A stretch of 60,507 bases of DNA, the filler included, from Hausera hauseri (Eukaryota): the NCBI GenBank assembly GCA_046269625.1. It is 12 parts of 12 records of this genome, joined end to end, with 100 filler letters (N's around TTAATTAATTAA, not from the genome) between each part and the next. Parts side by side here need not be neighbours in the genome. Positions count along the whole stretch, not along the records: positions 34,324 to 38,515 come from JBJURY010709658.1; 11 more parts are not named here. The stretch is one strand, 5' to 3'. Below the pieces are notes generated by a model. The model saw only the letters and a program-made list of their open reading frames with translations, had not been told where the DNA came from and did not search any database. Shown here one piece after another: positions 1 through 60,507 of the stretch. The position numbers and the translations under genes are program-made. How positions within the stretch are numbered: position 1 is the stretch's first letter; the number at the start of each line of letters is the position of its first letter.

Positions 1-1320
1 CGATGGCAGAAGTTGATCGTGCCAAGGAAGCTGCGAAGTCCAGTCACTGTGGATGGCTTCGGTATTTGTTTGATGGTTTCTAGTCGCTCAGGAAGTGGAC
101 TGTGACTATGCGGTGTTAATGGAAGTCTGAGAAATACGGCTTCAGTTTTAAAGAATGAAAATTTGTTCATGTTCAACTGTAGGTTGTTTGCATTCAATCT
201 ATAAAACACATGTTCGAGATGCGTTTTGTGAGTCACTTCATCGGGTGATGCAATCAATATATCATCTATATATGGGATTGCGTAGGGCATGTCGATGAGG
301 ACTTAATCTATGTGGCGTTGGAATGTTTGACTTGCATACCGTAAGCCGAAAGGCATACGTAGGTATTCGAACAAACCAAAAAGCGTTATTACGGCAGTTT
401 TTGGAATGTTTTCGGTAGCTACTGGGATCTGGTAGTATGCCCTTTCCAAATCGATTATGCTGAATATTGCGGCACCATGTAGGCGATGCAATATGTCTGT
501 TACCAACGGTGTTGGGTATGAATCATGGATGGTGACGTTATTCAACATTCTGTAGTCACCACAAGGCCGGTATGATTTGTCATTTTTTGGAACCATGTGC
601 AATGGTGATGCCCACGTTTATGTGGAGCGGCGTATGATGCATGTTTCTTCGAGGTGTTGGAATTCGGCTTCCGCAGCTGCTCTCTTGACAGGGTCAATCT
701 CCATCCGGGGTTGCCGAATCGGTCGGTCACATGATATGACGAGAAAGTGTGATGTTTTCACCTCTTTCTGTGTTGGTTGTGCTGTGCGTTTCAACAGATT
801 AAGGTATTGCTTTTGCAGCAATGGAGCGATGTCACTGGGATTTGTAATTTTTATATCCGCGACAGCGTTTATAGTTAGTGACAATTCGGGTGGAGGTAGT
901 GGATTGCTCCCACCGGTGAGTTGTTGATTTCGGCAATCACTTGTGAGATCGTAGTGATCTAGGAAGTCAAAACTATGGATTTGTTGCATGACATCGGCCA
1001 ATATGAATGGCCAAGCGTATGGTCGGCCTTGGAGGTGAAATTGTAGGTACAGTGTACCTGTGGTTGATATTCGCGTGCCATTGGTAGCTTTGAGCGATGC
1101 GTGCGAGACCAGGGTAGGTCTAGCGTATACGTTAGGTTTCAACGATAAAGCTGCAACAGCGTCGATTAAAAAATCGAGTTGTTTCGAGATGTCGGAGTGT
1201 AGTGGCTCCGCCTCGAGGGTGAAAATAGCATTGACAATGCGTTCGCTATTTGCATACGGCAGTTGTGGTGATTGGGTTTCCAGTCGAAGTGACGTTGGTC
1301 GTCTGGGCCCATTTAGCTTT
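1..1320 (-). pseudogene. pol: pol of element A (protease and RT), frameshifted
   Basis: Protease and RT motifs in ORFs 618-1526 and 303-602; YIDD at about 261-272. Confidence 0.93.
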
Positions 1321-3605
1321 TTGATGGTTTGTAAAATTTGCAGCCGGGTCGACAGACTTTTGCGTCTGGATCGAAATGGTTGTGATAAATGCAAGTGTCT
1401 TGCGTTTTTATGTTTGCAGATGGCTTGTTGAATTGACAACCATGGTAACATTAATAGGCGGATTCGCCAAATCGTGTGTGGAAATGGCAAATTTTGGAAA
1501 ATTTGCCTTTCTTTCTCTTGAGACATTGGCGCCGAGATGACGGTTTGTCTCTGGCTGGCAGATTCTTGTACGTTACAAGTGTCTGCAGTGCGGCGATAAT
1601 GCTGTCCAGCTGATTTTGCTGGGTCGTCGTAACGGAGTGGATGTGTTGCGTCGGAGCGGATTCCACGGTGCCTTTAGTGCACTCGTATATTTTGTCGGCT
1701 TTTGATGCCATGTTGTCCAACGTGGCATCAAGCAGTAATGACACAAATGCTACTTGGATTTGGTTAGGCAAACTACTGAGGAAGTAGCGCCGTAGTATGT
1801 GATGGTTGGTGTGGAGGTCAAACTCAGCATTGCTCAAGTCTGAGCGTCACTTTTGCAGCAGAGCAGAAGGTTTCATATTCCCTCTCTGTCGCTTGGTGAA
1901 AACCAGGTTGAACTGATCTTGTTGGGATAGCAGGTATGCTTTGCATATGGCTGATTTGATTTTGTCGAGCGGTTCTTCATCTGACAGTAGTGTGTTTATA
2001 TCCGTTATGGCTGCGAGCGTTGTTGGCTGTATGTACTGAATTAGTGTTAAGGCCTTGTTAAATTGGCCAGTGATGCTGCATTGAGCAGCCCATGTTTCAA
2101 ACACATGGAACCACTTCAATGGAGTTCCGTCCGAACCTATGAAAAAGGTGGGACATGCTAATTTGGGTGATTTGGCATGTGTTGCTGAAGCAGTTTCTTC
2201 TTTTTTGTCAGGCGTAAGGTTGTCAACACCTCCTTTTAATCTGGGAGTGGCTAGCAGTGTTGTGTTGTGTATGGTGAAATAGTCCGAAATGGGATTATCC
2301 CATGAACGCACAATGTTTTCGTTATGTGAAAAGGTGTGGTCCGGATATGAGCTTGCGAGCTGTTGTAGCATCGCCTTTACGAACGTATTAGATTAGAAAC
2401 GATGTGCTGTCGTATTGTGTAGACCACGTACATGAAACTGGATTTCTCGCGGGATTGTTGCTTTTCCGGATTTGTGCGCCAAGTTAGCATTATTGTCGTA
2501 TATGTTGGTGGTAGTATAGTTTAGCATTTGTTCGGTATCGTTCCTATGGTTGGCGGGTCGCGTGTCATCACGTTTAGTGATGTGGGTATTTGTGGCCGGA
2601 TTGTTTTCGACGGCCGCGTTTGTCGAAATGTCAGAACCAGTATGTACGGTTCTGTGTGAAAGGGACGTGTGTGCGGTATTCGCTGCCACCATTTTAGATG
2701 TTTTCACTTTATTAGGGTTCCTAACTTTATGCAAAAACATCTTAATCGTAAAACAGTAACAAAAAATGAACGTGAAAAAACGATATAACAAGACATCATA
2801 AGAGTCACAACGTTTATTCACATCAAAGTTATTACCCACTGAATCCACCGAGGCGTATGATACGTCCGTGGAGGACAGCTCCTGGTTGGCTCGGAGGTTT
2901 CGACGTACACAAATCGGAGTGTCATCCAAACTTGAGTCAGGCAGCGATGGCTTTCTGGATATCGTATCCAATCGGAGTTTGCGACGTGTCTTTGACGGAA
3001 TCTCAGGGCTCGAAGTTCTTGGACGCGTTAGGATTAACGGGTTCTCCGAGGGGGCCACGGAATCATAAAGGCGATCGGTTGCCGCCATCAGTCTCAGGAA
3101 TACCGGCAGGAAAACCGACGAGTCGAAGAGACGTCGGTTTTCTCCGTCCTGGTAAAACCAATGAAGCGTGTTTGCCGGTAGAGAGTAAGGATCCTTTCGC
3201 TCCAGCCCGACCAAGTGTCGTACGAAGCAGCTTCTTTGCAGAAGCTCCCGTACCGTCAGAAAATCCGAGTAGGACCGGTACAGGACTTGCTTGTCTGTAT
3301 CGCGACAACGTTTTCCGCGGGAGGCGGCGTCTCGCCGGGTTGGGCATGGCTGCTCTAGCTTGATGGTTGAGCTTGGGCTGTTATCTTGGCTCTGTTTCAG
3401 CCGGTTTGGGTTGTGATCGTTTGGGAATCTGGTACCCTGACGTCAAGTTAACGACTTCATTGATTTCTGATTTGGAGGTAATTGCTGTGCCTGGTTTCCG
3501 TGTAATAGGTTCGCCGATTTTTGTCTTGGCGGTAGGTGTCGCAGAAATGATCGATTTCTCCGTCATCCGGCTCTTTCCAACTGAATTAGATTTTTCGGAC
3601 ATCAT
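1313..3605 (-). pseudogene. gag: ORF1/gag of element A: ~390-aa leader, ubiquitin-like domain, capsid-like domain and two CX2HX9CX3C knuckles
   Basis: ORFs 3605-3381 and 3347-3063 share a frame. One frameshift leads into 3214-2393, and 2371-1847 and 1837-1451 continue in that frame through single stops. The reading ends CHFHTRFGESAY*CYHGC...CIYHNHFDPDAKVCRPGCKFYKPSKS* at 1313. The leader assignment is less certain than the gag core. Confidence 0.75.
2228..2443 (-). other. Ubiquitin-like domain inside ORF1 of element A (72 codons, one in-frame stop)
   Basis: IQFHVRGLHNTTAHRF*SNTFVKAMLQQLASSYPDHTFSHNENIVRSWDNPISDYFTIHNTTLLATPRLKGG aligns end to end by eye with ubiquitin (MQIFVKTL...[22 protein letters not shown]). 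Confidence 0.75.
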
Positions 3606-3661
3606 GTACGGACGCTTTTGAATAATTCTTTTTTGTTTTGAAAAGTAATGTGCGATCTTTA

Positions 3662-3756
3662 ATCTGTGGATTTAAACAAACGGATTAAATCCACAGATCT
3701 TGATTGTTAATTAATTTTTTATTATTACAAGTGCTGGTTACTTCGGCACTTGTAAT
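3662..3756. other. Two adjacent hairpins (14-bp stem 3662-3675/3685-3698; 11-bp stem 3724-3734/3746-3756) in the putative 5' leader of element A
   Basis: ATCTGTGGATTTAA...TTAAATCCACAGAT and ATTACAAGTGC...GCACTTGTAAT are perfect inverted repeats. Confidence 0.8.
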
Positions 3757-4046
3757 CCTGATTTATTTTATGATTTAGTTTTAATATTTCAATTTATTTT
3801 GATTGAATCTGTTTTAGGAATTTGAGAAATTTTCATGTTTGGTGAATCCGTGATTTCGAATTTTGAGAAATTTAAATTTTGAGATTTTTGAATTTTAAAT
3901 TTTGATATTAGTAAAAAATTTTTTTTATTTTGCTGATTTGGTTTATCTTAAATGATCTGAATATAAATTTTAATATTTTTTAAGGTGAAACCTTATATAA
4001 ATTTTCTAAAACCATTTAAATTCCGCTTGATTTTGTAATTTTCTTC

Positions 4047-4146
4047 NNNNNNNNNNNNNNNNNNNNNNNNNNNNNNNNNNNNNNNNNNNNTTAATTAATT
4101 AANNNNNNNNNNNNNNNNNNNNNNNNNNNNNNNNNNNNNNNNNNNN
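4047..4146. other. Artificial contig linker (N44-TTAATTAATTAA-N44). Identical linkers at 9900-9999, 14608-14707, 19876-19975, 24409-24508, 29416-29515, 34224-34323, 38516-38615, 43611-43710, 51233-51332, 55443-55542
   Basis: Identical 100-bp structure 11 times, carrying stop codons in all six frames; sequence context changes abruptly across each. Confidence 0.98.
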
Positions 4147-4339
4147 ACGATATAAAAATTCAAAGGAATTTGAAGATTAACAAATATGTATCACGGTGCC
4201 AGCGGCGCAACTCCCACTGTCAAATAAGAGTAACAATGATTAAAGGGACAGAACTATTTTAATTAAACCGTACCCTTATTTACTCCAGAAACGTTTTATT
4301 TGGGAAAATGTTACAAGTATCGCTGCCCCAACCTCGCTA

Positions 4340-4809
4340 GTGATTTCGGTAAGACCAGATTTTGATTTTTCAGTAATAAAATTCACGTTTAAAATACAAA
4401 ATAAAATAGTAGCTAAAGGAACTGTAATGCCAGACGATTTAATAGCTCCTTGTGCGACACTTACATTAACTATGACTTATACTGTCATTTTACAATTAAT
4501 CAGCAGTAATAACCAAATATTATCGACAGGAATTGTGACAGCACAAACCAAAAGTAAAACAATAATAAGGCCATTATATAGAGGGACAATCCATAAACAC
4601 ACAACTACTGCAAAACCCTTACGCACTACTTATACTTTTCTCGAATGGAATTAATAATAATAGGCCTAACCATCCCCCTCTCCCTAGTTATTGCAATCAT
4701 ACTTATAGTGAAGTTAATCCAATGTACTCGAAACCGTCGCAGACCTCAATGGATCAAAATAGACTCGCGACGGATACCACATGTTTTGGATATATCAAAC
4801 CCAAGCTGA
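4340..4809 (+). pseudogene. Decayed ORF for a possible type I membrane protein (beta-rich ectodomain, Thr-rich stalk, TM helix, basic stop-transfer)
   Basis: ORF 4340-4654 is followed, after a frameshift, by LIIIGLTIPLSLVIAIILIVKLIQCTRNRRRPQW. No family recognised. Confidence 0.4.
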
Positions 4810-5050
4810 CGGCGGCATGACCGGATTGCAACTAAAGCAACCCGGATTATAAGGATAACTGAACATGCTTTAGTTACCCTACTACTATTATTATGTAATA
4901 ATACAATCATAGCGGTTACCTTAAATGAATGGCTGATAACTGTTATGTTATTATTAAGTTATATGCAGTTAACTATATTTTCTACAGACACTGTCAGTCC
5001 AAACGCTACAAAGAAGTAAAAACTGGTTCGAGGATACCAAGAACCACTTA

Positions 5051-6207
5051 ATGAATGCTAATGCTGCTAACCCATATTATATAATACTAAATGATAATAC
5101 CTATAGTCTCAACTATTCGGCAATTCAACAGATTCCAAACAATCTGAAGGGTTACTCATAGATCAACAGATCGTTAGCCCTGATACAGATGACCAAACCT
5201 ACATCATTCCTATTAACGGATATAATTACCTTTCATGATAAATACCACAGCCTAAATGTCTATGAGATAATTGAAAGATTCAATTAAAACCAAAGACAAG
5301 AAATCTCATCATCAAGGCGATTTGATTAATCTCGATCCAAACCATGCGATATCTTTGGAATACAAATTTTTAAAAGACAATGTGACTAAAATTAGATCTT
5401 TAACCAACAGAATCATGTTTGCTCTGGAAGTCATTAGATCAGAATCTTTCTAATCAACCCCAAATACATGATAAAACATTTAACTTTGCGGAACCAGATT
5501 ACCTTAAATATGCAACAATACTATATCGACGATTACCAAATGTGACCATGGAAGAAATCGTAATCGTTGCAGTCAATTTAGCTTATGACCAATTTAATCA
5601 ATACACCCCTCTAGAGTGTTCAATCATCAACCTCCCAGGAGATTCATTGTTCTATGTAATCGTCACCCCCAGACAGCGGATCAAAAATTTGATGCCCATA
5701 TTACCGGATTATCGGAAACTAACGTTACCAACCAAATGGATGCCAATATCTTTTATCAAAGTGTCCGAAATGTTGAATGATAAACTCATAGTGGGAGCTG
5801 CTGTTCACGAGATGTTAACCAAACATCTTAAAGTCCCGCTCAGAAGGATCATAGGAATTCGTTATATTCTTTATCACGAAGAGGTGATCCAAAAATACAA
5901 ACTCAATAGCCCCAGCTATAAGGAATTGGCTAAGCGTTTCTACGACATGCGTGCGATGCCACTACGAAGCACAGCTTTAGTTCAATGCTATCACGTAATT
6001 TACAACATTGTACACTAAAACGATGAAATAATTCATGAAAATACATCTTCCAATAAACGTCTAAAGAAAACATCAATCACGTCTTTAAGAAAAAGACAAT
6101 TAGAAATCGAGGAAGAAATTACGCTTGATGGAGAAGCTTATTTACCAGATGGGGTACGTTATAAGACATCTTCCGGCAAAACAATCTTCCAACAATTGAA
6201 ACTGTAA
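5051..6207 (+). pseudogene. Intronless ORFan of ~380 codons, broken by stops and frameshifts
   Basis: The 199-aa ORF 5419-6018 continues in frame past its TAA (NDEIIHENTSSNKRLKK...IFQQLKL*, 6207). Upstream fragments start near 5051; AATAAA at about 6398. Confidence 0.45.
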
Positions 6208-7330
6208 ATTTGGGACAATTTACTTCAACCCACCGAAGTGATATGAACTCTATTCATTTTGATATATTATGAACTCTATTCATTAATTGATCGTATCATC
6301 GAACTCTCTTCATCAAGTGATTGTATCAATTTATTAATTCATGTTCACATTATTATGTGAATGTCAATCATTTTTGAAATATATTGTATACCAATTGAAT
6401 AAAATTATATCATTCAACACTTGTATTGTTATTTGCTAGAAGTCTAACAAATAATTCAAATTATTCTGAGGGTTTCTCTTTATTATTTTGTTTCTTACGT
6501 AACTCCTCTTGATGAATCTGTTCACGTCGTATACGTTTTCTAGCGAAGTAAAGTTCAAGACGTTCTTCGATTATCCACTTATAACAAGAAATTCTATTTT
6601 TTAAACGTTTGAAAGGGTTACTTTCTCTCATACAATAATTTATAAACTCGTAACAATTAATTATGTGTCAGAGATTAGTGATTTGAATGCAGAAAATATA
6701 GGAATTGTTTATTTACCTTGGAATTTCTGTGATTCCAGGTTAATGGTTTTTTACTTTGAAAAAGAAATTAACTTGAAACAAAAAATATATTGAATAGAAA
6801 ATCACAAATGGAATATAAAATATTCCCAAACCAAACAATTAAATACAAAGGAAAACAAATAAATGACTTACTGACAAACAATGATGATAATAAAATGTAG
6901 TTTCACAATAAGTGAGTGACTACAAGCGATTTCTGGAAATAGGACTCAAAAAATACCCAAAAGGTAATCAGCAAGTAATTAAATCTCTTGAAAATTTTCA
7001 GTTCAATTCTCCAAAATTTTTGTTTGTGTCCATTTCGTTTCCAATCACTGCTTAAATAGTTTTTTTACAAACTATTTTTAGCAGTAAAACAGTGCTAGAA
7101 AATTTTTCATGGACCGTTCGGTAAGTTATTTTTAACTATTGACTAATTCATTTAATCTGGTTAATTTTAGAATCATCAGACACTACTGTCTGGAAGCCTA
7201 GTTCAACAAATATGTGGATGTTTATGTGGATGTACAGAGAATTTGTCTATGCTGTCTCATAATTAATATTATCAATATTATAAATTATTATATTATCAAT
7301 TTTAACATTTCAGTGATTTTGTTTTAAATT

Positions 7331-8145
7331 ATGCAGTATACGAAAGAACAGCAATACTTCTTGATAAAGTCATTACGTCGACATTATATGAATTCAACTG
7401 AAATTTATCAATTAATATCTAAAGCTTGGCCCGATGAATGCTTGAATGTCGGACGTATTTGAGAGCTATGTCAGGATATGCGAAATGGAAATAGAACCGA
7501 TTTTAGCAGAGCAGTATGCAGCGGAAGAAAATCGAGTGATGTGCGATTAAACGCTGTTGGTCAGGTAGAGTAACTGATAACAGACGATCCCGATTTATCA
7601 ATTCAGTGTATTGCTGATCATATACAAATACCACACATGAAGGTTCAACGAATATTATCCTATGGCTTGCAAAAGAAATGGATTCCATATCATTTGACCG
7701 AAGTCAATAAAACTCTTCGCGTACAGAGATGCAGTGTCTTGAGAAATGGTTTTATTGAAGAAAAATGTCTTTGAAAACTCAAATTGGTCAATGGGTTACA
7801 CCTGGTGGCAATCAACCAACGTTGCAAAAATTCATGGCAATAATTGCAGTGTCAGAGTGGCCATCATTACTTTGAAATATTGCCACTAAATACTTCACTT
7901 ATTGCCGAGTGATATATTATTTTCCTGTAAAATCTGCGTTTTATTTCCACTCGCTGGCCGTATCCTATTCTTCCAGAAAATGCACGTATTCTTCACGACA
8001 ATGCATGCCCACATCAGCCAGAGCAACAGCAAACTATCTGCACGACCATAACATAAGATTAATAAAGCAGCCACCATATTCACCGACACCAATTTATGTG
8101 ATAGACATATTTTCCCGAAGTTGGAAGGGATACGTAATTTCATAA
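7331..8145 (+). mobile_element. mariner (Tc1/mariner, D,D34D-type) transposase pseudogene
   Basis: From ATG 7331: MQYTKEQQYFLIK...GR...DPDLSI...KKWIPYHLT (WVPHEL motif), RILHDNACPH, and QPPYSP(D)TNLCDRHIFPKLE (YSPDLAP.D motif). Stops, frameshifts and an internal deletion; TIRs not identified. Confidence 0.88.
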
Positions 8146-8491
8146 ACGGCGGATTTATCCGCTACGACCTATAATTGAACCACCAATTTCATTGACATAC
8201 CTTTTTGAAACCCTAAAAATAACGTTGTAAATGTAGATCATAAAATGACTTTGCATTTGTGTTTACAAAATAATTATTTCGACACCAATAATCAGAATAA
8301 GGCATATGAAAAACGGTGTATAATGCAAAGTGTATATTTAAATAATACAAAATAAATTAGTCAGCAGTTAAAAGGCTTATTTTGCAATTTTGTGGAGAAA
8401 TATCTGACGAAAACATAAATTCTAACTACTCAATAAGAAAGTAGTTTGAAAATTCAAAACTCAATTCCTTATTACGTACCAGTTTGTTTTA

Positions 8492-9582
8492 TTAAGCAAG
8501 TACTCGGCAACGTACCTGCATTGAATCATTAACAATAGCCCCACTTGTCGTTTGCAGTTGTTTGAATGATACACTCTGAATGAATCCGTCACCATAGTAA
8601 TTATCATCGACAGGTCTTTCATATGCTTTTCTTCTGTTGTCTGGATATTTCCTTTCATCGGCTGTAGCAAAACATACCTGTTGCAAAAGAACTGGTTGTC
8701 CTGTTTGTTGACTTATAATTTCTAATTGAACAGTCCTTTGCATTGGCCATGTCAATCGATCATCATTGGGACCACGCATCATCTGGAATGCCAACCAAAG
8801 ACCTTTAGATTCATTCATTCGGTAGCCCAGACGCATTTTGTATCCTTCATTAATACCATCACTAAAAAATGGATGACTCCATTCTCCGGTGTTGTTTTGA
8901 TATTTGCTTATGATTTGGTCAATACGCCATTCAAATACATTTTCCGTTGGCATTTTTGCAATCGGTTTGCTCAATAATTCTTCATGAACCTGTTCATTGC
9001 GATGTCGCGTTGTCCCAATTTCACTCATGTTGTTGTCTGACTTTTTAGCTGATATTGATCCTGTGACTTCACAACGAGATGATGACATGTTCTGAACACA
9101 ATTATTAGGACAAATTACCGATGGGTTATTTACTAATTGTTGATGCCATTCGCGGCCGTCTCCAGTAGCTTTGTCTAATGCGTCATTTGTCGGATCCTAA
9201 TTCAATTTTAATTCTGCCAGTCAACACAAATTTTCACTTGTTTCATCGTCATAGATAGTTGACATTTCTCTAAGAATTTCAATTTATCATCTTTCTCGTC
9301 CAACTGTTGATGAAGCACGGCTATTCGGCGTTCCGTGGCTTTCTGTCGAACATTAATCGTACATAAAACAAAATAAATAATTGTATGTAAACCTGCTTCT
9401 TTTCGTAATCATCCAATCGAATTTGCAACATTGTTAGCTCTGCCTAATTATATATATCATTAAACTATTTAAAAAATTGACCCTACTCGACTTCTTTGTA
9501 GATCATCAAACAGTTTTTTGTTTTGTTCCTGTATGCTCCCATTATCACCATTAAGTTTGTTAATAATGACTCGCTGTGACTC
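8492..9582 (-). CDS. Coiled-coil plus C-terminal MATH (TRAF-C) domain protein, 5' end not resolved
   Basis: Last exon has VFEWRI...WSHPFFS...GYKMRL...LWLAFQMMRGPNDDRLTWPM...IVNDSMQVRCRV. Upstream exons 9582-9487, 9443-9393, 9342-9238 and 9196-(9119) join in frame through phase-0 GT-AG introns of 43, 50 and 41 nt, plus an optional 27-nt intron. Confidence 0.88.
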
Positions 9583-12500
9583 CTAAATTACATAAAGTAA
9601 ACATACAAGTGTCGATTTATGAAACTATGTTGTCTTAGTAAACTCACAAGGAAGAAGTGGGGAAATGAGGGTGGTACAAAATTTTGAAATTTGAAAAAAA
9701 AATTTTGTTTTATGACAAAAATAAGTTATGTTTTATGAAAAAAAAATTCAAATTTCGAAAAAAAATCATTTTTTTAACAAATTGAAAAAACGGCGTGGTC
9801 CAAAATATTGAAATTTTAAAAGTAAATAACATCTCATTTTTTAACCCTTTTTCCATTTAAAAATTAAAAAAACACTGAAAATTAGATTGACTAAAGTATN
9901 NNNNNNNNNNNNNNNNNNNNNNNNNNNNNNNNNNNNNNNNNNNTTAATTAATTAANNNNNNNNNNNNNNNNNNNNNNNNNNNNNNNNNNNNNNNNNNNNT
10001 TACTGAGATCCGAAATCTTCATTATTAATTTTGCTTTCAAGTAAGTCGTTCTTTGAGGCGAAATTTATTATTCTAGTAGTAGAAATTCTTGAAATTCTCG
10101 GAAACAATAAGAAAATCGTTCGAAAGTCAAATTGAATACGTGTAATTACTTACAACAATATGATTCACTCCTTTAACTTATACTGCTTCTGATTATCAAC
10201 ATGACCCAACTGCAAGAAAATTATCAAGGATTACAAAGTGTAGAAATAGTTGGTGAGTTCAGATTTATATTAATAGCTTGATGGTGGTCAATAATAAATC
10301 TTAATGAAGCCGCAAGTATTTCTGTATATTTTGTCATAATAAATATTTTGTATGATACATTTCGTAAATGAAATCATATTTGGAATTCTTTTGTAATGAT
10401 ATTTGGAATGAAACGAATGAAGTCATACTCAGCGTATTGTAAAAGGAATGTTATGATGATAATAATACGGACAAACAAGATATCGTAAAAGATGGATTTT
10501 GCCAGCCTATTGATACCAGTGGTCAGAATGAAAAATCAGTCATCATGTGTAAGCTCGAGTCAGATGGAAATCAATTAGTAGTACATTCAGCAATGACGGC
10601 GTTACTGAGACACTAAACAGACGGATCGAAAAGGGAGTTATAGATGGAAAGTGTATGCCTTTGTTGAATCAGATAAGCCCTTGCCGAATTGTGTAAACAA
10701 TTTATGACCTACAATTGTCTGTCAACAAAAGTGACAAGATTTTCGTTAAAATGAAATAGAGTAGTAAGCAAGACAGAACGAGTATTATGGCTTGTAGGTT
10801 TGATTTATGGAGTCAATTGTGATAAGTGAATAAGGCTAGCGCATGTATAAATTTAGAATCTCCATAAATTCAAGGCAATATTTTGAGAAAATTACATTAC
10901 ACGAACATTGTAGTACGTTTTACTCTATGTCAATATGACCTATTTAAACAAATTTAGTTCTAAAACGAATCTAGAAAAACTTCAATTTTTATGGCATTGT
11001 TTATGTCCGTATCTTCCTAAGTCCTTATTTCATCTTCCTATTTAATGAACCTTTATTTTATTATTCTTAGTTGTTGTATTACCGGATGCATAAATATTTT
11101 TATATGGTCAGCCTTGAGTTCGAATGGCGGTTTGGTATATGTTCATACCCAGCACCTTTTGTGCCTCAATTTTTTCTTCGTTATACGCTTGATTTCCATA
11201 AAAAAATGTGATCATGATCGTTACAGATATTTTATTTCGCATCCATTAATCTCACTAGCAAATTATTATTAAAACCTATTTCTAATCCAATTTTGTTTAC
11301 GTCATACGGATTCAATGTCATGATAAAAATCCTCACTCTGAATGTTCCATTTATTCGCATTCAGTTACCATGGTTAGTGAAATCCCAGCATAAAGGTCCT
11401 TCCCTTATTGATATAATGGTTTATTATACGCCTTTTCGCAATACCAGTTGTACTATCGAAAGTCCTTGTCAACAATATAAATGAAGACAATACCCTTCGA
11501 TATATTTTCGATAAACTTTAAGACTCCTAATACACTCAACCTTCTTAAATTACCCAATATTATAGATTCTTCTTCCATCGTCATTCTAGATAATCAATAT
11601 ATAAGGTTCAATCCATGTAGGCCTCTTACAATACAAACAATTAATTACATCAGATTCGTACAACTTTAACCATTCAAATTTATAACATTTATCAGAAATT
11701 ACTTACTTCTAATGGTCAGTGGATCCTAATTTTAGTATTTAAATACTGTTATTCATTAAATGTATGACGACTATCGCTTTATTATATAAGTCATTACACG
11801 CATAATTGTTATAATCACTCAATATTTAGATCTTCGATAATTTCAATAATTTATTACAACCATACCTTTTCATACTCTATTATGATCGAAATGATCCCCT
11901 TTTTATACATTCAGCATCAATCGTTTCTTGGTCTTCGTTACCCCTATATCAGAGAATATGATAATTAAAATTCAGCATTATCAAGTTATAAATTTCGCAC
12001 GAATTTTCAACCACTGATTCCACAATAAGATTCAAGGCTTTCGTTTTCATCCATATGATCTCTTTATCAGCAGGTCTCATTATCAAATTCCTCTGCACAA
12101 TACTTGAATGATCGCCATTGACTCGAGTAGCCACTTCTCCTCATCGACCGACTGAGAACCAAACTCGCAATTAAGTATTCACCCTCATTTTACGTTCCAC
12201 AAACATATAACAATCAACAGTGTCATAAAGACTGTCACAACGATCCAATCATTCAGTGAAGGGTTCGTCATAACTGCGTATTTCTATTACAACTCAAATA
12301 TTAATCATTATTACCCTTGTTCGTTCATTAGACATCACTGATATTAATCATTGCTTGGCTATTACTACGCCCAAAGGGTGCACTGGTGGAAGGTTTAGCA
12401 TCATTCTGTATTTGTATTATCAGCCAATCTATCTCTATACTTCGATCACACTGAAATATAAACTTCACACAACTTTTGAAACTCTCAGTTTAATATCAAA

Positions 12501-14707
12501 GTCGACGCTTTGGATCTTTATTTATAGGGTATCTTTTAACATCATTATCGCCATTTTTCTCTATTTATATAATACCTGAATAATTACAATTGAAATAAAG
12601 GAAATATCCACATTTAAAATCCATGATATCATACCCGCTGGATTCGAGGTATAACATGGGTCAATTTCATTATTAACATTTAAATAAAAATTATACAATA
12701 CACATTATGGTCGTTTATTTATTATCATCATCATAAAACTATCACAAAAGAATTATACCCGTGATTTCCTGATTTTCTAATTCATTATTGTTTAGCGTAG
12801 CCATCTTGATAGTCGACGAACCTAGTGACGAAATTAATAACTGCAATAGGAATGATTTGTTTGTTATGTTCTAATATCCTTTTGTTATGAAATTAAATTC
12901 TTGTTCTTGACGTTATGTTTTCTGACAATAAACCTACCTCAGAACCTCCAAAAGAATTCTCTGGTACACGTAATAAAATGGCAAAATTAGTCAAATGAAA
13001 TTGTGTTGTTTGTTGCTTATTGTCACTGGTTTATATACCAGATTTCTGAGCCTTACTATATGCTTGTCAATTATAAAAATGGATTTTTTATAAAAATGTC
13101 GATCACAAGAGTGGATTTTCTAAATCTGTATGTCAATTATAAAAATGGATTTTCTAAATCGTCTATACCTCCACAAATGTCAATCTTCAAACAAAACTCC
13201 GAATTGTCTATTATTCTGCGTTTTCTGTTGTATTTTTAAATGATTTTCAACAATAATTGACGTGTAAATTTCTATTTCTTATAACATATGTTTTCCGTTG
13301 TACTGTCAGTCATGTTTAACATATGTCTTCCGTTGTACTGTCACTCTTTAATATCTTGAACAATATTGTTTTTCTAGACATTTTAATTTCCTGATAACAT
13401 TTCACAACCATTCACGACCATTCCCAATCCTGGATAACACTGTATGTACAATGAACAGTAATGACAAACAATCGGATACCCATCAAAGGGGTTTAATAAA
13501 AAAATTGAAGGAAAGAATAAAAGGATGATTTATTTATAATTGTTTTGACAAGTCTCACAATATGTTTATTGTTTTCAAAATATATTATTATTTATTATGT
13601 TTATTGTTTATTATTAGTTCTCACAAGTCTCACAATATGTTTATTGTTTATTGTTAGTTAATCACAACACAGTTATCATATTATACAGCATTATACCATG
13701 CACAATGATGATTACATAATACTTCAAAAGTTCACAATATACTCTAACTGCCATATGTAATAAACATTTGATTAGAACTTTTGAGACACCCGATATATAG
13801 TCTTTATTTTAAGTGATTATGTTGTTCTAACTTATAAGATTACTATTTGTCTTGCACATTTGCTTCACATTTTTTGGCCGACTCGTTTACAAAAAATTAA
13901 TGATTGTTGCATAACTACAATGTTATTTAATGTATAAGAAATTTATAGGCAATGATCATGTGTATGATTTGTTGCAAAAGGTGATCAGCAGAAATCTGAT
14001 AACCGTTAGTTTAAATTATATATCTTAAACGTGTTACTATGGATGTGAACTACATTTTTATACAGGGTATCTACTGGAAAATCTATACTGTTAACATATG
14101 ATAAACTCATTTCAATATCACATACATCATCTTTAAAATAAAATATTTTATCGATCAAAACGTTACTCTTTCTAAAACACAAGGATCTATTCATAAATTT
14201 TCTGCTGGGCCCATTTACCCTTGAATTGGATTCACGAATTTCCTTACCCTCCATTAATTCTTTCTTTCCGCTGAATTTTTAATATCGATACTAACTTATT
14301 TTATCGAACACACTTAATCACCTGAAGGAAAAGTCTATCTACGATTTTATTTCCCAATCCGACCATTATGACTCTTCCAGACACGCATACACTTCACCTC
14401 CTTATTATTAGTTAGATGTGAGGACATGAGATCAGACCCCTGCTGGGAAGGAAAGTAACCTATCACAGTTGAACGCATCATCGTGGTAAGGAAAATTGAC
14501 CCAAAAGAGGCGGACACGTCATCGAGGGGTGAGGAAAACTGACCAATCATAGACAGTATTCGGTAGATCCCTTAGAGAACAAAGATTTGTCATCTCAATT
14601 GGGTTTCNNNNNNNNNNNNNNNNNNNNNNNNNNNNNNNNNNNNNNNNNNNNTTAATTAATTAANNNNNNNNNNNNNNNNNNNNNNNNNNNNNNNNNNNNN
14701 NNNNNNN

Positions 14708-17700
14708 CGTGTTCGAAACTGGTTATCTCCAAAATTTTTTTCGACTCAACTCATTGCGGTGAGTCCGAATATGCACGTGTTCGAAACTGGTTATCTCCAA
14801 AATTTTTTTCGACTCAACTCATTGCGGTGAGTCCGAATATGCACGTGTTCGAAACTGGTTATCTCCAAAATTTTTTTCGACTCAACTCATTGCGGTGAGT
14901 CCGAATATGCACGTGTTCGATACTGGCTGTCTCCAAAATATTTTCCGACTCAACGCATTGCGGTGAAGCCGAATATGCAGACGTCAGGAACTAGTTGTCC
15001 CCATCATTTTTTCGACTGAAGCCATTAGTGTGAGTACGAATATGCACGTGTTCGAAACTGGTTATCTCCAAAATTTTTTCCGATTCAACTCATTGCGGTG
15101 CGGCCTAATGGGCAGGTTTTCGAAACTGGCTGTCTCCAAAATTTTTTCCGACTCAACTCATTGCGGTGAAGCCGAATATGGAGACGTCCGGAACTGGTTG
15201 TCTCCAAAATATTTTCCGACTCAACTCCTTGCAATGAATCCGAATATGCGGATGTCCAAAACTGTTTGCCTCCACAATTTTACCCCACACAACTCCTTGC
15301 GGTGAAGCCGAATATGCAGATATCAGGAACTAGTTGTCCCCATCATTTTTTCGACTGAAGCCATTGGTGTGAGTCAAAATATGCACGTCTTCGAAACGGG
15401 CTGTCTCCAAATATATTTTCGACTCAACTCATTGCGGTGCGGGCTAATGGGCACGTTTTCGAAACTGGCTGTCTGCAAAATTTTTTCCGACTCAATTCAT
15501 TGCGGAGAATACGAATATGCAGATGTCCGCAACACGTTGTCTCCGTAATTTTTTTGGCTGAAGCCATTGGTGTGAGTCAGAATATGCACGTGTTCGAAAC
15601 TGGTTGTGTCCAAAAGTTTTACCGTTTCAACTCACTGTGGTACGGCCTAATTGGTCAGATTTTCGAAACTGGCTGTCTCCAAAATTTTTTCCGACTGAAC
15701 TGATTGCGTTGAATCCGAATAAGCAGGTGTCCGCAGCTGGTTGGCTCCAAAATTTTGTCGCTTCAACACATTGCTGTGAAGCCAAATACGCAGACGTCCG
15801 AAACTAGTTGTCTCCAAAATTTTTTCCGACTCAACTCATTGCGGTGAATCCGAATACGCAGATGTCCGGAACTGCTTGTCTCCAAAATTTTTTCGACTGA
15901 AGGCATTGGTGTGAGTCCGAATATCCCTGTGTTCGAAACTGGCTGTCTCCAAAATTATTTTCGACTCAATTCATTTCAGGGAGTCCGAATATGCAGCATT
16001 TCGAAACTAGCTGTCTCCAAAATTTATTTCGACTCTTCTCATTGCGCTGAACCCGAGTGTGCAGGTGTTCCAAATTGGCTGTCTCCAACATTTTATCCGA
16101 CTCAACTCATTGCCGTGAATCCGAATAAGCAGGTGTCCGTAACTGGTGGTCTCCACAATTTTATGCGACTCAACTCATTGCGGTGAGGCCGAATATGCAG
16201 GTCTTCGAAAGTAGCTCTCGCCAAAATTTTTTTCGTTTCAACCCATTGCAGTCAAGCCGAATATGCAGATGTCCGGAACTGTTTGTCTGCAAAATTTTTT
16301 CCGACCCAATTCATTGCGGTGAGTCCGAATATGCGGGTGTTCGAAACTGACTGTCTCCATAATTTTTCGAATGAAGACATTGGTGTGAGTCCGAGTATGC
16401 ACGTGTTCAAAACTGGCTGTCTCCATAATTTTTTCGGCTAAAGTCATTGGTGTGAGTCCGAATATGCACGTGTTCGAAACTGGCTGTCTCCATAATTTCT
16501 TGACTGAAGCCATTGGTGTGAGTCCGAATATGCAAGTGTTCAAAACTGGCTGTATCCAAAATTTTTTTCGACTTAACTCATTGCGGTGAATCCGAATAAG
16601 CAGGTGTACGTAACTGGTTGGCTCCAAGACTTTGTCGCTTCAACACATTGAGATAAAGCCGAATATGCAGACGTCCGGAACTGGTTGCCTCCATAAATTT
16701 ATCCGACTCCACTCATTGCGATGAATCCGAATAAGCAGGTGTCCGTAACTGGTTGTCTCCACAATTTTTTTCGACTCAACTCATTGCGGTGAATCGGAAT
16801 AAGCAGATGTCCGGAACTGGTTGCCTCCATAATTTTATCCGACTCAACTCATTGCTGTGATTCCGAATATTCAGATGTCCGGAACTGCTTGTCTCCAAAA
16901 TTTTTTCGACTGAAGGCATTGGTGTGAGTCCGAATATCCCGGTGTTCGAAACTGGCTGTTTCCAAAATTATTTTCGACTCAATTCATTTCGGTGAGTCCG
17001 AATATGCAGCTTTTCAAAACTAGCTGTCTCCAAAATTTATTTTGACTCTTGTCATTGCGCTGAACACGAGTGTGCAGGTGTTCCAAATTGGCTGTCTCCA
17101 ACATTTTATCCGACTCAACTCATTGCCGTGAATCCGAATAAGCAGGTGTCCGTAACTGGTGGTCTCCACAATTTTATGCGACTCAACTCATTGCGGTGAG
17201 GCCGAATATGCAGGTCTTCGAAAGTAGCTCTCGCCAAAATTTTTTTCGTTTCAACCCATTGCAGTCAAGCCGAATATGCAGATGTCCGGAACTGTTTGTC
17301 TGCAAAATTTTTTCCGACCCAATTCATTGCGGTGAGTCCGAATATGCGGGTGTTCGAAACTGACTGTCTCCATAATTTTTTCGACTGAAGCCATTGGTGT
17401 GAGTCCGTATATGAAGGTGTTCGAAATTAACTGTTTCCAAAATTTTTTTCGACTCAACTAATTTCGGTGAATCCGAATAAGCAGGTGTCCATAACTGGTG
17501 GTCTACACAATTTTATCCGACAAAACTCATTAAGGTACGGTCGAATATGCAGGTCTTCGAAACGTGCTCTCTTCAAAATTATTTCCGTTTCAACCCATTG
17601 CAGTGAAGCCGAATACGCAGGTGTTCGGAACTGGTTGTCTCCAAAATTTTATCCGACTCAACTCATTGCGGTGAATCCGAATATGCAAATATCCGGAATT

Positions 17701-19875
17701 TGTGGCCTCCATAATTTTATCCGATTTAACTCCTTGCGGTGAATGCGAATATGCAGATGTACGAAACTGGTTGTCTCCATAATTTTTTCGACTGAAGCCA
17801 TTGGTCTGAGTCCGTATATGAAGGTGTTTGAAACTGGCTGTCTCCAAAATATTTTCCGACTCAACTCATTGCACTGAGCCCGTATATACAGGCGTTTCAA
17901 ACTAACTGTCTCCAACATTTTATCCGACTCAACTCATTGCGGTGAATCCGTATAAGCAGGTGTCCATAACTGGTGGTCTCCACAATTTTATCCGACTCAA
18001 CTCATTGCGGTGAATCCGAATATGCAGATGTCCGGAACTGTTTGTCTCCAAAATTTTTTCCAACTCAACTCATTGCGGTGAATCCGAATATACATATGTC
18101 CGGATCTGGTTGTCTACAAATATTTTTCGACTCAACTAATTGCGGTGAATCCGAATAAGCAGGTGTCCATAGCTGTTGGCCTACACAATTTTATCCGACA
18201 AAACTCATTGAGGTAAGGGCGAATATGCAGGTCTTCCAAACGTGTTCTCTCCAAAATTATTTCCGTTTCAACCCATTGCAGTGAAGCCGAATATGCAGAT
18301 GTCCGGAACTGTTTGTCTCCAAAATTTTTTCCGACCCAACTCATTGCGGTGAGTCCGAATATGCAGGTGTCCATAACTGGTGGTCTCCACAATTTTATCC
18401 GACTAAACTCATTGCGGTGAGGCCGAATATGCAGGTCTTTGAAACTATCTCTCTCCAAAATTTTTTTTATTTAAACCCATTGCAGTGAAACCAAATATGC
18501 AGATGTCCGGAACTGTTTGTCTCCAGAATTTTTTCAGACCCAAATCATTGCGGTGAGTACGACTATGCGGGTGTTCGAAACTGGCTGTCTCCATAATTTT
18601 TCAGACTGAAGCCATTGTGGTGAGCCGAATATGCAGGTGTTCGAAACGTGCTCTCTCCAAAATTTTTTTCGACTCAACTCATTGAGGTGTGGCCTAATTG
18701 GACAGGTGTTCGGAAATGGCTCTGTACAAAATTTTTTCCGACTCAACTCATTGCGGTGAATCCGAATATACAGATGTCCGGATCTGGTTGTCTACAAATA
18801 TTTTTCGACTCAACTAATTGCGGTAAATCCGAATAAGCAGGTGTCCATGACTGGTGGTCTCCACAATTTTATCCGACTAAATTCATTGCGGTGAGTCCGA
18901 ATAAGCAGGTGTCCATGACTGGTGGTCTCCACAATTTTATCCGACTAAACTCATTGCGGTGAGGGCGAATATGAAGGTTTTCGAAACGTGCTCTCTCCAA
19001 ATTTTTTTTCCTTTTCAACCCATTGCAGTGAAGCCAAATATGCAGATGTCCGGAACTGTTTGCCTCCAAAATTTTTTCCGACTCAACTCACTGCGGTGAA
19101 TCCGAATATGCAGATGTCCGGAACTGTTTGTCTCCAAAATTTTTTCCAACTCAACACATTGCGGTGAATCCGAAATACGCAGGTGTTCAAAACTGGCTGT
19201 CTTCAAAATTTATTTCGACTCAACTCATTTCGGTGAGTACGAATATGCAGGTGTTTGAAAGTGGCTGTCTCCGAAATTTATTTCAACTCAACTCATTGCG
19301 CTGAGCCAGTATATGCAGGCGTTCCAAACTGGCTGTCTCCAACATCTTATCCGACTCAACTTTTTGCGGTGAATCCGAATAAGCAGGTGTCCATGACTGG
19401 TGGTCTCCACAATTTTATACGACTAAATTCACTGCGGTGAGGCCGAATATGCAGGTATTCGAAACGTGCTCTCTCAAAAATTTATTGCGTTTCAACCCAT
19501 TGCAGTGAAGCCAAATATGCAGATGTCCGGAAATGTTTGTCTCTAAAATTTTTTCCGACTCAACTCACTGCGGTGAATCCGAATATGCAGATGTCCGGAA
19601 CTGTTTGTCTGCAAAATTTTTTCCAACTCAACTCATTGCGGTGAATCCGAATATACAGATATCCGGATCTGGTTGTCTACAAATATTTTTCGACTCAACT
19701 AATTGCGGTGAATCCGAATAAGCAGGTGTCCATAACTGGTGGCCTACACAATTTTATCCGACAAAACTTATTGAGGTAAGGGCGAATTTGCAGGTCTACC
19801 AAACGTGTTCTCTCCAAAATTATTTCCGTTTCAACCCATTGCAGTGAAGCCGAATATGCAGATGTCCGGAACTGT
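14708..19875. repeat. Tandem satellite, ~68-bp monomer, ~76 copies, fills the whole contig
   Basis: Unit CGTGTTCGAAACTGGTTATCTCCAAAATTTTTTTCGACTCAACTCATTGCGGTGAGTCCGAATATGCA recurs at 14708, 14776, 14844 and onward, with diverged variants and higher-order duplications. Confidence 0.97.
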
Positions 19876-20191
19876 NNNNNNNNNNNNNNNNNNNNNNNNN
19901 NNNNNNNNNNNNNNNNNNNTTAATTAATTAANNNNNNNNNNNNNNNNNNNNNNNNNNNNNNNNNNNNNNNNNNNNATTCAGTGGCACCGTTTGAAGCGGA
20001 AAACCATTTACGAATTGGCGATAGTTGTGACGATATTCCTTTTATTGATGATGATGCATGTTATACCGATTTTTTCTATGGTTATTCGAATTATAAGGTG
20101 TGGTTAATTAAACATCCACGACTCTCTAAATTTATTGACACATACAGAGCCCCGACCAGTCTGCAATGAACACTAGCCATCAGGAATTGGT

Positions 20192-20272
20192 TGTGGCGCC
20201 TACGCCGTCGGCTATGCTGCCCGAAGATAATCTGGTCGGAAACCTGGGCGCGTCCGTGATCCGTGCGCCACA
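20192..20272 (+). repeat. Putative 81-bp 5' LTR of element B
   Basis: GC-rich block bounded by TGTGGCGC...GCGCCACA. An unrelated ORF runs up to its left edge and the gag ATG follows 2 nt after its right edge. The partner LTR is not in the contig. Confidence 0.65.
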
Positions 20273-20274
20273 AT

Positions 20275-21470
20275 ATGCCTCTGGCATCACTCTTTAACCC
20301 CTTTCTTTTTTGTTTTTAAAAATAACACACATATTTCTACCATACACACTAGTAACATGGACCTTGCTTACACCCTCTGTATGTCTCTATCCTCTTTCTT
20401 ACACACTTCCGACATTTATTTTTCGCACCATGGTTTTGTGCTACAGCCGTCTGATTCACTTTCTTCCTTCGCTTCTCTAATCATTTATGTCTCCCTTTAC
20501 TTTCACATCCGGGGTGGTTCGGACCCTGATCCTTCTGCTGAAAATTCGGCCAAAAAAGATCTGGTCATTGCCCTGCTGACTGCACAATCTGCTTCTCCTA
20601 ACCTTTCTCGCACAGACTTCTTCCTCGATAAAACTAATTCAAGCCGCACTTGGCTACAATTTCATTTACAATGGCTTAAAGCCAATCAAATTACCGATTC
20701 TTGAGCGCCAAAAGCTTGTTACTTCTTCTCCCAGCAAATATCAAGCATAAAATCAATAATCTTGCTGATGTTCTTACTTCTCCAACATCATATGACATGC
20801 TTTACAAGTCTGTTCTTCATATTACCGATCCATCGATTGATAATATAATACAGAAGTACTTTAACGAACATGCTATAGGCAATCAAAAGCCTTCTGACTT
20901 TCTGCAGACCTCTGTTTCACACCTAAGTGCGCTTGGCGTTACCCCCACCAACAATGCGGACTTGATTCGTCGTTATTTCCTCTCCCCCTTACCCATTTCC
21001 ACCAGAGCTCTCCTTACTGTAGTTAACAACTCGACGGCGATTGAAAAACATGCCCTATTGGCTGATAAAAGTTTCGAAATCTTGCAAACTAACAACTCAC
21101 AACCCGTAGCTGCAGCAACGACGCATACCTCATCTCACATAGACATGACTGTTTTCGCACAGCAACTACAATTCATTCAGAAACAATACGATACTCTACA
21201 ACATTCAATTTCCGCCATCACGGCCCAACTAAATAATCTGTCTATGTCTCGGCGAGGTGAGACTCGTGCATCGCGTGAGCGTAGCCTCTCCAGGCACTCA
21301 TTTCGTTGTAAATCTCCTGGCGGACGAATGATTTGTTTTTATCACGAGATTTTTCGTAAAAGCGCAGAAAAATGTCTCTTGGGTTGTAGATTTTACGACG
21401 AGCGTTTTTTTCTCATCCTCCTTCTTCTTATCAGTCATCTTCTTTTCCTCCACAATTTTAAAAAAACTAA
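20275..21470 (+). pseudogene. gag: gag of element B with N-terminal ubiquitin-like domain (to 20518)
   Basis: ATG 20275 with a frameshift in a T-run, then FVFKNNTHISTIHTSNMDLAYTLCMSLSSFLHTSDIYFSHHGFVLQPSDSLSSFASLIIYVSLYFHIRGG, then capsid-like region (...YDML...IGNQKPSDFL...LIRRYFLSPLP) and CHCC knuckle. Confidence 0.8.
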
Positions 21471-21502
21471 AAAGGCCGCCAGATGCTACGGCACATTCTG
21501 GC
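21461..21502 (+). promoter_or_regulatory. Candidate -1 ribosomal frameshift signal at the gag-pol junction
   Basis: Slippery heptamer AAAAAAC directly followed by TAA, then a stem GCCAGATG...CATTCTGGC. Element A has AAAAAGC-TAA at the equivalent gag end. Confidence 0.55.
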
Positions 21503-24408
21503 ATTGGCAATACTGCTCAGTCTTCTGGCCGTCTTAACACCGCCTCCGCAGTTTTTCTGTTAAAAGCTATACTGTTCTCTAGAAATGCTCCACGTATCGA
21601 TTTCCTCATCGATTCAGGAGCTGCCTTTTCACTCCTCTTTTTGTTCTTCGTCTCTACATCAACGGCAGTTTCTTCTCCACCGCTTTTCACTGCCAGTGAT
21701 TAACCTTTGAGAATCGCAGGTACCACGGAACTGGTTTTTACATTTTCAAACTTACCAGGCTAGTTTGTCTGGAAATTCCACGTGGCCAATATTAAATCGC
21801 CAATAATCGGCTCAGATTTTTTGGCCGCACACCACCTGCTAGTTGACTGTAAGTATGGCTGTTTGCTACGTAGAGACACCGTCGTGAACGTTAACAATTG
21901 ACTAACACACAGCTCAACAGGCCAATCGTCTGCGAACTCACACGTGAATTTGGCAAATTGCTCGTCGGTTGATAACGATGTATTTAGTAGTTTATCTATT
22001 TTCTTAATTACAACTCAAATATCAAAGTCGATTTTAAAACAGTCGGTTAAACCGAATATTGACGGCGTTGACGTCGTTCATTCTTCGCCAATCACTGTCA
22101 CCGCCTCCTCTAATAATACGCCTCAATCATTTTTATCACTAGATTCCAATCTCAAATCCTACATTATTTCTTCTTGTTTTCGCATACTCAAAAAGGACTC
22201 TAGTTTTAAGCCACCATCAACAACTTATCACCACATTGTCACCCAACACCAAAAACCTATCAGACAAAAGGTGAGACCATTATCGCATCGTAGACGAAAA
22301 GCCGTGGAATTAGAGTTTAACGAACTCGAAAAATCTGGTATCATTCGGAGGTCCAAATCACCATGGGCTTCACCATTGCATGTAGTAGCACAAAAGGACG
22401 GTACTTTTCGACCATGTGGCGACTACCGTCAAGTAAACAATCTAACCATCATGGATGCTTACCCATTACAGCTCATAAAATACATCCTGCACAGTCTTAA
22501 CAACACCAATACGTATTACACAATAGATCTGCGTAAAGCCTACGATCAAATTCCCGTTGCACCCGATGACATTCCAAAGACTGCTGTAATCACTCTATTT
22601 GTCCTTTACGAATACATCTTTATGCCATTCGGTTTACGTAATGCAGCCCAAACTTTTCAACGCCACATCGACACCGTTTTTTCAGGCCTTGATTTTGATC
22701 ATCCTTATATCGATGACATATTAGTTGACTCCAATTCCATGAAACAACACCATGAATATCTCCAAATTATTTTTCACAGATTACATCATAGGAACTTACA
22801 AGTTAACGTCTCCAAGTGCAACTTCTTTCGGAAACGTGTCAATTTCTTAGGCCACATCATCACTACTCACGGCCACTCTCCACAACCTAATCGACTACAG
22901 CAATTGAAAAATGTAATATTACGAACGACTACTACAGATATAAGAAGTTTTCTTGGCACACTACATTTCGTTTACAAATACATACCGCATTGGTCTGAGC
23001 TTACAGCACCTTTCGCACACCTCTCATCTGGAAAGAAAAGACAGTTAGTCCAATGGACTCCCGATTTAATCATCAAATTCGATCACTTACATGAAGGCCT
23101 AAAAACCGTCGAAATACTGGCTATTCAAAACTCGACGCGGAGCTAATACTTACCACCGATGCCTCTACCACAGCTACTGGTGCAATACTACACCAGATTT
23201 CCAACGGTGTCGATGAACCTTTGGAATTTTAATCTCGAAAACTCACACAACCAAAAAGCCGGTATTCAACATTTGATCGTGAGCTATTAGCCATAGTTCT
23301 GGCAGTAAAACATTTTAAGCATCTTCTCCACTCTCGTCCATTTATCATCCAAACGGATCACAAGCCTCTGCAGCACATAATGTCACTAAAACAGCCATCA
23401 CCGAGGCAGAAACGACAGATATAGTACCTATCTACATTTAGTTTTGTCATAAAATATATTTCGAGTGCTGAGAATTTGGTCGTGGATTTCCTGTCGCGGT
23501 GGATCTGCTTAATTACGACTGAACCAATATTTTCTACCGAAATTCTAAAGCTTAATTAGCCGTCTGCTGATATTCTTAACTCTTTCAAATCCTTCGAAAT
23601 CATTGATGGCACTGCATGCGATACATCTAACACCGGTAAAAAAATCATTCTCGCTCCTTCTTTACAGAAACTAGCTTTCCTTCACACGCATTCACTTCAT
23701 CATCCAGGTTCAAAAGCCACGTTTCGCTTGCTCCAACGTCATACAGTTTGGCCATCAATGCGCACAGATGTACAGAATTGGGTTAATAAATGCGTCGCCT
23801 GTCAAAAATACATCTTAAACCGCCGCTTTACCATTTCCCATGTACATCACTTTTTCATACCGTCCATCTTGATCTCGTTGGACCCTTGCCTTTTGATAAC
23901 GGGTACCAACATATTCTCACTATGATGGATCGTGCTTATGGCTGGCCTGAAGCCGCTCCTCTCCGCTCAACAAACACTGATTCAGTAGCAGATGCCTTCA
24001 TTAAAATCTGAATCAGTCGTTTTGGATCCCCACGGTACATCATAACGGACCAAGGTCCGCAGTTTGAATCAGAACTCTTTAAATCGCTTGATAAACGCTT
24101 GGGGATATCACATTTCCATACAACACCGTATCATCCACAATCAAATGGCCTTCTTGAAAGGTTCCATCGAACAATGAAACTTTCTGTAAAAATTTTGGCA
24201 GACAATCATCGCAATTGGACGTCCATCCTACCGTTTGTTCTATTCGGGTGGCGCAACACTCCTTCCACCACCACGGGTTATGCTCCAGCCGAGGCACTTT
24301 TAAAACTCCAATACGGGCTCTGTTCGAACTTTCCGACCTCGACGAAAATTCGACAGACGAAAACATTCGCGCGGCACAGTCTCACTTTGTTGAGTTCAGC
24401 TCAGACTC
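21471..24408 (+). pseudogene. pol: pol of element B (PR-RT-RH-INT)
   Basis: ORFs 21944-23146, 23728-24011 and 24099 onward, plus intervening stop-interrupted frames. Confidence 0.95.
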
Positions 24409-25309
24409 NNNNNNNNNNNNNNNNNNNNNNNNNNNNNNNNNNNNNNNNNNNNTTAATTAATTAANNNNNNNNNNNNNNNNNNNNNNNNNNNNNNNNNNNN
24501 NNNNNNNNCATTAAATTAACTTTGATAGATTTCAGCTTATTCCGAGTCCAGAAAATTCTGCAATGTATTTTGTCCTGTTGCAGGTAGCACAAATTTTCTC
24601 ATCCCACTTTTGAAAGCAACGCCATTAGGATGTCTGTGTCGTCCTTGCTTAACTCCTGCGGTCAAAGTGACACTAGAGCGCTTTCGGCATCCTCCATTTT
24701 ATATTGCTGCACTGGTTGATTGCCCATTATCAATATTCTATCTGAAGAATTTCATTGCCATCTCCACCAACTCCTTTTAATTCTAAAAATTTGTCTTTTC
24801 TTTTGAGAGAAAGCAGAGGTGGTATTGATACTGCTTGAAAAAATCTGAATAAGTAACCCCCGCGACAGTTTCACAGAATGGACATGTATAATAATTGGAG
24901 CGACAAAACGAAACACCATAATATTTTTCCATTGTTTTGTAACAATTCTCTTAATTGTGCACTGCAGAAGTAGAGTATTTGTAAAGTTGACGTATCTAAA
25001 ATAATTAATGTAAAACACGAAAGTTGCTTAAAGCAATATTTACATTTGACGTTGTTTTTCGAAAGAAAATTAAAACTATTTTAAGTTTACATTTATAGAT
25101 AATGTTGAGTGTGCATAGATGTATTTAAAACATAATGTGTTACTTATTTTAATGTAAGCACACCTTAAGTCATGTTCACACACCCAAAATCATAACTGCA
25201 CACACCTAACATCATGTGCGTACGCACACTAATACTCATGCGTGTGCACAACTAAACGACATATAAGTGAGTGTTTTTGATTCTATTGTCACTTTTTTCA
25301 GCGCTCAAA

Positions 25310-26456
25310 AATGAACACGCAAATGTTGGAAGAAGAATTGATTGTCGCAGCAACGCAATTGGAATAGAAACCAAAAGGAAATACCAGAAAGCAATCAGAT
25401 TTCGATTTGGACAACGCTCAGATCAGTCCAGAGGACAGTGCCATATTCAGAAGGAAGCAAATTGGACAATGCAGAAGGTAAATGGGACAAATTGAACAAA
25501 CCGAAGGACAGTTCCAAAGAAGAAAATTCAATTGTCCAAAAAGTGCGCAAAGATCTTGCACTCAGTCAAGATTCCAGTGATAAATACTTGTCGGACACAA
25601 GTTAGGTAATAGTCAAGTGGAATCAGGCACGTCAAATGTCTAATCATATGAAGAAAATTGCCACGGAAATAAAAGAAAACACAAAGGTCATCAAAAGGCC
25701 ACTAGGTACAGAAATGGGGAAGCCTAGGGGAACAAAGCGGAGGCTAGAGCTATTAGTCAAAGCTTTAGAAGGAGACTATTCAGATGACACTAGATAGGTA
25801 TGCCAGACAAAATGAGAGAAATAATAGAAATAACGATCGGAATGATCGCAACGATAGAAACAGAAATGATAATCGTAACCGAGATAATAGGCGATTTAAT
25901 AACAGTAATAAAAGTTAAAATAATAGAAACGAGAACTGTAATAATGATAGTAGAAGCAACCCATACGATAATAAAAATTACGCTAATAACCGAAGTGAGA
26001 ATAATTCGACTAGTAAATCAAACTATAATGCAGGTAGGAATCAAAATAGTTATTGAGGCTCAGGTAATAGAAATCTGTGTAATGATAACAAAAATAACGA
26101 GAGCCGACATAATTGGGATAATAGACAAGTTCAGTCGAGTCAGAACAATAATAGAAATGAGTAGATCGAAGTCGCCTTTAAATTAAGATGGTCGACCTAG
26201 AATCGGCAGGAATGTGAATTTAATCTGCTATAAATGTGGTCAAGGACATATAGCGAGACCATGCCCAGACCCGCGAAGTGTTTCGTTTGTTAAATCTAGT
26301 AAAAGCAGTTTAATTATAACTAATAGGAATTTAGAAGAAACCTACGACATCCATGGTGATACAGGTATGGTTGTTGGAATACAGTATTTACGACGGTTTA
26401 TAAAAAGTCAAGGCGACACAAACAATTCAAAAGTTTTAATAACTAGAAACGAATGA
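25310..26456 (+). pseudogene. Highly decayed gag-like remnant of another LTR element (Asn/Arg/Asp-rich region and CCHC knuckle)
   Basis: NRNNDRNDRNDRNRNDNRNRD low-complexity run followed by CYKCGQ-GHIARPCP at about 26226-26267. Confidence 0.55.
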
Positions 26457-27619
26457 GCACAAGGTACGATTACTAGAAGTTTATCACGGTCTCAGAGAAC
26501 TGGAAACTGAATATGAGCACTCTATAGCTGTACAAAAACGGATTGATATGGTACGTAAAAAGAATGTTCCTATAGTTAATAAAGTAGCTGATAAAACAGA
26601 ATAACTAAAAACCTCTGTCGATGTAGACTAAAATGTAGAGCCTGAATATACAACTGAAAACGTGAATAAAATAATTGAAGCCTATGTAGCTGAAAGAGTT
26701 TATGGAACCACTAATACTTAAAATAACGAAAGATAGAGTTCGAAGTCCATCAATTAAACGGGAACGTAAAGACCGCTCACGATCCTCAATGACTAAAGAG
26801 AATTCAGAAAAAAACAAGAGACTGAAATCGTTACAGAAAACGACGTAGAACTCAGTCTAAATACGCCGATTATGGTTGAGAAATCAACTGAATCAGTAAA
26901 CGAGATAAACGGCATATGCCCACTGCCTCCGAATGAATATGAGAAGGAACAAATTTAAAAATTCGACAAAAATGTGGAAACTCAGAAAGTAATGGAGAAA
27001 TGCTGACGAATTGAGAGAAATCAGAAACACCCCGATGAAACAATACGACAAACATAAAAAACTTAGAAGGATAACGAAACAAGTAGATATTTCTGGCAAG
27101 GAAGAGCAGGTCGCTGAAAGAATGCATAAGAAGGTAATGTTGTTTCGGTGAGCCCCAAATAACACCCTAACTATAACAGTAACTTCAAACTGAAGATAAG
27201 TTAAAATGCAGGAACGGATTGACGTTCAATCGATTTGTGTCTACAATTTATTGTGCGGCTACATTATGAGACAACACTTATTGCCGTTAAATAAATTCTC
27301 GTACCTAACCATTTAAGTTTACACTTGAGTATTAAAACTTAATGACACGAAACCCTCCTTAATGGACAGTGGAAACTATTGAAAGATTTTGAAGAACAAA
27401 ATATATTGGTTAACCCCAATAACAAATACTTCTCTGATTTTTCACGAAATATGATTTAATATAGTAATCGACAAATTTCCTTCTGGAATCAATCGCCCGG
27501 TTTCAGTGTTTTCCTTGAATATCCTTTTGATTATTCTGCTCTTGACTGCAAGTATTACTTGAATTTCTGACTCTCCAAATATTCTCACTAACTTATTATG
27601 AAGTCAGTTTACATAGTGC

Positions 27620-28075
27620 AATAGTTGGTGGGCGTGGCCTAATTTCTCAACAGCGCCCCCTAGAATATTTTAAATGATCAGTCCAAAGCCATGCTTTAAC
27701 CTAGAATTATGAAACTTGGTACACATGTATCTTGTCAGGTCCTACAAAAACGTTTCTTGGAACCATGGTCCAAACCCAACAGGAAGTCGGCCATTTTGGA
27801 TCAAAGCCGTCATTTCCTCTTTTTTATAGACGTCGTATTTGATCGAACTCGTCCTACAGTTTTTCAGATAGAGACTTCAGAATCACTCATCACACTCTTG
27901 AGGCATTGAAGGTCAAAAGTTATCACAGGATTTTTTGTACATCAAAGCATGTGGGCGTGGCTAAGTGTCAAACTTTGACTAATCGCCATGAAACATCAAG
28001 GTTAAATAACTTCCCGATGAAAGGTCACAGCTGCATCAGACTTTCCATGTCCCATTATAGACATGGAAATTCTAT
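27620..28075. mobile_element. Non-autonomous repeat resembling teleost Helitron/Helentron-associated elements
   Basis: Motifs GGGCGTGGCCTA, CAGCGCCCCCTAG, ATGAAACTTGGTACAC and CCCAACAGGAAGTCGGCCATTTTG, which I recognise from fish repeats. Not verified by search. Confidence 0.55.
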
Positions 28076-28967
28076 AAATTCTCTCTTTTTTGTGTTTTTT
28101 TAACAATGTTTTATTTTATTTTCAATACAAAGATTCACTAATTTTGCTTAAGGGCACTACACACTTCAGAAGTGTGAAGTTATTTCAGTAATTCGCCAGC
28201 AGATGTCAGTGTTGCTCCAAAAATAACAAGACATGAACCGGTAAATGGAGTTAACCTACAGCAGTATCTCGACAGTAGGAGTCAGTGACACTCCACCACT
28301 GACAGAGATTGAGGGGGAAACTGGGTTTTCAGAGAAATAAATTGCATTGGTCTGTAATATGAACTGACAAAAGGTGAAGTGATGAGATCCAACAGATTGT
28401 TACCCGTTTTTTCTGCTGGATTTCTTGCTATTATTCTATGATTCTAATGAGCTGAATGCTGTTCCAACAGACACAAAATGAGATGATGATTAAATCTGTG
28501 ATTTTTTTACCTCTGGCTGAATGCGTGAACGTGTCTAAATAGCAAATAGAAATGCTCACCATTCTACATTACTCTAATTGATAGATGCATCATTTGATTT
28601 GCATCAGACTTTTCATGATTGTGTATGGTGACGCTCTAAACAGCTCAATGGCATTATGTAGTAATTTTACTGCACTGCGACCGCTAGGTTAGTCCACAAG
28701 TTCAATCTATTCGCTGCATAAGCCGATCTGCGGCGGGTTTTTGTGCATTGTGAGAAATGCTGAACATGACATGATGAGAAGCGCCAAGCGGACAGGTTCG
28801 GCTTCTCAGTGAGAGGTTGGCGGTGGCTGGGGGGAGGCGGTGCTGGGGGAGGCAGAGGCTTAGGCCTGAGCGGCGCTTGGCTGCGAGGGCAGCTCGAGGC
28901 TCCGCGGAGCTTTAATTTTTATTCCTTCTGTGCGTCTTTGGGAGAGACTCTGTGACAGTTAGCAGCG

Positions 28968-29277
28968 ATTTCCTAACTGTGGCTAAAGCTACTGCTAGCT
29001 GGTTTACTCATGATCGGAGGCTGGTTCCTTTGAATACAGTTGGAGAATGGTAGATTGACAATGACTAATAGCGGTTATCTAACACGTAAACACTGTTTTA
29101 TAAAATACAGAAAGTGAACCTCTAAACGTTACAACACTGACATACTTTTTCCTAACTGTGGCTAAAGCTGCTGCTAGCTGGTTTACTCTCCGATCGGAGG
29201 CCGTTTATTTTATACACAGTTAGAGAATGGTGAATTGACAGTGAGTAATACAGCTATCTAACACTTAAATGCTGTTA
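28968..29277. repeat. Direct duplication, ~130 bp at 180-bp period
   Basis: TTTCCTAACTGTGGCTAAAGCT(A/G)CTGCTAGCTGGTTTACTC...ATCTAACAC at 28968 and 29148. Confidence 0.85.
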
Positions 29278-29515
29278 TTATTAAACTTGCCTTTTATTAT
29301 ATCCTTAAGATTATGAGAATGCGGGAATTTTTCAGTTTAGATCCCAAGGCAAAATCACACCGGAAGTTAAGATACCCAGCTTTGAGTTATGGCGGCCATT
29401 GTCTGACGTCACTGTNNNNNNNNNNNNNNNNNNNNNNNNNNNNNNNNNNNNNNNNNNNNTTAATTAATTAANNNNNNNNNNNNNNNNNNNNNNNNNNNNN
29501 NNNNNNNNNNNNNNN

Positions 29516-29779
29516 GGAGACACACAGGATGTCACGGTACAGACTGAGGCTAAAAGAAGAGGACGACCGAAAGGAACCAAAATAAGTGACATTCAAAATA
29601 AAAGAGATAGAAATGAAGAGATTATGCGACGTTTGTTGTTGGCAGGAACAGATACTACGCCAGAAGCTATAGACATAAATCCATTGTTAAGAACGTTGTT
29701 ATCAAAACTACATACATCATTTGCTTCGTTCGATCTGCAACTGACGATTCCTGATGAACTGTTCCAGTTACCACGTTAG
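29516..29779 (+). CDS. 3' end of an ORF with an AT-hook motif (5' truncated by contig edge)
   Basis: GDTQDVTVQTEAKRRGRPKGTKISD...ELFQLPR*, an open 87-codon frame; KRRGRPKG is a canonical AT-hook. Confidence 0.5.
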   Translation, partial: GDTQDVTVQTEAKRRGRPKGTKISDIQNKRDRNEEIMRRLLLAGTDTTPEAIDINPLLRTLLSKLHTSFASFDLQLTIPDELFQLPR

Positions 29780-32004
29780 ACTTACGAACTGTTTCAACGA
29801 AACTGCATCCCCTAACTACAACAGTTAAATTTACACCTAATCAACGTTTATTAAATTCAGCAATACGTAGACGCAATGCAACAAGCTTTATAACTTCTAA
29901 ATCTTTGGAATAGCCCATATCATTCGTTTCAAATGTTTAAAATTTGAAACAAAAGTTTGCTTTCCATTTTTTTCACTTATACCTCCTCAAACAACTAGTG
30001 CGCTTGTAAAATCAACAAAAACCTCGTTTGCTCTCTTTTACATATGGGTTGTTGTAATCATCGCTTCAGGCATAGTAATAGTAGTGTGCTTTCCCACGCC
30101 ATATATTTTAAAAGATCAAAATAAAATTCTACGCGGAGTATCTTAACTTATATGAAAATATACCACAGTACGACATCAACCTTAATTTAAACTATTTTGC
30201 GCCAATTGAGATACCCTATAGATTAAACAATGAGTGTTATGATGTTATATTATGACAATTAAAGTTGGCCTTGGCTTATCGTCTTCAGGCATGGGCCTAT
30301 GTTTCTAATGCCCATTTTTATATTTTAGAAATTAATACCGACAACCATCTAGTCCCAGTGTCAGAAATCATCAATAGTGGTATTCAGTTCCCCATGGGTG
30401 CGGATTTTGATAATCAAGAAAGTTGGAGACAATCTACTGTTCGTGTAGAAAGTGACTGTGTGTCCGTTGATCGCACCTTCTCTGATGTACAACCACCCTT
30501 ACTTTTACTACCAAGTGATTCCTCTTTGTCCTTTGAAACATCACATTTTTGTACCAGTGTCCACCAATTCGTAATATTGGTCAAAGTTTACAATTTTCCA
30601 ACTTGCAATAAATGCCCCGTTTACTTCTTTTTTACCCAATAAAGTATCTATCCTTTTTCATACTGAAGTTCTACGCTACCGCTCTGTTTATCGGTCACTA
30701 CGCATGGATACTTCCTTACAAACTTCGGCCCTCCGTTATCTATCTGTCTTCCTAATCCCTAATAAATATAAGGGTAACAGTTTACGTAACCAATGTATCC
30801 TAATCACGTATTGGCCTTACAAATATGGACCATACTCTTTACGCAAAATATTAGAGCTTCAATTCGCTATTTCGGATTTTTCAAAGCAACCTCAAAATTT
30901 CTTGCTAACTGTTGTTTGGGATCCCTTACAATTAAAATTAATAGACCACCTCTTCCTATTTTTAAAGTATATTTAACGTCCTACAAATCTCTTCTTTTTA
31001 CAGCAGATGTATGACATTCGACGACATTTAATATTTTATTCAAGGAGGCAACAATTTGTTACCTTCAATTGGAATATATGAATACTCCTGTGTGATGTCA
31101 ATACTTTAATAACTCCCTTAATGGAAAAATTTTGTTACATGATTTGGATTGGTTACCCCAGCCCGTAGACTCATGTGTTCATTCATACGTTTGGGTTCTC
31201 CATTCTCAACCAGTTCAACCCTTACTATTTGCCGGATATGCCCTTACTTTTCAGGTACCCTACCTTTGATTATTCAAATCGTTCTTGCTGAGTTGTCTAC
31301 ATATCCTGATAAGGCACTTATTATACGTTATAAATCATACATATACCCTAGAGAAAAAATCGACAATATCGACAAGCACTGTCATAATATATCCCTTGAC
31401 AATATCAACTATTCTCCGGATTTTCCCTTCTGTAGAGCCCATATCCAACAAGCTATATATAGCAAGGTCCTGGTTACCTTTGACCCTCAAGTTTTCCTTA
31501 CTTTGTGGCACTAACCCCAAACATGACTGCTAGGCTACATTGATTTTAATTATAGTCGCCACGAATTCACATCTTTTTCTTCCATTTTCAAATCATCTGA
31601 ATATTTTATACCGCAAAAATGGACGCTGAATATATGACATTTATCGCCCATGACGTATATAAAGAGAGACGTCGCCTTAACTGGCTTTTAACCCCTTGGC
31701 GTCCCCGACTGTTACTTAACTTGATAACAAATACGTCGCATAGACTCCTTTCTGCAATTACTCCCTGCTCTTGGTCTCATTTTTCCTTTCTAGAAAATCC
31801 ACCTTTTGACAATAATTCCACGCCTTCTCGAGTACCAACCGACGCCGACAGTCAGTTTCATAGTGCGAATCTACTTACAAAACAATTCGACCAGTCATCA
31901 AATGACACAGTACCATGGACAGATTCAATCGTATTAGATAATCCGTAGTTACGTGTATAATTCAATTACAGCAGTTATAATTATTCCGACTCAATCTCGA
32001 TGCT

Positions 32005-32882
32005 TGTTACGTATCGCCAGTGGAAGGCGCTAACTTAGATCCGTCCTTATGTTCAGGACAAAATTAATTAAATCTCTTTCGAGTTATTGTCTCGGAGTAA
32101 TTTCCTTTTAATTAACTGTAAATTGACAGAAGCGATTGCATAGTTATTGTTCTATTTGATGATTAATCTATGTAATAATTGTTGTGTTTTGTTTTCCTTT
32201 TTATCTCAATGTACTATGTACAACCTGATTACACTCACAAAAATAAATATTTGCAGATATTGTCGTGCTTGAATAATAAAGGAAGTTTCGCCGTTCTTTA
32301 AAAATTGGTCTTAGTAACCTGCTTGCTTGAAAATTCAACTAGTGTGGTATAATTATTGTTCTGTTTTGTTTTTTTTTAGACTGTAATTGTCGGTTTTATT
32401 TGGAAGGGTAAATATTAAAGCCATTAAAATTAGTTAACTAAAAATCGACTGATTGATTGGGTCTGGGAGTGGACCATTCGGCGAACGTCTACCTCTAGCA
32501 CCCTTGTCTTGTTAAATTTGTGTGTTGATAAACTTTAATTACAAAGGAAAGAAAAGACAATAAAACTAAATCGGCTATTTCTTGGGGAAATTCCGTTGCA
32601 GGCGTAAATCAAGGACTAGCAGAGTTAACTGTTTCATTTTTTATTAAAAAAGACATTTCCGAGCAGCTTGGATATAGCCTTCGTAAAACACTGCAATTGC
32701 TTAGGATGCCCTCCGTTTTCTGAAATAGTTCTTGTGATTGTGGAGGGTCTTGAGTTAGTTGATTTGAGAGTCCTTCGATAGATTTTCGTTGAATAAAAAT
32801 TGACTACGTTAATAAATTATTTCCGTAAATCGTGATTAAACCAAAAGAGACATTGTGCAATAAATAACTGTTTAAAGCAACA
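32005..32882 (+). repeat. Putative 5' LTR (~878 bp) of a gypsy element
   Basis: TGTTAC...GCAACA termini with internal AATAAA, followed within 6 nt by a PBS and then gag. The left boundary is less certain than the right. Confidence 0.55.
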
Positions 32883-32888
32883 TAAATT

Positions 32889-32899
32889 TGGTGACCACG
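32889..32899 (+). promoter_or_regulatory. Primer-binding site, tRNA-Trp-like
   Basis: TGGTGACCACG versus the canonical Trp PBS TGGTGACCCCG, just after the LTR-terminal CA. Confidence 0.65.
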
Positions 32900-33060
32900 C
32901 CAGGGCCCGATTTTCGTGTTTAAAAATTTTTGGTCTGGCTATTAAGCTGAATAAGTTATTAGACGAGAAGATAGTTGTAAGCGAAAACACTATAAGAAAA
33001 GTTATTGAGTATAGTGTTGTCACACCTACAGAAGAGTTTAAACATTCGCAAGTGAAGAGA

Positions 33061-34223
33061 ATGTCCACATTTGCAAACCTAAATTTAGGACGCTACTGGG
33101 AAGAAACTACGGAGTTTGATGATTTTATGTTAGTATACGCGGCACAAGCAGACGGACTAGAATGGAACGATAAGGAGAAAATTAAGTGTCTAGTCGCACA
33201 TTTGGAAGAAATCGCGTTACAAGCTTACTTGCAAATTGAGGAGAAAGAGAAAATGAATTGGGCCAAATTTGTCGATGTACTTAGAAGAAACTTGCATCCT
33301 GACCCATCCTCCAATGCAAAACTAAGAAGTGTACTGTCTAGAGTCCAACTACCTGGAGAGTCAGTTAATAAATTTGCTTTTGCCCTTCAACTACTTGGTA
33401 AACGATATAAGGAGGCATTGGAGAAGGAAGATACTGCGAGAAATGATAAAGGTGCACCTAAGGTTTTTGCAATGCAGCCAATTTTGATAGATTGCTTTAT
33501 CACTAGACGTACTAGTTCTAAACTGCAAAGACAACTAATTGAAAGTTAAATCACCACAATAAGTGACTTAATTAGAAAAGCTATTAACTTTGAAAATGTG
33601 GAAAATAAATTTAACCAAATAAATCAAAAATCATTAAATAATAATCAAATTTCAAGAAATAATTTTAAACCTCAAAATTCAAACAGAAATTTTAGGCCAA
33701 ATAACCAAATGTGGCAAACGCCATCGTGGTCATATGGACAGGCCGGTTGGCAAGTGCCACCCCGTTGGAATGTTGATACGAACCATAATGTTAATCAAAA
33801 TTTGTTTCCTAATATTGACCCAAATAGCGTAAAATCACCTGGCGGAGCAAATCTACAACCACAAAGAATGGGCACCCCTATTAAAGACATGACTGCTGGA
33901 GCAAATCTGAACAGAACACAATGGATCAACCCTCCAGATCAGCAAAAACGATATCCTCTCCGATCACAAACTATGCGGCAACAAGCAATGGCATTAGAAA
34001 GAGATAAAGTCAACTACAGAGGATCAATCCAGTGTAACCAATGCAAGGAATTTGGACATATTGCCAAGTCTTGCCCAGAAGTTAAAAGAATGCCGGTATT
34101 AATGCCACCTTATATTCAACAACCTAAGCAGTGCAATATTTGTGCACAATGGGGAAATGTATCTCTAAACTGTCCAACCCAGGTAAGTATGATGAATGAA
34201 AATAAGTTTTGCTATCATTGCAA
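33061..34223 (+). pseudogene. gag: Ty3/gypsy gag (retrotransposon capsid domain and up to three CCHC knuckles), truncated by contig end
   Basis: W.D.EK...HL...A...W..F...L...RVQLPGESVNKFAFAL; CNQCKEFGHIAKSC, CNICAQWGNVSLNC, CYHC. One in-frame stop at 33547. Confidence 0.9.
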
Positions 34224-34323
34224 NNNNNNNNNNNNNNNNNNNNNNNNNNNNNNNNNNNNNNNNNNNNTTAATTAATTAANNNNNNNNNNNNNNNNNNNNN
34301 NNNNNNNNNNNNNNNNNNNNNNN

Positions 34324-36209
34324 TAGGCAAACGATATAGAGGTGCGTTTATCTTTGAATTTTCTGCACATGGATTACGTAACAACCGCATAATCCTAGCT
34401 ATTGCCTTAATTCTTTTTGGTTTTGCGGTTCCATGCAATCTGATATTTTATTTAGTAATGATTTATCCGGTCTCGATCTTCTTTCTCCAACTATATGGCC
34501 AAGGTAGGATATAGCATTCTGAACCAATTTGCATTTCCTTGGATTTAATTTCAATCCGGCTTGTTCCAGACGCATTAGCGTGTGTGCAATATCCTTTAAG
34601 TGTTCCTCGTCGGTTTTTGACGCTATCATTACGTCGTCTAAGTACGCAAAAGAGTGATCCAATCCCATTAACATTTTATTCATCATCCTTGTAAATATGG
34701 CTGGCCCGGTAGTAATCCCAAACGGCATGACGTTGAATTCATATACACCATTGTATGTCTTAAATGCTGTCTTATATCGGTCTTCATCTTCAATTTCCAC
34801 TTGGCGATATCTGCATTGTAAGTCCAGAGTAGTAAACTATTTTGCTCCTGAGAGTCTATTTAAGGCTTCTTTTACTGATGGCAATGGGAAAGAGTCTTTC
34901 ATCATAAGATTGTTTAGAGCCCTGTAATAAATAAAAAATCGATGTATTGTGGTACCTTTCTTCTTAACCATGAGGATTGGCGAATACCATGATCTGTAGC
35001 TGGGTCTGATTATATCGGCCTTAAGCATTCGTGCGACTTCCTTTGTTATCTCAGGTCTTAACGAATGTGGCGGAGGATACCATTTCGGCATCTTTTGATC
35101 CTCAGGGTCTATTTCTTCATTCGAACCTGGCTTTTTCTTTAGAGGGATAATTAACTTTAGTGCTTTCGCTCTACCAATATCTTTGTCGTCTTTAGCGACG
35201 ATTGATTTATAATGACACAACAATTCGTAAAATCGACAATAAGACTCGGGGGAAAACTTAGTTTCGACATGCGGTGGAAATTCAGCATACTTGTAAGGCT
35301 TCTCTTTAATAGTTATCGACGACACTCTATACGTATCTCCCAGAGTAGTATAAGCATGGAGTTTAATGGGGATCGGTGTATTGTTAGCTATTCTAATTGG
35401 CACACAACCGGAGTGTACTCTTGTCAGTATGTTACTACGTATTATATTTGGATTTAATGTTTCTCTTGGTTCAAAATATACTGGTTGATCGTCATCTTGC
35501 TGAATTTGGGCGTAAATTATTAACTCTGTCCTCGGTGGAATATCCTTATCTACTAGTATCCACATCTCTCCAAATTTTTTATCCTTGGCATTTTTCACGC
35601 CTTTATTTGGTCTGATTTCTATCAATTTTCCTGTTTGCAAGTCAATTGCTATATTCGGTAGTCTTTTCAGTAGGTCACATCCTAAAACTATGTCGTCAGT
35701 TAATTGTTCCATAATTGCATATTCATGATGGAAAAACTGTCCAATTATTCGAACTTCTGGATTCCATTTAAACATGGGTTTTGACATTTGGCCAAAAGCT
35801 CCCGTANNNNNNNNNNTTTTGCGGACGGTGGGTATAATTTTCCTCTCAGCGTTTTAGGAATTGAGACGTTTTTTATGTAAGACATCTCGGATCTTGTATC
35901 GATTAATGCGTAAACTTCCCAATTTTCAATAATGATTTTGGCGAAGCGTTTTCCTTCTATTACTGTACCCAAGCATTTCAATGTATCCTTTGAACGTTTT
36001 ACTGCCGATATTTTATGTCCACTGATTCGGATCTCGGGGGAGGATATCACGTTCTCCGATAATTGTCTCAATTCTTCATTTGGATATAATTCGTTGTTTT
36101 CTATATGGAACTCTGCTGTCTCGTGTGTACTAACTAATGGTTCTCGATTATTAGTATGCAATTCGTCATTTTGAAATGTTTTCAGCCTTGGATTGTCCCA
36201 TGCCGCTGC
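34324..36209 (-). pseudogene. pol: Ty3/gypsy pol 5' part (protease, spacer, RT), element D
   Basis: YALIDTRSEMSYI and DIVLGCDLL (aspartic protease); SWYSPILMVKKK, YRALN, KDSFPLP, KTAFKT...YEFNVMPFG, AYLDDVMI (RT). Confidence 0.93.
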
Positions 36210-36358
36210 CTAATCTCTATGTTTTTAGGCTCTCTTGGAGAATATAGCATCTTGGGCCCGTCTGTAGATTGTCGGTAGCACATTTGCCGTAGGATCCCGT
36301 ATAGTTTCGTTCCTTCATAAGGGTTTTCTATATTAATTGTTCTTTTATAAACTTCTGT

Positions 36359-38511
36359 CTAATATGAACTCATTGATTGTTTGCCACAGTCGTCATAAGT
36401 TGGAGCGGTAGGAGGTAACATAGGTAGTGGTGCTTTAATAACAGAATACACTTTATATCTATTTATTCCTGAAAGTACTTCTCCTCCCTTAGGCTCGTCA
36501 TCGTCTGAATCATTTCTTCGCGTTTTATACTTTGTAATTTTCCGCTTCTGCAAAAATATAGGTCTTCTTCTTCGTTTACCATTGTAATATCCGACATGCT
36601 GTTCTACCTCTGATTTCCATCTGTTTCCTTCGTATGCCTTTAAGAATTTTTAAAGGGTGTTATGATCGCAGTCAGTATCTTGCAAGAAAATCCAGTCAAC
36701 GTAAATATTTCATACCCATTACTTACGGCTTGGATGACTGCTTTGATCATTTGTATCAAAAAATATATCACTAAAAACCCGGATGCCGCTTGTCCGAAAA
36801 TTAAGAATCTTCCCCAAATTTTGTAGAGTATTTCCACGGTTGCTCGCTGGTAGTGATTTACGCCAAGTAAAGATTCCCATTTAGCGATGTATTGTGTATA
36901 ATCTACTACAGAAGCCATAGCTCGATTTAACTCATGTGTTCGCTGTCGTGGAAAGGCCAGAAATTGTCTAATAGTCTCAACTCCTTTGATCTATATATAC
37001 CTTTCGATGAGGTATCTTGAAATTTACCGTCCGTAATTCCCTTACCGAGATTTGGCCCTGTCAATTTATTTGGAGCGGCAATAATACCTCCATTGGGCGG
37101 ACTGACCCAGTCTGTGTCACTACGTCTAAACATGGGTTCTCCTAAGCACGCTTTACAATTTTTAAGGATAGTTGGTTGAGTAGCGTTACCCAGTAACACT
37201 TTTGTCAGCGGTGTCGCTAATCTTGAAATATTTTGGTAAATAAATGGAAGTTTCTGAATGCAACTTTTTTCTTCCACGTTGATGGGTAAGTCTGTTTTTT
37301 CGCATTCATAGGTTAGCAATACTTCGCCTGTAACCTGACCTAAAATTCCTTCTTTCATGGGAATTATCGGAGAAGCCAGTTCTGGGTTTGCATATATTAG
37401 AGGCATTTTCGTTCTGATGATTTCGGTATCTTATTTGCCGTCATTCATTATCATTTTGTGATATAATTCCCTTATTCCAACTTGTCCTTTATAGTAGAAG
37501 TAATCATCTCTATTTTTTAGGTAATCCTCGATAGGTACATCCTGTGTTTCTAGCTTAAACGTTTTTGTACTTATTTCCATTCCTGCTACGAAAAACGCCT
37601 CATAGTTTGTAGCAAACATTACTACATCGCAGCGAGAAATCATCTCTTTTTTTATAAATTTCAATCCATGCTGATCCGAAATTAATATAGTAGGTGTAGA
37701 ATGTGCTGATACATCCTCTGGTGTCCTTGAATTGGTCTCTGATTTGTCCACATATCGTTTCCCTGTAGTCTCATTGAACTTTAGTTCTTTAATTTTAATA
37801 AAATTACAATTTTTTCCAGAGGGAGGTTCCCATATTATAACCGAACTTCTAAAGGTACAGGTCCCGTCTTGTAAATGACATTTTTGATTCTCTGTATACA
37901 GTTTGGTGACACTATGGAACATTACCTTCTGTGATCGCATTTCTGATTCGTAAAAATCCACAACTACTACGTTTGCATCCAATCCTTTCCCGGTGTCGTA
38001 TTCTGCTCCATTACAATGTCCGCTGTGCATATCCAGTCTTCCGGCCACTATTTTGTATGCCCTGATTATTTTACCTTGCTGCATCTCTAATTGCATACTA
38101 CCCGTTATATTCTTCCAGATTCCTTGGCTTGCTTGCAGTGTTGGCGTTCTAAATTCATTGGAATTAATGAAGTCGTTGGTTTAATTATAGATGAGTGTCC
38201 ATGAACCAACCCACAGTGAAAAATGCTACCTGATCGCCTCAGAATACATTCCATTCCATCGAGCGATATCAATTCTTGTTGCTGATACAGGAAATAATTT
38301 TTCTCTTTTGCTTCTAACTTGTGTGGTCTGGCATGTCACATATTTCTAGATCCATTAGGGAATATCTCTGTCCTAGTTTAAACTTATCTCAATCGTAGAC
38401 AGTTACAGCGCTTATATACATAACTAGCATCATTAAGGTGAGTAGGCTAATTAGCAAATTTGATTCATTTTTCCGGCATATAATATCTGCTGTTGTTAAA
38501 TTACGTAACAT
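36359..38511 (-). pseudogene. env: Chuvirus-type (Jingchuvirales-like, class III gB-related) fusion glycoprotein / env, full length but decayed
   Basis: Signal-like LLISLLTLMMLVMYISA, then VTVYD*(C)...YSLMDLEIC, ECILRRSGSIFHCG..HGHSS, CHLQDGTC..IIW, GQVTGEVLLTYEC, CIQKLPF..N..LATPLTKVL, SKGIY, TM region FLIFGQAASGFLVIYFLIQMIKAVIQAVSNGYEIFTLTGFS, and a basic tail. This motif order matches chuviral G as I know it. Confidence 0.85.
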
Positions 38512-38615
38512 ATCGNNNNNNNNNNNNNNNNNNNNNNNNNNNNNNNNNNNNNNNNNNNNTTAATTAATTAANNNNNNNNNNNNNNNNNNNNNNNNNNNNN
38601 NNNNNNNNNNNNNNN

Positions 38616-41600
38616 AAATCCAATCAATCTATCAACTTCCTTATTGACCCAGGGGCTGCTGTTTCTTTGTTACACCATTCATCCAAAACCATCCATTTCA
38701 CTATTTAATACCAAATTGCATAAAGCTAACGGCCAAGAATTACCCATTTTTGGTAGGTCTAAGATCTCATTCACTTTACCAGCATTCCCTGACAGTTTCA
38801 ATTGGACTTTCATTGTTGCGGACGCAATCTCCAATACTTGGGTCTGATTTTTTATCTTTCTACAACCTCCTTGTAGATAGTAGACAACGTCAAATCATTA
38901 AAAACAGTTCAACAAAGCCGACCTCTACAAATAACCAACCAACCATGCAACCTATCTTGACTATAAAATCAATATTAAAGAAAGCATCAACCAATGTGAA
39001 TAAAAACCTAATAAATATCAATGTAAACAATCCTACGTTTCTGTTGAAGTCTAATTTATGCGGCCCGATTTTTACAGTTTCTTACACTAAGTCCATTCAA
39101 GCCACTGCTGTGACAAAAATAGCCTTTACTATGCTTGGCCAAAAAATGCAACAATATTTAACCAAGTCGTATTTTCATACAATATAAAAAGACCCAACAT
39201 TTCCACCGGTCAACACGGCATTTCATCATATCAACACAGAAAATCGTATGCCCCTTAGGCAGTCCAAGCGGAATTCTCTGCACTCGAGCAAGCTGACGTA
39301 ATAAAACGCTTAAAATCACCGTGGGCATCACTACTCCACGTCATTCCAAAAAGTTGGCACATTCCGTCCATGCGGCGATTATCGCCAACTTAATAACGTC
39401 ACTACGATGGATGCTTATCCTATACCTTTGATTAAGGATATATTACATTTTTTACACAAAACCACAATTTATTCGACTATAGATCTCAAAAAAGCCTACC
39501 ACCAAATACCGATAGTACCCGAAGACATAAAAAAACGGCCATAATAACACCTTTTGGTCTTCTCGAATAGGCATTCATATCCATCCGTTTAAAGAATGCA
39601 GCACAAACTTTTCAGCGATGCATTAATTCAGTCCTTTCAGGTTTGCCACTTGTACATCCGTACATTGATGATATACTAGTGGCATCGACATCACCCAAAC
39701 AACACGAAGAACATCTTGGACTGGTTTTCCAACGCTTACACAATTGCAATTTGCAAATTAACTTTTCTAAGTGTTCCTTCTTTCAAAAAAGGTTAATTTC
39801 CTTGGCCACGTCATCACACCTGATGGTCAAAGCCCACAACCTGATAGGATTCACCAACTACGAAATATCAAGCTACCAAAAACTACAACTGGCATGCGTA
39901 TTTTCCTCGTGACTTTACATTTTGTTCATAAATACGTCCCACACTGTAGCTAGTTAACTGCTCCTTTCGCTCAACTAGGAGCAGGGACGAAGAACAAACT
40001 TATATATTGGACGCCAGAATTTGTAAACCAGTTTGATGAACTTCGCGACAAGCTTAAAACAGTTGAAATCTTAGCTTACCCAAAACTCGATGCCTACTTC
40101 ATCTTAACAACCGATGCATCAACCACAGCCGTAGGAGTGGTTCTTCATCAAATATCTTAAGGTATAAATAAGCCACTAGAATTCTTTTTACGTAAGCTTC
40201 AGCCACAAGAACGCCGTTATTCCAACTTCGATAGAGAACTTCTGGCCATCGTCTTAGCTCTTAAACATTTTTCACACTTACTGATCGCTCAATCCTTCAG
40301 CATTCAAACGGACCACAAACCTCTCTTTCACGTAATGAACATGAAACAACCATCACTCCGACAAGAACGCCATATCTCATATCTGTCAACATTTAACTTC
40401 AAAATTTGCCATATTTCTGGCACAGACAATTTAATAGCTGATTTCCTATCACGGTCAGTTGGAGCAATTAGCGTCACACCAATTTTCTCAAAGGACCAGT
40501 TAATCCAAAATCCGCCTTCCAATGAAATTCTGAAACAATAAAAATCAGTAAAAATCATCGATGGAATAGCCATGGATACTTCGACACCTGGACATTTGCC
40601 AAGTTTGGCTCCTCCTCTCCAACAAACTGCATTTCAACATGTCCATTCTTTGCATCACCCAGGTTCCAAGGCTACATTCCGCCTTCTCAAACGCCACGTA
40701 ACATGGCCATCAATGAGATCTGATGTACAGAGCTGGGTTAGGCAATGTGTAGCTTGCCAAAAGTTCAAAGTAGCTAAATATCTTAAACCACCATTATTCC
40801 ATTTTCAATGTACATTCCGCTTTGAGTCAGTTCACATAGATATTGTTGGCCCATTACTATCCGATAACGGCCACAAATTCATCTTAGCAAAGATAGACCG
40901 CGCGTCTTGTTGGCCGGAAGCCATTTATTTTCACTCCATCAATATAGACTCCATTGCAACGCATTTATTAGGATTTGGATTAGCCGGTTCGGTACACCTC
41001 GCTATATAATTTTAGACCAAGGTCCTGAATTTGAATAGAACCTATTCAAATCTTTAGTTAATCGATTAGGCATAAATCACATAGACACAATTCCATATCA
41101 TTTCCAGTCGAACTGCTTATTAGAACGCTTTCATCGTACTCTCAAGATCTCATTAAAAATCCTGGCCGAAACTCATAAGAATGAGTGGCGCAATACGCCG
41201 TCTACTAGCACCGGTTGCGCATCCGCTGAAGCACTTTTCGGTACCACAATTTGCACACTTTTTGAACTCACCGATTTGGACAACACACCAACTGACGAAA
41301 CAATTAAGTCTGCACAAAATCACTTCGTTCAGCTAAGCTAGGATTCTTTCTGCAAAATAGTACATGAAGACAAAACATACTTACATGACTCACTATACAA
41401 TGCAAAGTTCGTGTGGTTAAAAAACCATTCACCCTCCGGTTTCCAACCAAACTGCTTAGGAAAATTTAAAGTCCTCAACGTTACCTCACACATAGTTACG
41501 ATATTAAAAAATGATAAGGAACAAAACGTTCACATAACTAACGTGAAACCTGTATTTTTTGTTTTTGATACACCAGACTGTTCAGCTGAGCTTTCAAAAA

Positions 41601-41988
41601 CCTTTCTCGACTCCTTCAATTCTTCCTCTGTTCTACTTCCACGACAATCTGCTACTTTAAGACCTGCATCAACTCAATACACTACACTAAATGACATACC
41701 GGCCAGTTCTCAAGCTGCTGACATGTCCAATCAAAACCTAACTTCATCTCAATCATATCAATAAACAATTAAATAGCACGTTAAGCAAAGCAAGACGGTT
41801 ACCTTTAGCAAATACAGTACAGAAAAAAATACGGATAAAATTTAACGTCTTGTCCATACAAAGACCCATCAGTTCGCTTACACTGTTGTCTCTTTATTTT
41901 TTCCTTTCTACATTTTTATCTTCTTACAGCGTCTTTTTCGTAATGGGAGGGGGAGTAGTGTGGTGCCGCGGGCTCGGGTGCCTCCACA
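38616..41988 (+). mobile_element. pol: Ty3/gypsy LTR retrotransposon, CsRN1/Kabuki-like lineage (element C): decayed pol, PPT and 3' LTR
   Basis: NFLIDPGAAVSL, LHKANG, SPWAS, RPCGDYR, HPYIDDIL, TDAS, FDRELLAI, HHPGSKAT...CVAC, HIDIVGP, LERFHRTLK. Collinear with element B. Confidence 0.95.
41945..41988 (+). repeat. Polypurine tract (41945-41958) and putative 30-bp 3' LTR (41959-41988)
   Basis: GGGAGGGGGAGTAG followed by TGTGGTGCCGCGGGCTCGGGTGCCTCCACA; ends resemble those of the element B LTR. Confidence 0.65.
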
Positions 41989-42713
41989 ATTCAACTTGCT
42001 GATTTACAGACATTTGCCCTAGAAGACGGTTTCCTTCTAAGTCATCAATTGTCATTTCGTTAAAATTCCGCGACACTTAAAATTAGCAGATATTTGAAAT
42101 TGATTAAAGTTAATATTTCAAGTATAACGATCGAATAGACAAAAAATAGCATAGGTAGAGTGCCGGTGAAATTTACTGAAAGGTTCGACATTCAAGCAGA
42201 ACTGAAATTTCTCAAATCGATAATACTTCCTACTGAAGCCCGGGATCTTTTTTTGGTCGTGGCATACATCTGCCGAGATCTCATGCGACGAATAAATGAA
42301 AGTTCGAAAACCAAACTGCTGGCTCATCAAAGAAAAAGGAAAACTCTTTTCTCCTGGAAACGCCTAGGAGATTTCAACGTACAACAAGTGTCAGAAATTA
42401 TGAAAACAAACAAATTGTATTAGACGTATTTTGATTTGATGATTTGGTTGATCAGAAACAAATTTTGTTCACTTGTCAATATAAAGAAAACATGAATCAA
42501 TCAAAACCTCATGTTACGGAAATAATCAATCAAATCGATCAAATAATAACACCAGTTGTTCAATCAATCCTAAAGACCGATTTAAATCATTGGCCTACAA
42601 CCAATCCCATTGATGTTATAGTCCGAAATATCGTTGTGGAATTGCAAACAGACTTCAACGAAATGAAATTTAATTTTCGTTTACAGGAATTCTTCCAAGA
42701 TTTGCCAATATAA
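41989..42713 (+). pseudogene. Decayed ORFan interrupted at its 5' side by element C
   Basis: The frame of ORF 42160-42423 extends back to 41989 with only two stops (IQLADLQTFALEDGFLL...) and continues into 42444-42713; AATAAA follows at about 42756. Confidence 0.5.
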
Positions 42714-43214
42714 AGACAACGTCAACGTTTTGTTTTCAATGGTTAGTTTGAACAATAATAAAATACAAAATCAATAACCGTTCATTCATTACTGTTTGTG
42801 AATCATAAAGTCCAGATAACGCAACTGGAGATTTAAATGTGACAGCTTTTCTCAATTGTTCTCACTTGTATAAACGATTTATAGAAGTTTCTATACCTCT
42901 ATCAGATGCCAGTATTTTCAATGATCTGATGTTATTTTTTATCATGTATGTTCTACAAACAAATATCAATGCCCAATAAGCTGAATTATTAATTTACATT
43001 TTGTGTAAGGTGTGTGAGTTATCAGAAACAATAAGTTATAAAAAATTGATTATTGTTATTGAAGTTTTTGATTTGAATTTTGAAAAAAATAATAAATCTT
43101 ATTATCGTTGTGATTAGCCTTTCGTGGTTTTATAATATGTATATCGTAACTGAGACTGATTTGGAATTTTATATCTCCGTTATGTACATACATAACAATA
43201 ACGCATAATCATAA

Positions 43215-43610
43215 CATGCTGTCTCAGCAGGATCAGAAAAGGTAATAAAATACATTGACAGTAACTATGACATGGACAACCTACGAGAAGCACTCCAGAG
43301 AGTTTTTCGACATTGCGAAGCTTGTCAGCGAAGCAAAGCCTTGACAACGAGCACAAAGGAAGAAACAGTGAACCTATCAGCAAAAGAGCCATTCGAGAAA
43401 GTATACATAGATACATGTGAACCAATAAAGGAGACATGGAGAAAAAAGGTACATTTTAGCAATAATAGATCAGTACAGTAGATACCTAAGCCTAATTGCT
43501 ATACCGAGGCAAGATGGAGCAACCGTCAATGCAGAAACAGAAAAGAAATGGATCCTCAAATACGGAGCACTAAAAGAAATACATACAGACTGCAGGAAAG
43601 CATTTGAGAC
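43215..43610 (+). pseudogene. Ty3/gypsy integrase fragment (Zn-binding region and start of catalytic core)
   Basis: AGSEKV...CEACQRSK...EPFEKVYID, then YILAIIDQYSRY...WILKYGALKEIHTD. Confidence 0.88.
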
Positions 43611-43710
43611 NNNNNNNNNNNNNNNNNNNNNNNNNNNNNNNNNNNNNNNNNNNNTTAATTAATTAANNNNNNNNNNNNNNNNNNNNNNNNNNNNNNNNNN
43701 NNNNNNNNNN

Positions 43711-43786
<76 letters not shown>
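43711..43786. repeat. (TAT)n microsatellite; a second tract at 51143-51232 closes the same contig
   Basis: Direct observation. Confidence 0.97.
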
Positions 43787-43788
<2 letters not shown>

Positions 43789-43921
43789 ACTGTTGTACAA
43801 GAGAATAGAATAAAACAGAATAATGCATGCAGGAAAACCCCTGACTGTATCACGTGCTCAACAAGTTGTAAAACGAGGACAGCAAAAAAATTTATAAATG
43901 TTCTGTATATATATATATTTT

Positions 43922-44247
43922 TTTTGTATAATTTGTAAACTTCTGCACAGCCAGGTGAAATAGAAAGTGCAATTACTTGCATATGCAAGAGACCTTTCGT
44001 TCAAATTATCACGAACTGAAACAGTTACTGATTGTACATGACAGAGGTAACATGTATTTTATATAATATGACAACTACTAAAGTGCACTTTAGTGCGCAA
44101 CGTTTTTAATAATTTATAAAAAAAAGTGTATATGTCTACCATCTGAAGATGTTCATGATAAAATTGAACGAAAGGCCTCATGCGTATGTAAGTAATTGCA
44201 TCTTTCTATTTCACCTGGCTGTGCAGAAGTTTACAAATTACACAAAA
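43922..44247. mobile_element. Penelope-like pLTR remnant: ~95-bp inverted repeat pair (43922-44017 / 44151-44247)
   Basis: Arms are near-perfect reverse complements, and the right arm starts within a hammerhead core. An inverted partial pLTR is typical of Penelope-like elements. Confidence 0.65.
44137..44186 (+). ncRNA. Minimal type I hammerhead ribozyme
   Basis: TACCAT-CTGAAGA-T-GTTCA(tgataaaat)TGAAC-GAAA-GGCC-TC-ATGcGTA: conserved core, 5-bp stem II, palindromic stem III, CUC site, and pairing stem I. Confidence 0.7.
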
Positions 44248-44573
44248 TTAATGAAATAGATGAAAAGCTATAATTGTAACATTTAAATAATGTTCAATAG
44301 ATAATACACACACATATATATATATATAATATGGTACGTAATAACGTAGTAGAACTAGTATAACTTTTTCTCATTTGGTTGAATTCAATAACTCACAAAT
44401 ACATAACTCACAACTCAAATTATTTATTTAATCTTACTCTCAAATCACTCTCAAGGTTACCAACTACATAAATACTAATATTAATTCACACACCACACTA
44501 AGTTTCGCTTATTGAATGGTTCACCATTTTTTGATTAAGGAAGATATATATATAATTGTCAATTGAAATCAGA

Positions 44574-44676
44574 CTAAGCAGCATCGGAGAGGGTTAGCAC
44601 TTGGATGACAGCGGACGGTAGCCACTGGCAAAAGGCTAAACTACAAATTTCGTTCTCTGATGGTTCGGATCCCATC
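44574..44676 (+). pseudogene. 5S rRNA-derived fragment (44574-44607) fused to a tRNA-like SINE head (44611-44676)
   Basis: CTAAGCAGCATCGGAGAGGGTTAGCACTTGGATG versus 5S CTAAGCAGGGTCGGGCCTGGTTAGTACTTGGATG; then GGTAGCCACTGG (A box-like) and GATGG-TTCGGATC-CCATC (T-arm/B box-like). Confidence 0.55.
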
Positions 44677-47600
44677 TAAAACTGTAGGTCTAACATTTCT
44701 CGGGACACATATACACGGACCAAACACGAAATAAAAACCTACGCACAAAAGCCAGGTGTGGCTTATGTAGTAGGCAACATCTTTTATGAAAAACATGTGT
44801 TAATTTATATTTCAAGATAACTTTTATAAAATAAAAAATAAAGTAAATATGTTTCTTTCCATTTCCATTTACATAACAGAACGATAACATACCAATAAAT
44901 ACCTGTTCACAAAGAAAACCAAGATATATATTATAATACAATTTCATAAAATAATTTTAAAATGTATCCTAAAATACAATTACATAAAGTAATGAACTAG
45001 TATAAATTAGAAATACATACATTATAATAAAATCAACACAGAAAAAAGGAAAATGGAAATAATACTAACATGCAATTGTTACATGTCATATTCAAATCCC
45101 GCGCCATTCCTTACCAATATTCAAATTTTGCGCCAAATCCTAATGGTCGCCCTCTTCCCTACAGCTGATCGGTATTTATATTTTGTAGAATCTGGTAATT
45201 GTAAGATTAATAAATGAAGCCACATGTAAATATTATTTTATATTTGTTATAAACATTATTCTGTATATTTCAATTGGTATTTCGAATTTGTAAACATTTA
45301 GATTAAATTCTGTAAGATTATATGTTGGTACAACTAGCCCAGCCTCGTGCAATTACATGGCAGTTTTAATTCTTTAGTTCAATCTGTAAAATGTATTAGT
45401 TAGGATCAATTTCTTTACTGAGCCAGGTATGTTTTAAATCGAATTATTGTAATCTTTTTATATATTTTTATATATACGTAGGAATATGTATAACATACTA
45501 GATATGTGCTTTTTTCTTATATTTGTAGCCAAACGCTGGTTCAGGTGTAACCTAGGAAATATTAAGGAGTTGTATAGAAACCAGTCTATGGATGTACCAG
45601 ACATTATCGACCCGATTATTAAAACCTCATCTACTATTATCATATATGGTATATATGATTCCACTGTTCGAAGCCAGGAATTACGACAATATTAGAATTA
45701 TGGAAATACCAACCAGTAAAGGTTTTTACGATGGTTATGTGGTGCAGTATGCAGGTATGAGTTACCAATTTAATAAAAGTGAATACATACTCCGAAAGTC
45801 TCCGTATAATTATATATTTCACCATGAACAGTTTTCTTATGTAAATTCAATACTATATGAACTCAATGGACTTTATTTAATGTTTAATTAAAACCTGGCC
45901 AGTTTTCTAATATCTTAACAAATGTTGGGCACTCTCTATTTCTTTATTTCATTTAAAGTTGTAATTAAAACATTTTGAACTCATGTACATTTATATTTTG
46001 GTTTCCTGGTCCCCATTTAACATCTCAGATCGGAGTAAAGGAGGCTGAACAGATAAAAAAAACTGATCCTCAGACTTAGCCTTCCCAACCAATTCCTCGA
46101 CTATTCTCCTCTTATCCTTCCCAAACTCCTTATTCCTTCCTTCCCTTAGCTTACCCACTCCAGCAGGGTAACACAATTCTCCTCATCTTGAGGGAATGCC
46201 CGCATGTAGGGGTAAAGCAGAAAGGAAAGCAGTAATACAGAAAGAAAAGAAGAAGCATGTAGGTAAAACCAGTACCTCGGCACACAATGAGCGAATCGGC
46301 ATGAGAATTAAAATTTAAAATAAATTATTATTAAACCAATCTATAATTACTGCACACCATTTATTGCTTCAGTTGCCCCGCGTGCAAATACAGTATTGTA
46401 GAGTTAAAATGAGAGTTACTAGATCTATAGTTACTAGATCGATTTTTTTTTTTTATAATTTGCAATTTGGAACCCCAATAAAAATTTGTGTCAACAACTA
46501 TAAATATTAAGTGTCTTTAAAATATTTATTCTAACTCTTTCTATGGTGGCTAGTTGTTTAATAAGTAAAATTTCTATATTTCTTGTACTTTCCTTTTGTG
46601 TTTAAACTAACTGCCCTTAATTAATTAGTTAATGAAGGATTGTAAACGCTTAACAGTTATATTGGGTTTATATTGCCCATAGTAATTTCGGAAACAATCT
46701 GCCTTCTTCAGTGGATTTTATCGTAAAGCTAAATATATATATATATATATTTATCATTTTAATAATTGTAGTACAACAACAATAGCTAACGTAACTACAT
46801 AATCTAATTGTAAAACCCAAAGATTTCTAATCACTAGGTACCAAGTGTTCATTAAGTTTGGAATGACGAGAAAAATTAAAAATTCAAAAAAAAATTATTA
46901 AAAGATAATGAAAGACTACTCAATAGATGAAAATAATCTATAAAGCAATCACAGATAACAATAAAGGAAAAGAGAAAATAGTATAAAACTCGAAATTTAT
47001 ATATATATATGCACGAAATCTACATAAAATATTTGTCATTTTAACTGCTGTCGAAAATTTATTGTAAATATTACTATTTTTAATAGTTAACGTAGTTGAA
47101 TAACAAGTTTCAAAGTCTGAAGGTACCACGTGTTAGAAAGACGAGAATAATACTAAAATACTAAATGAATATTGTTATTTATATCAATAAAATGAAAGAT
47201 CACTCACCAGAAAATTAAATTAATCCATAAAACAATCACAAATAAGACACACGATTTAAATAAAATAGGATAAAACGCGGACGAACACAGGCTCAACGTG
47301 ACTGCAAGTAGAATGTGAAGAAGACCAGTTTGGCAGGGCTACCAACTGTCCCCAAACCACCTGTTATACAGTGAATAATATTCCAAGGAGGTCATAGGTA
47401 GTAGCTACTTACGACTTCTTTGAAATATATATATATATCGTATCGTTTATTCTTACATCATGTTTCAATTTAAGAAATTAAAATAATACCATTGGCTATC
47501 AAAGTTATTTTTAAAATTTAATTGGGTATATATTATGGAATAGTTTTTTCACATCCCGGGGTTGTTTTTTTATTAAGTTTATTAAGTTTTTTATAATGAT

Positions 47601-48428
47601 TTTTTTTATTAAGTTATTTATTGAATTTATGAAATAAATAATCATGCATATCGCAGTCACTAAACTAATAAAATATATGGATTTTTTTTAATCAGACAAT
47701 AATAAATAAACTAGCAAACATCACTTTATAGTTAACACTTTAAGGAAATTCCATTTTTTGCTGGAGATTTAATTTCCTTGAAATAATTATATTATCCCAG
47801 AGTCAGAAATTATGCCAATCTATTATGTTCTCAACCCAACCTTCAATTCCCTTTGAATCTTCCTTCCATTGAGCCTATTATGCCTCTGTTTAGCAGAGTA
47901 ATCTATTATTGTCTATAACTACTGTATGGAATTTTTTTATTAAAAATCCTAATCGTTTTTAAAAAAATAAATATTGACAAAGAATGAATATCCTGTTACA
48001 GGATTAATGTTACAAAGATTTAGGAAGATTTAGCTAGATTAGTAAGTTCAAAGTGGTTACAAAGTTACACAATTTTGTTACAAATTAAAAATAAGTTTAA
48101 AAAATAGTAATAAAAGACCATTTTTAGTTTGAAGTTGAAAGACTGCGGATCCAATATCACTTAAACAGTCCAAGATTGTATATTTAACTCTAGATTGGCA
48201 CAACACAGAATACATGAACATATTAGCATATTTTCTGGAAATATCTAATGCTGTATGATAATAGGGCTAATAAATAACTTCCTAGAATGACAAATTATAT
48301 ATTTAAAAAAGAATAACTAGTTAGGCTGATATGATTGTTTAAAATATCCAAGAGAAGAAGTAAGTCAAATATGTAAAGTACTACTTTTTTCTGCATGATG
48401 CCTACATAATCACTGGGCTTTTGTACGT

Positions 48429-48498
48429 GGGCTTTCGTAGGAATCGAACCTCGTACCCTTTTTGTATGTCAGCTCGGAGCGTACTTAAATGAGCTACC
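48429..48498 (-). pseudogene. tRNA-derived SINE head or tRNA pseudogene
   Basis: Minus strand GGTAGCTCA...GAGGTTCGATTCCTACG: A-box and B-box at tRNA spacing, cloverleaf broken. Confidence 0.5.
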
Positions 48499-49401
48499 TG
48501 ATATACAAGATAATATCGTTTCAGTGAATCAAATTAAAAGAACAAATTAAAGAATTAAAATGATATTCTATGAATTGGTGCAGTTACTGTAGTAACACTT
48601 ATTAAATGTATCTTGAAAAACCAGGTTCACCTAGCGGTTTCTTGAAAACCTAGTTCACTAGAGATTACGTCTTATGATACGAGAATAGACTACAAGAAAA
48701 TGCATTCCAAATTCGGGATATATATAGCCAATACATAAAATGTTGTTTCAATTTGAATATTAACTTAAATTCTTTCAGTAGTATAAGAGGTTTACCTAAC
48801 TTGTAAAACTAAATTAATTCCATTTTTTAGGTTAGGACACCTCGTGGGGTTTTAAATGGTGCAGCAAAGATACTAACGGATGTTAATATTTAACAGTACC
48901 TTTAGACAGTACTCCAGAATTTGTAAATACATTGTATCCAAATAGGTTTTCCAGTAAATTCCATCACAATTACTAATTTATGAACACTTCCAAACACTAT
49001 GAGACGAAGGGAAAAGCGAGAACTATGGCTGTTCGATTAATCGAATGACTTCGATATAGTCGGTTCAGTAGCAGTGCTACTGAAGCACTCTCTATGCTGC
49101 GTTCTTGAAACTAATAAACTTGCTTCAAATAGGCGGAAATTTAGAAACAAAACATAGGAATAGATGAAAGATTAAAAAAGGGTTAATAATTTTTTAAAAA
49201 TGCAATATTTCTAATGCTATTAGTTTTCTTAACTGTAGACCAAGAGTTTATGAGTTTATAAAACATAAATATGCATTCTCTGTGAAGAGTATGCATATTT
49301 TCCCCCTTTATTATATCCTACATTATATATTATTGAATATTATATCCCAATATAATATTGCTAATATAGTTGTTTATATATATATATCTGTGTGTGTGTG
49401 T

Positions 49402-49719
49402 ATCACTTTCACAACTTTTTAACACTGAATAAATAAATAATTAATACCAGTTCTTAGTAATTTTAGATCTTAAAATAACAACCAGTTATGTAACTTTAAA
49501 GAACACGGCGTTTCGTGTTCACTGAACTGAACATCAGTTCACACAAATCAAATGCAATGTTTGTTATAGTGTGTTATTACCTGAAGAAGTCCTTCATATA
49601 GGACGAAACGCTGTGTTATTTAAAGTTACACAAATGGTTATGTTATCTTAAGATTTAGAAGTTATTAACTAGGAATAATTATTTATTTATTTAGTGTTAA
49701 TAAGTTGAGAAAATGGTAT
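49402..49719. mobile_element. Second Penelope-like inverted repeat pair (~115-bp arms) with degenerate hammerhead cores on both strands
   Basis: Arms 49402-49515 and 49604-49719; + strand CTGAAGA-A-GTCCT(tcatat)AGGAC-GAAA at 49581-49608; - strand CTGATG...GAAACGCCG at 49538-49506. Confidence 0.6.
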
Positions 49720-50420
49720 ATAATAGTCTAACCAAGATATATATATATATATATATATAATCAAACGTATTGTTAAATTCTACTCTCGTCTTAAACCCTC
49801 CGCTCTATAATTATTTTTAGAAACAATTATTTATTTATCTATTTTTCCTTTCTTTTTCTTCCACCAGCAGAGCAGAAAACAAAAATGGTATACTCACCAA
49901 GTGTGTCAAGCTTTTCGTTTTTATTCCTATTTTCTTCACTTCTTCTATTTCTTTTCTTCTTATTTTGTTAAACATATTTATTCATTTAAAAAACTAACGC
50001 CGCGGTTTGTTATAACATTACTATACGTTATTGAAAAGAAAATAAAGTCGCGGTAATGTATCACGTATAAAGTTTTTCGCATTGCAAACACGTTCATATT
50101 GTTACCATTTTTGTATCTGGATCTCATTATAAGTATTATATATATATATATATATTTATCTAATCATTACAAAGCTTCACATTACATATATATATTTTTT
50201 TTAAATAAAAATTTCAATACTGTAAGCTGTTTCAACAGGGGTTTTTGCTGGGTTTCCCTCTGTCACTGGCTCACTGTCTCAGGGCAAATGCAGAAACAGC
50301 CTTTTTCTCCTTTCAGCTTCATTGATTTGACTTATACAACATACTGATGTAATATATCATTGATGTGACTTATAATAATGTATTTTATGATTAGTCAAAT
50401 AAACATATTTATTTACTTGT

Positions 50421-50516
50421 GTTGTGGTAACCACTTACAATAACTAAATAACTTCAAAACACCTGTTTACCACAACATACTGTGATCAACAGGTTTTGAA
50501 ATTATTTAGTTATTGT
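50421..50516. repeat. Interlocked inverted repeats (small hairpin element)
   Basis: ACAATAACTAAATAA.TTCAAAAC..CTGTT / AACAGGTTTTGAA.TTATTTAGTTATTGT, plus GTTGTGGTAA (50421) / TTACCACAAC (50467). Confidence 0.75.
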
Positions 50517-51153
50517 CTGTGATAGGTATTACTTTCATAAAATATATTTTATTAAAAGGATATAGGTGTATATCATTGCTTTAACGGTATATAATATGGA
50601 AACGGTATATATATGGAAGTTTAACGGTATATATATGGAAAGAGCGAACTATACTTACATTCACCGTTATTGTTGTTGTTGGCGACGCGTCTCGGAGTGG
50701 TTTTTCTCCGTCGTCAGGTAAGTACTTATGAGTCTATTATTTCATATTATTAATACTATTATTATTATTGATTGGATTATTGATTATTATTATTATATTA
50801 TTATTATTAGGATTGTAGAAATTAGTGTGTGCATAATTATATTAAAGAAAATAAATGATATCATAGTGTCCTATAGAAATATACTTTAGAAATAATATTA
50901 CAGAAAAGTAATTATGTCATGGAATATTACAGAATTATATTGTATAAATTATATTACGGAAAATAGATTATATCATAAAATATAATAGAATTATATCATA
51001 TGTATTATACTATGGAAAATTATAGAAAGAGTAACAAAGATATATATATATTTATGTGTGTATATGTACTATAAGTGTGTATATGTGAATTATATTATAA
51101 AATTAAAAGTACCGTGTATTAAAGAATTGGGTTGGATTTGGATATTATTATTA

Positions 51154-51232
<79 letters not shown>

Positions 51233-53399
51233 NNNNNNNNNNNNNNNNNNNNNNNNNNNNNNNNNNNNNNNNNNNNTTAATTAATTAANNNNNNNNNNNN
51301 NNNNNNNNNNNNNNNNNNNNNNNNNNNNNNNNATGCTGTTTTTGCCTGTGCAATTCAACTTTTGATTTCCGTGTCACATCTATCATCCGATGATATGAAT
51401 GTTCCCGACCATTTGCATTTCTGCATGTATTTTATTTTTGTCGTTTTTATGTTTACATTGCACAGTAGTGGTTCTTTCTTCTCAGAAATAGTTGTCGTTG
51501 CTGCTTTTTTTTTTTAAGATGAGTCCATTCCTTTCACATTCAATTATTACCGCGTTTATCATTTTTTGTAAATCCCGGTGACAACCATGTGTTTTGATGA
51601 CTTAAATAATGACTCTCTACTCAAGCCGCAACCCATGATACTCCAGAGGGGACATAATGGTTGACTGGACTAGTGTCTGATATATTTAAACCACAAGTCT
51701 AATAAATTTCAACCACCCAACCACAATACATCAAAACACATTTCTGTGACTTTCAGAGAACATGGGACAAAACAGACCAGTTTGAAAGTCACTGAGTGTC
51801 CAAGTTATATGGTTTATTTAACTGAAATGTTACTTCATTAAGGTATAAATTAAAACCAATATAAAAATATAATTGAACATATAACTAATTAACAGTTTTT
51901 AACGAAACGAAGATAAAGGGAAGTAAAATTCATATTCACTCGCACTCGTAGATGTGTCAGGCAGATAAACAACAAAGTTATCCCGTAGAATCAAACCATC
52001 TTAACCATAAAGTCTAATGCACGGCTCGTGACGATAGTTAGAGATGTGTCAGCGATGGCTGGAATAAAATACATGACATCTCTTTCCCAGGTTCATGACA
52101 ATACATGACTGTTAACATTGTTCACACAATATGCCAAATTCATTCTTTCCCGCCTCCATTGTCAACCTGTTCTCAGAAGAAAATAGAAATTTTGCTTCTA
52201 GCCAAAGTAACGGTCAACAACAAAGAAGAATAATTTACAGTTTGTTGGATTGTTCCCTTCTGTCTCTCGTTCCTGATTAAAAATCGAATTAACACAACCA
52301 CATCTTGCTTGGGAGGTCTTTAACAGATGAACCTCGTTTTCTTCTCTATGAACAAAGGGCAGTTAATCGACTAACTTCAAGTATTCTTACTTCTTCAATT
52401 CTAGTCAGGGTCGGTTCCCTTCTCGTGCTTCTGGGGCCCCGGTGGTGCGGTAACCAGTTGGAGAACGCAGCCGGGTGGTTCCTCATCGACAGCGTCGTCC
52501 CCAACAATTCGTATAACTCATGACTATCTCTCTTATCACCTGTGCTTCGTTGGTGACCATGGGCCATGGCCAGTCCCAAACGACATCATGAAACGAACAA
52601 AAATTCCTTTACCAAATGAATTCTTTCGTAGCATGTCCTTAAAACGTGTGGCCCGTGTTGTCTTCCTCACGAAAGGTATATACTAGATGTACACCCCCTG
52701 GAATATTATCAATGTGTGCTTTGGAAGTGCAGCCTTTCGAAATTCTTCCGAAACGGATTAATAACTACAGTATACCCCCTGAAATACTGTCATGTGCTTT
52801 TGACGTACAGCTTTCCACAACTCTCCAGAAACGGATTATTGACTACTGTACGCGTGAGTTAATGCCTGTTGTCAGTAAAACCTGTATTAACCGTCACTTA
52901 CGGCATTTTTCGTGTGTGTGAAATAATCAAACATGGCAGATGTTCAGAGCTCACATGAGTTGGACAGTGCTGTCATCATTTTATTTCAGGGGCTTTTTGT
53001 TCTTTTTTTTTTTTTTTTCCCCTTCTTGGATTAGAGTTTATTAATGAAAGTACAAAACAGTTAACTTGTATTGTGAACAATAGTAGATTGACAAACTAAT
53101 TAGAGCAAATGGCGTTAGCAATAATGGCAATGTTACATAGAGGTTACAAAAATGAATTTACAAGTGATTAGAACAATTAATACTGGCAACAATTTTAGTT
53201 CTAAATTTAGTTATGTAATGGCAATGCCATTTTTTGTATAAATATGTATGGCAAAGATATTCAAAATAAGCTCAATAACAGCATTGTAAAGGTTAGCACA
53301 AGGCACGCGAGAGTTGGAGGCGGTCTTCGTTTCCTGTGGTGTTCAGCTTGTTCCTGGTGTGTGGCCCTTGGTGCCTTCACTTGGTTGTCGATGGTGCCT

Positions 53400-54620
53400 G
53401 TGTACTTTTATTCACGCAGTCGTGCCCTAAACAAAAGTGACGACAAATTAATAAAGACTTGGGGTCTATGTTAAAACTGAGGCTGACGTTGGCTTAGGGC
53501 TGGTTGGGTGCGGTTATGTGTGATGTGTGGTGGTGGGAAATCTCTATGAAGGTAGCAGGGGTGTAGTGTCCGTTGTGGTATACTGCTTTGTTTCGTAAGG
53601 TCCAAACTATGTGTCTGTAAGGACTGAGATTATGTATGTGTGCACCGGAGAGGTGGTGGCGGGGATGATGTTGGTCAGGATTGCTTTGTGCATGCGGATT
53701 TGGGTGTTGTGTCTGGCAAAGATTGTTTGCATGTACCGTAGGGTTGGACGAACAACGACACAAAAGAAAAAAAAAGTGCTCCTTAGTTTCAAGCGTCTTG
53801 GTTTGACAAGTCTTACAGTAGGCTGTGCTTCGTGCACCGAGTTGAGGTATGTATCGTACTGAGGTCATGTTATAAATTAACCGAAAGGTTCTTTCTCTTA
53901 CCTTGGTAGAGACAGGTGTGTTGTATAGGTTTGTAAAAATATGAGTGTGGCCTGTGATGAAATATTTAAAACCTTGTTTCATTCGAATCAGTGGTGTGGC
54001 TTGTTTCTGTATGAGTTGTGTGTAGATATTTTTGGATGGTAGATGTATGAGGTTATCTCTGTTATGTATGTAGTTCATACATTCCTGGTAGAACGGTGGC
54101 AGTGATCCGTCATAATGTGTTGAAAGGTTTGTGTGCTTGTGATGCTTGGAGATTCGGAGACCTAAGTTATAGTGGGCTAAGGGGTGTTTGTGTGGATTTT
54201 TAATGATTTCGGTGACGTATCTGATTCGAAGTGTTTCTATTTTCATCTGGATGTCCTGAAGGGCCATCTGGCCGTGAAGTGTGTTTTGAATTAGAGTTTT
54301 ATGTTGAATGCTGCTTTCTGTGTGATTGAAAATGAATTCTCGGATTCTGCAATTTATCCGGCGGAGTATTTCACTGGGTGGGGTAAAGATGCCGGCTTTA
54401 TATATTATTAGGGGAATTGCGTAGGTGTTTACCACCACACTCCTGCCGAAGATTGTTAATATCTCGTATTTGTATCTGTGCAGGAGGTTTTTTTTTTATT
54501 TTTACCACCTCGGGTGTCTATATTTTGTGTATATTTATTTTGTTGTTAGGGTAGAAGTCGATGCCATACACTTTCATTTCTTGTGCGGTTACAAAACTAT
54601 TGCGGCTTTGGAAGCCGGCC
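53400..54620 (-). mobile_element. 5'-truncated Tx1/L1-clade non-LTR retrotransposon (ORF2 C-terminal part)
   Basis: MKVYGIDF...LTIFGRSVVVNTYAIPLIIYKA, GQMALQDI, LPPFY, CKTCQTKTLETKEHFFF.C zinc finger, IVWTLRNKAVY; AATAAA at about 53410-53405. Confidence 0.85.
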
Positions 54621-56789
54621 AAAATTTAAGACCTTTAGGTTTGCTCTCAACACTGAAAGAATAGGAACAACTCATATAAATATATAAATAGAAACAATAA
54701 AAATAAAATTCTTGTTTGTTTAAGGCAAGTTTGTAAATAAATTAAGTTTAAAAAACAATGATTTGCAATGTAAAAGTCTCATTTTTGGTCAAGTAAGTTG
54801 ATGCAGTGAGAATGCATTACACACCAAAAATGAGACCTGTGATAGCAGAAAGTGCAACTTTGAAGCTTTAAATTACTCAAGCCACATGAAAAGAGGGAGT
54901 CAAGGTTAAATGAGAGGACTGATGAGAGACTGACTGACAGGTTGGCCTGACACTTGCAATTTATTCGCCTCCACAGGAACCACTGTATGACCTCAACACT
55001 GCATTATGTCATTATAAAACCGAGTGATAAACAGATTGGTGGACTCTGACACTAATGTAGATACTGGGCAGAGTGACTGAAACTGGGTGTTTTTTTTACT
55101 ATGCAAACATGAAACCAAAGCCCTTTTACCCCTCTCTTTCACCACCTTCCTGGTTTATTTTAGTAATATACACATAACCACCTGTAAAATATGATATGCT
55201 GTAAAAACAGCTTGATCTCACAAAATGAGACTAGTGAATTATTCTATCTGAATGAGACTAGTGGTATCTACATAGTCAATTGTGCTAAGATGTGATACCC
55301 TTTCTTACCATGCTGATGCCAAATGCCTTTAATGAATGTCATTAAAATATAAAAATATTGTCCAGTATTATATTATATTACTATCCAAATGGTCATCTAC
55401 CTATAAGACAATTCAGAGTCTCCAATAAACCTAGCTGCATGTNNNNNNNNNNNNNNNNNNNNNNNNNNNNNNNNNNNNNNNNNNNNTTAATTAATTAANN
55501 NNNNNNNNNNNNNNNNNNNNNNNNNNNNNNNNNNNNNNNNNNAAATTTTTCGTCTTTTCTCTGCTTGCTTCTCTGTTAACGTGCAGATTTCCGATTTCAT
55601 ATCACTGGTGTGATCGCCATTAAGAGAACTAGAAGATTCCATATCAATTTATATTTGAAATATATAATTGACATTATTCATACAAATTATCACATTTTCT
55701 AACTAGAAAAGTTATGATATGGGCAAATTTTGAAATAAAATTTGTAAAAGAACAGCATAAGTTGTTGTGATTCACTTGTTATAATATTCAATGGAATGTA
55801 TCTTTCACTATTTTGCAGAGGTTTATTATTCCGTTTTTGCGAAAAAATTGAAATAGAGATAGTTGTTTAATACAATTTGGATATAAAATTTAATAATACT
55901 AAAGAATTACATATTTAAATAGGAAAGTGGACTATTTTGTGTATGATAAAGGGTCAGTGATTATATTGAATAATTTTACTTAGCATTTGAATAATTATCC
56001 TCGACACTGCATTTCACAGTCGGTTAGTGAATATGAATTTCGAAATCAATGAATCTGTTAAGTTAGTATGATGTAAAGTCCATGGAACGAGCAAGATCAG
56101 AACGAAAAGCCCAAAGTGATTCAGATAAAATAAAATGGTCGAAAGAATTTGCTTGCCTAAGAGGCATTGTAACTGGTTTAAAGAGAAGTGGGACAAAACC
56201 ATTGCGAAAAATTATTCTTTCTGTCAAGAAATAAAAACTCATTACTTTTAGCTAAGTCACATCCATCTGCACAGATATGTCGATCCGATTAAAAATTTTC
56301 TCCTCGGAATCCATACATATTTCATCAGTTATTGTTCTCTTTTTGCACCACAACTTTAAGCTCCTGATTTTGAATTGTTGAGGCCGAATAATGATTTTTA
56401 TATGAACGAACCTGAACGAACCGATGATTTGAATATACGAACTTTTTATACGAACGAAACTATAATAATGATTTTTATGAACTGACCAACAATATTGATT
56501 TTTACGAATAACCAACATCTTGTGAATATTGTATTTATTGTTTCATAAAACTTCGTTCTCTTTATTGTTACTTGTTAAACCCCAGTGATGGGTACACCTT
56601 TATTATTCTCTGTTTCGTGTATACAATTGTTAGCCCAAATACGTTGTGGGGATAATTGGTTGACGTCATAGGATTGGAATAACATTAAACAAGAATTAAA
56701 TTAAATAACGTTGCATATTGGTGAGGCAATTATTAAATTCAAATATTAAAAAGCTGAATATTCCTAAAATGGAAAGTTACGCCATAGTA

Positions 56790-56897
56790 GCGAATTTTAT
56801 TATTAGAAAACGACGAAACAGTGTCGTATTAGCTAATTTTGTAAATTCCGAATGTAGTGAATTTTATTAATAGAAAGCGACGAAACAGTGTCGCATT
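56790..56897. repeat. Direct duplication of ~40 bp
   Basis: GAATTT(T)ATTA(T/A)TAGAAA(A/G)CGACGAAACAGTGTCG(T/C)ATT occurs twice, about 67 bp apart. Confidence 0.8.
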
Positions 56898-59800
56898 TCC
56901 GAACGACGTATAAATACGTCAACGAACGAATAGAGAAACACACGAAATAATTTTAACATAATTTGACGGTCGAAGTATTTGACAGAGAAATTTATTTCAA
57001 CGAAACTACTTGATCAGTATACAAGGATCCAGACGTTAATTGCTGAATCGAAGACTACCAATTGCTCGAAGAATTTGACAAGGATTCCGATTATACATCT
57101 CGAATATATTTTCTGAATTGATTAATAACTATGAACTCAAACGCCTCCCCAAATGCTAACATGATGGAAAATGACGAACCTCAAGGAGTAAATGCAAGTG
57201 GTAATATTCAAGGTGATGAGACTCGAGTATATGACATGAGTGAGACTTACGAGTCAACAAATGGTAAATGTTAATTTATTTGTGGTGTCGACTGATTATT
57301 CCCTATCAGCTATTATATGTAAATGAATATTGTATGTTTTGTTTTGAGAATAAAATCTTTTGAAAGATAAATTAAATCAATAAATTTAAACTGTCGACGA
57401 TTGGCCGAATGGCGGGAGGCCTGAATCCGGATGGTGATAGGAAACGAAGACCGACAAAAATGAATCCATGGAATTCGGTTGCTAAAACAACGGGTGATGT
57501 TTGTAATAAAGTATTGTCTAATTCATTTAATTATTGAACTTCGCAACGTAATAAAACTTTAAATTAAGTATTGGGGTTCTTGATAAATACCCGTTAAAGA
57601 GGATCCAATGGGACATGTGGTGATGTCATAACGAAATATGAGTGAGTTTTTGGAAACCCGGGGAGTATCGGTAAACGAATGTGATGGGACTTGGAAACAA
57701 AATTTTGAAATAACACGCGAGTTATCAGTAACACCCTACAAACTCCACTAAAACCGACCGGTTGACTTGATTTGGTAACTTATGCAGTTCCAATTTAGAA
57801 GCTATTGATGATTGATTGAATTTGTCAAACCATGGGGGTATAAAATCTGGATGGGGAAAAGAAGTGAAGATAAATTTGTAGAACTCGATTACGCTGAAAG
57901 ATGAATAAATTAGTGAGTCTAACTTGTCTGATTATTGAATTTTCATATCGTGGTAAAACGTTAAAGTAAGTTTGGGGTAAATGCACAGTAAATTGAATCT
58001 AATGGGACGCCGCCATGTGACCAGCAATATCCTGTGAATGACACTGAGTCCTGACGAGTCGACTCAATCTGGCGGTTTTGGGAAATTTAATTTAAAAAAT
58101 TTTATTGTTGATTTATTGTTGTGAATGGTGCCCCTGTCGAGTTGACTTGTGTATATTTAATTTAATAAAATTTAGTTAACCGTTTTAAAAATGGATTTGA
58201 GTAATTTTATTGTGATACGGATATTATTGTTGTAAATTGTACCATCACAAGGTTATAAGTAGTTAATTTTGTTAGTAATAGACTTAATATGCGCGATTGT
58301 ATGCAGAGATTTAGTAGAATGGAGGTGAATATAATTTTAAGTCTGAAGTCAATATTGTCGTTTTTCCCGGATAGCAACGTTGTTATTACTAAACTGATTT
58401 CCTTTTATTAGTTGTTCATTGGTTATATCATTAGTCAACAGATATTATGTTCACATTGATTACTTAGAAAAGTATGCAGTAGTGGCTGTGATCCTTCTGC
58501 CCTATTTTCATTTGCCGTGCTTTAAACGATATTTAACAATTAAGCTAAAAAATATTTGTCACTAGTGTGGATGTCATTCTTTTACTCCATGGCAACGGAA
58601 TTATGATTTTTATCAGAAGGAAAATATAATTTTTATCAAGGAGGAAAATTTGGGGTCTCACATTTTTGTGGATTTGCTGGAAAGGAATTAGCTGACTTTC
58701 ATAATCGTAATACGAAGCTTTGCTGTGATAGAGATGAGAATTAACCGACGATCATGAGAGACAATGGAACATGAGACTGCTGTGTTATGTTGTGAGAAAA
58801 TTTCGTGGGGAGCACGTGAAATGTTTGGGAAATCTTGGGTGTTTTTGAAAGGATGGGTTTGAAGAAATAGTCGATCATATCGATTATTGTGTTAGTATTT
58901 GAAATAGTTGCCCATATTCATTATCATCAATGCTCGAAATAGTTGACCCCTTTGATTATTGTTATCAATATTGCGCTAAACATACGAGAGAGTATGCAAA
59001 TGAAGTACAATGGAAGGGTTGTAAGAAACAGGACTAATGAACTCACAAGCCCAGATCATGAGACTAGTGAAGAAATTATGGTTAAATAACAAGAAGAAGT
59101 GAATGTATTTCTCAGCAAATGTGGGTACCCTAAATTTTTATATGTTGTGACGAGCTAAAGGTCCAAAGACGACCCCTGTACCAACATATAAACTGCGTGT
59201 TTACCCCGCGTGGAATTTTAGGTCAGGTCACTGAGGTTGAAACGGTGATAACTACGCCATGTTCATCATAGAAACGAATTGGTCGAACTCGACGAAAGTA
59301 TACCACGATGGCAGACTCTCTGATATCCGAAAGTCCCGAGTCCGCTTGATAGATTTGAACGAGATAGTGGGCAATGACTGAGTCATGAATATTATGTCTT
59401 TTTCAGGTGGTACCCGCGCGTGTAATTTTACTAATAATCGTGCCGTGAATTATAGAGTAGTAATAAAAAGGGTTTACTGTAATTTGGTTTTTATATTCAT
59501 AAAAATCTTACATGTAGCGCATACTGGTGGATAGATAATTGTGTGGGAGTATCCTTCATGTACTTGGGATTTCTTTAATCTTTTATTGAAAAGAAGAAGA
59601 TAAGTATTGGAAGTAGAGGTCCACATTTTTGTATATCCGAACAATGGAGCGATGCACATATTGTAAAGAGCGAGTTCAAACTGTACGATCCGACGAGAAA
59701 ACCGACAATCACTGAATGTAAATTGAGATGTTTTTTATTTTGAAAAGTATGCTTCATGTTGGTCGAAAATGTTCCCGTAAAAATCTGTCAATTGATCATA

Positions 59801-60507
59801 GTGACACAAATGATCATAAAAAACGAGGAGAAGGTCCATCTGTAATATACAACGATCGATTAAACGGAAATAAGTTACAGTAATTACAAGCATAGGTGCT
59901 GATAGGCAGGTGTAATCCGGTGAACTTTGAATGTGTGCGTACATGTAGTCGTAATGCGAAAGTTTTAAGATATTAGCAAGCATTCGATAAAGTCTACTTT
60001 GGTTAAAATTAAAGCGTGTGCTACCTCGAGTAAATGAGAAGTAAACGATCATTTGGGGGTAAACTGGTTAAAACGCAGATTAGAATGCGTAGTTTGTTCT
60101 CAGTGCGGTCTGCGGGAAAAAACGACGAATATATTGTTAAATTATATACGCGATGATGGAGACACAGTACCATCATGTGAAAACAAAATTGAGTGACTAA
60201 ATTTTCAGAATACTATTGTCCTTGGTTGGAATCGAATAAAATACCATACATTGTGAGTCCATATCCTTAGTTGGAATCGAACTAAATACCATACCTTGTT
60301 TCGGAATTAATTTTGAAAGGCTGAAGATGAAGGAAAAAATGGATCAAGTATGTAATGCCGATATGCCTAACTACGAAGATTACGTAACTTCTTGTTATAT
60401 GTCCAATAATCAAAGGCGCAGGTATTTTACATACCGAACCGCCCTCGGACTTGCCCTTCAGGTTCAATCAAAATATTTATATGTTACTATGAGGTCCTAT
60501 GAAGCCG

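What the first reader, a model, noticed from the sequence alone, without database searches (positions are those of the whole stretch)
20275..20518. Second, divergent UBL-Gag fusion in element B
Seen: element B has IYFSHHGFVLQPSDSLSSF...VSLYFHIRGG, with the same spacing as ubiquitin QRLIFAGKQLEDGRTLSDY...LHLVLRLRGG. It sits at the same position relative to the capsid domain as in element A, although the two UBLs share little sequence. Here the UBL is at the N-terminus (ATG 20275, one frameshift in a T-run), without the long leader. Inference: retention of the fold pattern and GG in two distant families argues for an old, selected feature of the lineage rather than chance.
Basis: partly seen in the sequence, partly recalled or inferred. 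Interest (0 to 1): 0.85.

Follow-up and report, generated by a model that had tools for sequence, protein, structure and literature searches.

The report
Ubiquitin-derived domain fused to retrotransposon Gag
A dead copy of a Gypsy-type (CsRn1-like) LTR retrotransposon carries a much-diverged ubiquitin ending in Gly-Gly directly in front of its capsid (Gag) protein. Relatives show that one whole branch of this retrotransposon family carries the same module, which most likely lets host ubiquitin-cleaving enzymes cut Gag free.

Summary
In one open frame (20231-20701), residues encoded by 20300-20518 form a ~73-residue segment ending I-R-G-G (GG = 20513-20518). The conserved Gag N-terminal motif follows directly.

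Alone, this segment is not significantly similar to ubiquitin: no Pfam hit, and 1.8 bits against a near-ubiquitin profile. Homology shows through relatives:
- **Close relatives:** the segment plus the Gag N-terminus aligns to two Gag proteins at E = 8e-30 and 5e-18.
- **Clade distribution:** 27 Gag rows, the window's among them, carry the domain, all on one side of a supported branch. None of the 110 rows on the other side has it.
- **Link to ubiquitin:** some members are near-canonical ubiquitin (Pfam PF00240, 3.7e-23; one locus reads as 76 residues colinear with ubiquitin, with its own ATG).
- **Profiles and fold:** profiles built without those members still hit ubiquitin, and AlphaFold models are beta-grasp.

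G75 and G76 are invariant. R72 and L73 are mostly kept, the next residue is usually Ser and never Pro, and the L8/I44/V70 patch is lost. I infer cleavage after GG by host deubiquitinases.

The copy is dead and possibly 5'-truncated. I found no published natural ubiquitin-Gag retrotransposon.

The parts
19976..20287 (+). Upstream stretch of unknown status: flanking DNA, or LTR/UTR of the element.
   Evidence: No protein homology to P0003, P0152 or P0004 upstream of 20288. Base composition is balanced (G 23%) against G 10-16% in the element. No tRNA-Leu-type primer binding site like that of the relatives was found.
20300..20518 (+). Ubiquitin-derived beta-grasp domain (UBL), frame 20231+3n. First strand from 20303; it ends H-I-R-G-G.
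   Evidence: BLASTP to P0003 at 8e-30 and to P0004 at 5e-18 across the domain. Alignment A1. Family profiles hit ubiquitin in PDB. hhalign of the subclade against near-ubiquitin: 95%, 3.7e-8. AlphaFold pLDDT 83-90 with beta-beta-alpha-beta-beta-beta order. Foldseek top hits are all ubiquitin family.
20510..20524 (+). R-G-G | S-D: the ubiquitin C-terminal tail and the proposed cleavage site (GG = 20513-20518; Ser-Asp = 20519-20524).
   Evidence: G75 and G76 are present in 36/36 diverged members. Position 72 is R in 24 and K in 4. Position 73 is L in 24 and I in 10. The residue after GG is S in 18/36 and never P; the next is D in 20/36.
20519..20701 (+). Linker and Gag N-terminal region with the conserved DFFLD..S..WLQFH motif (from 20615). 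Homologues match Pfam DUF7041 here, mostly below its threshold; two pass it (P0085, P0025).
   Evidence: DUF7041 hits in homologues.
20698..20703 (+). Frame break inside gag. The UBL/Gag-N frame ends at the stop 20702-20704, and homology continues in another frame from about 20698.
   Evidence: tblastn matches of P0003, P0152 and P0004 switch frame here. ORF list.
20701..21537 (+). Gag core, a 278-codon open frame. First Cys-His knuckle CX2HX9CX3C at 21334-21387. The second knuckle of the relatives (about 21388-21470) is degenerate.
   Evidence: 909 Gag homologues at E <= 1e-3. P0001 at 60% identity. CHCC regex. Motif definition from PMC2582038.
21455..23131 (+). Pol: protease (DSGA 21611-21622) and reverse transcriptase (YIDD 22706-22717). 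Three in-frame stops (21701, 21761, 21899).
   Evidence: RVT_1 PF00078 at 1.1e-25. tblastn with the pol of L013, L002, L011 and L006. Stops counted.
23134..23823 (+). Pol, in another frame: RNase H (TDAS 23155-23166) and the integrase HHCC zinc finger (23683-23802). Three in-frame stops.
23811..24408 (+). Integrase core, in a third frame, with one in-frame stop (24009). Cut off by the end of the piece.
   Evidence: rve_3 PF13683 at 2.5e-6. tblastn..

Best explanation
The piece is a decayed copy of a CsRn1-like Ty3/Gypsy LTR retrotransposon. Its order is Gag with a CHCC knuckle, then protease, RT, RNase H and integrase.

Bases 20300-20518 encode a strongly diverged ubiquitin, fused by its C-terminal ...R-G-G directly to the N-terminus of Gag.

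Shown:
- The domain is homologous to ubiquitin.
- It is shared by one whole branch of this Gag family.
- It is read in one frame with Gag in intact relatives.
- It evolves under purifying selection.
- Its fold core and its R-L-x-G-G tail are the parts that are kept.

Inferred mechanism:
- An ancestor of the branch captured a host ubiquitin coding sequence.
- The polyprotein is translated as ubiquitin-Gag (and ubiquitin-Gag-Pol). Host deubiquitinases cut after GG, as they do for polyubiquitin and the ubiquitin-ribosomal-protein fusions.
- This releases Gag with a fixed non-Met N-terminus, usually Ser-Asp.
- The ubiquitin part serves as a cleavable N-terminal module: an expression and folding aid, and a processing site that does not depend on the element's own protease.

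The window's copy is non-functional. It has a frame break in gag, seven in-frame stops and two frame changes in pol, and no usable start codon in frame.
For: **Homology**
- Window piece against P0003: 46% identity, E = 8e-30, spanning the UBL, GG and the Gag N-terminus. Against P0004: 5e-18.
- Pfam ubiquitin (PF00240) hits just before the GG in nine relatives: P0093 3.7e-23, P0085 2e-7, and P0124, P0019, P0017, P0050, P0010, P0083 and P0024 weaker.
- Locus L013 encodes 76 residues colinear with ubiquitin, ATG included, then GG, then Gag.
- Profile of 26 members against PDB: mono-ubiquitin at 7.6e-11, with profile positions 53-126 matching ubiquitin 2-76.
- Profile of 17 members with every Pfam-positive one removed: still ubiquitin and ISG15 on top, about 1e-4.
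- hhalign of the window's subclade against near-ubiquitin: 95%, 3.7e-8.

**Fold**
- Two AlphaFold models, one with and one without the ubiquitin-like rows in the alignment. The domain has pLDDT about 80-90.
- Foldseek top hits are all ubiquitin, ISG15, SUMO or Hub1, with TM 0.53-0.73.

**Lineage**
- One branch (96*) separates 37 Gag rows (27 with UBL, 7 truncated, 3 without) from 110 rows with none.

**One reading frame**
- 13 metagenome loci have a continuous UBL-GG-Gag ORF. L013 also has an intact 1112-codon pol.

**Selection and cleavage signature**
- dN/dS is 0.14-0.5 in the UBL against 0.07-0.17 in Gag.
- GG is invariant, R72 and L73 are kept, no Pro follows GG, and Ser-Asp is preferred. 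L8 is deleted, and I44 and V70 are replaced by polar residues.
- P0023, close kin of P0085, starts with Met exactly at the residue after GG.

**Clade**
- CX2HX9CX3C at 21334-21387 is the CsRn1-clade Gag signature (PMC2582038).

**Analogy**
- Host ubiquitin inserted in front of NS3 in cytopathogenic pestiviruses (PMC13517609).
Against: - Cleavage is not shown; nothing here is biochemical.
- The I44 hydrophobic patch, which many deubiquitinases also contact (my own knowledge), is lost in the diverged members. Recognition could therefore be poor.
- Some members have N, Q or D after GG. After cleavage these would be destabilising N-terminal residues under the N-degron rule (my own knowledge).
- The window sequence alone is not significantly ubiquitin-like.
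- The start codon is unresolved. In four of five near-ubiquitin copies the ubiquitin Met1 codon is Ile or Phe.
- Gene calls with long 'leaders' read through the LTR and primer binding site.
- The large tree is FastTree only, and 'no UBL' states depend on gene calls.
- dS is often above 1, so the dN/dS values are rough.
- The host organisms are unknown.
Confidence: 0.7

Rival explanations
1. The ubiquitin-like domain stays attached and works as a permanent N-terminal domain of Gag, for example to recruit host factors, the proteasome or sorting machinery, or to help particle assembly.
For: The beta-grasp core is conserved. Non-cleaved UBL domains are common in cellular proteins such as Ddi1, which shows up among the Foldseek hits. 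Engineered ubiquitin-Gag fusions are known to change the fate of Gag (PMC3914991).
Against: The surface used by ubiquitin-binding domains (L8/I44/V70) is lost. The best-kept positions are the tail R72-L73-x-G75-G76 and the absence of Pro after it, which is what a cleavage or activation site needs. Integral UBL domains usually lack GG (my own knowledge). P0023 begins exactly after the GG position.
Confidence: 0.17
2. The junction is cut by the element's own aspartic protease, and the GG is simply part of a retroelement processing site.
For: Retroelement polyproteins are normally processed by their own protease. A protease with DSGA is encoded downstream.
Against: The conserved R-L-x-G-G is inherited from ubiquitin and is the classical deubiquitinase site. 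Retropepsin sites are usually hydrophobic on both sides (my own knowledge). In near-ubiquitin members the tail is exactly LRLRGG.
Confidence: 0.08
3. The released ubiquitin-like protein is itself the useful product. It could be extra ubiquitin, or a conjugatable modifier that the element supplies.
For: GG is the conjugation end of ubiquitin. Near-canonical ubiquitin is kept under purifying selection in some lineages (dN/dS 0.14-0.35). Some viruses encode their own ubiquitin (my own knowledge).
Against: Most members have lost L8, I44, V70 and most lysines. They are unlikely to be handled by E1/E2 enzymes or read by ubiquitin receptors, yet they keep the domain.
Confidence: 0.04
4. Chance or artefact: a pyrimidine-rich decayed stretch that happens to read like ubiquitin, or gene models that join a host polyubiquitin gene to a neighbouring element.
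For: The window segment alone is not significant. The strand is G-poor (10% G), which favours S/T/F/L-rich open frames. Several gene calls are chimeric with foreign N-terminal parts.
Against: The same junction occurs in many distinct families and in several independent sample sets (ENA, JGI, Logan). It always lies 15-50 residues before the same Gag motif. It is clade-restricted, and profile and fold evidence hold.
Confidence: 0.01

Closest known systems
CsRn1-like clade of Ty3/Gypsy LTR retrotransposons (CsRn1, PwRn1, AgCR elements; PMC2582038)
   Same: Gag with the unusual CX2HX9CX3C (CHCC) knuckle. PR-RT-RH-IN order. In relatives, gag and pol overlap with pol in the -1 frame (L013). Gag is conserved over its whole length.
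   Different: The paper I read on that clade (PMC2582038) mentions no ubiquitin domain. In my sample, 88 complete N-termini outside the branch have none. The primer binding site of the ubiquitin-bearing relatives reads as tRNA-Leu-like, not tRNA-Trp. The relatives have two CHCC knuckles.
Ubiquitin insertions in cytopathogenic pestiviruses (BVDV; PMC13517609)
   Same: A host ubiquitin coding sequence was captured by a replicating RNA element and placed directly in front of a viral protein. It then acts as a host-dependent processing site.
   Different: In pestiviruses these are sporadic, recent, independent events tied to a disease biotype. Here the module is fixed in a whole retrotransposon branch, sits in front of Gag, and has diverged until only the fold core and the RLxGG tail are left.
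Cellular ubiquitin fusion precursors (polyubiquitin, ubiquitin-eL40/UBA52, ubiquitin-eS31/RPS27A)
   Same: N-terminal ubiquitin joined through G76 directly to the first residue of a partner protein. The family profile aligns to these chains across the junction.
   Different: The partner is a retroelement capsid protein. The ubiquitin part is not conserved as ubiquitin. Cleavage is not shown.
Ddi1/Rad23-type UBL domains (Ddi1: UBL plus a retropepsin-like protease)
   Same: A beta-grasp UBL sits at the N-terminus of a protein related to retroelement parts. The Ddi1 UBL is among the Foldseek matches.
   Different: Those UBLs are integral, lack a cleavable GG, and bind the proteasome. Here GG is invariant and the binding patch is lost.
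Engineered ubiquitin-Gag fusions used in vaccine work (PMC3914991)
   Same: Ubiquitin is placed at the N-terminus of a retroviral Gag.
   Different: Those are artificial constructs. I found no natural counterpart described in my paper searches.

Membership tests
Ubiquitin family (Pfam PF00240) | Significant sequence match of the window's own segment to ubiquitin | tested here: not met
   No Pfam hit at E <= 1. No ubiquitin hit by phmmer against PDB. 1.8 bits against a near-ubiquitin HMM, with 56/2000 shuffles as high.
Ubiquitin family (Pfam PF00240) | Homology to ubiquitin shown through profiles and intermediate sequences | tested here: met
   Window to P0003 at 8e-30. Subclade profile against near-ubiquitin profile: hhalign 95%, 3.7e-8. 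Family profile without Pfam-positive members against PDB ubiquitin: about 1e-4. With them: 7.6e-11. Relatives pass the PF00240 threshold (P0093 81.5 bits, P0085 31.1 bits).
Ubiquitin family (Pfam PF00240) | Beta-grasp fold | tested here: met
   AlphaFold models m0f7f089ff3b3 and ma8e4b7a0059f. Foldseek against PDB: ubiquitin, ISG15, SUMO and Hub1 on top, TM 0.53-0.73. These are predictions, not solved structures.
Ubiquitin family (Pfam PF00240) | C-terminal diglycine preceded by R-L-R | tested here: met
   The window has H-I-R-G-G (20504-20518). GG is present in 36/36 diverged members, position 72 is R or K in 28/36, and position 73 is L or I in 34/36.
Ubiquitin family (Pfam PF00240) | L8/I44/V70 recognition patch and the chain-forming lysines | tested here: not met
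   L8 is deleted in 31/36. I44 is S, T or C. V70 is mostly N, H or S. K48 is kept in 17/36, and K63 is mostly N. The window reads S at position 44 and Y at 70.
Ubiquitin fusion precursor (cleaved by deubiquitinases) | Cleavage after G76 by host ubiquitin C-terminal hydrolases | not testable with these tools
   Only indirect evidence: no Pro after GG, a Ser-Asp preference, and P0023 starting at that residue.
CsRn1-like clade of Ty3/Gypsy | Gag CHCC signature CX2HX9CX3C | tested here: met
   CFYHEIFRKSAEKCLLGC at 21334-21387. Definition in PMC2582038.
CsRn1-like clade of Ty3/Gypsy | Pol domain order PR-RT-RH-IN with DSG, YxDD, DAS and HHCC motifs | tested here: met
   Motifs at 21611, 22706, 23155 and 23683. 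RVT_1 and rve_3.
CsRn1-like clade of Ty3/Gypsy | Primer binding site for tRNA-Trp | tested here: not met
   No primer binding site is recognisable in the window. Ubiquitin-bearing relatives share TGGTGTCAGAAGTGGGAT..., which I read as the complement of a tRNA-Leu-type 3' end (the tRNA assignment is from my own knowledge).
CsRn1-like clade of Ty3/Gypsy | Placement inside the clade in an RT/pol tree; LTRs and a 4-bp target duplication | not tested
   No reference CsRn1 sequences were on hand. The LTRs are not in the piece.

The most novel reading that the evidence does not exclude
A whole branch of CsRn1-like LTR retrotransposons has domesticated host ubiquitin as a cis-acting N-terminal module of Gag, processed by host deubiquitinases. 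This would be the first natural ubiquitin-Gag retroelement.

The module has degenerated from near-canonical ubiquitin more than once, or ubiquitin has been re-captured. Either way it ends as a minimal 'fold plus RLxGG' cassette. That makes these elements a natural experiment on what a deubiquitinase substrate must keep.

The residue exposed after cleavage (mostly Ser, sometimes Asn, Gln or Asp) could set Gag stability through the N-degron pathway.
Probability: 0.5. Interest if true: 0.8.

Novelty: new variant of a known kind. Interest (0 to 1): 0.72.

Why it matters
- **A new accessory module.** Known extra parts of LTR retrotransposons include chromodomains, env genes and additional RNase H domains. 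A captured ubiquitin in front of Gag would add to that list.
- **Host-dependent processing.** It would show a retroelement handing one step of polyprotein processing to host deubiquitinases. Pestiviruses do this sporadically; here it would be a fixed trait.
- **A natural divergence series.** The members run from about 80% down to under 20% identity to ubiquitin, with the GG tail intact. This shows which ubiquitin features are needed for the cis function.
- **Annotation.** Gene callers split, truncate or wrongly extend these ORFs. The domain is invisible to Pfam in most members.

Tried and rejected
**Searches that gave nothing or little**
- Pfam and PDB sequence searches with the window segment alone: nothing.
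- The search for homologous proteins with the 157-residue piece: nothing in the allowed length band. With Gag: only two fragments.
I therefore could not see the DNA context of the closest relatives (P0001, P0003, P0004).
With the close Gag alignment A3 it found nothing in JGI metagenomes. Only the P0024 subgroup (A4) gave loci.
- Paper searches found no natural ubiquitin-Gag retrotransposon. That is absence in the held library, not proof.

**Ideas rejected**
- *The long upstream 'leaders' in gene calls are a real N-terminal domain.* They are unconserved as protein. They contain a DNA-conserved primer binding site, read as 'WCQK', 195-255 nt before the domain in the two loci where I measured it (L001, L004). 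They are therefore LTR/UTR read-through.
- *A primer binding site at 19982 or 20194 in the window.* Neither matches a tRNA 3' end layout (my own reading).

**Steps deliberately not taken**
They were searched apart.

Full report
**What is in the piece**

Bases 19976-24408 hold most of a decayed LTR retroelement on the + strand (ORFs).

- **Gag:** an open frame at 20701-21537 with 909 homologues at E <= 1e-3 among 1.84 billion representative proteins.
- **Knuckle:** it carries CX2HX9CX3C at 21334-21387. This is the 'CHCC' signature described for the CsRn1 clade of Ty3/Gypsy elements (PMC2582038).
- **Pol:** downstream lie protease (DSGA, 21611), reverse transcriptase (PF00078 at 1.1e-25; YIDD, 22706), RNase H (TDAS, 23155), the integrase zinc finger (23683-23802) and the integrase core (rve_3).
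- **Colinearity:** pol is colinear with the pol of related metagenome loci at 36-51% identity.
- **State:** the copy is dead. It has a frame break in gag near 20698-20703, two frame changes and seven in-frame stops in pol, and a degenerate second knuckle.

**The observation**

The frame 20231-20701 is open.

On its own the segment cannot be called ubiquitin-like:
- Pfam gives no hit.
- PDB phmmer gives no ubiquitin hit.
- Against a profile of five near-ubiquitin relatives it scores 1.8 bits, reached by 56 of 2000 shuffles.

The strand is very G-poor here (10% G). That alone favours S/T/F/L-rich open frames, so a control through relatives was needed.

**Relatives**

The closest Gag proteins with N-terminal sequence, P0003 and P0004, align to the window piece across the whole candidate domain, the GG and the Gag N-terminus. 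The values are 46% identity at E = 8e-30, and 5e-18.

All of the best Gag hits whose sequence reaches upstream of the Gag core carry a 70-80 residue segment ending in GG. It lies 15-50 residues before the same FFLD..S..WL motif.

Several of these segments are recognisably ubiquitin:
- P0093 matches PF00240 over its full length at 3.7e-23, and P0085 at 2e-7. Both are above Pfam's threshold.
- Seven more give weaker hits in the right register.

Eighteen metagenome loci of one subgroup were fetched. Thirteen have a continuous UBL-GG-Gag reading frame.
- L013 encodes 76 residues colinear with ubiquitin, including an ATG at Met1.
- L003, L008 and L016 are similar.
- The rest are diverged.
- L013 also has an intact 1112-codon pol overlapping gag in the -1 frame. 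Intact elements therefore carry the module.

**Homology to ubiquitin**

- A profile of the window piece plus 25 relatives hits mono-ubiquitin in PDB at 7.6e-11. Profile positions 53-126 match ubiquitin residues 2-76.
- As a control I removed every member that has any Pfam ubiquitin hit. The remaining 17 sequences still put ubiquitin, ubiquitin fusions and ISG15 on top, at about 1e-4 for single-domain chains.
- For the domain alone, hhalign gave three results:
  - window's subclade (window, P0003-P0006) against the near-ubiquitin group: 95%, E = 3.7e-8 over 75 columns
  - window's subclade against the other diverged members: 97.9%, 5.8e-13
  - other diverged members against the near-ubiquitin group: 98.9%, 1.9e-17
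- Scores of individual members against the near-ubiquitin profile form a continuum from 154 bits down to about 0.

**Fold**

- AlphaFold2 with the full alignment gives strand-strand-helix-strand-strand-strand for residues 25-91. pLDDT is 83-90 there.
- The control alignment without ubiquitin-like rows gives the same topology.
- Foldseek against PDB returns only ubiquitin-family beta-grasp proteins at the top: SUMO2, ISG15, ubiquitin variants, Hub1 and the Ddi1 UBL.
E-values are modest, 0.01-0.1.

**Distribution**

I built a FastTree tree of 147 Gag cores, with the domain's own columns excluded.
- One branch (support 96) separates 37 rows from 110 rows.
- The 37 rows are 27 with the domain, 7 N-terminally truncated, and 3 apparently without it.
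- None of the 110 rows has the domain, and 88 of them have complete N-termini.
- The minimum number of changes is three.

One of the three exceptions, P0023, is nearly identical in Gag to the domain-bearing P0085. It begins with Met exactly at the residue that follows GG in P0085.

So the module is a trait of one branch, consistent with a single acquisition.

A careful IQ-TREE tree covered the subgroup for which DNA is available.
- The diverged-domain elements L007 and L010 nest inside the near-ubiquitin elements L013 and L016 (95/88 and 99/98).
- The domain has therefore either decayed from a near-ubiquitin state more than once, or been refreshed from host ubiquitin.

**What is conserved**

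Using L013 for ubiquitin numbering, the 36 diverged members show the following:

| Feature | State in 36 diverged members |
|---|---|
| Hydrophobic core (positions 3, 5, 13, 15, 17, 23, 26, 30, 43, 50, 56, 59, 61, 67, 69) | kept |
| R72 | R in 24, K in 4 |
| L73 | L in 24, I in 10 |
| G75, G76 | 36/36 |
| L8 | deleted in 31 |
| I44 | replaced by S, T or C |
| V70 | replaced by N, H or S |
| Lysines | mostly lost |
| Residue after GG | S in 18, never P |
| Second residue after GG | D in 20 |

Pairwise Nei-Gojobori estimates give dN/dS of 0.14-0.5 for the domain and 0.07-0.17 for Gag. The unalignable upstream 'leader' scatters around 0.3-1.4. dS is often above 1, so these numbers are rough.

**Mechanism (inferred)**

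The best-kept parts are the fold core and the R-L-x-G-G tail, with no Pro after it. The receptor-binding surface is lost. This pattern fits a cis-acting cleavage module better than a signalling ubiquitin.

- Host deubiquitinases would cut after GG, as in polyubiquitin and the ubiquitin-ribosomal-protein fusions.
- That would release Gag with a defined N-terminus.
- The nearest natural analogue is the capture of host ubiquitin in front of NS3 by cytopathogenic pestiviruses (PMC13517609).

Rivals remain open:
- a permanent UBL domain on Gag
- cleavage by the element's own protease
- a useful free UBL

**The N-terminus**

Homology to P0004 already runs in the domain's frame from 20288, upstream of the T-run. 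The only in-frame Met (20357) lies inside the domain.

No homology to relatives is seen upstream of 20288, and base composition changes there. The copy may be 5'-truncated, or the upstream stretch may be unrecognised LTR/UTR.

In the relatives with DNA, the long 'leaders' of gene calls are not protein.
- They contain a DNA-conserved primer binding site, TGGTGTCAGAAGTGGGAT..., which translates as 'WCQK'.
- In L001 and L004, where I measured it, the site lies 195-255 nt before the domain.
- I read it as complementary to a tRNA-Leu-type 3' end. The tRNA assignment is from my own knowledge.

The domain therefore lies at or within a few dozen residues of the true N-terminus.

**Limits**

- The hosts are unknown.
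- The two gag pieces were not joined across the frame break, and each was searched apart.
- Element A was outside the piece and was not examined.
- Six paper searches found no natural ubiquitin-Gag retrotransposon. This does not prove that none is described.

Noticed in passing
window 19976-20287: Balanced base composition (G 23%) against a G-poor element (G 10-16%) from 20288 on. Two short ORFs (19981-20169, open to the piece edge; 20166-20297) have no match to relatives. This may be flanking DNA, meaning a 5'-truncated copy, or an unrecognised LTR/UTR.
   Followed up: partly
window 20288-24408: The coding strand is strongly G-depleted and C/T-rich throughout (GC skew about -0.3, down to -0.56 in the UBL). 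The closest relatives' proteins are likewise rich in S, T, F, L, H and N. This looks like a lineage-level compositional bias of unknown cause.
   Followed up: partly
L004:1979-2002, L001:352, L005:706, L009:2759, L014:630 and others: A conserved primer binding site, TGGTGTCAGAAGTGGGAT(TCGAAT). I read it as the complement of a tRNA-Leu-type 3' end. The CsRn1 clade is described with a tRNA-Trp site (PMC2582038).
   Followed up: partly
L003, L008, L016, P0093 versus L013: In four of five near-ubiquitin copies the ubiquitin Met1 codon reads Ile or Phe. Only L013 keeps ATG. Where translation starts in these copies is unclear.
   Followed up: partly
P0023 versus P0085: P0023 starts with Met exactly at the residue after GG of its near-identical relative P0085. 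It is either a UBL-less variant or a gene call from an internal start.
   Followed up: no
P0003/P0152, P0011, P0014, P0019, P0002: Gene calls in which the ubiquitin-Gag (or, in P0002, a Gag fragment) shares one ORF with foreign N-terminal parts: Rrp44 CSD1 plus a CNOT1 fragment, histone H2A, 5'-nucleotidase, cohesin SCC3 HEAT, and PF19089. These could be chimeric assemblies, read-through, or captured fragments.
   Followed up: no
L007, L010 versus L013, L016: Elements with a diverged UBL nest inside elements with near-canonical ubiquitin in the Gag tree (95/88*, 99/98*). Either the domain decayed repeatedly, or host ubiquitin was re-captured.
   Followed up: partly
window 21388-21470: The second CHCC knuckle present in relatives (for example P0001 and P0004) is degenerate here. 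No Cys codons are left in this stretch.
   Followed up: no
L013:1218-1299: Gag (ending at 1299) and pol (frame open from 1218) overlap, with pol in the -1 frame. This fits one of the expression strategies reported for CsRn1-like elements.
   Followed up: no

What the first reader, a model, noticed from the sequence alone, without database searches (positions are those of the whole stretch)
34324..38515. Gypsy element with a chuvirus-type fusogen placed before protease-RT (env-pol order)
Seen, within one contig on one strand: signal peptide, ectodomain, TM and tail of a chuviral-like G (38511-36359). Overlapping open frames (36358-36183 and from 36209) then lead straight into the aspartic protease and RT. 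There is no LTR, PPT, PBS or Gag domain in between. Known: env-bearing LTR elements normally have gag-pol-env, and chuviral glycoproteins have been captured by BEL/Pao elements in mosquitoes. Inference: an invertebrate endogenous retrovirus with a rearranged genome, possibly an Env-Pol polyprotein that tethers Pol to the membrane until protease release.
Basis: partly seen in the sequence, partly recalled or inferred. Interest (0 to 1): 0.85.

Follow-up and report, generated by a model that had tools for sequence, protein, structure and literature searches.

The report
Decayed retroelement, envelope before polymerase
This is a broken copy of a retrovirus-like jumping gene whose membrane-fusion (envelope) gene sits in front of its protease and reverse transcriptase, likely once read as one long protein, a gene order already described in flatworms, nematodes and bryozoans.

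Summary
The env-before-pol order is real, not a chimera, and already described. The 4.2-kb contig holds a decayed chuvirus/herpes-gB-type fusogen (Pfam PF24664; fold hits chuvirus G and gB) followed by a Ty3/gypsy protease and RT. Env and pol point to the same lineage: 11 of 18 scanned env relatives carry env and protease in one ORF and none has RT before env; the window's pol groups with them (97/93 in one tree, 84 in another, unresolved on RT alone). The linker is as open as env (2 breaks in 233 codons; shuffles 8.4), so one Gag-Env-Pro-Pol ORF is likely, though one stop in it is unexplained. Gag is probably just beyond the contig edge, which lies 4 nt before the env ATG. Chary and Hayashi (eLife 2026) report GAG-ENV-POL gypsy elements with gB-type env in nematodes, bryozoans and flatworms; by eye the env is closest to their planarian set. 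This scan noted the same order before on other DNA. New member of a known kind. A lead in relatives only: 7 of 8 carry a second signal/membrane cassette after integrase.

The parts
38317..38511 (-). Env start: hydrophobic signal sequence and first ectodomain residues; in-frame stop at 38391-38389; contig edge 4 nt upstream
   Evidence: aligns to internal positions of relatives' polyproteins
38108..38335 (-). Env ectodomain piece, separate frame
   Evidence: PF24664 positions 55-120, E 5e-5; BLAST to env polyproteins E 7e-12
36930..38180 (-). Main class III fusogen ectodomain piece, stop at 37433-37431 read as X (P0001)
   Evidence: PF24664 E 2e-19; model pLDDT 81.7; chuvirus G E 1e-15; herpes gB E 3e-4
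36643..36990 (-). Env membrane-proximal part, transmembrane helix (about 36807-36733) and a weaker second hydrophobic stretch
   Evidence: PF24664 E 2e-14; 35% identical to P0076; hydropathy 1.95 and 1.52
36185..36649 (-). Tail/linker, first part: basic stretch, a PTAP motif at 36412-36401 (late-domain reading is recalled), in-frame stop at 36361-36359, frame continues to 36185
   Evidence: no Pfam family; no Gag or protease profile match
35946..36209 (-). Linker, second part, open frame running into the protease
   Evidence: openness test
35650..35945 (-). Aspartic protease, active-site motif degenerate in this copy, interrupted by a 10-N gap at 35807-35816
   Evidence: Profile of 28 protease-like domains of relatives matches both halves, E 0.012 and 8e-6
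34324..35649 (-). Protease-RT spacer and Ty3/gypsy reverse transcriptase (Pfam match about 34968-34489), stop at 34839-34837, cut off by the contig end
   Evidence: RVT_1 E 6e-32; best BLAST matches are Env-Pol polyproteins; trees

Best explanation
The contig is the middle of a dead, mutation-riddled copy of a Ty3/gypsy element in which a chuvirus/gB-type fusion gene lies directly before protease and RT, likely the remains of one Gag-Env-Pro-Pol reading frame whose Gag would lie beyond the contig edge. Shown: the domain order, the decay, the multi-copy family in one public run, and single-ORF polyproteins of this order in the closest relatives. Inferred mechanism: the ribosome makes Gag in the cytosol; the hydrophobic stretch before the ectodomain acts as an internal signal and is cut by signal peptidase; the fusogen ectodomain enters the ER; its transmembrane helix stops transfer, so tail, protease, RT, RNase H and integrase stay cytosolic and bound to Env. 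Gag and Pol would thus both be brought to the budding membrane by Env, and clustering would let the protease dimerise and free the enzymes. The fusogen would carry particles into other cells, as Env does for Drosophila gypsy. This copy cannot do any of this.
For: Env. Relatives: of 18 env hits scanned (the top 13 of 121, plus 5 more of 578 aa or longer), 11 have env then protease in one protein, 5 also RT, 0 have RT before env; four more full Env-PR-RT-RH-IN proteins came from cluster members and a third search (P0197, P0201, P0204, P0205). CCHC knuckles precede env in 7 of 19 proteins listed. Pol, searched independently of env, scores best on four Env-Pol polyproteins (259-249 bits) above all 72 pol-search hits (best 231), and groups with six of them plus P0003 at 97/93. 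Linker: 2 breaks in 233 codons (0.86 per 100) against 0.81 for env and a shuffled mean of 8.4, 0 of 500 as low. Run X1: 13,737 contigs laid at 80% or more, all 30 bins covered; one contig spans 36107-36422 with 2 differences; other copies differ in length at or within about 10 nt of 4 of the 5 frame changes outside the N gap, including the one between tail frame and pol frame. Literature: PMC13524379.
Against: The stop at 36361-36359 is not among the 40 differences shown of 1,083, so it is not shown to be private to this copy. The RT-only tree left the window unplaced; the mixture-model tree gave 84; the window's branch is long in all three; P0003 has no env in its ORF and was added to the group after seeing the first trees. 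The TM-to-protease distance (296 codons) exceeds most relatives (122-243; one about 370). Depth in X1 is lowest at 36144-36283 (381 against about 2,000-46,000), and no listed contig of a diverged copy spans the whole junction; X1 may be the source data. The linker has almost no similarity to relatives. Relatives are only 24-30% identical in env. Gag and LTRs are not on the contig. Topology and processing are untested.
Confidence: 0.8

Rival explanations
1. Same gag-env-pol element, but env and pol are separate ORFs in this family: the stop at 36361-36359 is genuine and Pol is made by readthrough, splicing or its own start, which would also set the Gag:Pol ratio.
For: The stop follows a proline-rich motif and a tail of a length like stand-alone env/G proteins (about 80-150 aa after the TM motif); two relatives end 55 and 62 aa after that motif (P0094, P0080); the paper writes of three ORFs; X1 depth dips just downstream.
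Against: The frame stays open after the stop (1 break in 136 codons; shuffles 4.5, 2 of 500 as low); break density equals that of env; 11 of 18 relatives have no stop there.
Confidence: 0.13
2. Chance junction: a deletion, nested insertion or misassembly joined env of one element to pol of another.
For: Fragmented, transposon-rich assembly with an N gap in the contig; lowest X1 depth in the linker; linker longer than in most relatives.
Against: Env and pol independently pick the same polyproteins; the linker is open like coding sequence; an X1 contig spans 36107-36422; the N gap lies inside the protease, whose halves fit one profile.
Confidence: 0.04
3. ENV-GAG-POL order with a short, unrecognised Gag in the linker, as reported for two oribatid mites.
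For: The order exists; the linker is about 100 codons longer than in most relatives.
Against: The six mite rows seen have F-type env; no Gag match in the linker by Pfam or by a profile that finds the neighbouring contig's Gag at E 6e-26; relatives carry Gag marks before env.
Confidence: 0.03

Closest known systems
GAG-ENV-POL 'ancient errantiviruses' with HSV/gB-type env, planarian set Smed_errantivirus_1-6 (Chary and Hayashi, eLife 2026, PMC13524379)
   Same: Ty3/gypsy pol, gB-type env, env before pol, many copies. By eye, the eight cysteines of env domains I-II (window 38248, 38215, 38137, 38015, 37880, 37859, 37808, 37631) and their neighbouring residues follow the six Platyhelminthes_C1a rows of supplementary file 2, and not the ten nematode rows or the one bryozoan row seen.
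   Different: This copy is decayed and cut off, without gag or LTRs; host unknown. The main text never uses 'polyprotein', 'single ORF' or 'in-frame'; figures and the GitHub sequences were not seen and may show it. The match to the planarian rows was not computed.
Nematode non-canonical endogenous retroviruses (Sacco et al. 2022, J Gen Virol 103:1739)
   Same: Env before pol in a metavirus (as cited in PMC13524379). Recalled, not read: described as one continuous gag-env-pro-pol ORF.
   Different: Nematode env domains I-II seen are shorter (203-210 aa against 246-261 in the planarian rows) and look unlike this one. Paper not held.
Mosquito BEL/Pao elements with chuvirus glycoprotein (Dezordi et al. 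2020, PMC7642597; search listing only) and chuvirus G
   Same: Same fusogen family (PF24664; BFVD best hits are chu-like virus glycoproteins).
   Different: BEL/Pao pol rather than Ty3/gypsy; viral G is a stand-alone protein of an RNA virus.
Herpesvirus glycoprotein B (class III fusogen)
   Same: Nearly all listed PDB fold matches are gB, best E 2.7e-4.
   Different: 8-12% identity, TM-score about 0.24 on a partial monomer model; gB needs partner proteins.

Membership tests
GAG-ENV-POL gB-type errantivirus (PMC13524379) | Ty3/gypsy pol | tested here: met
   RVT_1; closest pols have PR-RT-RH-IN order; no GyDB profile test and no copia/BEL outgroup were run
GAG-ENV-POL gB-type errantivirus (PMC13524379) | HSV/gB-type env: signal, cysteine-rich ectodomain, transmembrane helix | tested here: met
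GAG-ENV-POL gB-type errantivirus (PMC13524379) | Env before pol, same strand, within 2 kb | tested here: met
   TM motif to protease motif 296 codons
GAG-ENV-POL gB-type errantivirus (PMC13524379) | Gag upstream of env | not testable with these tools
   Contig starts 4 nt before env; no genome held. Met in relatives; a matching but unlinked Gag lies on the neighbouring contig
GAG-ENV-POL gB-type errantivirus (PMC13524379) | LTRs and PBS; RNase H and integrase | not testable with these tools
   Contig is cut at both ends
GAG-ENV-POL gB-type errantivirus (PMC13524379) | Multiple genomic copies | tested here: met
   13,737 contigs of one run laid along the whole stretch, most at 80-95% identity; one run, depth is no copy number
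GAG-ENV-POL gB-type errantivirus (PMC13524379) | Intact ORFs (the paper's criterion for listing a copy, not for the lineage) | tested here: not met
   Stops and frame changes throughout: a dead copy
Single-ORF Gag-Env-Pro-Pol polyprotein (relatives P0076 etc.; nematode elements as recalled) | No conserved stop between env and protease | tested here: inconclusive
   Met in 11 of 18 relatives; in this copy 2 breaks at background decay rate; stop at 36361-36359 unresolved
Planarian C1a env group | Cysteine layout of domains I-II and placement in the paper's RT clade | tested here: inconclusive
   Cysteine order matches by eye; the paper's sequences were not in any alignment or tree here
ENV-GAG-POL elements of oribatid mites | F-type env and Gag between env and pol | tested here: not met

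The most novel reading that the evidence does not exclude
This lineage makes its whole particle from one membrane-threaded polyprotein, Gag-gB-protease(s)-RT-RNase H-integrase-second surface protein: the signal/membrane cassette after integrase in 7 of 8 relatives (Ig domain in one) is an attachment partner for the gB-type fusogen, giving a two-glycoprotein retroelement processed like an alphavirus or flavivirus polyprotein. Not found in the main text of PMC13524379; not testable on this contig, which ends in RT.
Probability: 0.3. Interest if true: 0.65.

Novelty: new member of a known kind. Interest (0 to 1): 0.3.

Why it matters
The order itself is published, so this copy adds one more, broken, example from a divergent branch. 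What is worth keeping is the anatomy of the relatives: a single ORF that threads a class III fusogen through the ER between Gag and Pol raises testable questions on how such elements set their Gag:Pol ratio and time protease activation, and the cassette after integrase is a candidate for the entry partner that the eLife paper says is unknown for gB-type elements.

Tried and rejected
No genome is held for the window. Word-index search of the env piece against longer proteins found nothing, while the full HMMER search found the polyproteins: the blank was a sensitivity limit. ESM Atlas gave only scores of 0.80 or less. DNA loci of relatives: none in metagenome contigs or genome contigs, so LTRs and ORF continuity of relatives were not checked on DNA. 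No RNA holder listed. RT-only tree did not place the window. No extra protease-like domain and no Gag in the linker. Sacco et al. 2022 not held (searches found only the citing paper). 'gag-env-pol' with 'retrotransposon' returned only PMC13524379; the planarian searches and the Oikopleura Tor search gave listings that I did not read further. PMC12440569 (Troyka): abstract only, not used. Cluster look-ups gave no eukaryotic host names; P0076 is labelled as a Flavobacteriaceae MAG protein, most likely an animal contig in a bacterial bin. No earlier notes for this genome or by sequence. A complex prediction was not run, as no binding claim is made.

Full report
What is there. The window is 12 short contigs joined by N spacers; the finding is one of them, 34324-38515. 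On its minus strand lie, in order, a hydrophobic signal, a cysteine-rich ectodomain, a transmembrane helix, a linker, an aspartic protease and a reverse transcriptase. Three env pieces match PF24664 and the pol piece RVT_1. A model of the largest env piece (mean pLDDT 81.7) matches chu-like virus glycoproteins best among viral models (E 1e-15) and herpesvirus gB among solved structures (best E 2.7e-4, low TM-scores).

Is the junction real? Env and pol were searched separately. The env piece found 121 proteins at E 0.001 or better. Of 18 scanned (the top 13 plus five others of 578 aa or more; short fragments were left out), 11 hold env then protease in one protein, 5 also RT, none RT before env; two of the 11 protease matches are below Pfam's cut-off; of the other seven, three end within the ectodomain and two shortly after the TM motif. 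Four more Env-PR-RT-RH-IN proteins of 2,974-4,844 aa turned up. These are predicted proteins; I could not fetch their DNA, but P0076 carries a bacterial-type annotation on a 9,084-nt contig, which makes a spliced gene model unlikely. The window's pol scores best on four of these polyproteins, above the 72 hits of its own search. Trees: RT alone, 79 rows, window unplaced; protease to RT, 31 rows (6 polyproteins, the 24 best of 72 other pols), window with the polyproteins and P0003 at SH-aLRT 84 in a quick mixture-model tree and 97/93 under LG+G4. The window's branch is long each time. In one public run, 13,737 contigs lie along the whole stretch, mostly 80-95% alike, and one spans 36107-36422 with 2 differences; the run may be the source data, and depth is lowest in the linker. 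Together this makes a chance junction unlikely.

One ORF or two? The least number of breaks needed to cross the linker is 2 in 233 codons, the rate seen in env (5 in 620), against 8.4 in shuffles (0 of 500 as low); after the stop alone, 1 in 136 codons (2 of 500). Other copies differ in length at or near 4 of the 5 frame changes, including the one between tail frame and pol frame, as expected if these are decay of this copy. The stop at 36361-36359 is not among the 40 of 1,083 differences shown, so it stays open. The linker (296 codons from TM motif to protease motif) is longer than in most relatives (122-243, one about 370), holds no Gag or second protease, and has no LTR-like repeat or outstanding purine tract.

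Where is Gag? Seven of 19 relatives listed carry CCHC knuckles before env in the same ORF, and the window's first env residues align to internal positions of such proteins. Gag therefore probably lies beyond the contig edge. The neighbouring contig ends in a Gag that matches a profile of these relatives' Gag at E 6e-26, while another element's Gag in the window scores 0.18; it is not physically linked.

How it likely worked (inference). One polyprotein: cytosolic Gag, internal signal, luminal fusogen, one stop-transfer helix, cytosolic protease and Pol. The second hydrophobic stretch after the helix is weaker (1.52 against 1.95) and is read as membrane-associated, since a second crossing would put the enzymes in the lumen. 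Env would gather Gag and Pol at the budding membrane and protease dimerisation would release them. How the Gag:Pol ratio is set is unknown.

Comparison with what is known. Chary and Hayashi (PMC13524379; I read the abstract, the first parts of sections 5, 6 and 9, section 14, passages, and rows of four supplementary tables; no figures) state that elements of Nematoda, Bryozoa and Platyhelminthes carry only gB-type env and are arranged GAG-ENV-POL, in several clades, following Sacco et al. 2022 for nematodes. Schmidtea families reach 215 intact copies. By eye the window's env follows the six planarian rows cysteine for cysteine and differs from the nematode and bryozoan rows seen; the host may be a flatworm, which is not shown. 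The eLife text does not mention a polyprotein; I recall that Sacco et al. describe a continuous gag-env-pro-pol ORF, but the paper is not held.

Lead in relatives. Of 8 proteins that run well past integrase (P0200 dropped as a near-copy of P0201, P0093 as truncated; P0003 included though it has no env in its ORF), 7 have one or two strongly hydrophobic segments after it, against 0 of 18 other pols in which the integrase motif was found (71 examined; tail lengths not matched). P0205 has an Ig domain there. These tails are barely alike by BLAST. Several relatives also carry 2-5 protease-like motifs. None of this can be tested on the window's contig.

Verdict. Real, correctly described, largely correctly interpreted, but a decayed new member of a published kind. 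Interest 0.3.

Noticed in passing
window 32836-34223 (+), neighbouring contig: Broken Gag with Retrotrans_gag and zinc knuckles running off the contig end; best matches are the Gag parts of the Gag-Env polyproteins. May belong to the same family; not linked.
   Followed up: partly
relatives P0076, P0077, P0087, P0197, P0201, P0205, P0003: Signal-like and transmembrane segments after integrase in the same ORF, with an Ig domain in P0205: a possible second surface protein.
   Followed up: partly
relatives P0077, P0082, P0083, P0086, P0088, P0197, P0201, P0204: Two to five aspartic-protease-like motifs per polyprotein, some after integrase; C2H2 fingers and ankyrin repeats between them in some.
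   Followed up: partly
P0076 (HBK71150.1): A 2,627-aa Gag-Env-Pol polyprotein annotated as a Flavobacteriaceae MAG protein, most likely an animal contig in a bacterial bin.
   Followed up: no
P0080: Weak Bcl-2 match (E 0.001, below cut-off) at the N-terminus of an env protein.
   Followed up: no
window 14708-19875: Whole contig is a diverged 68-bp tandem repeat, 73 copies.
   Followed up: no
window 1-4046 (-), 19976-24408 (+), 38616-43610 (+): Three other decayed Ty3/gypsy gag-pol elements; the two RTs put in the tree group together, apart from the finding.
   Followed up: partly
window 8495-9196 (-): Open frame with a MATH/TRAF domain (E 1e-12).
   Followed up: no
window 26151-26336 (+): Weak match to the Gag profile (E 0.001): possibly another Gag remnant.
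   Followed up: no

Follow-up and report, generated by a model that had tools for sequence, protein, structure and literature searches.

A 30-nucleotide block with both integrase ends as a candidate complete 3′ LTR of a CsRN1-related Ty3/gypsy element in Hausera hauseri

Introduction

In the textbook view, long terminal repeats (LTRs) are U3-R-U5 units in which a promoter, a poly(A) signal and the integrase ends are combined. A retroelement locus of Hausera hauseri raises the question of whether a block of 30 nt that follows a polypurine tract (PPT) can be a complete 3′ LTR, and whether such a length is native to its family. The locus lies in the window, that is, the whole stretch of 60,507 nucleotides (filler included) that was analysed, which consists of 12 unrelated pieces of the assembly GCA_046269625.1 linked by N44-TTAATTAATTAA-N44; the block sits in the piece 38616-43610 (JBJURY010367150.1). 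The original prediction, made from the sequence, placed a PPT and a 30-nt GC-rich TGTGG...CCACA block at 41945-41988, coordinates that proved correct, and interpreted the block as an LTR reduced to its att ends. Our analysis supports a 3′ LTR that has att ends and contains neither a promoter nor a poly(A) signal, whereas a native length of 30 bp is only favoured, since no 5′ LTR, target-site duplication (TSD) or full-length copy of the family was found in the window or in the metagenome and viral scans.

Results

Organization of the element body

The piece opens within a decayed pol (Table 1) that matches Pfam RVT_1, RT_RNaseH and Integrase_H2C2, and its domains are arranged in the PR-RT-RNase H-IN order of Ty3/gypsy elements. 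A tblastn search with two intact relatives, P0001 and P0002, whose genes lie on contigs of 7.6 and 5.2 kb, respectively, revealed 52-68% identity over RNase H-IN, and the alignment extends along the window pol. The pol is interrupted by stops, frameshifts and two deletions of 30-36 nt, located near 39261 and 41182; these two deletions within 3.3 kb are visible in the protein alignment as well as in the reads, and on their account this copy is prone to deletions. The 5′ end of the element is lost at the contig start 38616, with its own gag outside the contig. Given that the last residues of P0001 and P0002 map to the C-terminal motif, the pol ends 72 nt upstream of the PPT, at the expected site of a 3′ LTR. 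The observed order is thus pol end, 72-nt untranslated region (UTR), PPT and att-bounded block, after which the repeat stops.

Table 1. Positions of the features discussed, counted along the window.
Feature	Position	Strand	Basis
Decayed Ty3/gypsy pol (protease, RT, RNase H, integrase)	38616..41872	+	Pfam, tblastn
C-terminal motif RLVHTKTH, true pol end	41846..41869	+	match to last residues of P0001 and P0002
3′ UTR, 72 nt, T/C-rich, no plus-strand AATAAA	41873..41944	+	sequence, signal scan
PPT GGGAGGGGGAGTAG, CsRN1-type GGGGGAG plus 3 nt	41945..41958	+	13/14 purines; pattern as in relatives
Candidate complete 3′ LTR, 30 nt, GC-rich	41959..41988	+	att motifs, GC change-point, depth fall, read joint
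5′ integrase att end TGTGGTG	41959..41965	+	7/7 to CsRN1 TGTGGYG (PMC3601003, Table 3, available part); start of L057 identical
3′ integrase att end CTCCACA	41982..41988	+	6/7 to CsRN1 MSYYAMA (PMC3601003, Table 3, available part)
Predicted right-hand 4-bp TSD ATTC	41989..41992	+	inferred from 8/14 relatives and the available part of PMC2582038
Low-copy flank, not element: short frames 42139-42420 and 42435-42710	42139..42710	+	depth
Sibling candidate 5′ LTR, 81 nt, 64% GC, 8-bp perfect inverted ends	20192..20272	+	att 7/7 and 7/7
Sibling gag (CHCC motif) and pol	20680..24408	+	64% nucleotide identity to pol of the 38616 element

The polypurine tract and the 30-nt block

As in other Ty3/gypsy elements, the PPT lies directly upstream of a 3′ LTR with TG...CA termini. 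The PPTs of curated relatives abut TGT likewise, with paired LTRs in the examples L073, L053, L064 and L031. Both 7-nt termini of the block, including the CTCCACA end, are identical to those of L057, a relative with a TSD-flanked LTR of 205 bp. The block has a GC content of 73%, compared to 35% and 36% in the two flanking 100-nt segments, and falls within the part of the 4995-nt contig that is richest in GC. A change-point analysis of GC placed the best break at 41985 (2-log-unit range 41978-41988), where it coincides with CCACA. When windows were simulated from a first-order Markov model fitted to the contig, 2.6% of 665 had CCACA no more than 25 nt from TGTGG.

A signal scan revealed neither AATAAA nor an AT-rich promoter stretch inside the block, the nearest AATAAA being at 41760 within pol, and TATA and AATAAA are absent from both this block and the 81-nt block of a sibling element described below. 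The animal Metaviridae LTR model, as given in the available part of PMC3601003, has AATAAA and an AT-rich promoter stretch inside the LTR. A special RNA fold was rejected (z of 0.10 for the 30-nt block, and -0.79), as the block folds no better than shuffles, and neither the 30-nt nor the 81-nt block matched tRNA, 5S or other Rfam families above chance. The window contains no second copy of the 30-nt block and no solo LTR. Altogether, these sequence features support the assignment of 41959-41988 as a 3′ LTR with both att ends, from a CsRN1-related lineage.

Read evidence and the boundary at 41988

Two runs, X1 and X2, contain part of the stretch, with word shares of 0.37 and 0.05, respectively. 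From 41789 on, the mean depth by bin drops from 2753 to 679, 68 and 33 in X1, and from 30.8 to 10.2 and 0 in X2. This fall is equivalent to a repeat ending near 41993 / 42010, and the depth is near background after about 41990-42010; the depths are summed contig means and uneven (196-350 in X1 at 41882-41913), so that the arithmetic is rough and does not separate the whole 30-nt block from its first half.

Among the joints listed, one X1 contig (depth 8.25) connects 41865 with 41950 over 84 non-alignable nucleotides; neither side has fewer than 41 letters, and the shorter one has 41. To the right of 41950 the joint must therefore extend to 41990 or beyond, across the whole block; should the right side be the shorter one, it stops at 41990, which is the LTR end plus 2. 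The whole block is thus covered by a contig with a non-alignable 3′ UTR, which appears to favour a 30-bp LTR shared between copies. This contig could be an allele of the 38616-43610 locus. X1 covers 30 of the 30 bins, and among the pieces listed none spans the junction; no copy with a longer LTR was found among the X1 rows listed.

The 41988 boundary had been argued from a reading frame running from 41989 into an ORF at 42160-42713. This argument failed, because the frame from 41989 hits stops at 42061 and 42136, the frame of the GTG at 42160 stops at 42421, and 42435-42710 is another frame. Nevertheless, the same boundary is backed by composition and read depth. Sharing among copies past 41988, which the original prediction had named as evidence against itself, is absent beyond about 20 nt, according to a rough depth estimate.

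The flank at 42139-42710 has an X1 depth of 33-284 compared to thousands in pol, and yielded no Pfam match. Within it, 42181-42275 (+) matches one unnamed protein of 94 aa (P0124) across a frameshift with an E-value of 3.9e-6, and may be a low-copy element or a gene remnant. Atlas matches to 42435-42710 score 0.80 or lower and are a lead at best. At 43215-43610 (+), the piece also carries an integrase fragment of another gypsy family with a very high depth of 200,000-285,000 in X1.

Lineage placement and search for further copies

We built a quick, midpoint-rooted tree of RNase H-IN with 38 rows, 8 of 46 candidates having been dropped by a length filter, and without a named CsRn1 reference. 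The window copy, its sibling, P0001 and P0002 group together with a support of 100, and P0004 joins them at 96. This group is sister to, and outside, the elements with a tRNA-Trp primer-binding site (PBS), with a support of 97 and an SH-aLRT of 99 for the joint branch. As judged from this tree (support of 96-100), the 38616 element belongs to a divergent, long-branched lineage that is related to CsRN1.

The CsRN1 clade (CsRn1, PwRn1, Kabuki, Boudicca and AgCR1-14) shares with the window lineage the PR-RT-RH-IN order, the CHCC motif, the att motifs and the PPT form. According to the available part of PMC2582038, a CHCC Gag motif, a Trp PBS and a 4-bp TSD are hallmarks of CsRN1. The CHCC motif (CX2HX9CX3C) was found once in the sibling gag, but twice each in the lineage proteins P0122 and P0123; moreover, the sibling has no tRNA-Trp PBS, and we therefore file the element as CsRN1-related rather than as a core member. 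P0123 itself contains an N-terminal part matching Pfam PF19089 that is fused to the lineage gag; it looks chimeric, probably owing to mis-assembly.

A metagenome scan for copies of the family retained one locus from 262 pattern matches, which has an identity of 32% and is not the family. Viral pattern scans returned 16 and 8 loci, none with the pol of the 38616 element, and the GTDB and viral protein scans returned 53 and 5 loci that are distant relatives only. A gag search for an LTR read through in mis-called proteins gave two matches, neither with an LTR-derived N-terminus, and a frame across the 30-nt LTR was found in none of 12 candidate proteins.

LTR lengths in relatives and other short-LTR elements

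Screening of 58 distant loci yielded 14 curated relatives with a 5′ LTR, a Trp PBS and a PPT, four of which are copies of one family. Their LTRs are about 86-620 bp long; an exact 4-bp TSD is present in 8 of the 14, and AATAAA is absent in five. Among the screened loci, L022-L074 are animal-type CsRN1 retrotransposons in many contigs of bacterial or archaeal bins, some at full length with TSDs; these contigs are likely host contamination of the bins. Published LTRs of the clade, as far as the sources were available, measure 146-407 bp in AgCR elements and 381 bp in PwRn1 (PMC2582038), and 174 and 302 bp in pufferfish CsRN1 elements. By contrast, the two window elements have 30 and 81 nt.

The original prediction had compared the block with the short LTRs of Mag. 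A length of 77 bp is attributed to the Bombyx Mag LTR; the literature search yielded no source for it. The Mag clade likewise consists of animal Ty3/gypsy elements with short LTRs, but its att motifs differ from those of the 30-nt block, and the window pol groups with CsRN1-type elements; its closest kin is CsRN1-like rather than Mag. In the sources as partly available, Culex Mag LTRs are 119-304 bp long with mostly 5-bp TSDs and a Ser/Leu PBS, and the att motifs are TGTTRKR for Mag A and TGTNATRT for Mag C (PMC3601003).

Very short terminal repeats are also found in SMART/FRetro129 and in TRIMs such as Helenus and Ajax. However, these are non-autonomous and non-coding, whereas the 38616 element has a full, though decayed, pol. 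The accessible account of FRetro129 (a SMART) describes a non-autonomous element with an 85-bp LTR that keeps a TATA box but has no poly(A) signal, and that of Helenus and Ajax reports tRNA or 5S sequence. Assignment to TRIMp3 (Helenus/Ajax/Cassandra) was rejected on account of the coding interior and an LTR without tRNA- or 5S-derived sequence. In the parts of the literature searched, which lie outside Repbase, GyDB, subscription journals and supplements (the LTR training list of PMC3601003 among them), no LTR below 85 bp is documented. The 30-nt block looks to be about a third of the shortest LTRs documented in this comparison.

The sibling and other elements of the window

The 81-nt block of the sibling arose in 5 of 20,000 simulations and lies 85 nt upstream of a possible gag ATG. 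Having neither a preceding PPT nor a TSD, it is best read as a 5′ LTR. No match to a tRNA-Trp PBS within three mismatches follows 20272. In place of that PBS, the block at 20192-20272 has next to it a small hairpin (ATGCC-TCT-GGCAT) along with a leader rich in T. Only one end of each of the two elements, this sibling and the 38616 element, falls within the window. At 81 nt, this candidate LTR is below every LTR length documented for the curated relatives and in the publications consulted. From this candidate, the lineage appears to run short in LTR length. Derivation of the 30-mer from the 81-mer by a visible deletion was also considered and rejected, as the interiors do not align (1110 of 2000 shuffles score equally), a comparison that is uninformative at 64% identity.

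A more distant related element in the piece 1-4046 has a PBS-like site TGGTGGCAGCG, which we take to be of the tRNA-Leu type, with AATAAA 20 nt upstream (2691 (-) and 2713 (-)). Primer use appears to vary within the lineage, judging from this element. The same piece contains at 3665-3695 a 31-nt AT-rich hairpin within TGTGG...CCACA, with perfect arms of 11 bp and flanks of 4 nt that nearly match (GATC and GATT, read on the minus strand); it is either a palindrome or a tiny solo-LTR-like unit, near the 30-mer in length but with an unlike interior.

Retrotransposon remnants occur in several pieces of the window and a TRAF/MATH domain in one, which points to an animal assembly. At 34324-38515 (-), a gypsy-like element possesses an extra frame that matches the Monjiviricetes fusion glycoprotein family PF24664 with an E-value of 2.9e-7; this frame precedes the protease and RT of the element and shares their strand. 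In addition, a 68-bp satellite array with a higher-order spacing near 1013-1017 bp occupies 14708-19875, and a frame with a TRAF/meprin MATH domain (E-value of 1.2e-12) lies at 8495-9196 (-).

Discussion

On balance we lean towards the reading that 41959-41988 is a complete 3′ LTR, and that about 30 bp is the native length in a subfamily of CsRN1-related Ty3/gypsy elements. The reading draws on a PPT-LTR junction that matches those of relatives with proven paired LTRs, on att motifs of 7/7 and 6/7 with the same termini in L057, and on the X1 joint together with the short-LTR sibling, while the GC change at about 41985 and the depth fall make both ends look real. Several observations count against a native 30 bp: all 14 curated relatives have LTRs of at least 86 bp, the joint is a single X1 contig, the copy has two pol deletions, the sibling 81-mer has no recognisable PBS and an interior unlike that of the 30-mer, and the distant element of piece 1-4046 keeps AATAAA 20 nt before its PBS-like site.

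How could such an LTR work? From general LTR biology, the PPT would prime plus-strand DNA, and the 7-10 nt at each end of the block would serve as integrase att sites, with the intervening 10-16 nt available as R for minus-strand transfer. The available part of PMC3601003 gives R lengths of 10 (Sire), 11 (MMTV) and 21 (RSV) nt and places integrase specificity in the terminal 8-15 bp, which makes a 30-bp LTR geometrically feasible. Since neither TATA nor AATAAA can be placed within or close to the block, transcription would have to be initiated at a downstream internal promoter or come from host read-through, and the 3′ end would have to be formed by non-canonical or downstream signals; in the case of read-through, all 30 nt could function as R. 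We tentatively propose, with slightly less than even confidence, an autonomous CsRN1-related gypsy subfamily with identical 30-bp LTRs, each composed of two integrase ends and a 10-16-nt repeat, which would rely on external signals and perhaps on a non-Trp primer.

Alternatively, the family LTR may be longer (about 80 bp or more) and its interior deleted from this copy after insertion with the att ends kept, an unlikely course that nevertheless deserves serious attention. Such a loss could be promoted by pairing between the inverted ends, the same copy has lost 30-36 nt of pol twice, and the lengths elsewhere are greater, with 81 nt in the sibling, 86 bp in the shortest relative, and 146-407 and 174-302 bp in published CsRN1 elements. 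However, at about two deletions per 3.3 kb we estimate that sparing both ends of an 80-bp LTR would be a few-percent event, and the at least 41 letters of the X1 joint that align from 41950 would not be obtained from a copy with a longer LTR.

Reverse transcription copies the 3′ U3 into both LTRs. A master element that had lost part of its 3′ LTR could thus have passed this deletion to both ends of its progeny, giving a self-inactivating derivative of an active family with longer LTRs. Such progeny cannot transcribe themselves, and both the shared 30-mer and the missing promoter and poly(A) signal would be accounted for; we still regard this course as distinctly improbable, as the non-alignable 3′ UTR of the sharing contig suggests a different master and the X1 rows listed include no longer-LTR copy.

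Truncation of the LTR by a deletion or insertion, with CCACA as a chance end, is compatible with the simulated frequency of CCACA near TGTGG and with the imperfect 3′ att match, but the shift in GC, the joint in the reads and the drop in depth agree on one place and L057 has the same 7-nt end, making it very unlikely. A processed (LINE-mobilised) mRNA copy or an assembly artefact is hardly credible, even though RetroTector, in its partly available description, regards chains whose LTRs are very short as potential processed pseudogenes and the window is built of short concatenated contigs, because no poly(A) follows 41988, the U5 att end is present, and X1 provides cover in every bin, albeit with no junction-spanning piece among those listed.

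If the block results from a one-off deletion, the locus is an ordinary decayed copy. If a 30-bp LTR is native, elements of this kind would be invisible to LTR finders with a 100-bp minimum, a typical setting that is used in the pipeline of PMC8220671, and the available part of PMC11117352 states that short-LTR elements may have been missed. Moreover, a native 30-bp LTR would show that nothing beyond the att ends and a short R is required in cis, and this minimal LTR would provide a natural minimal system for strand-transfer tests.
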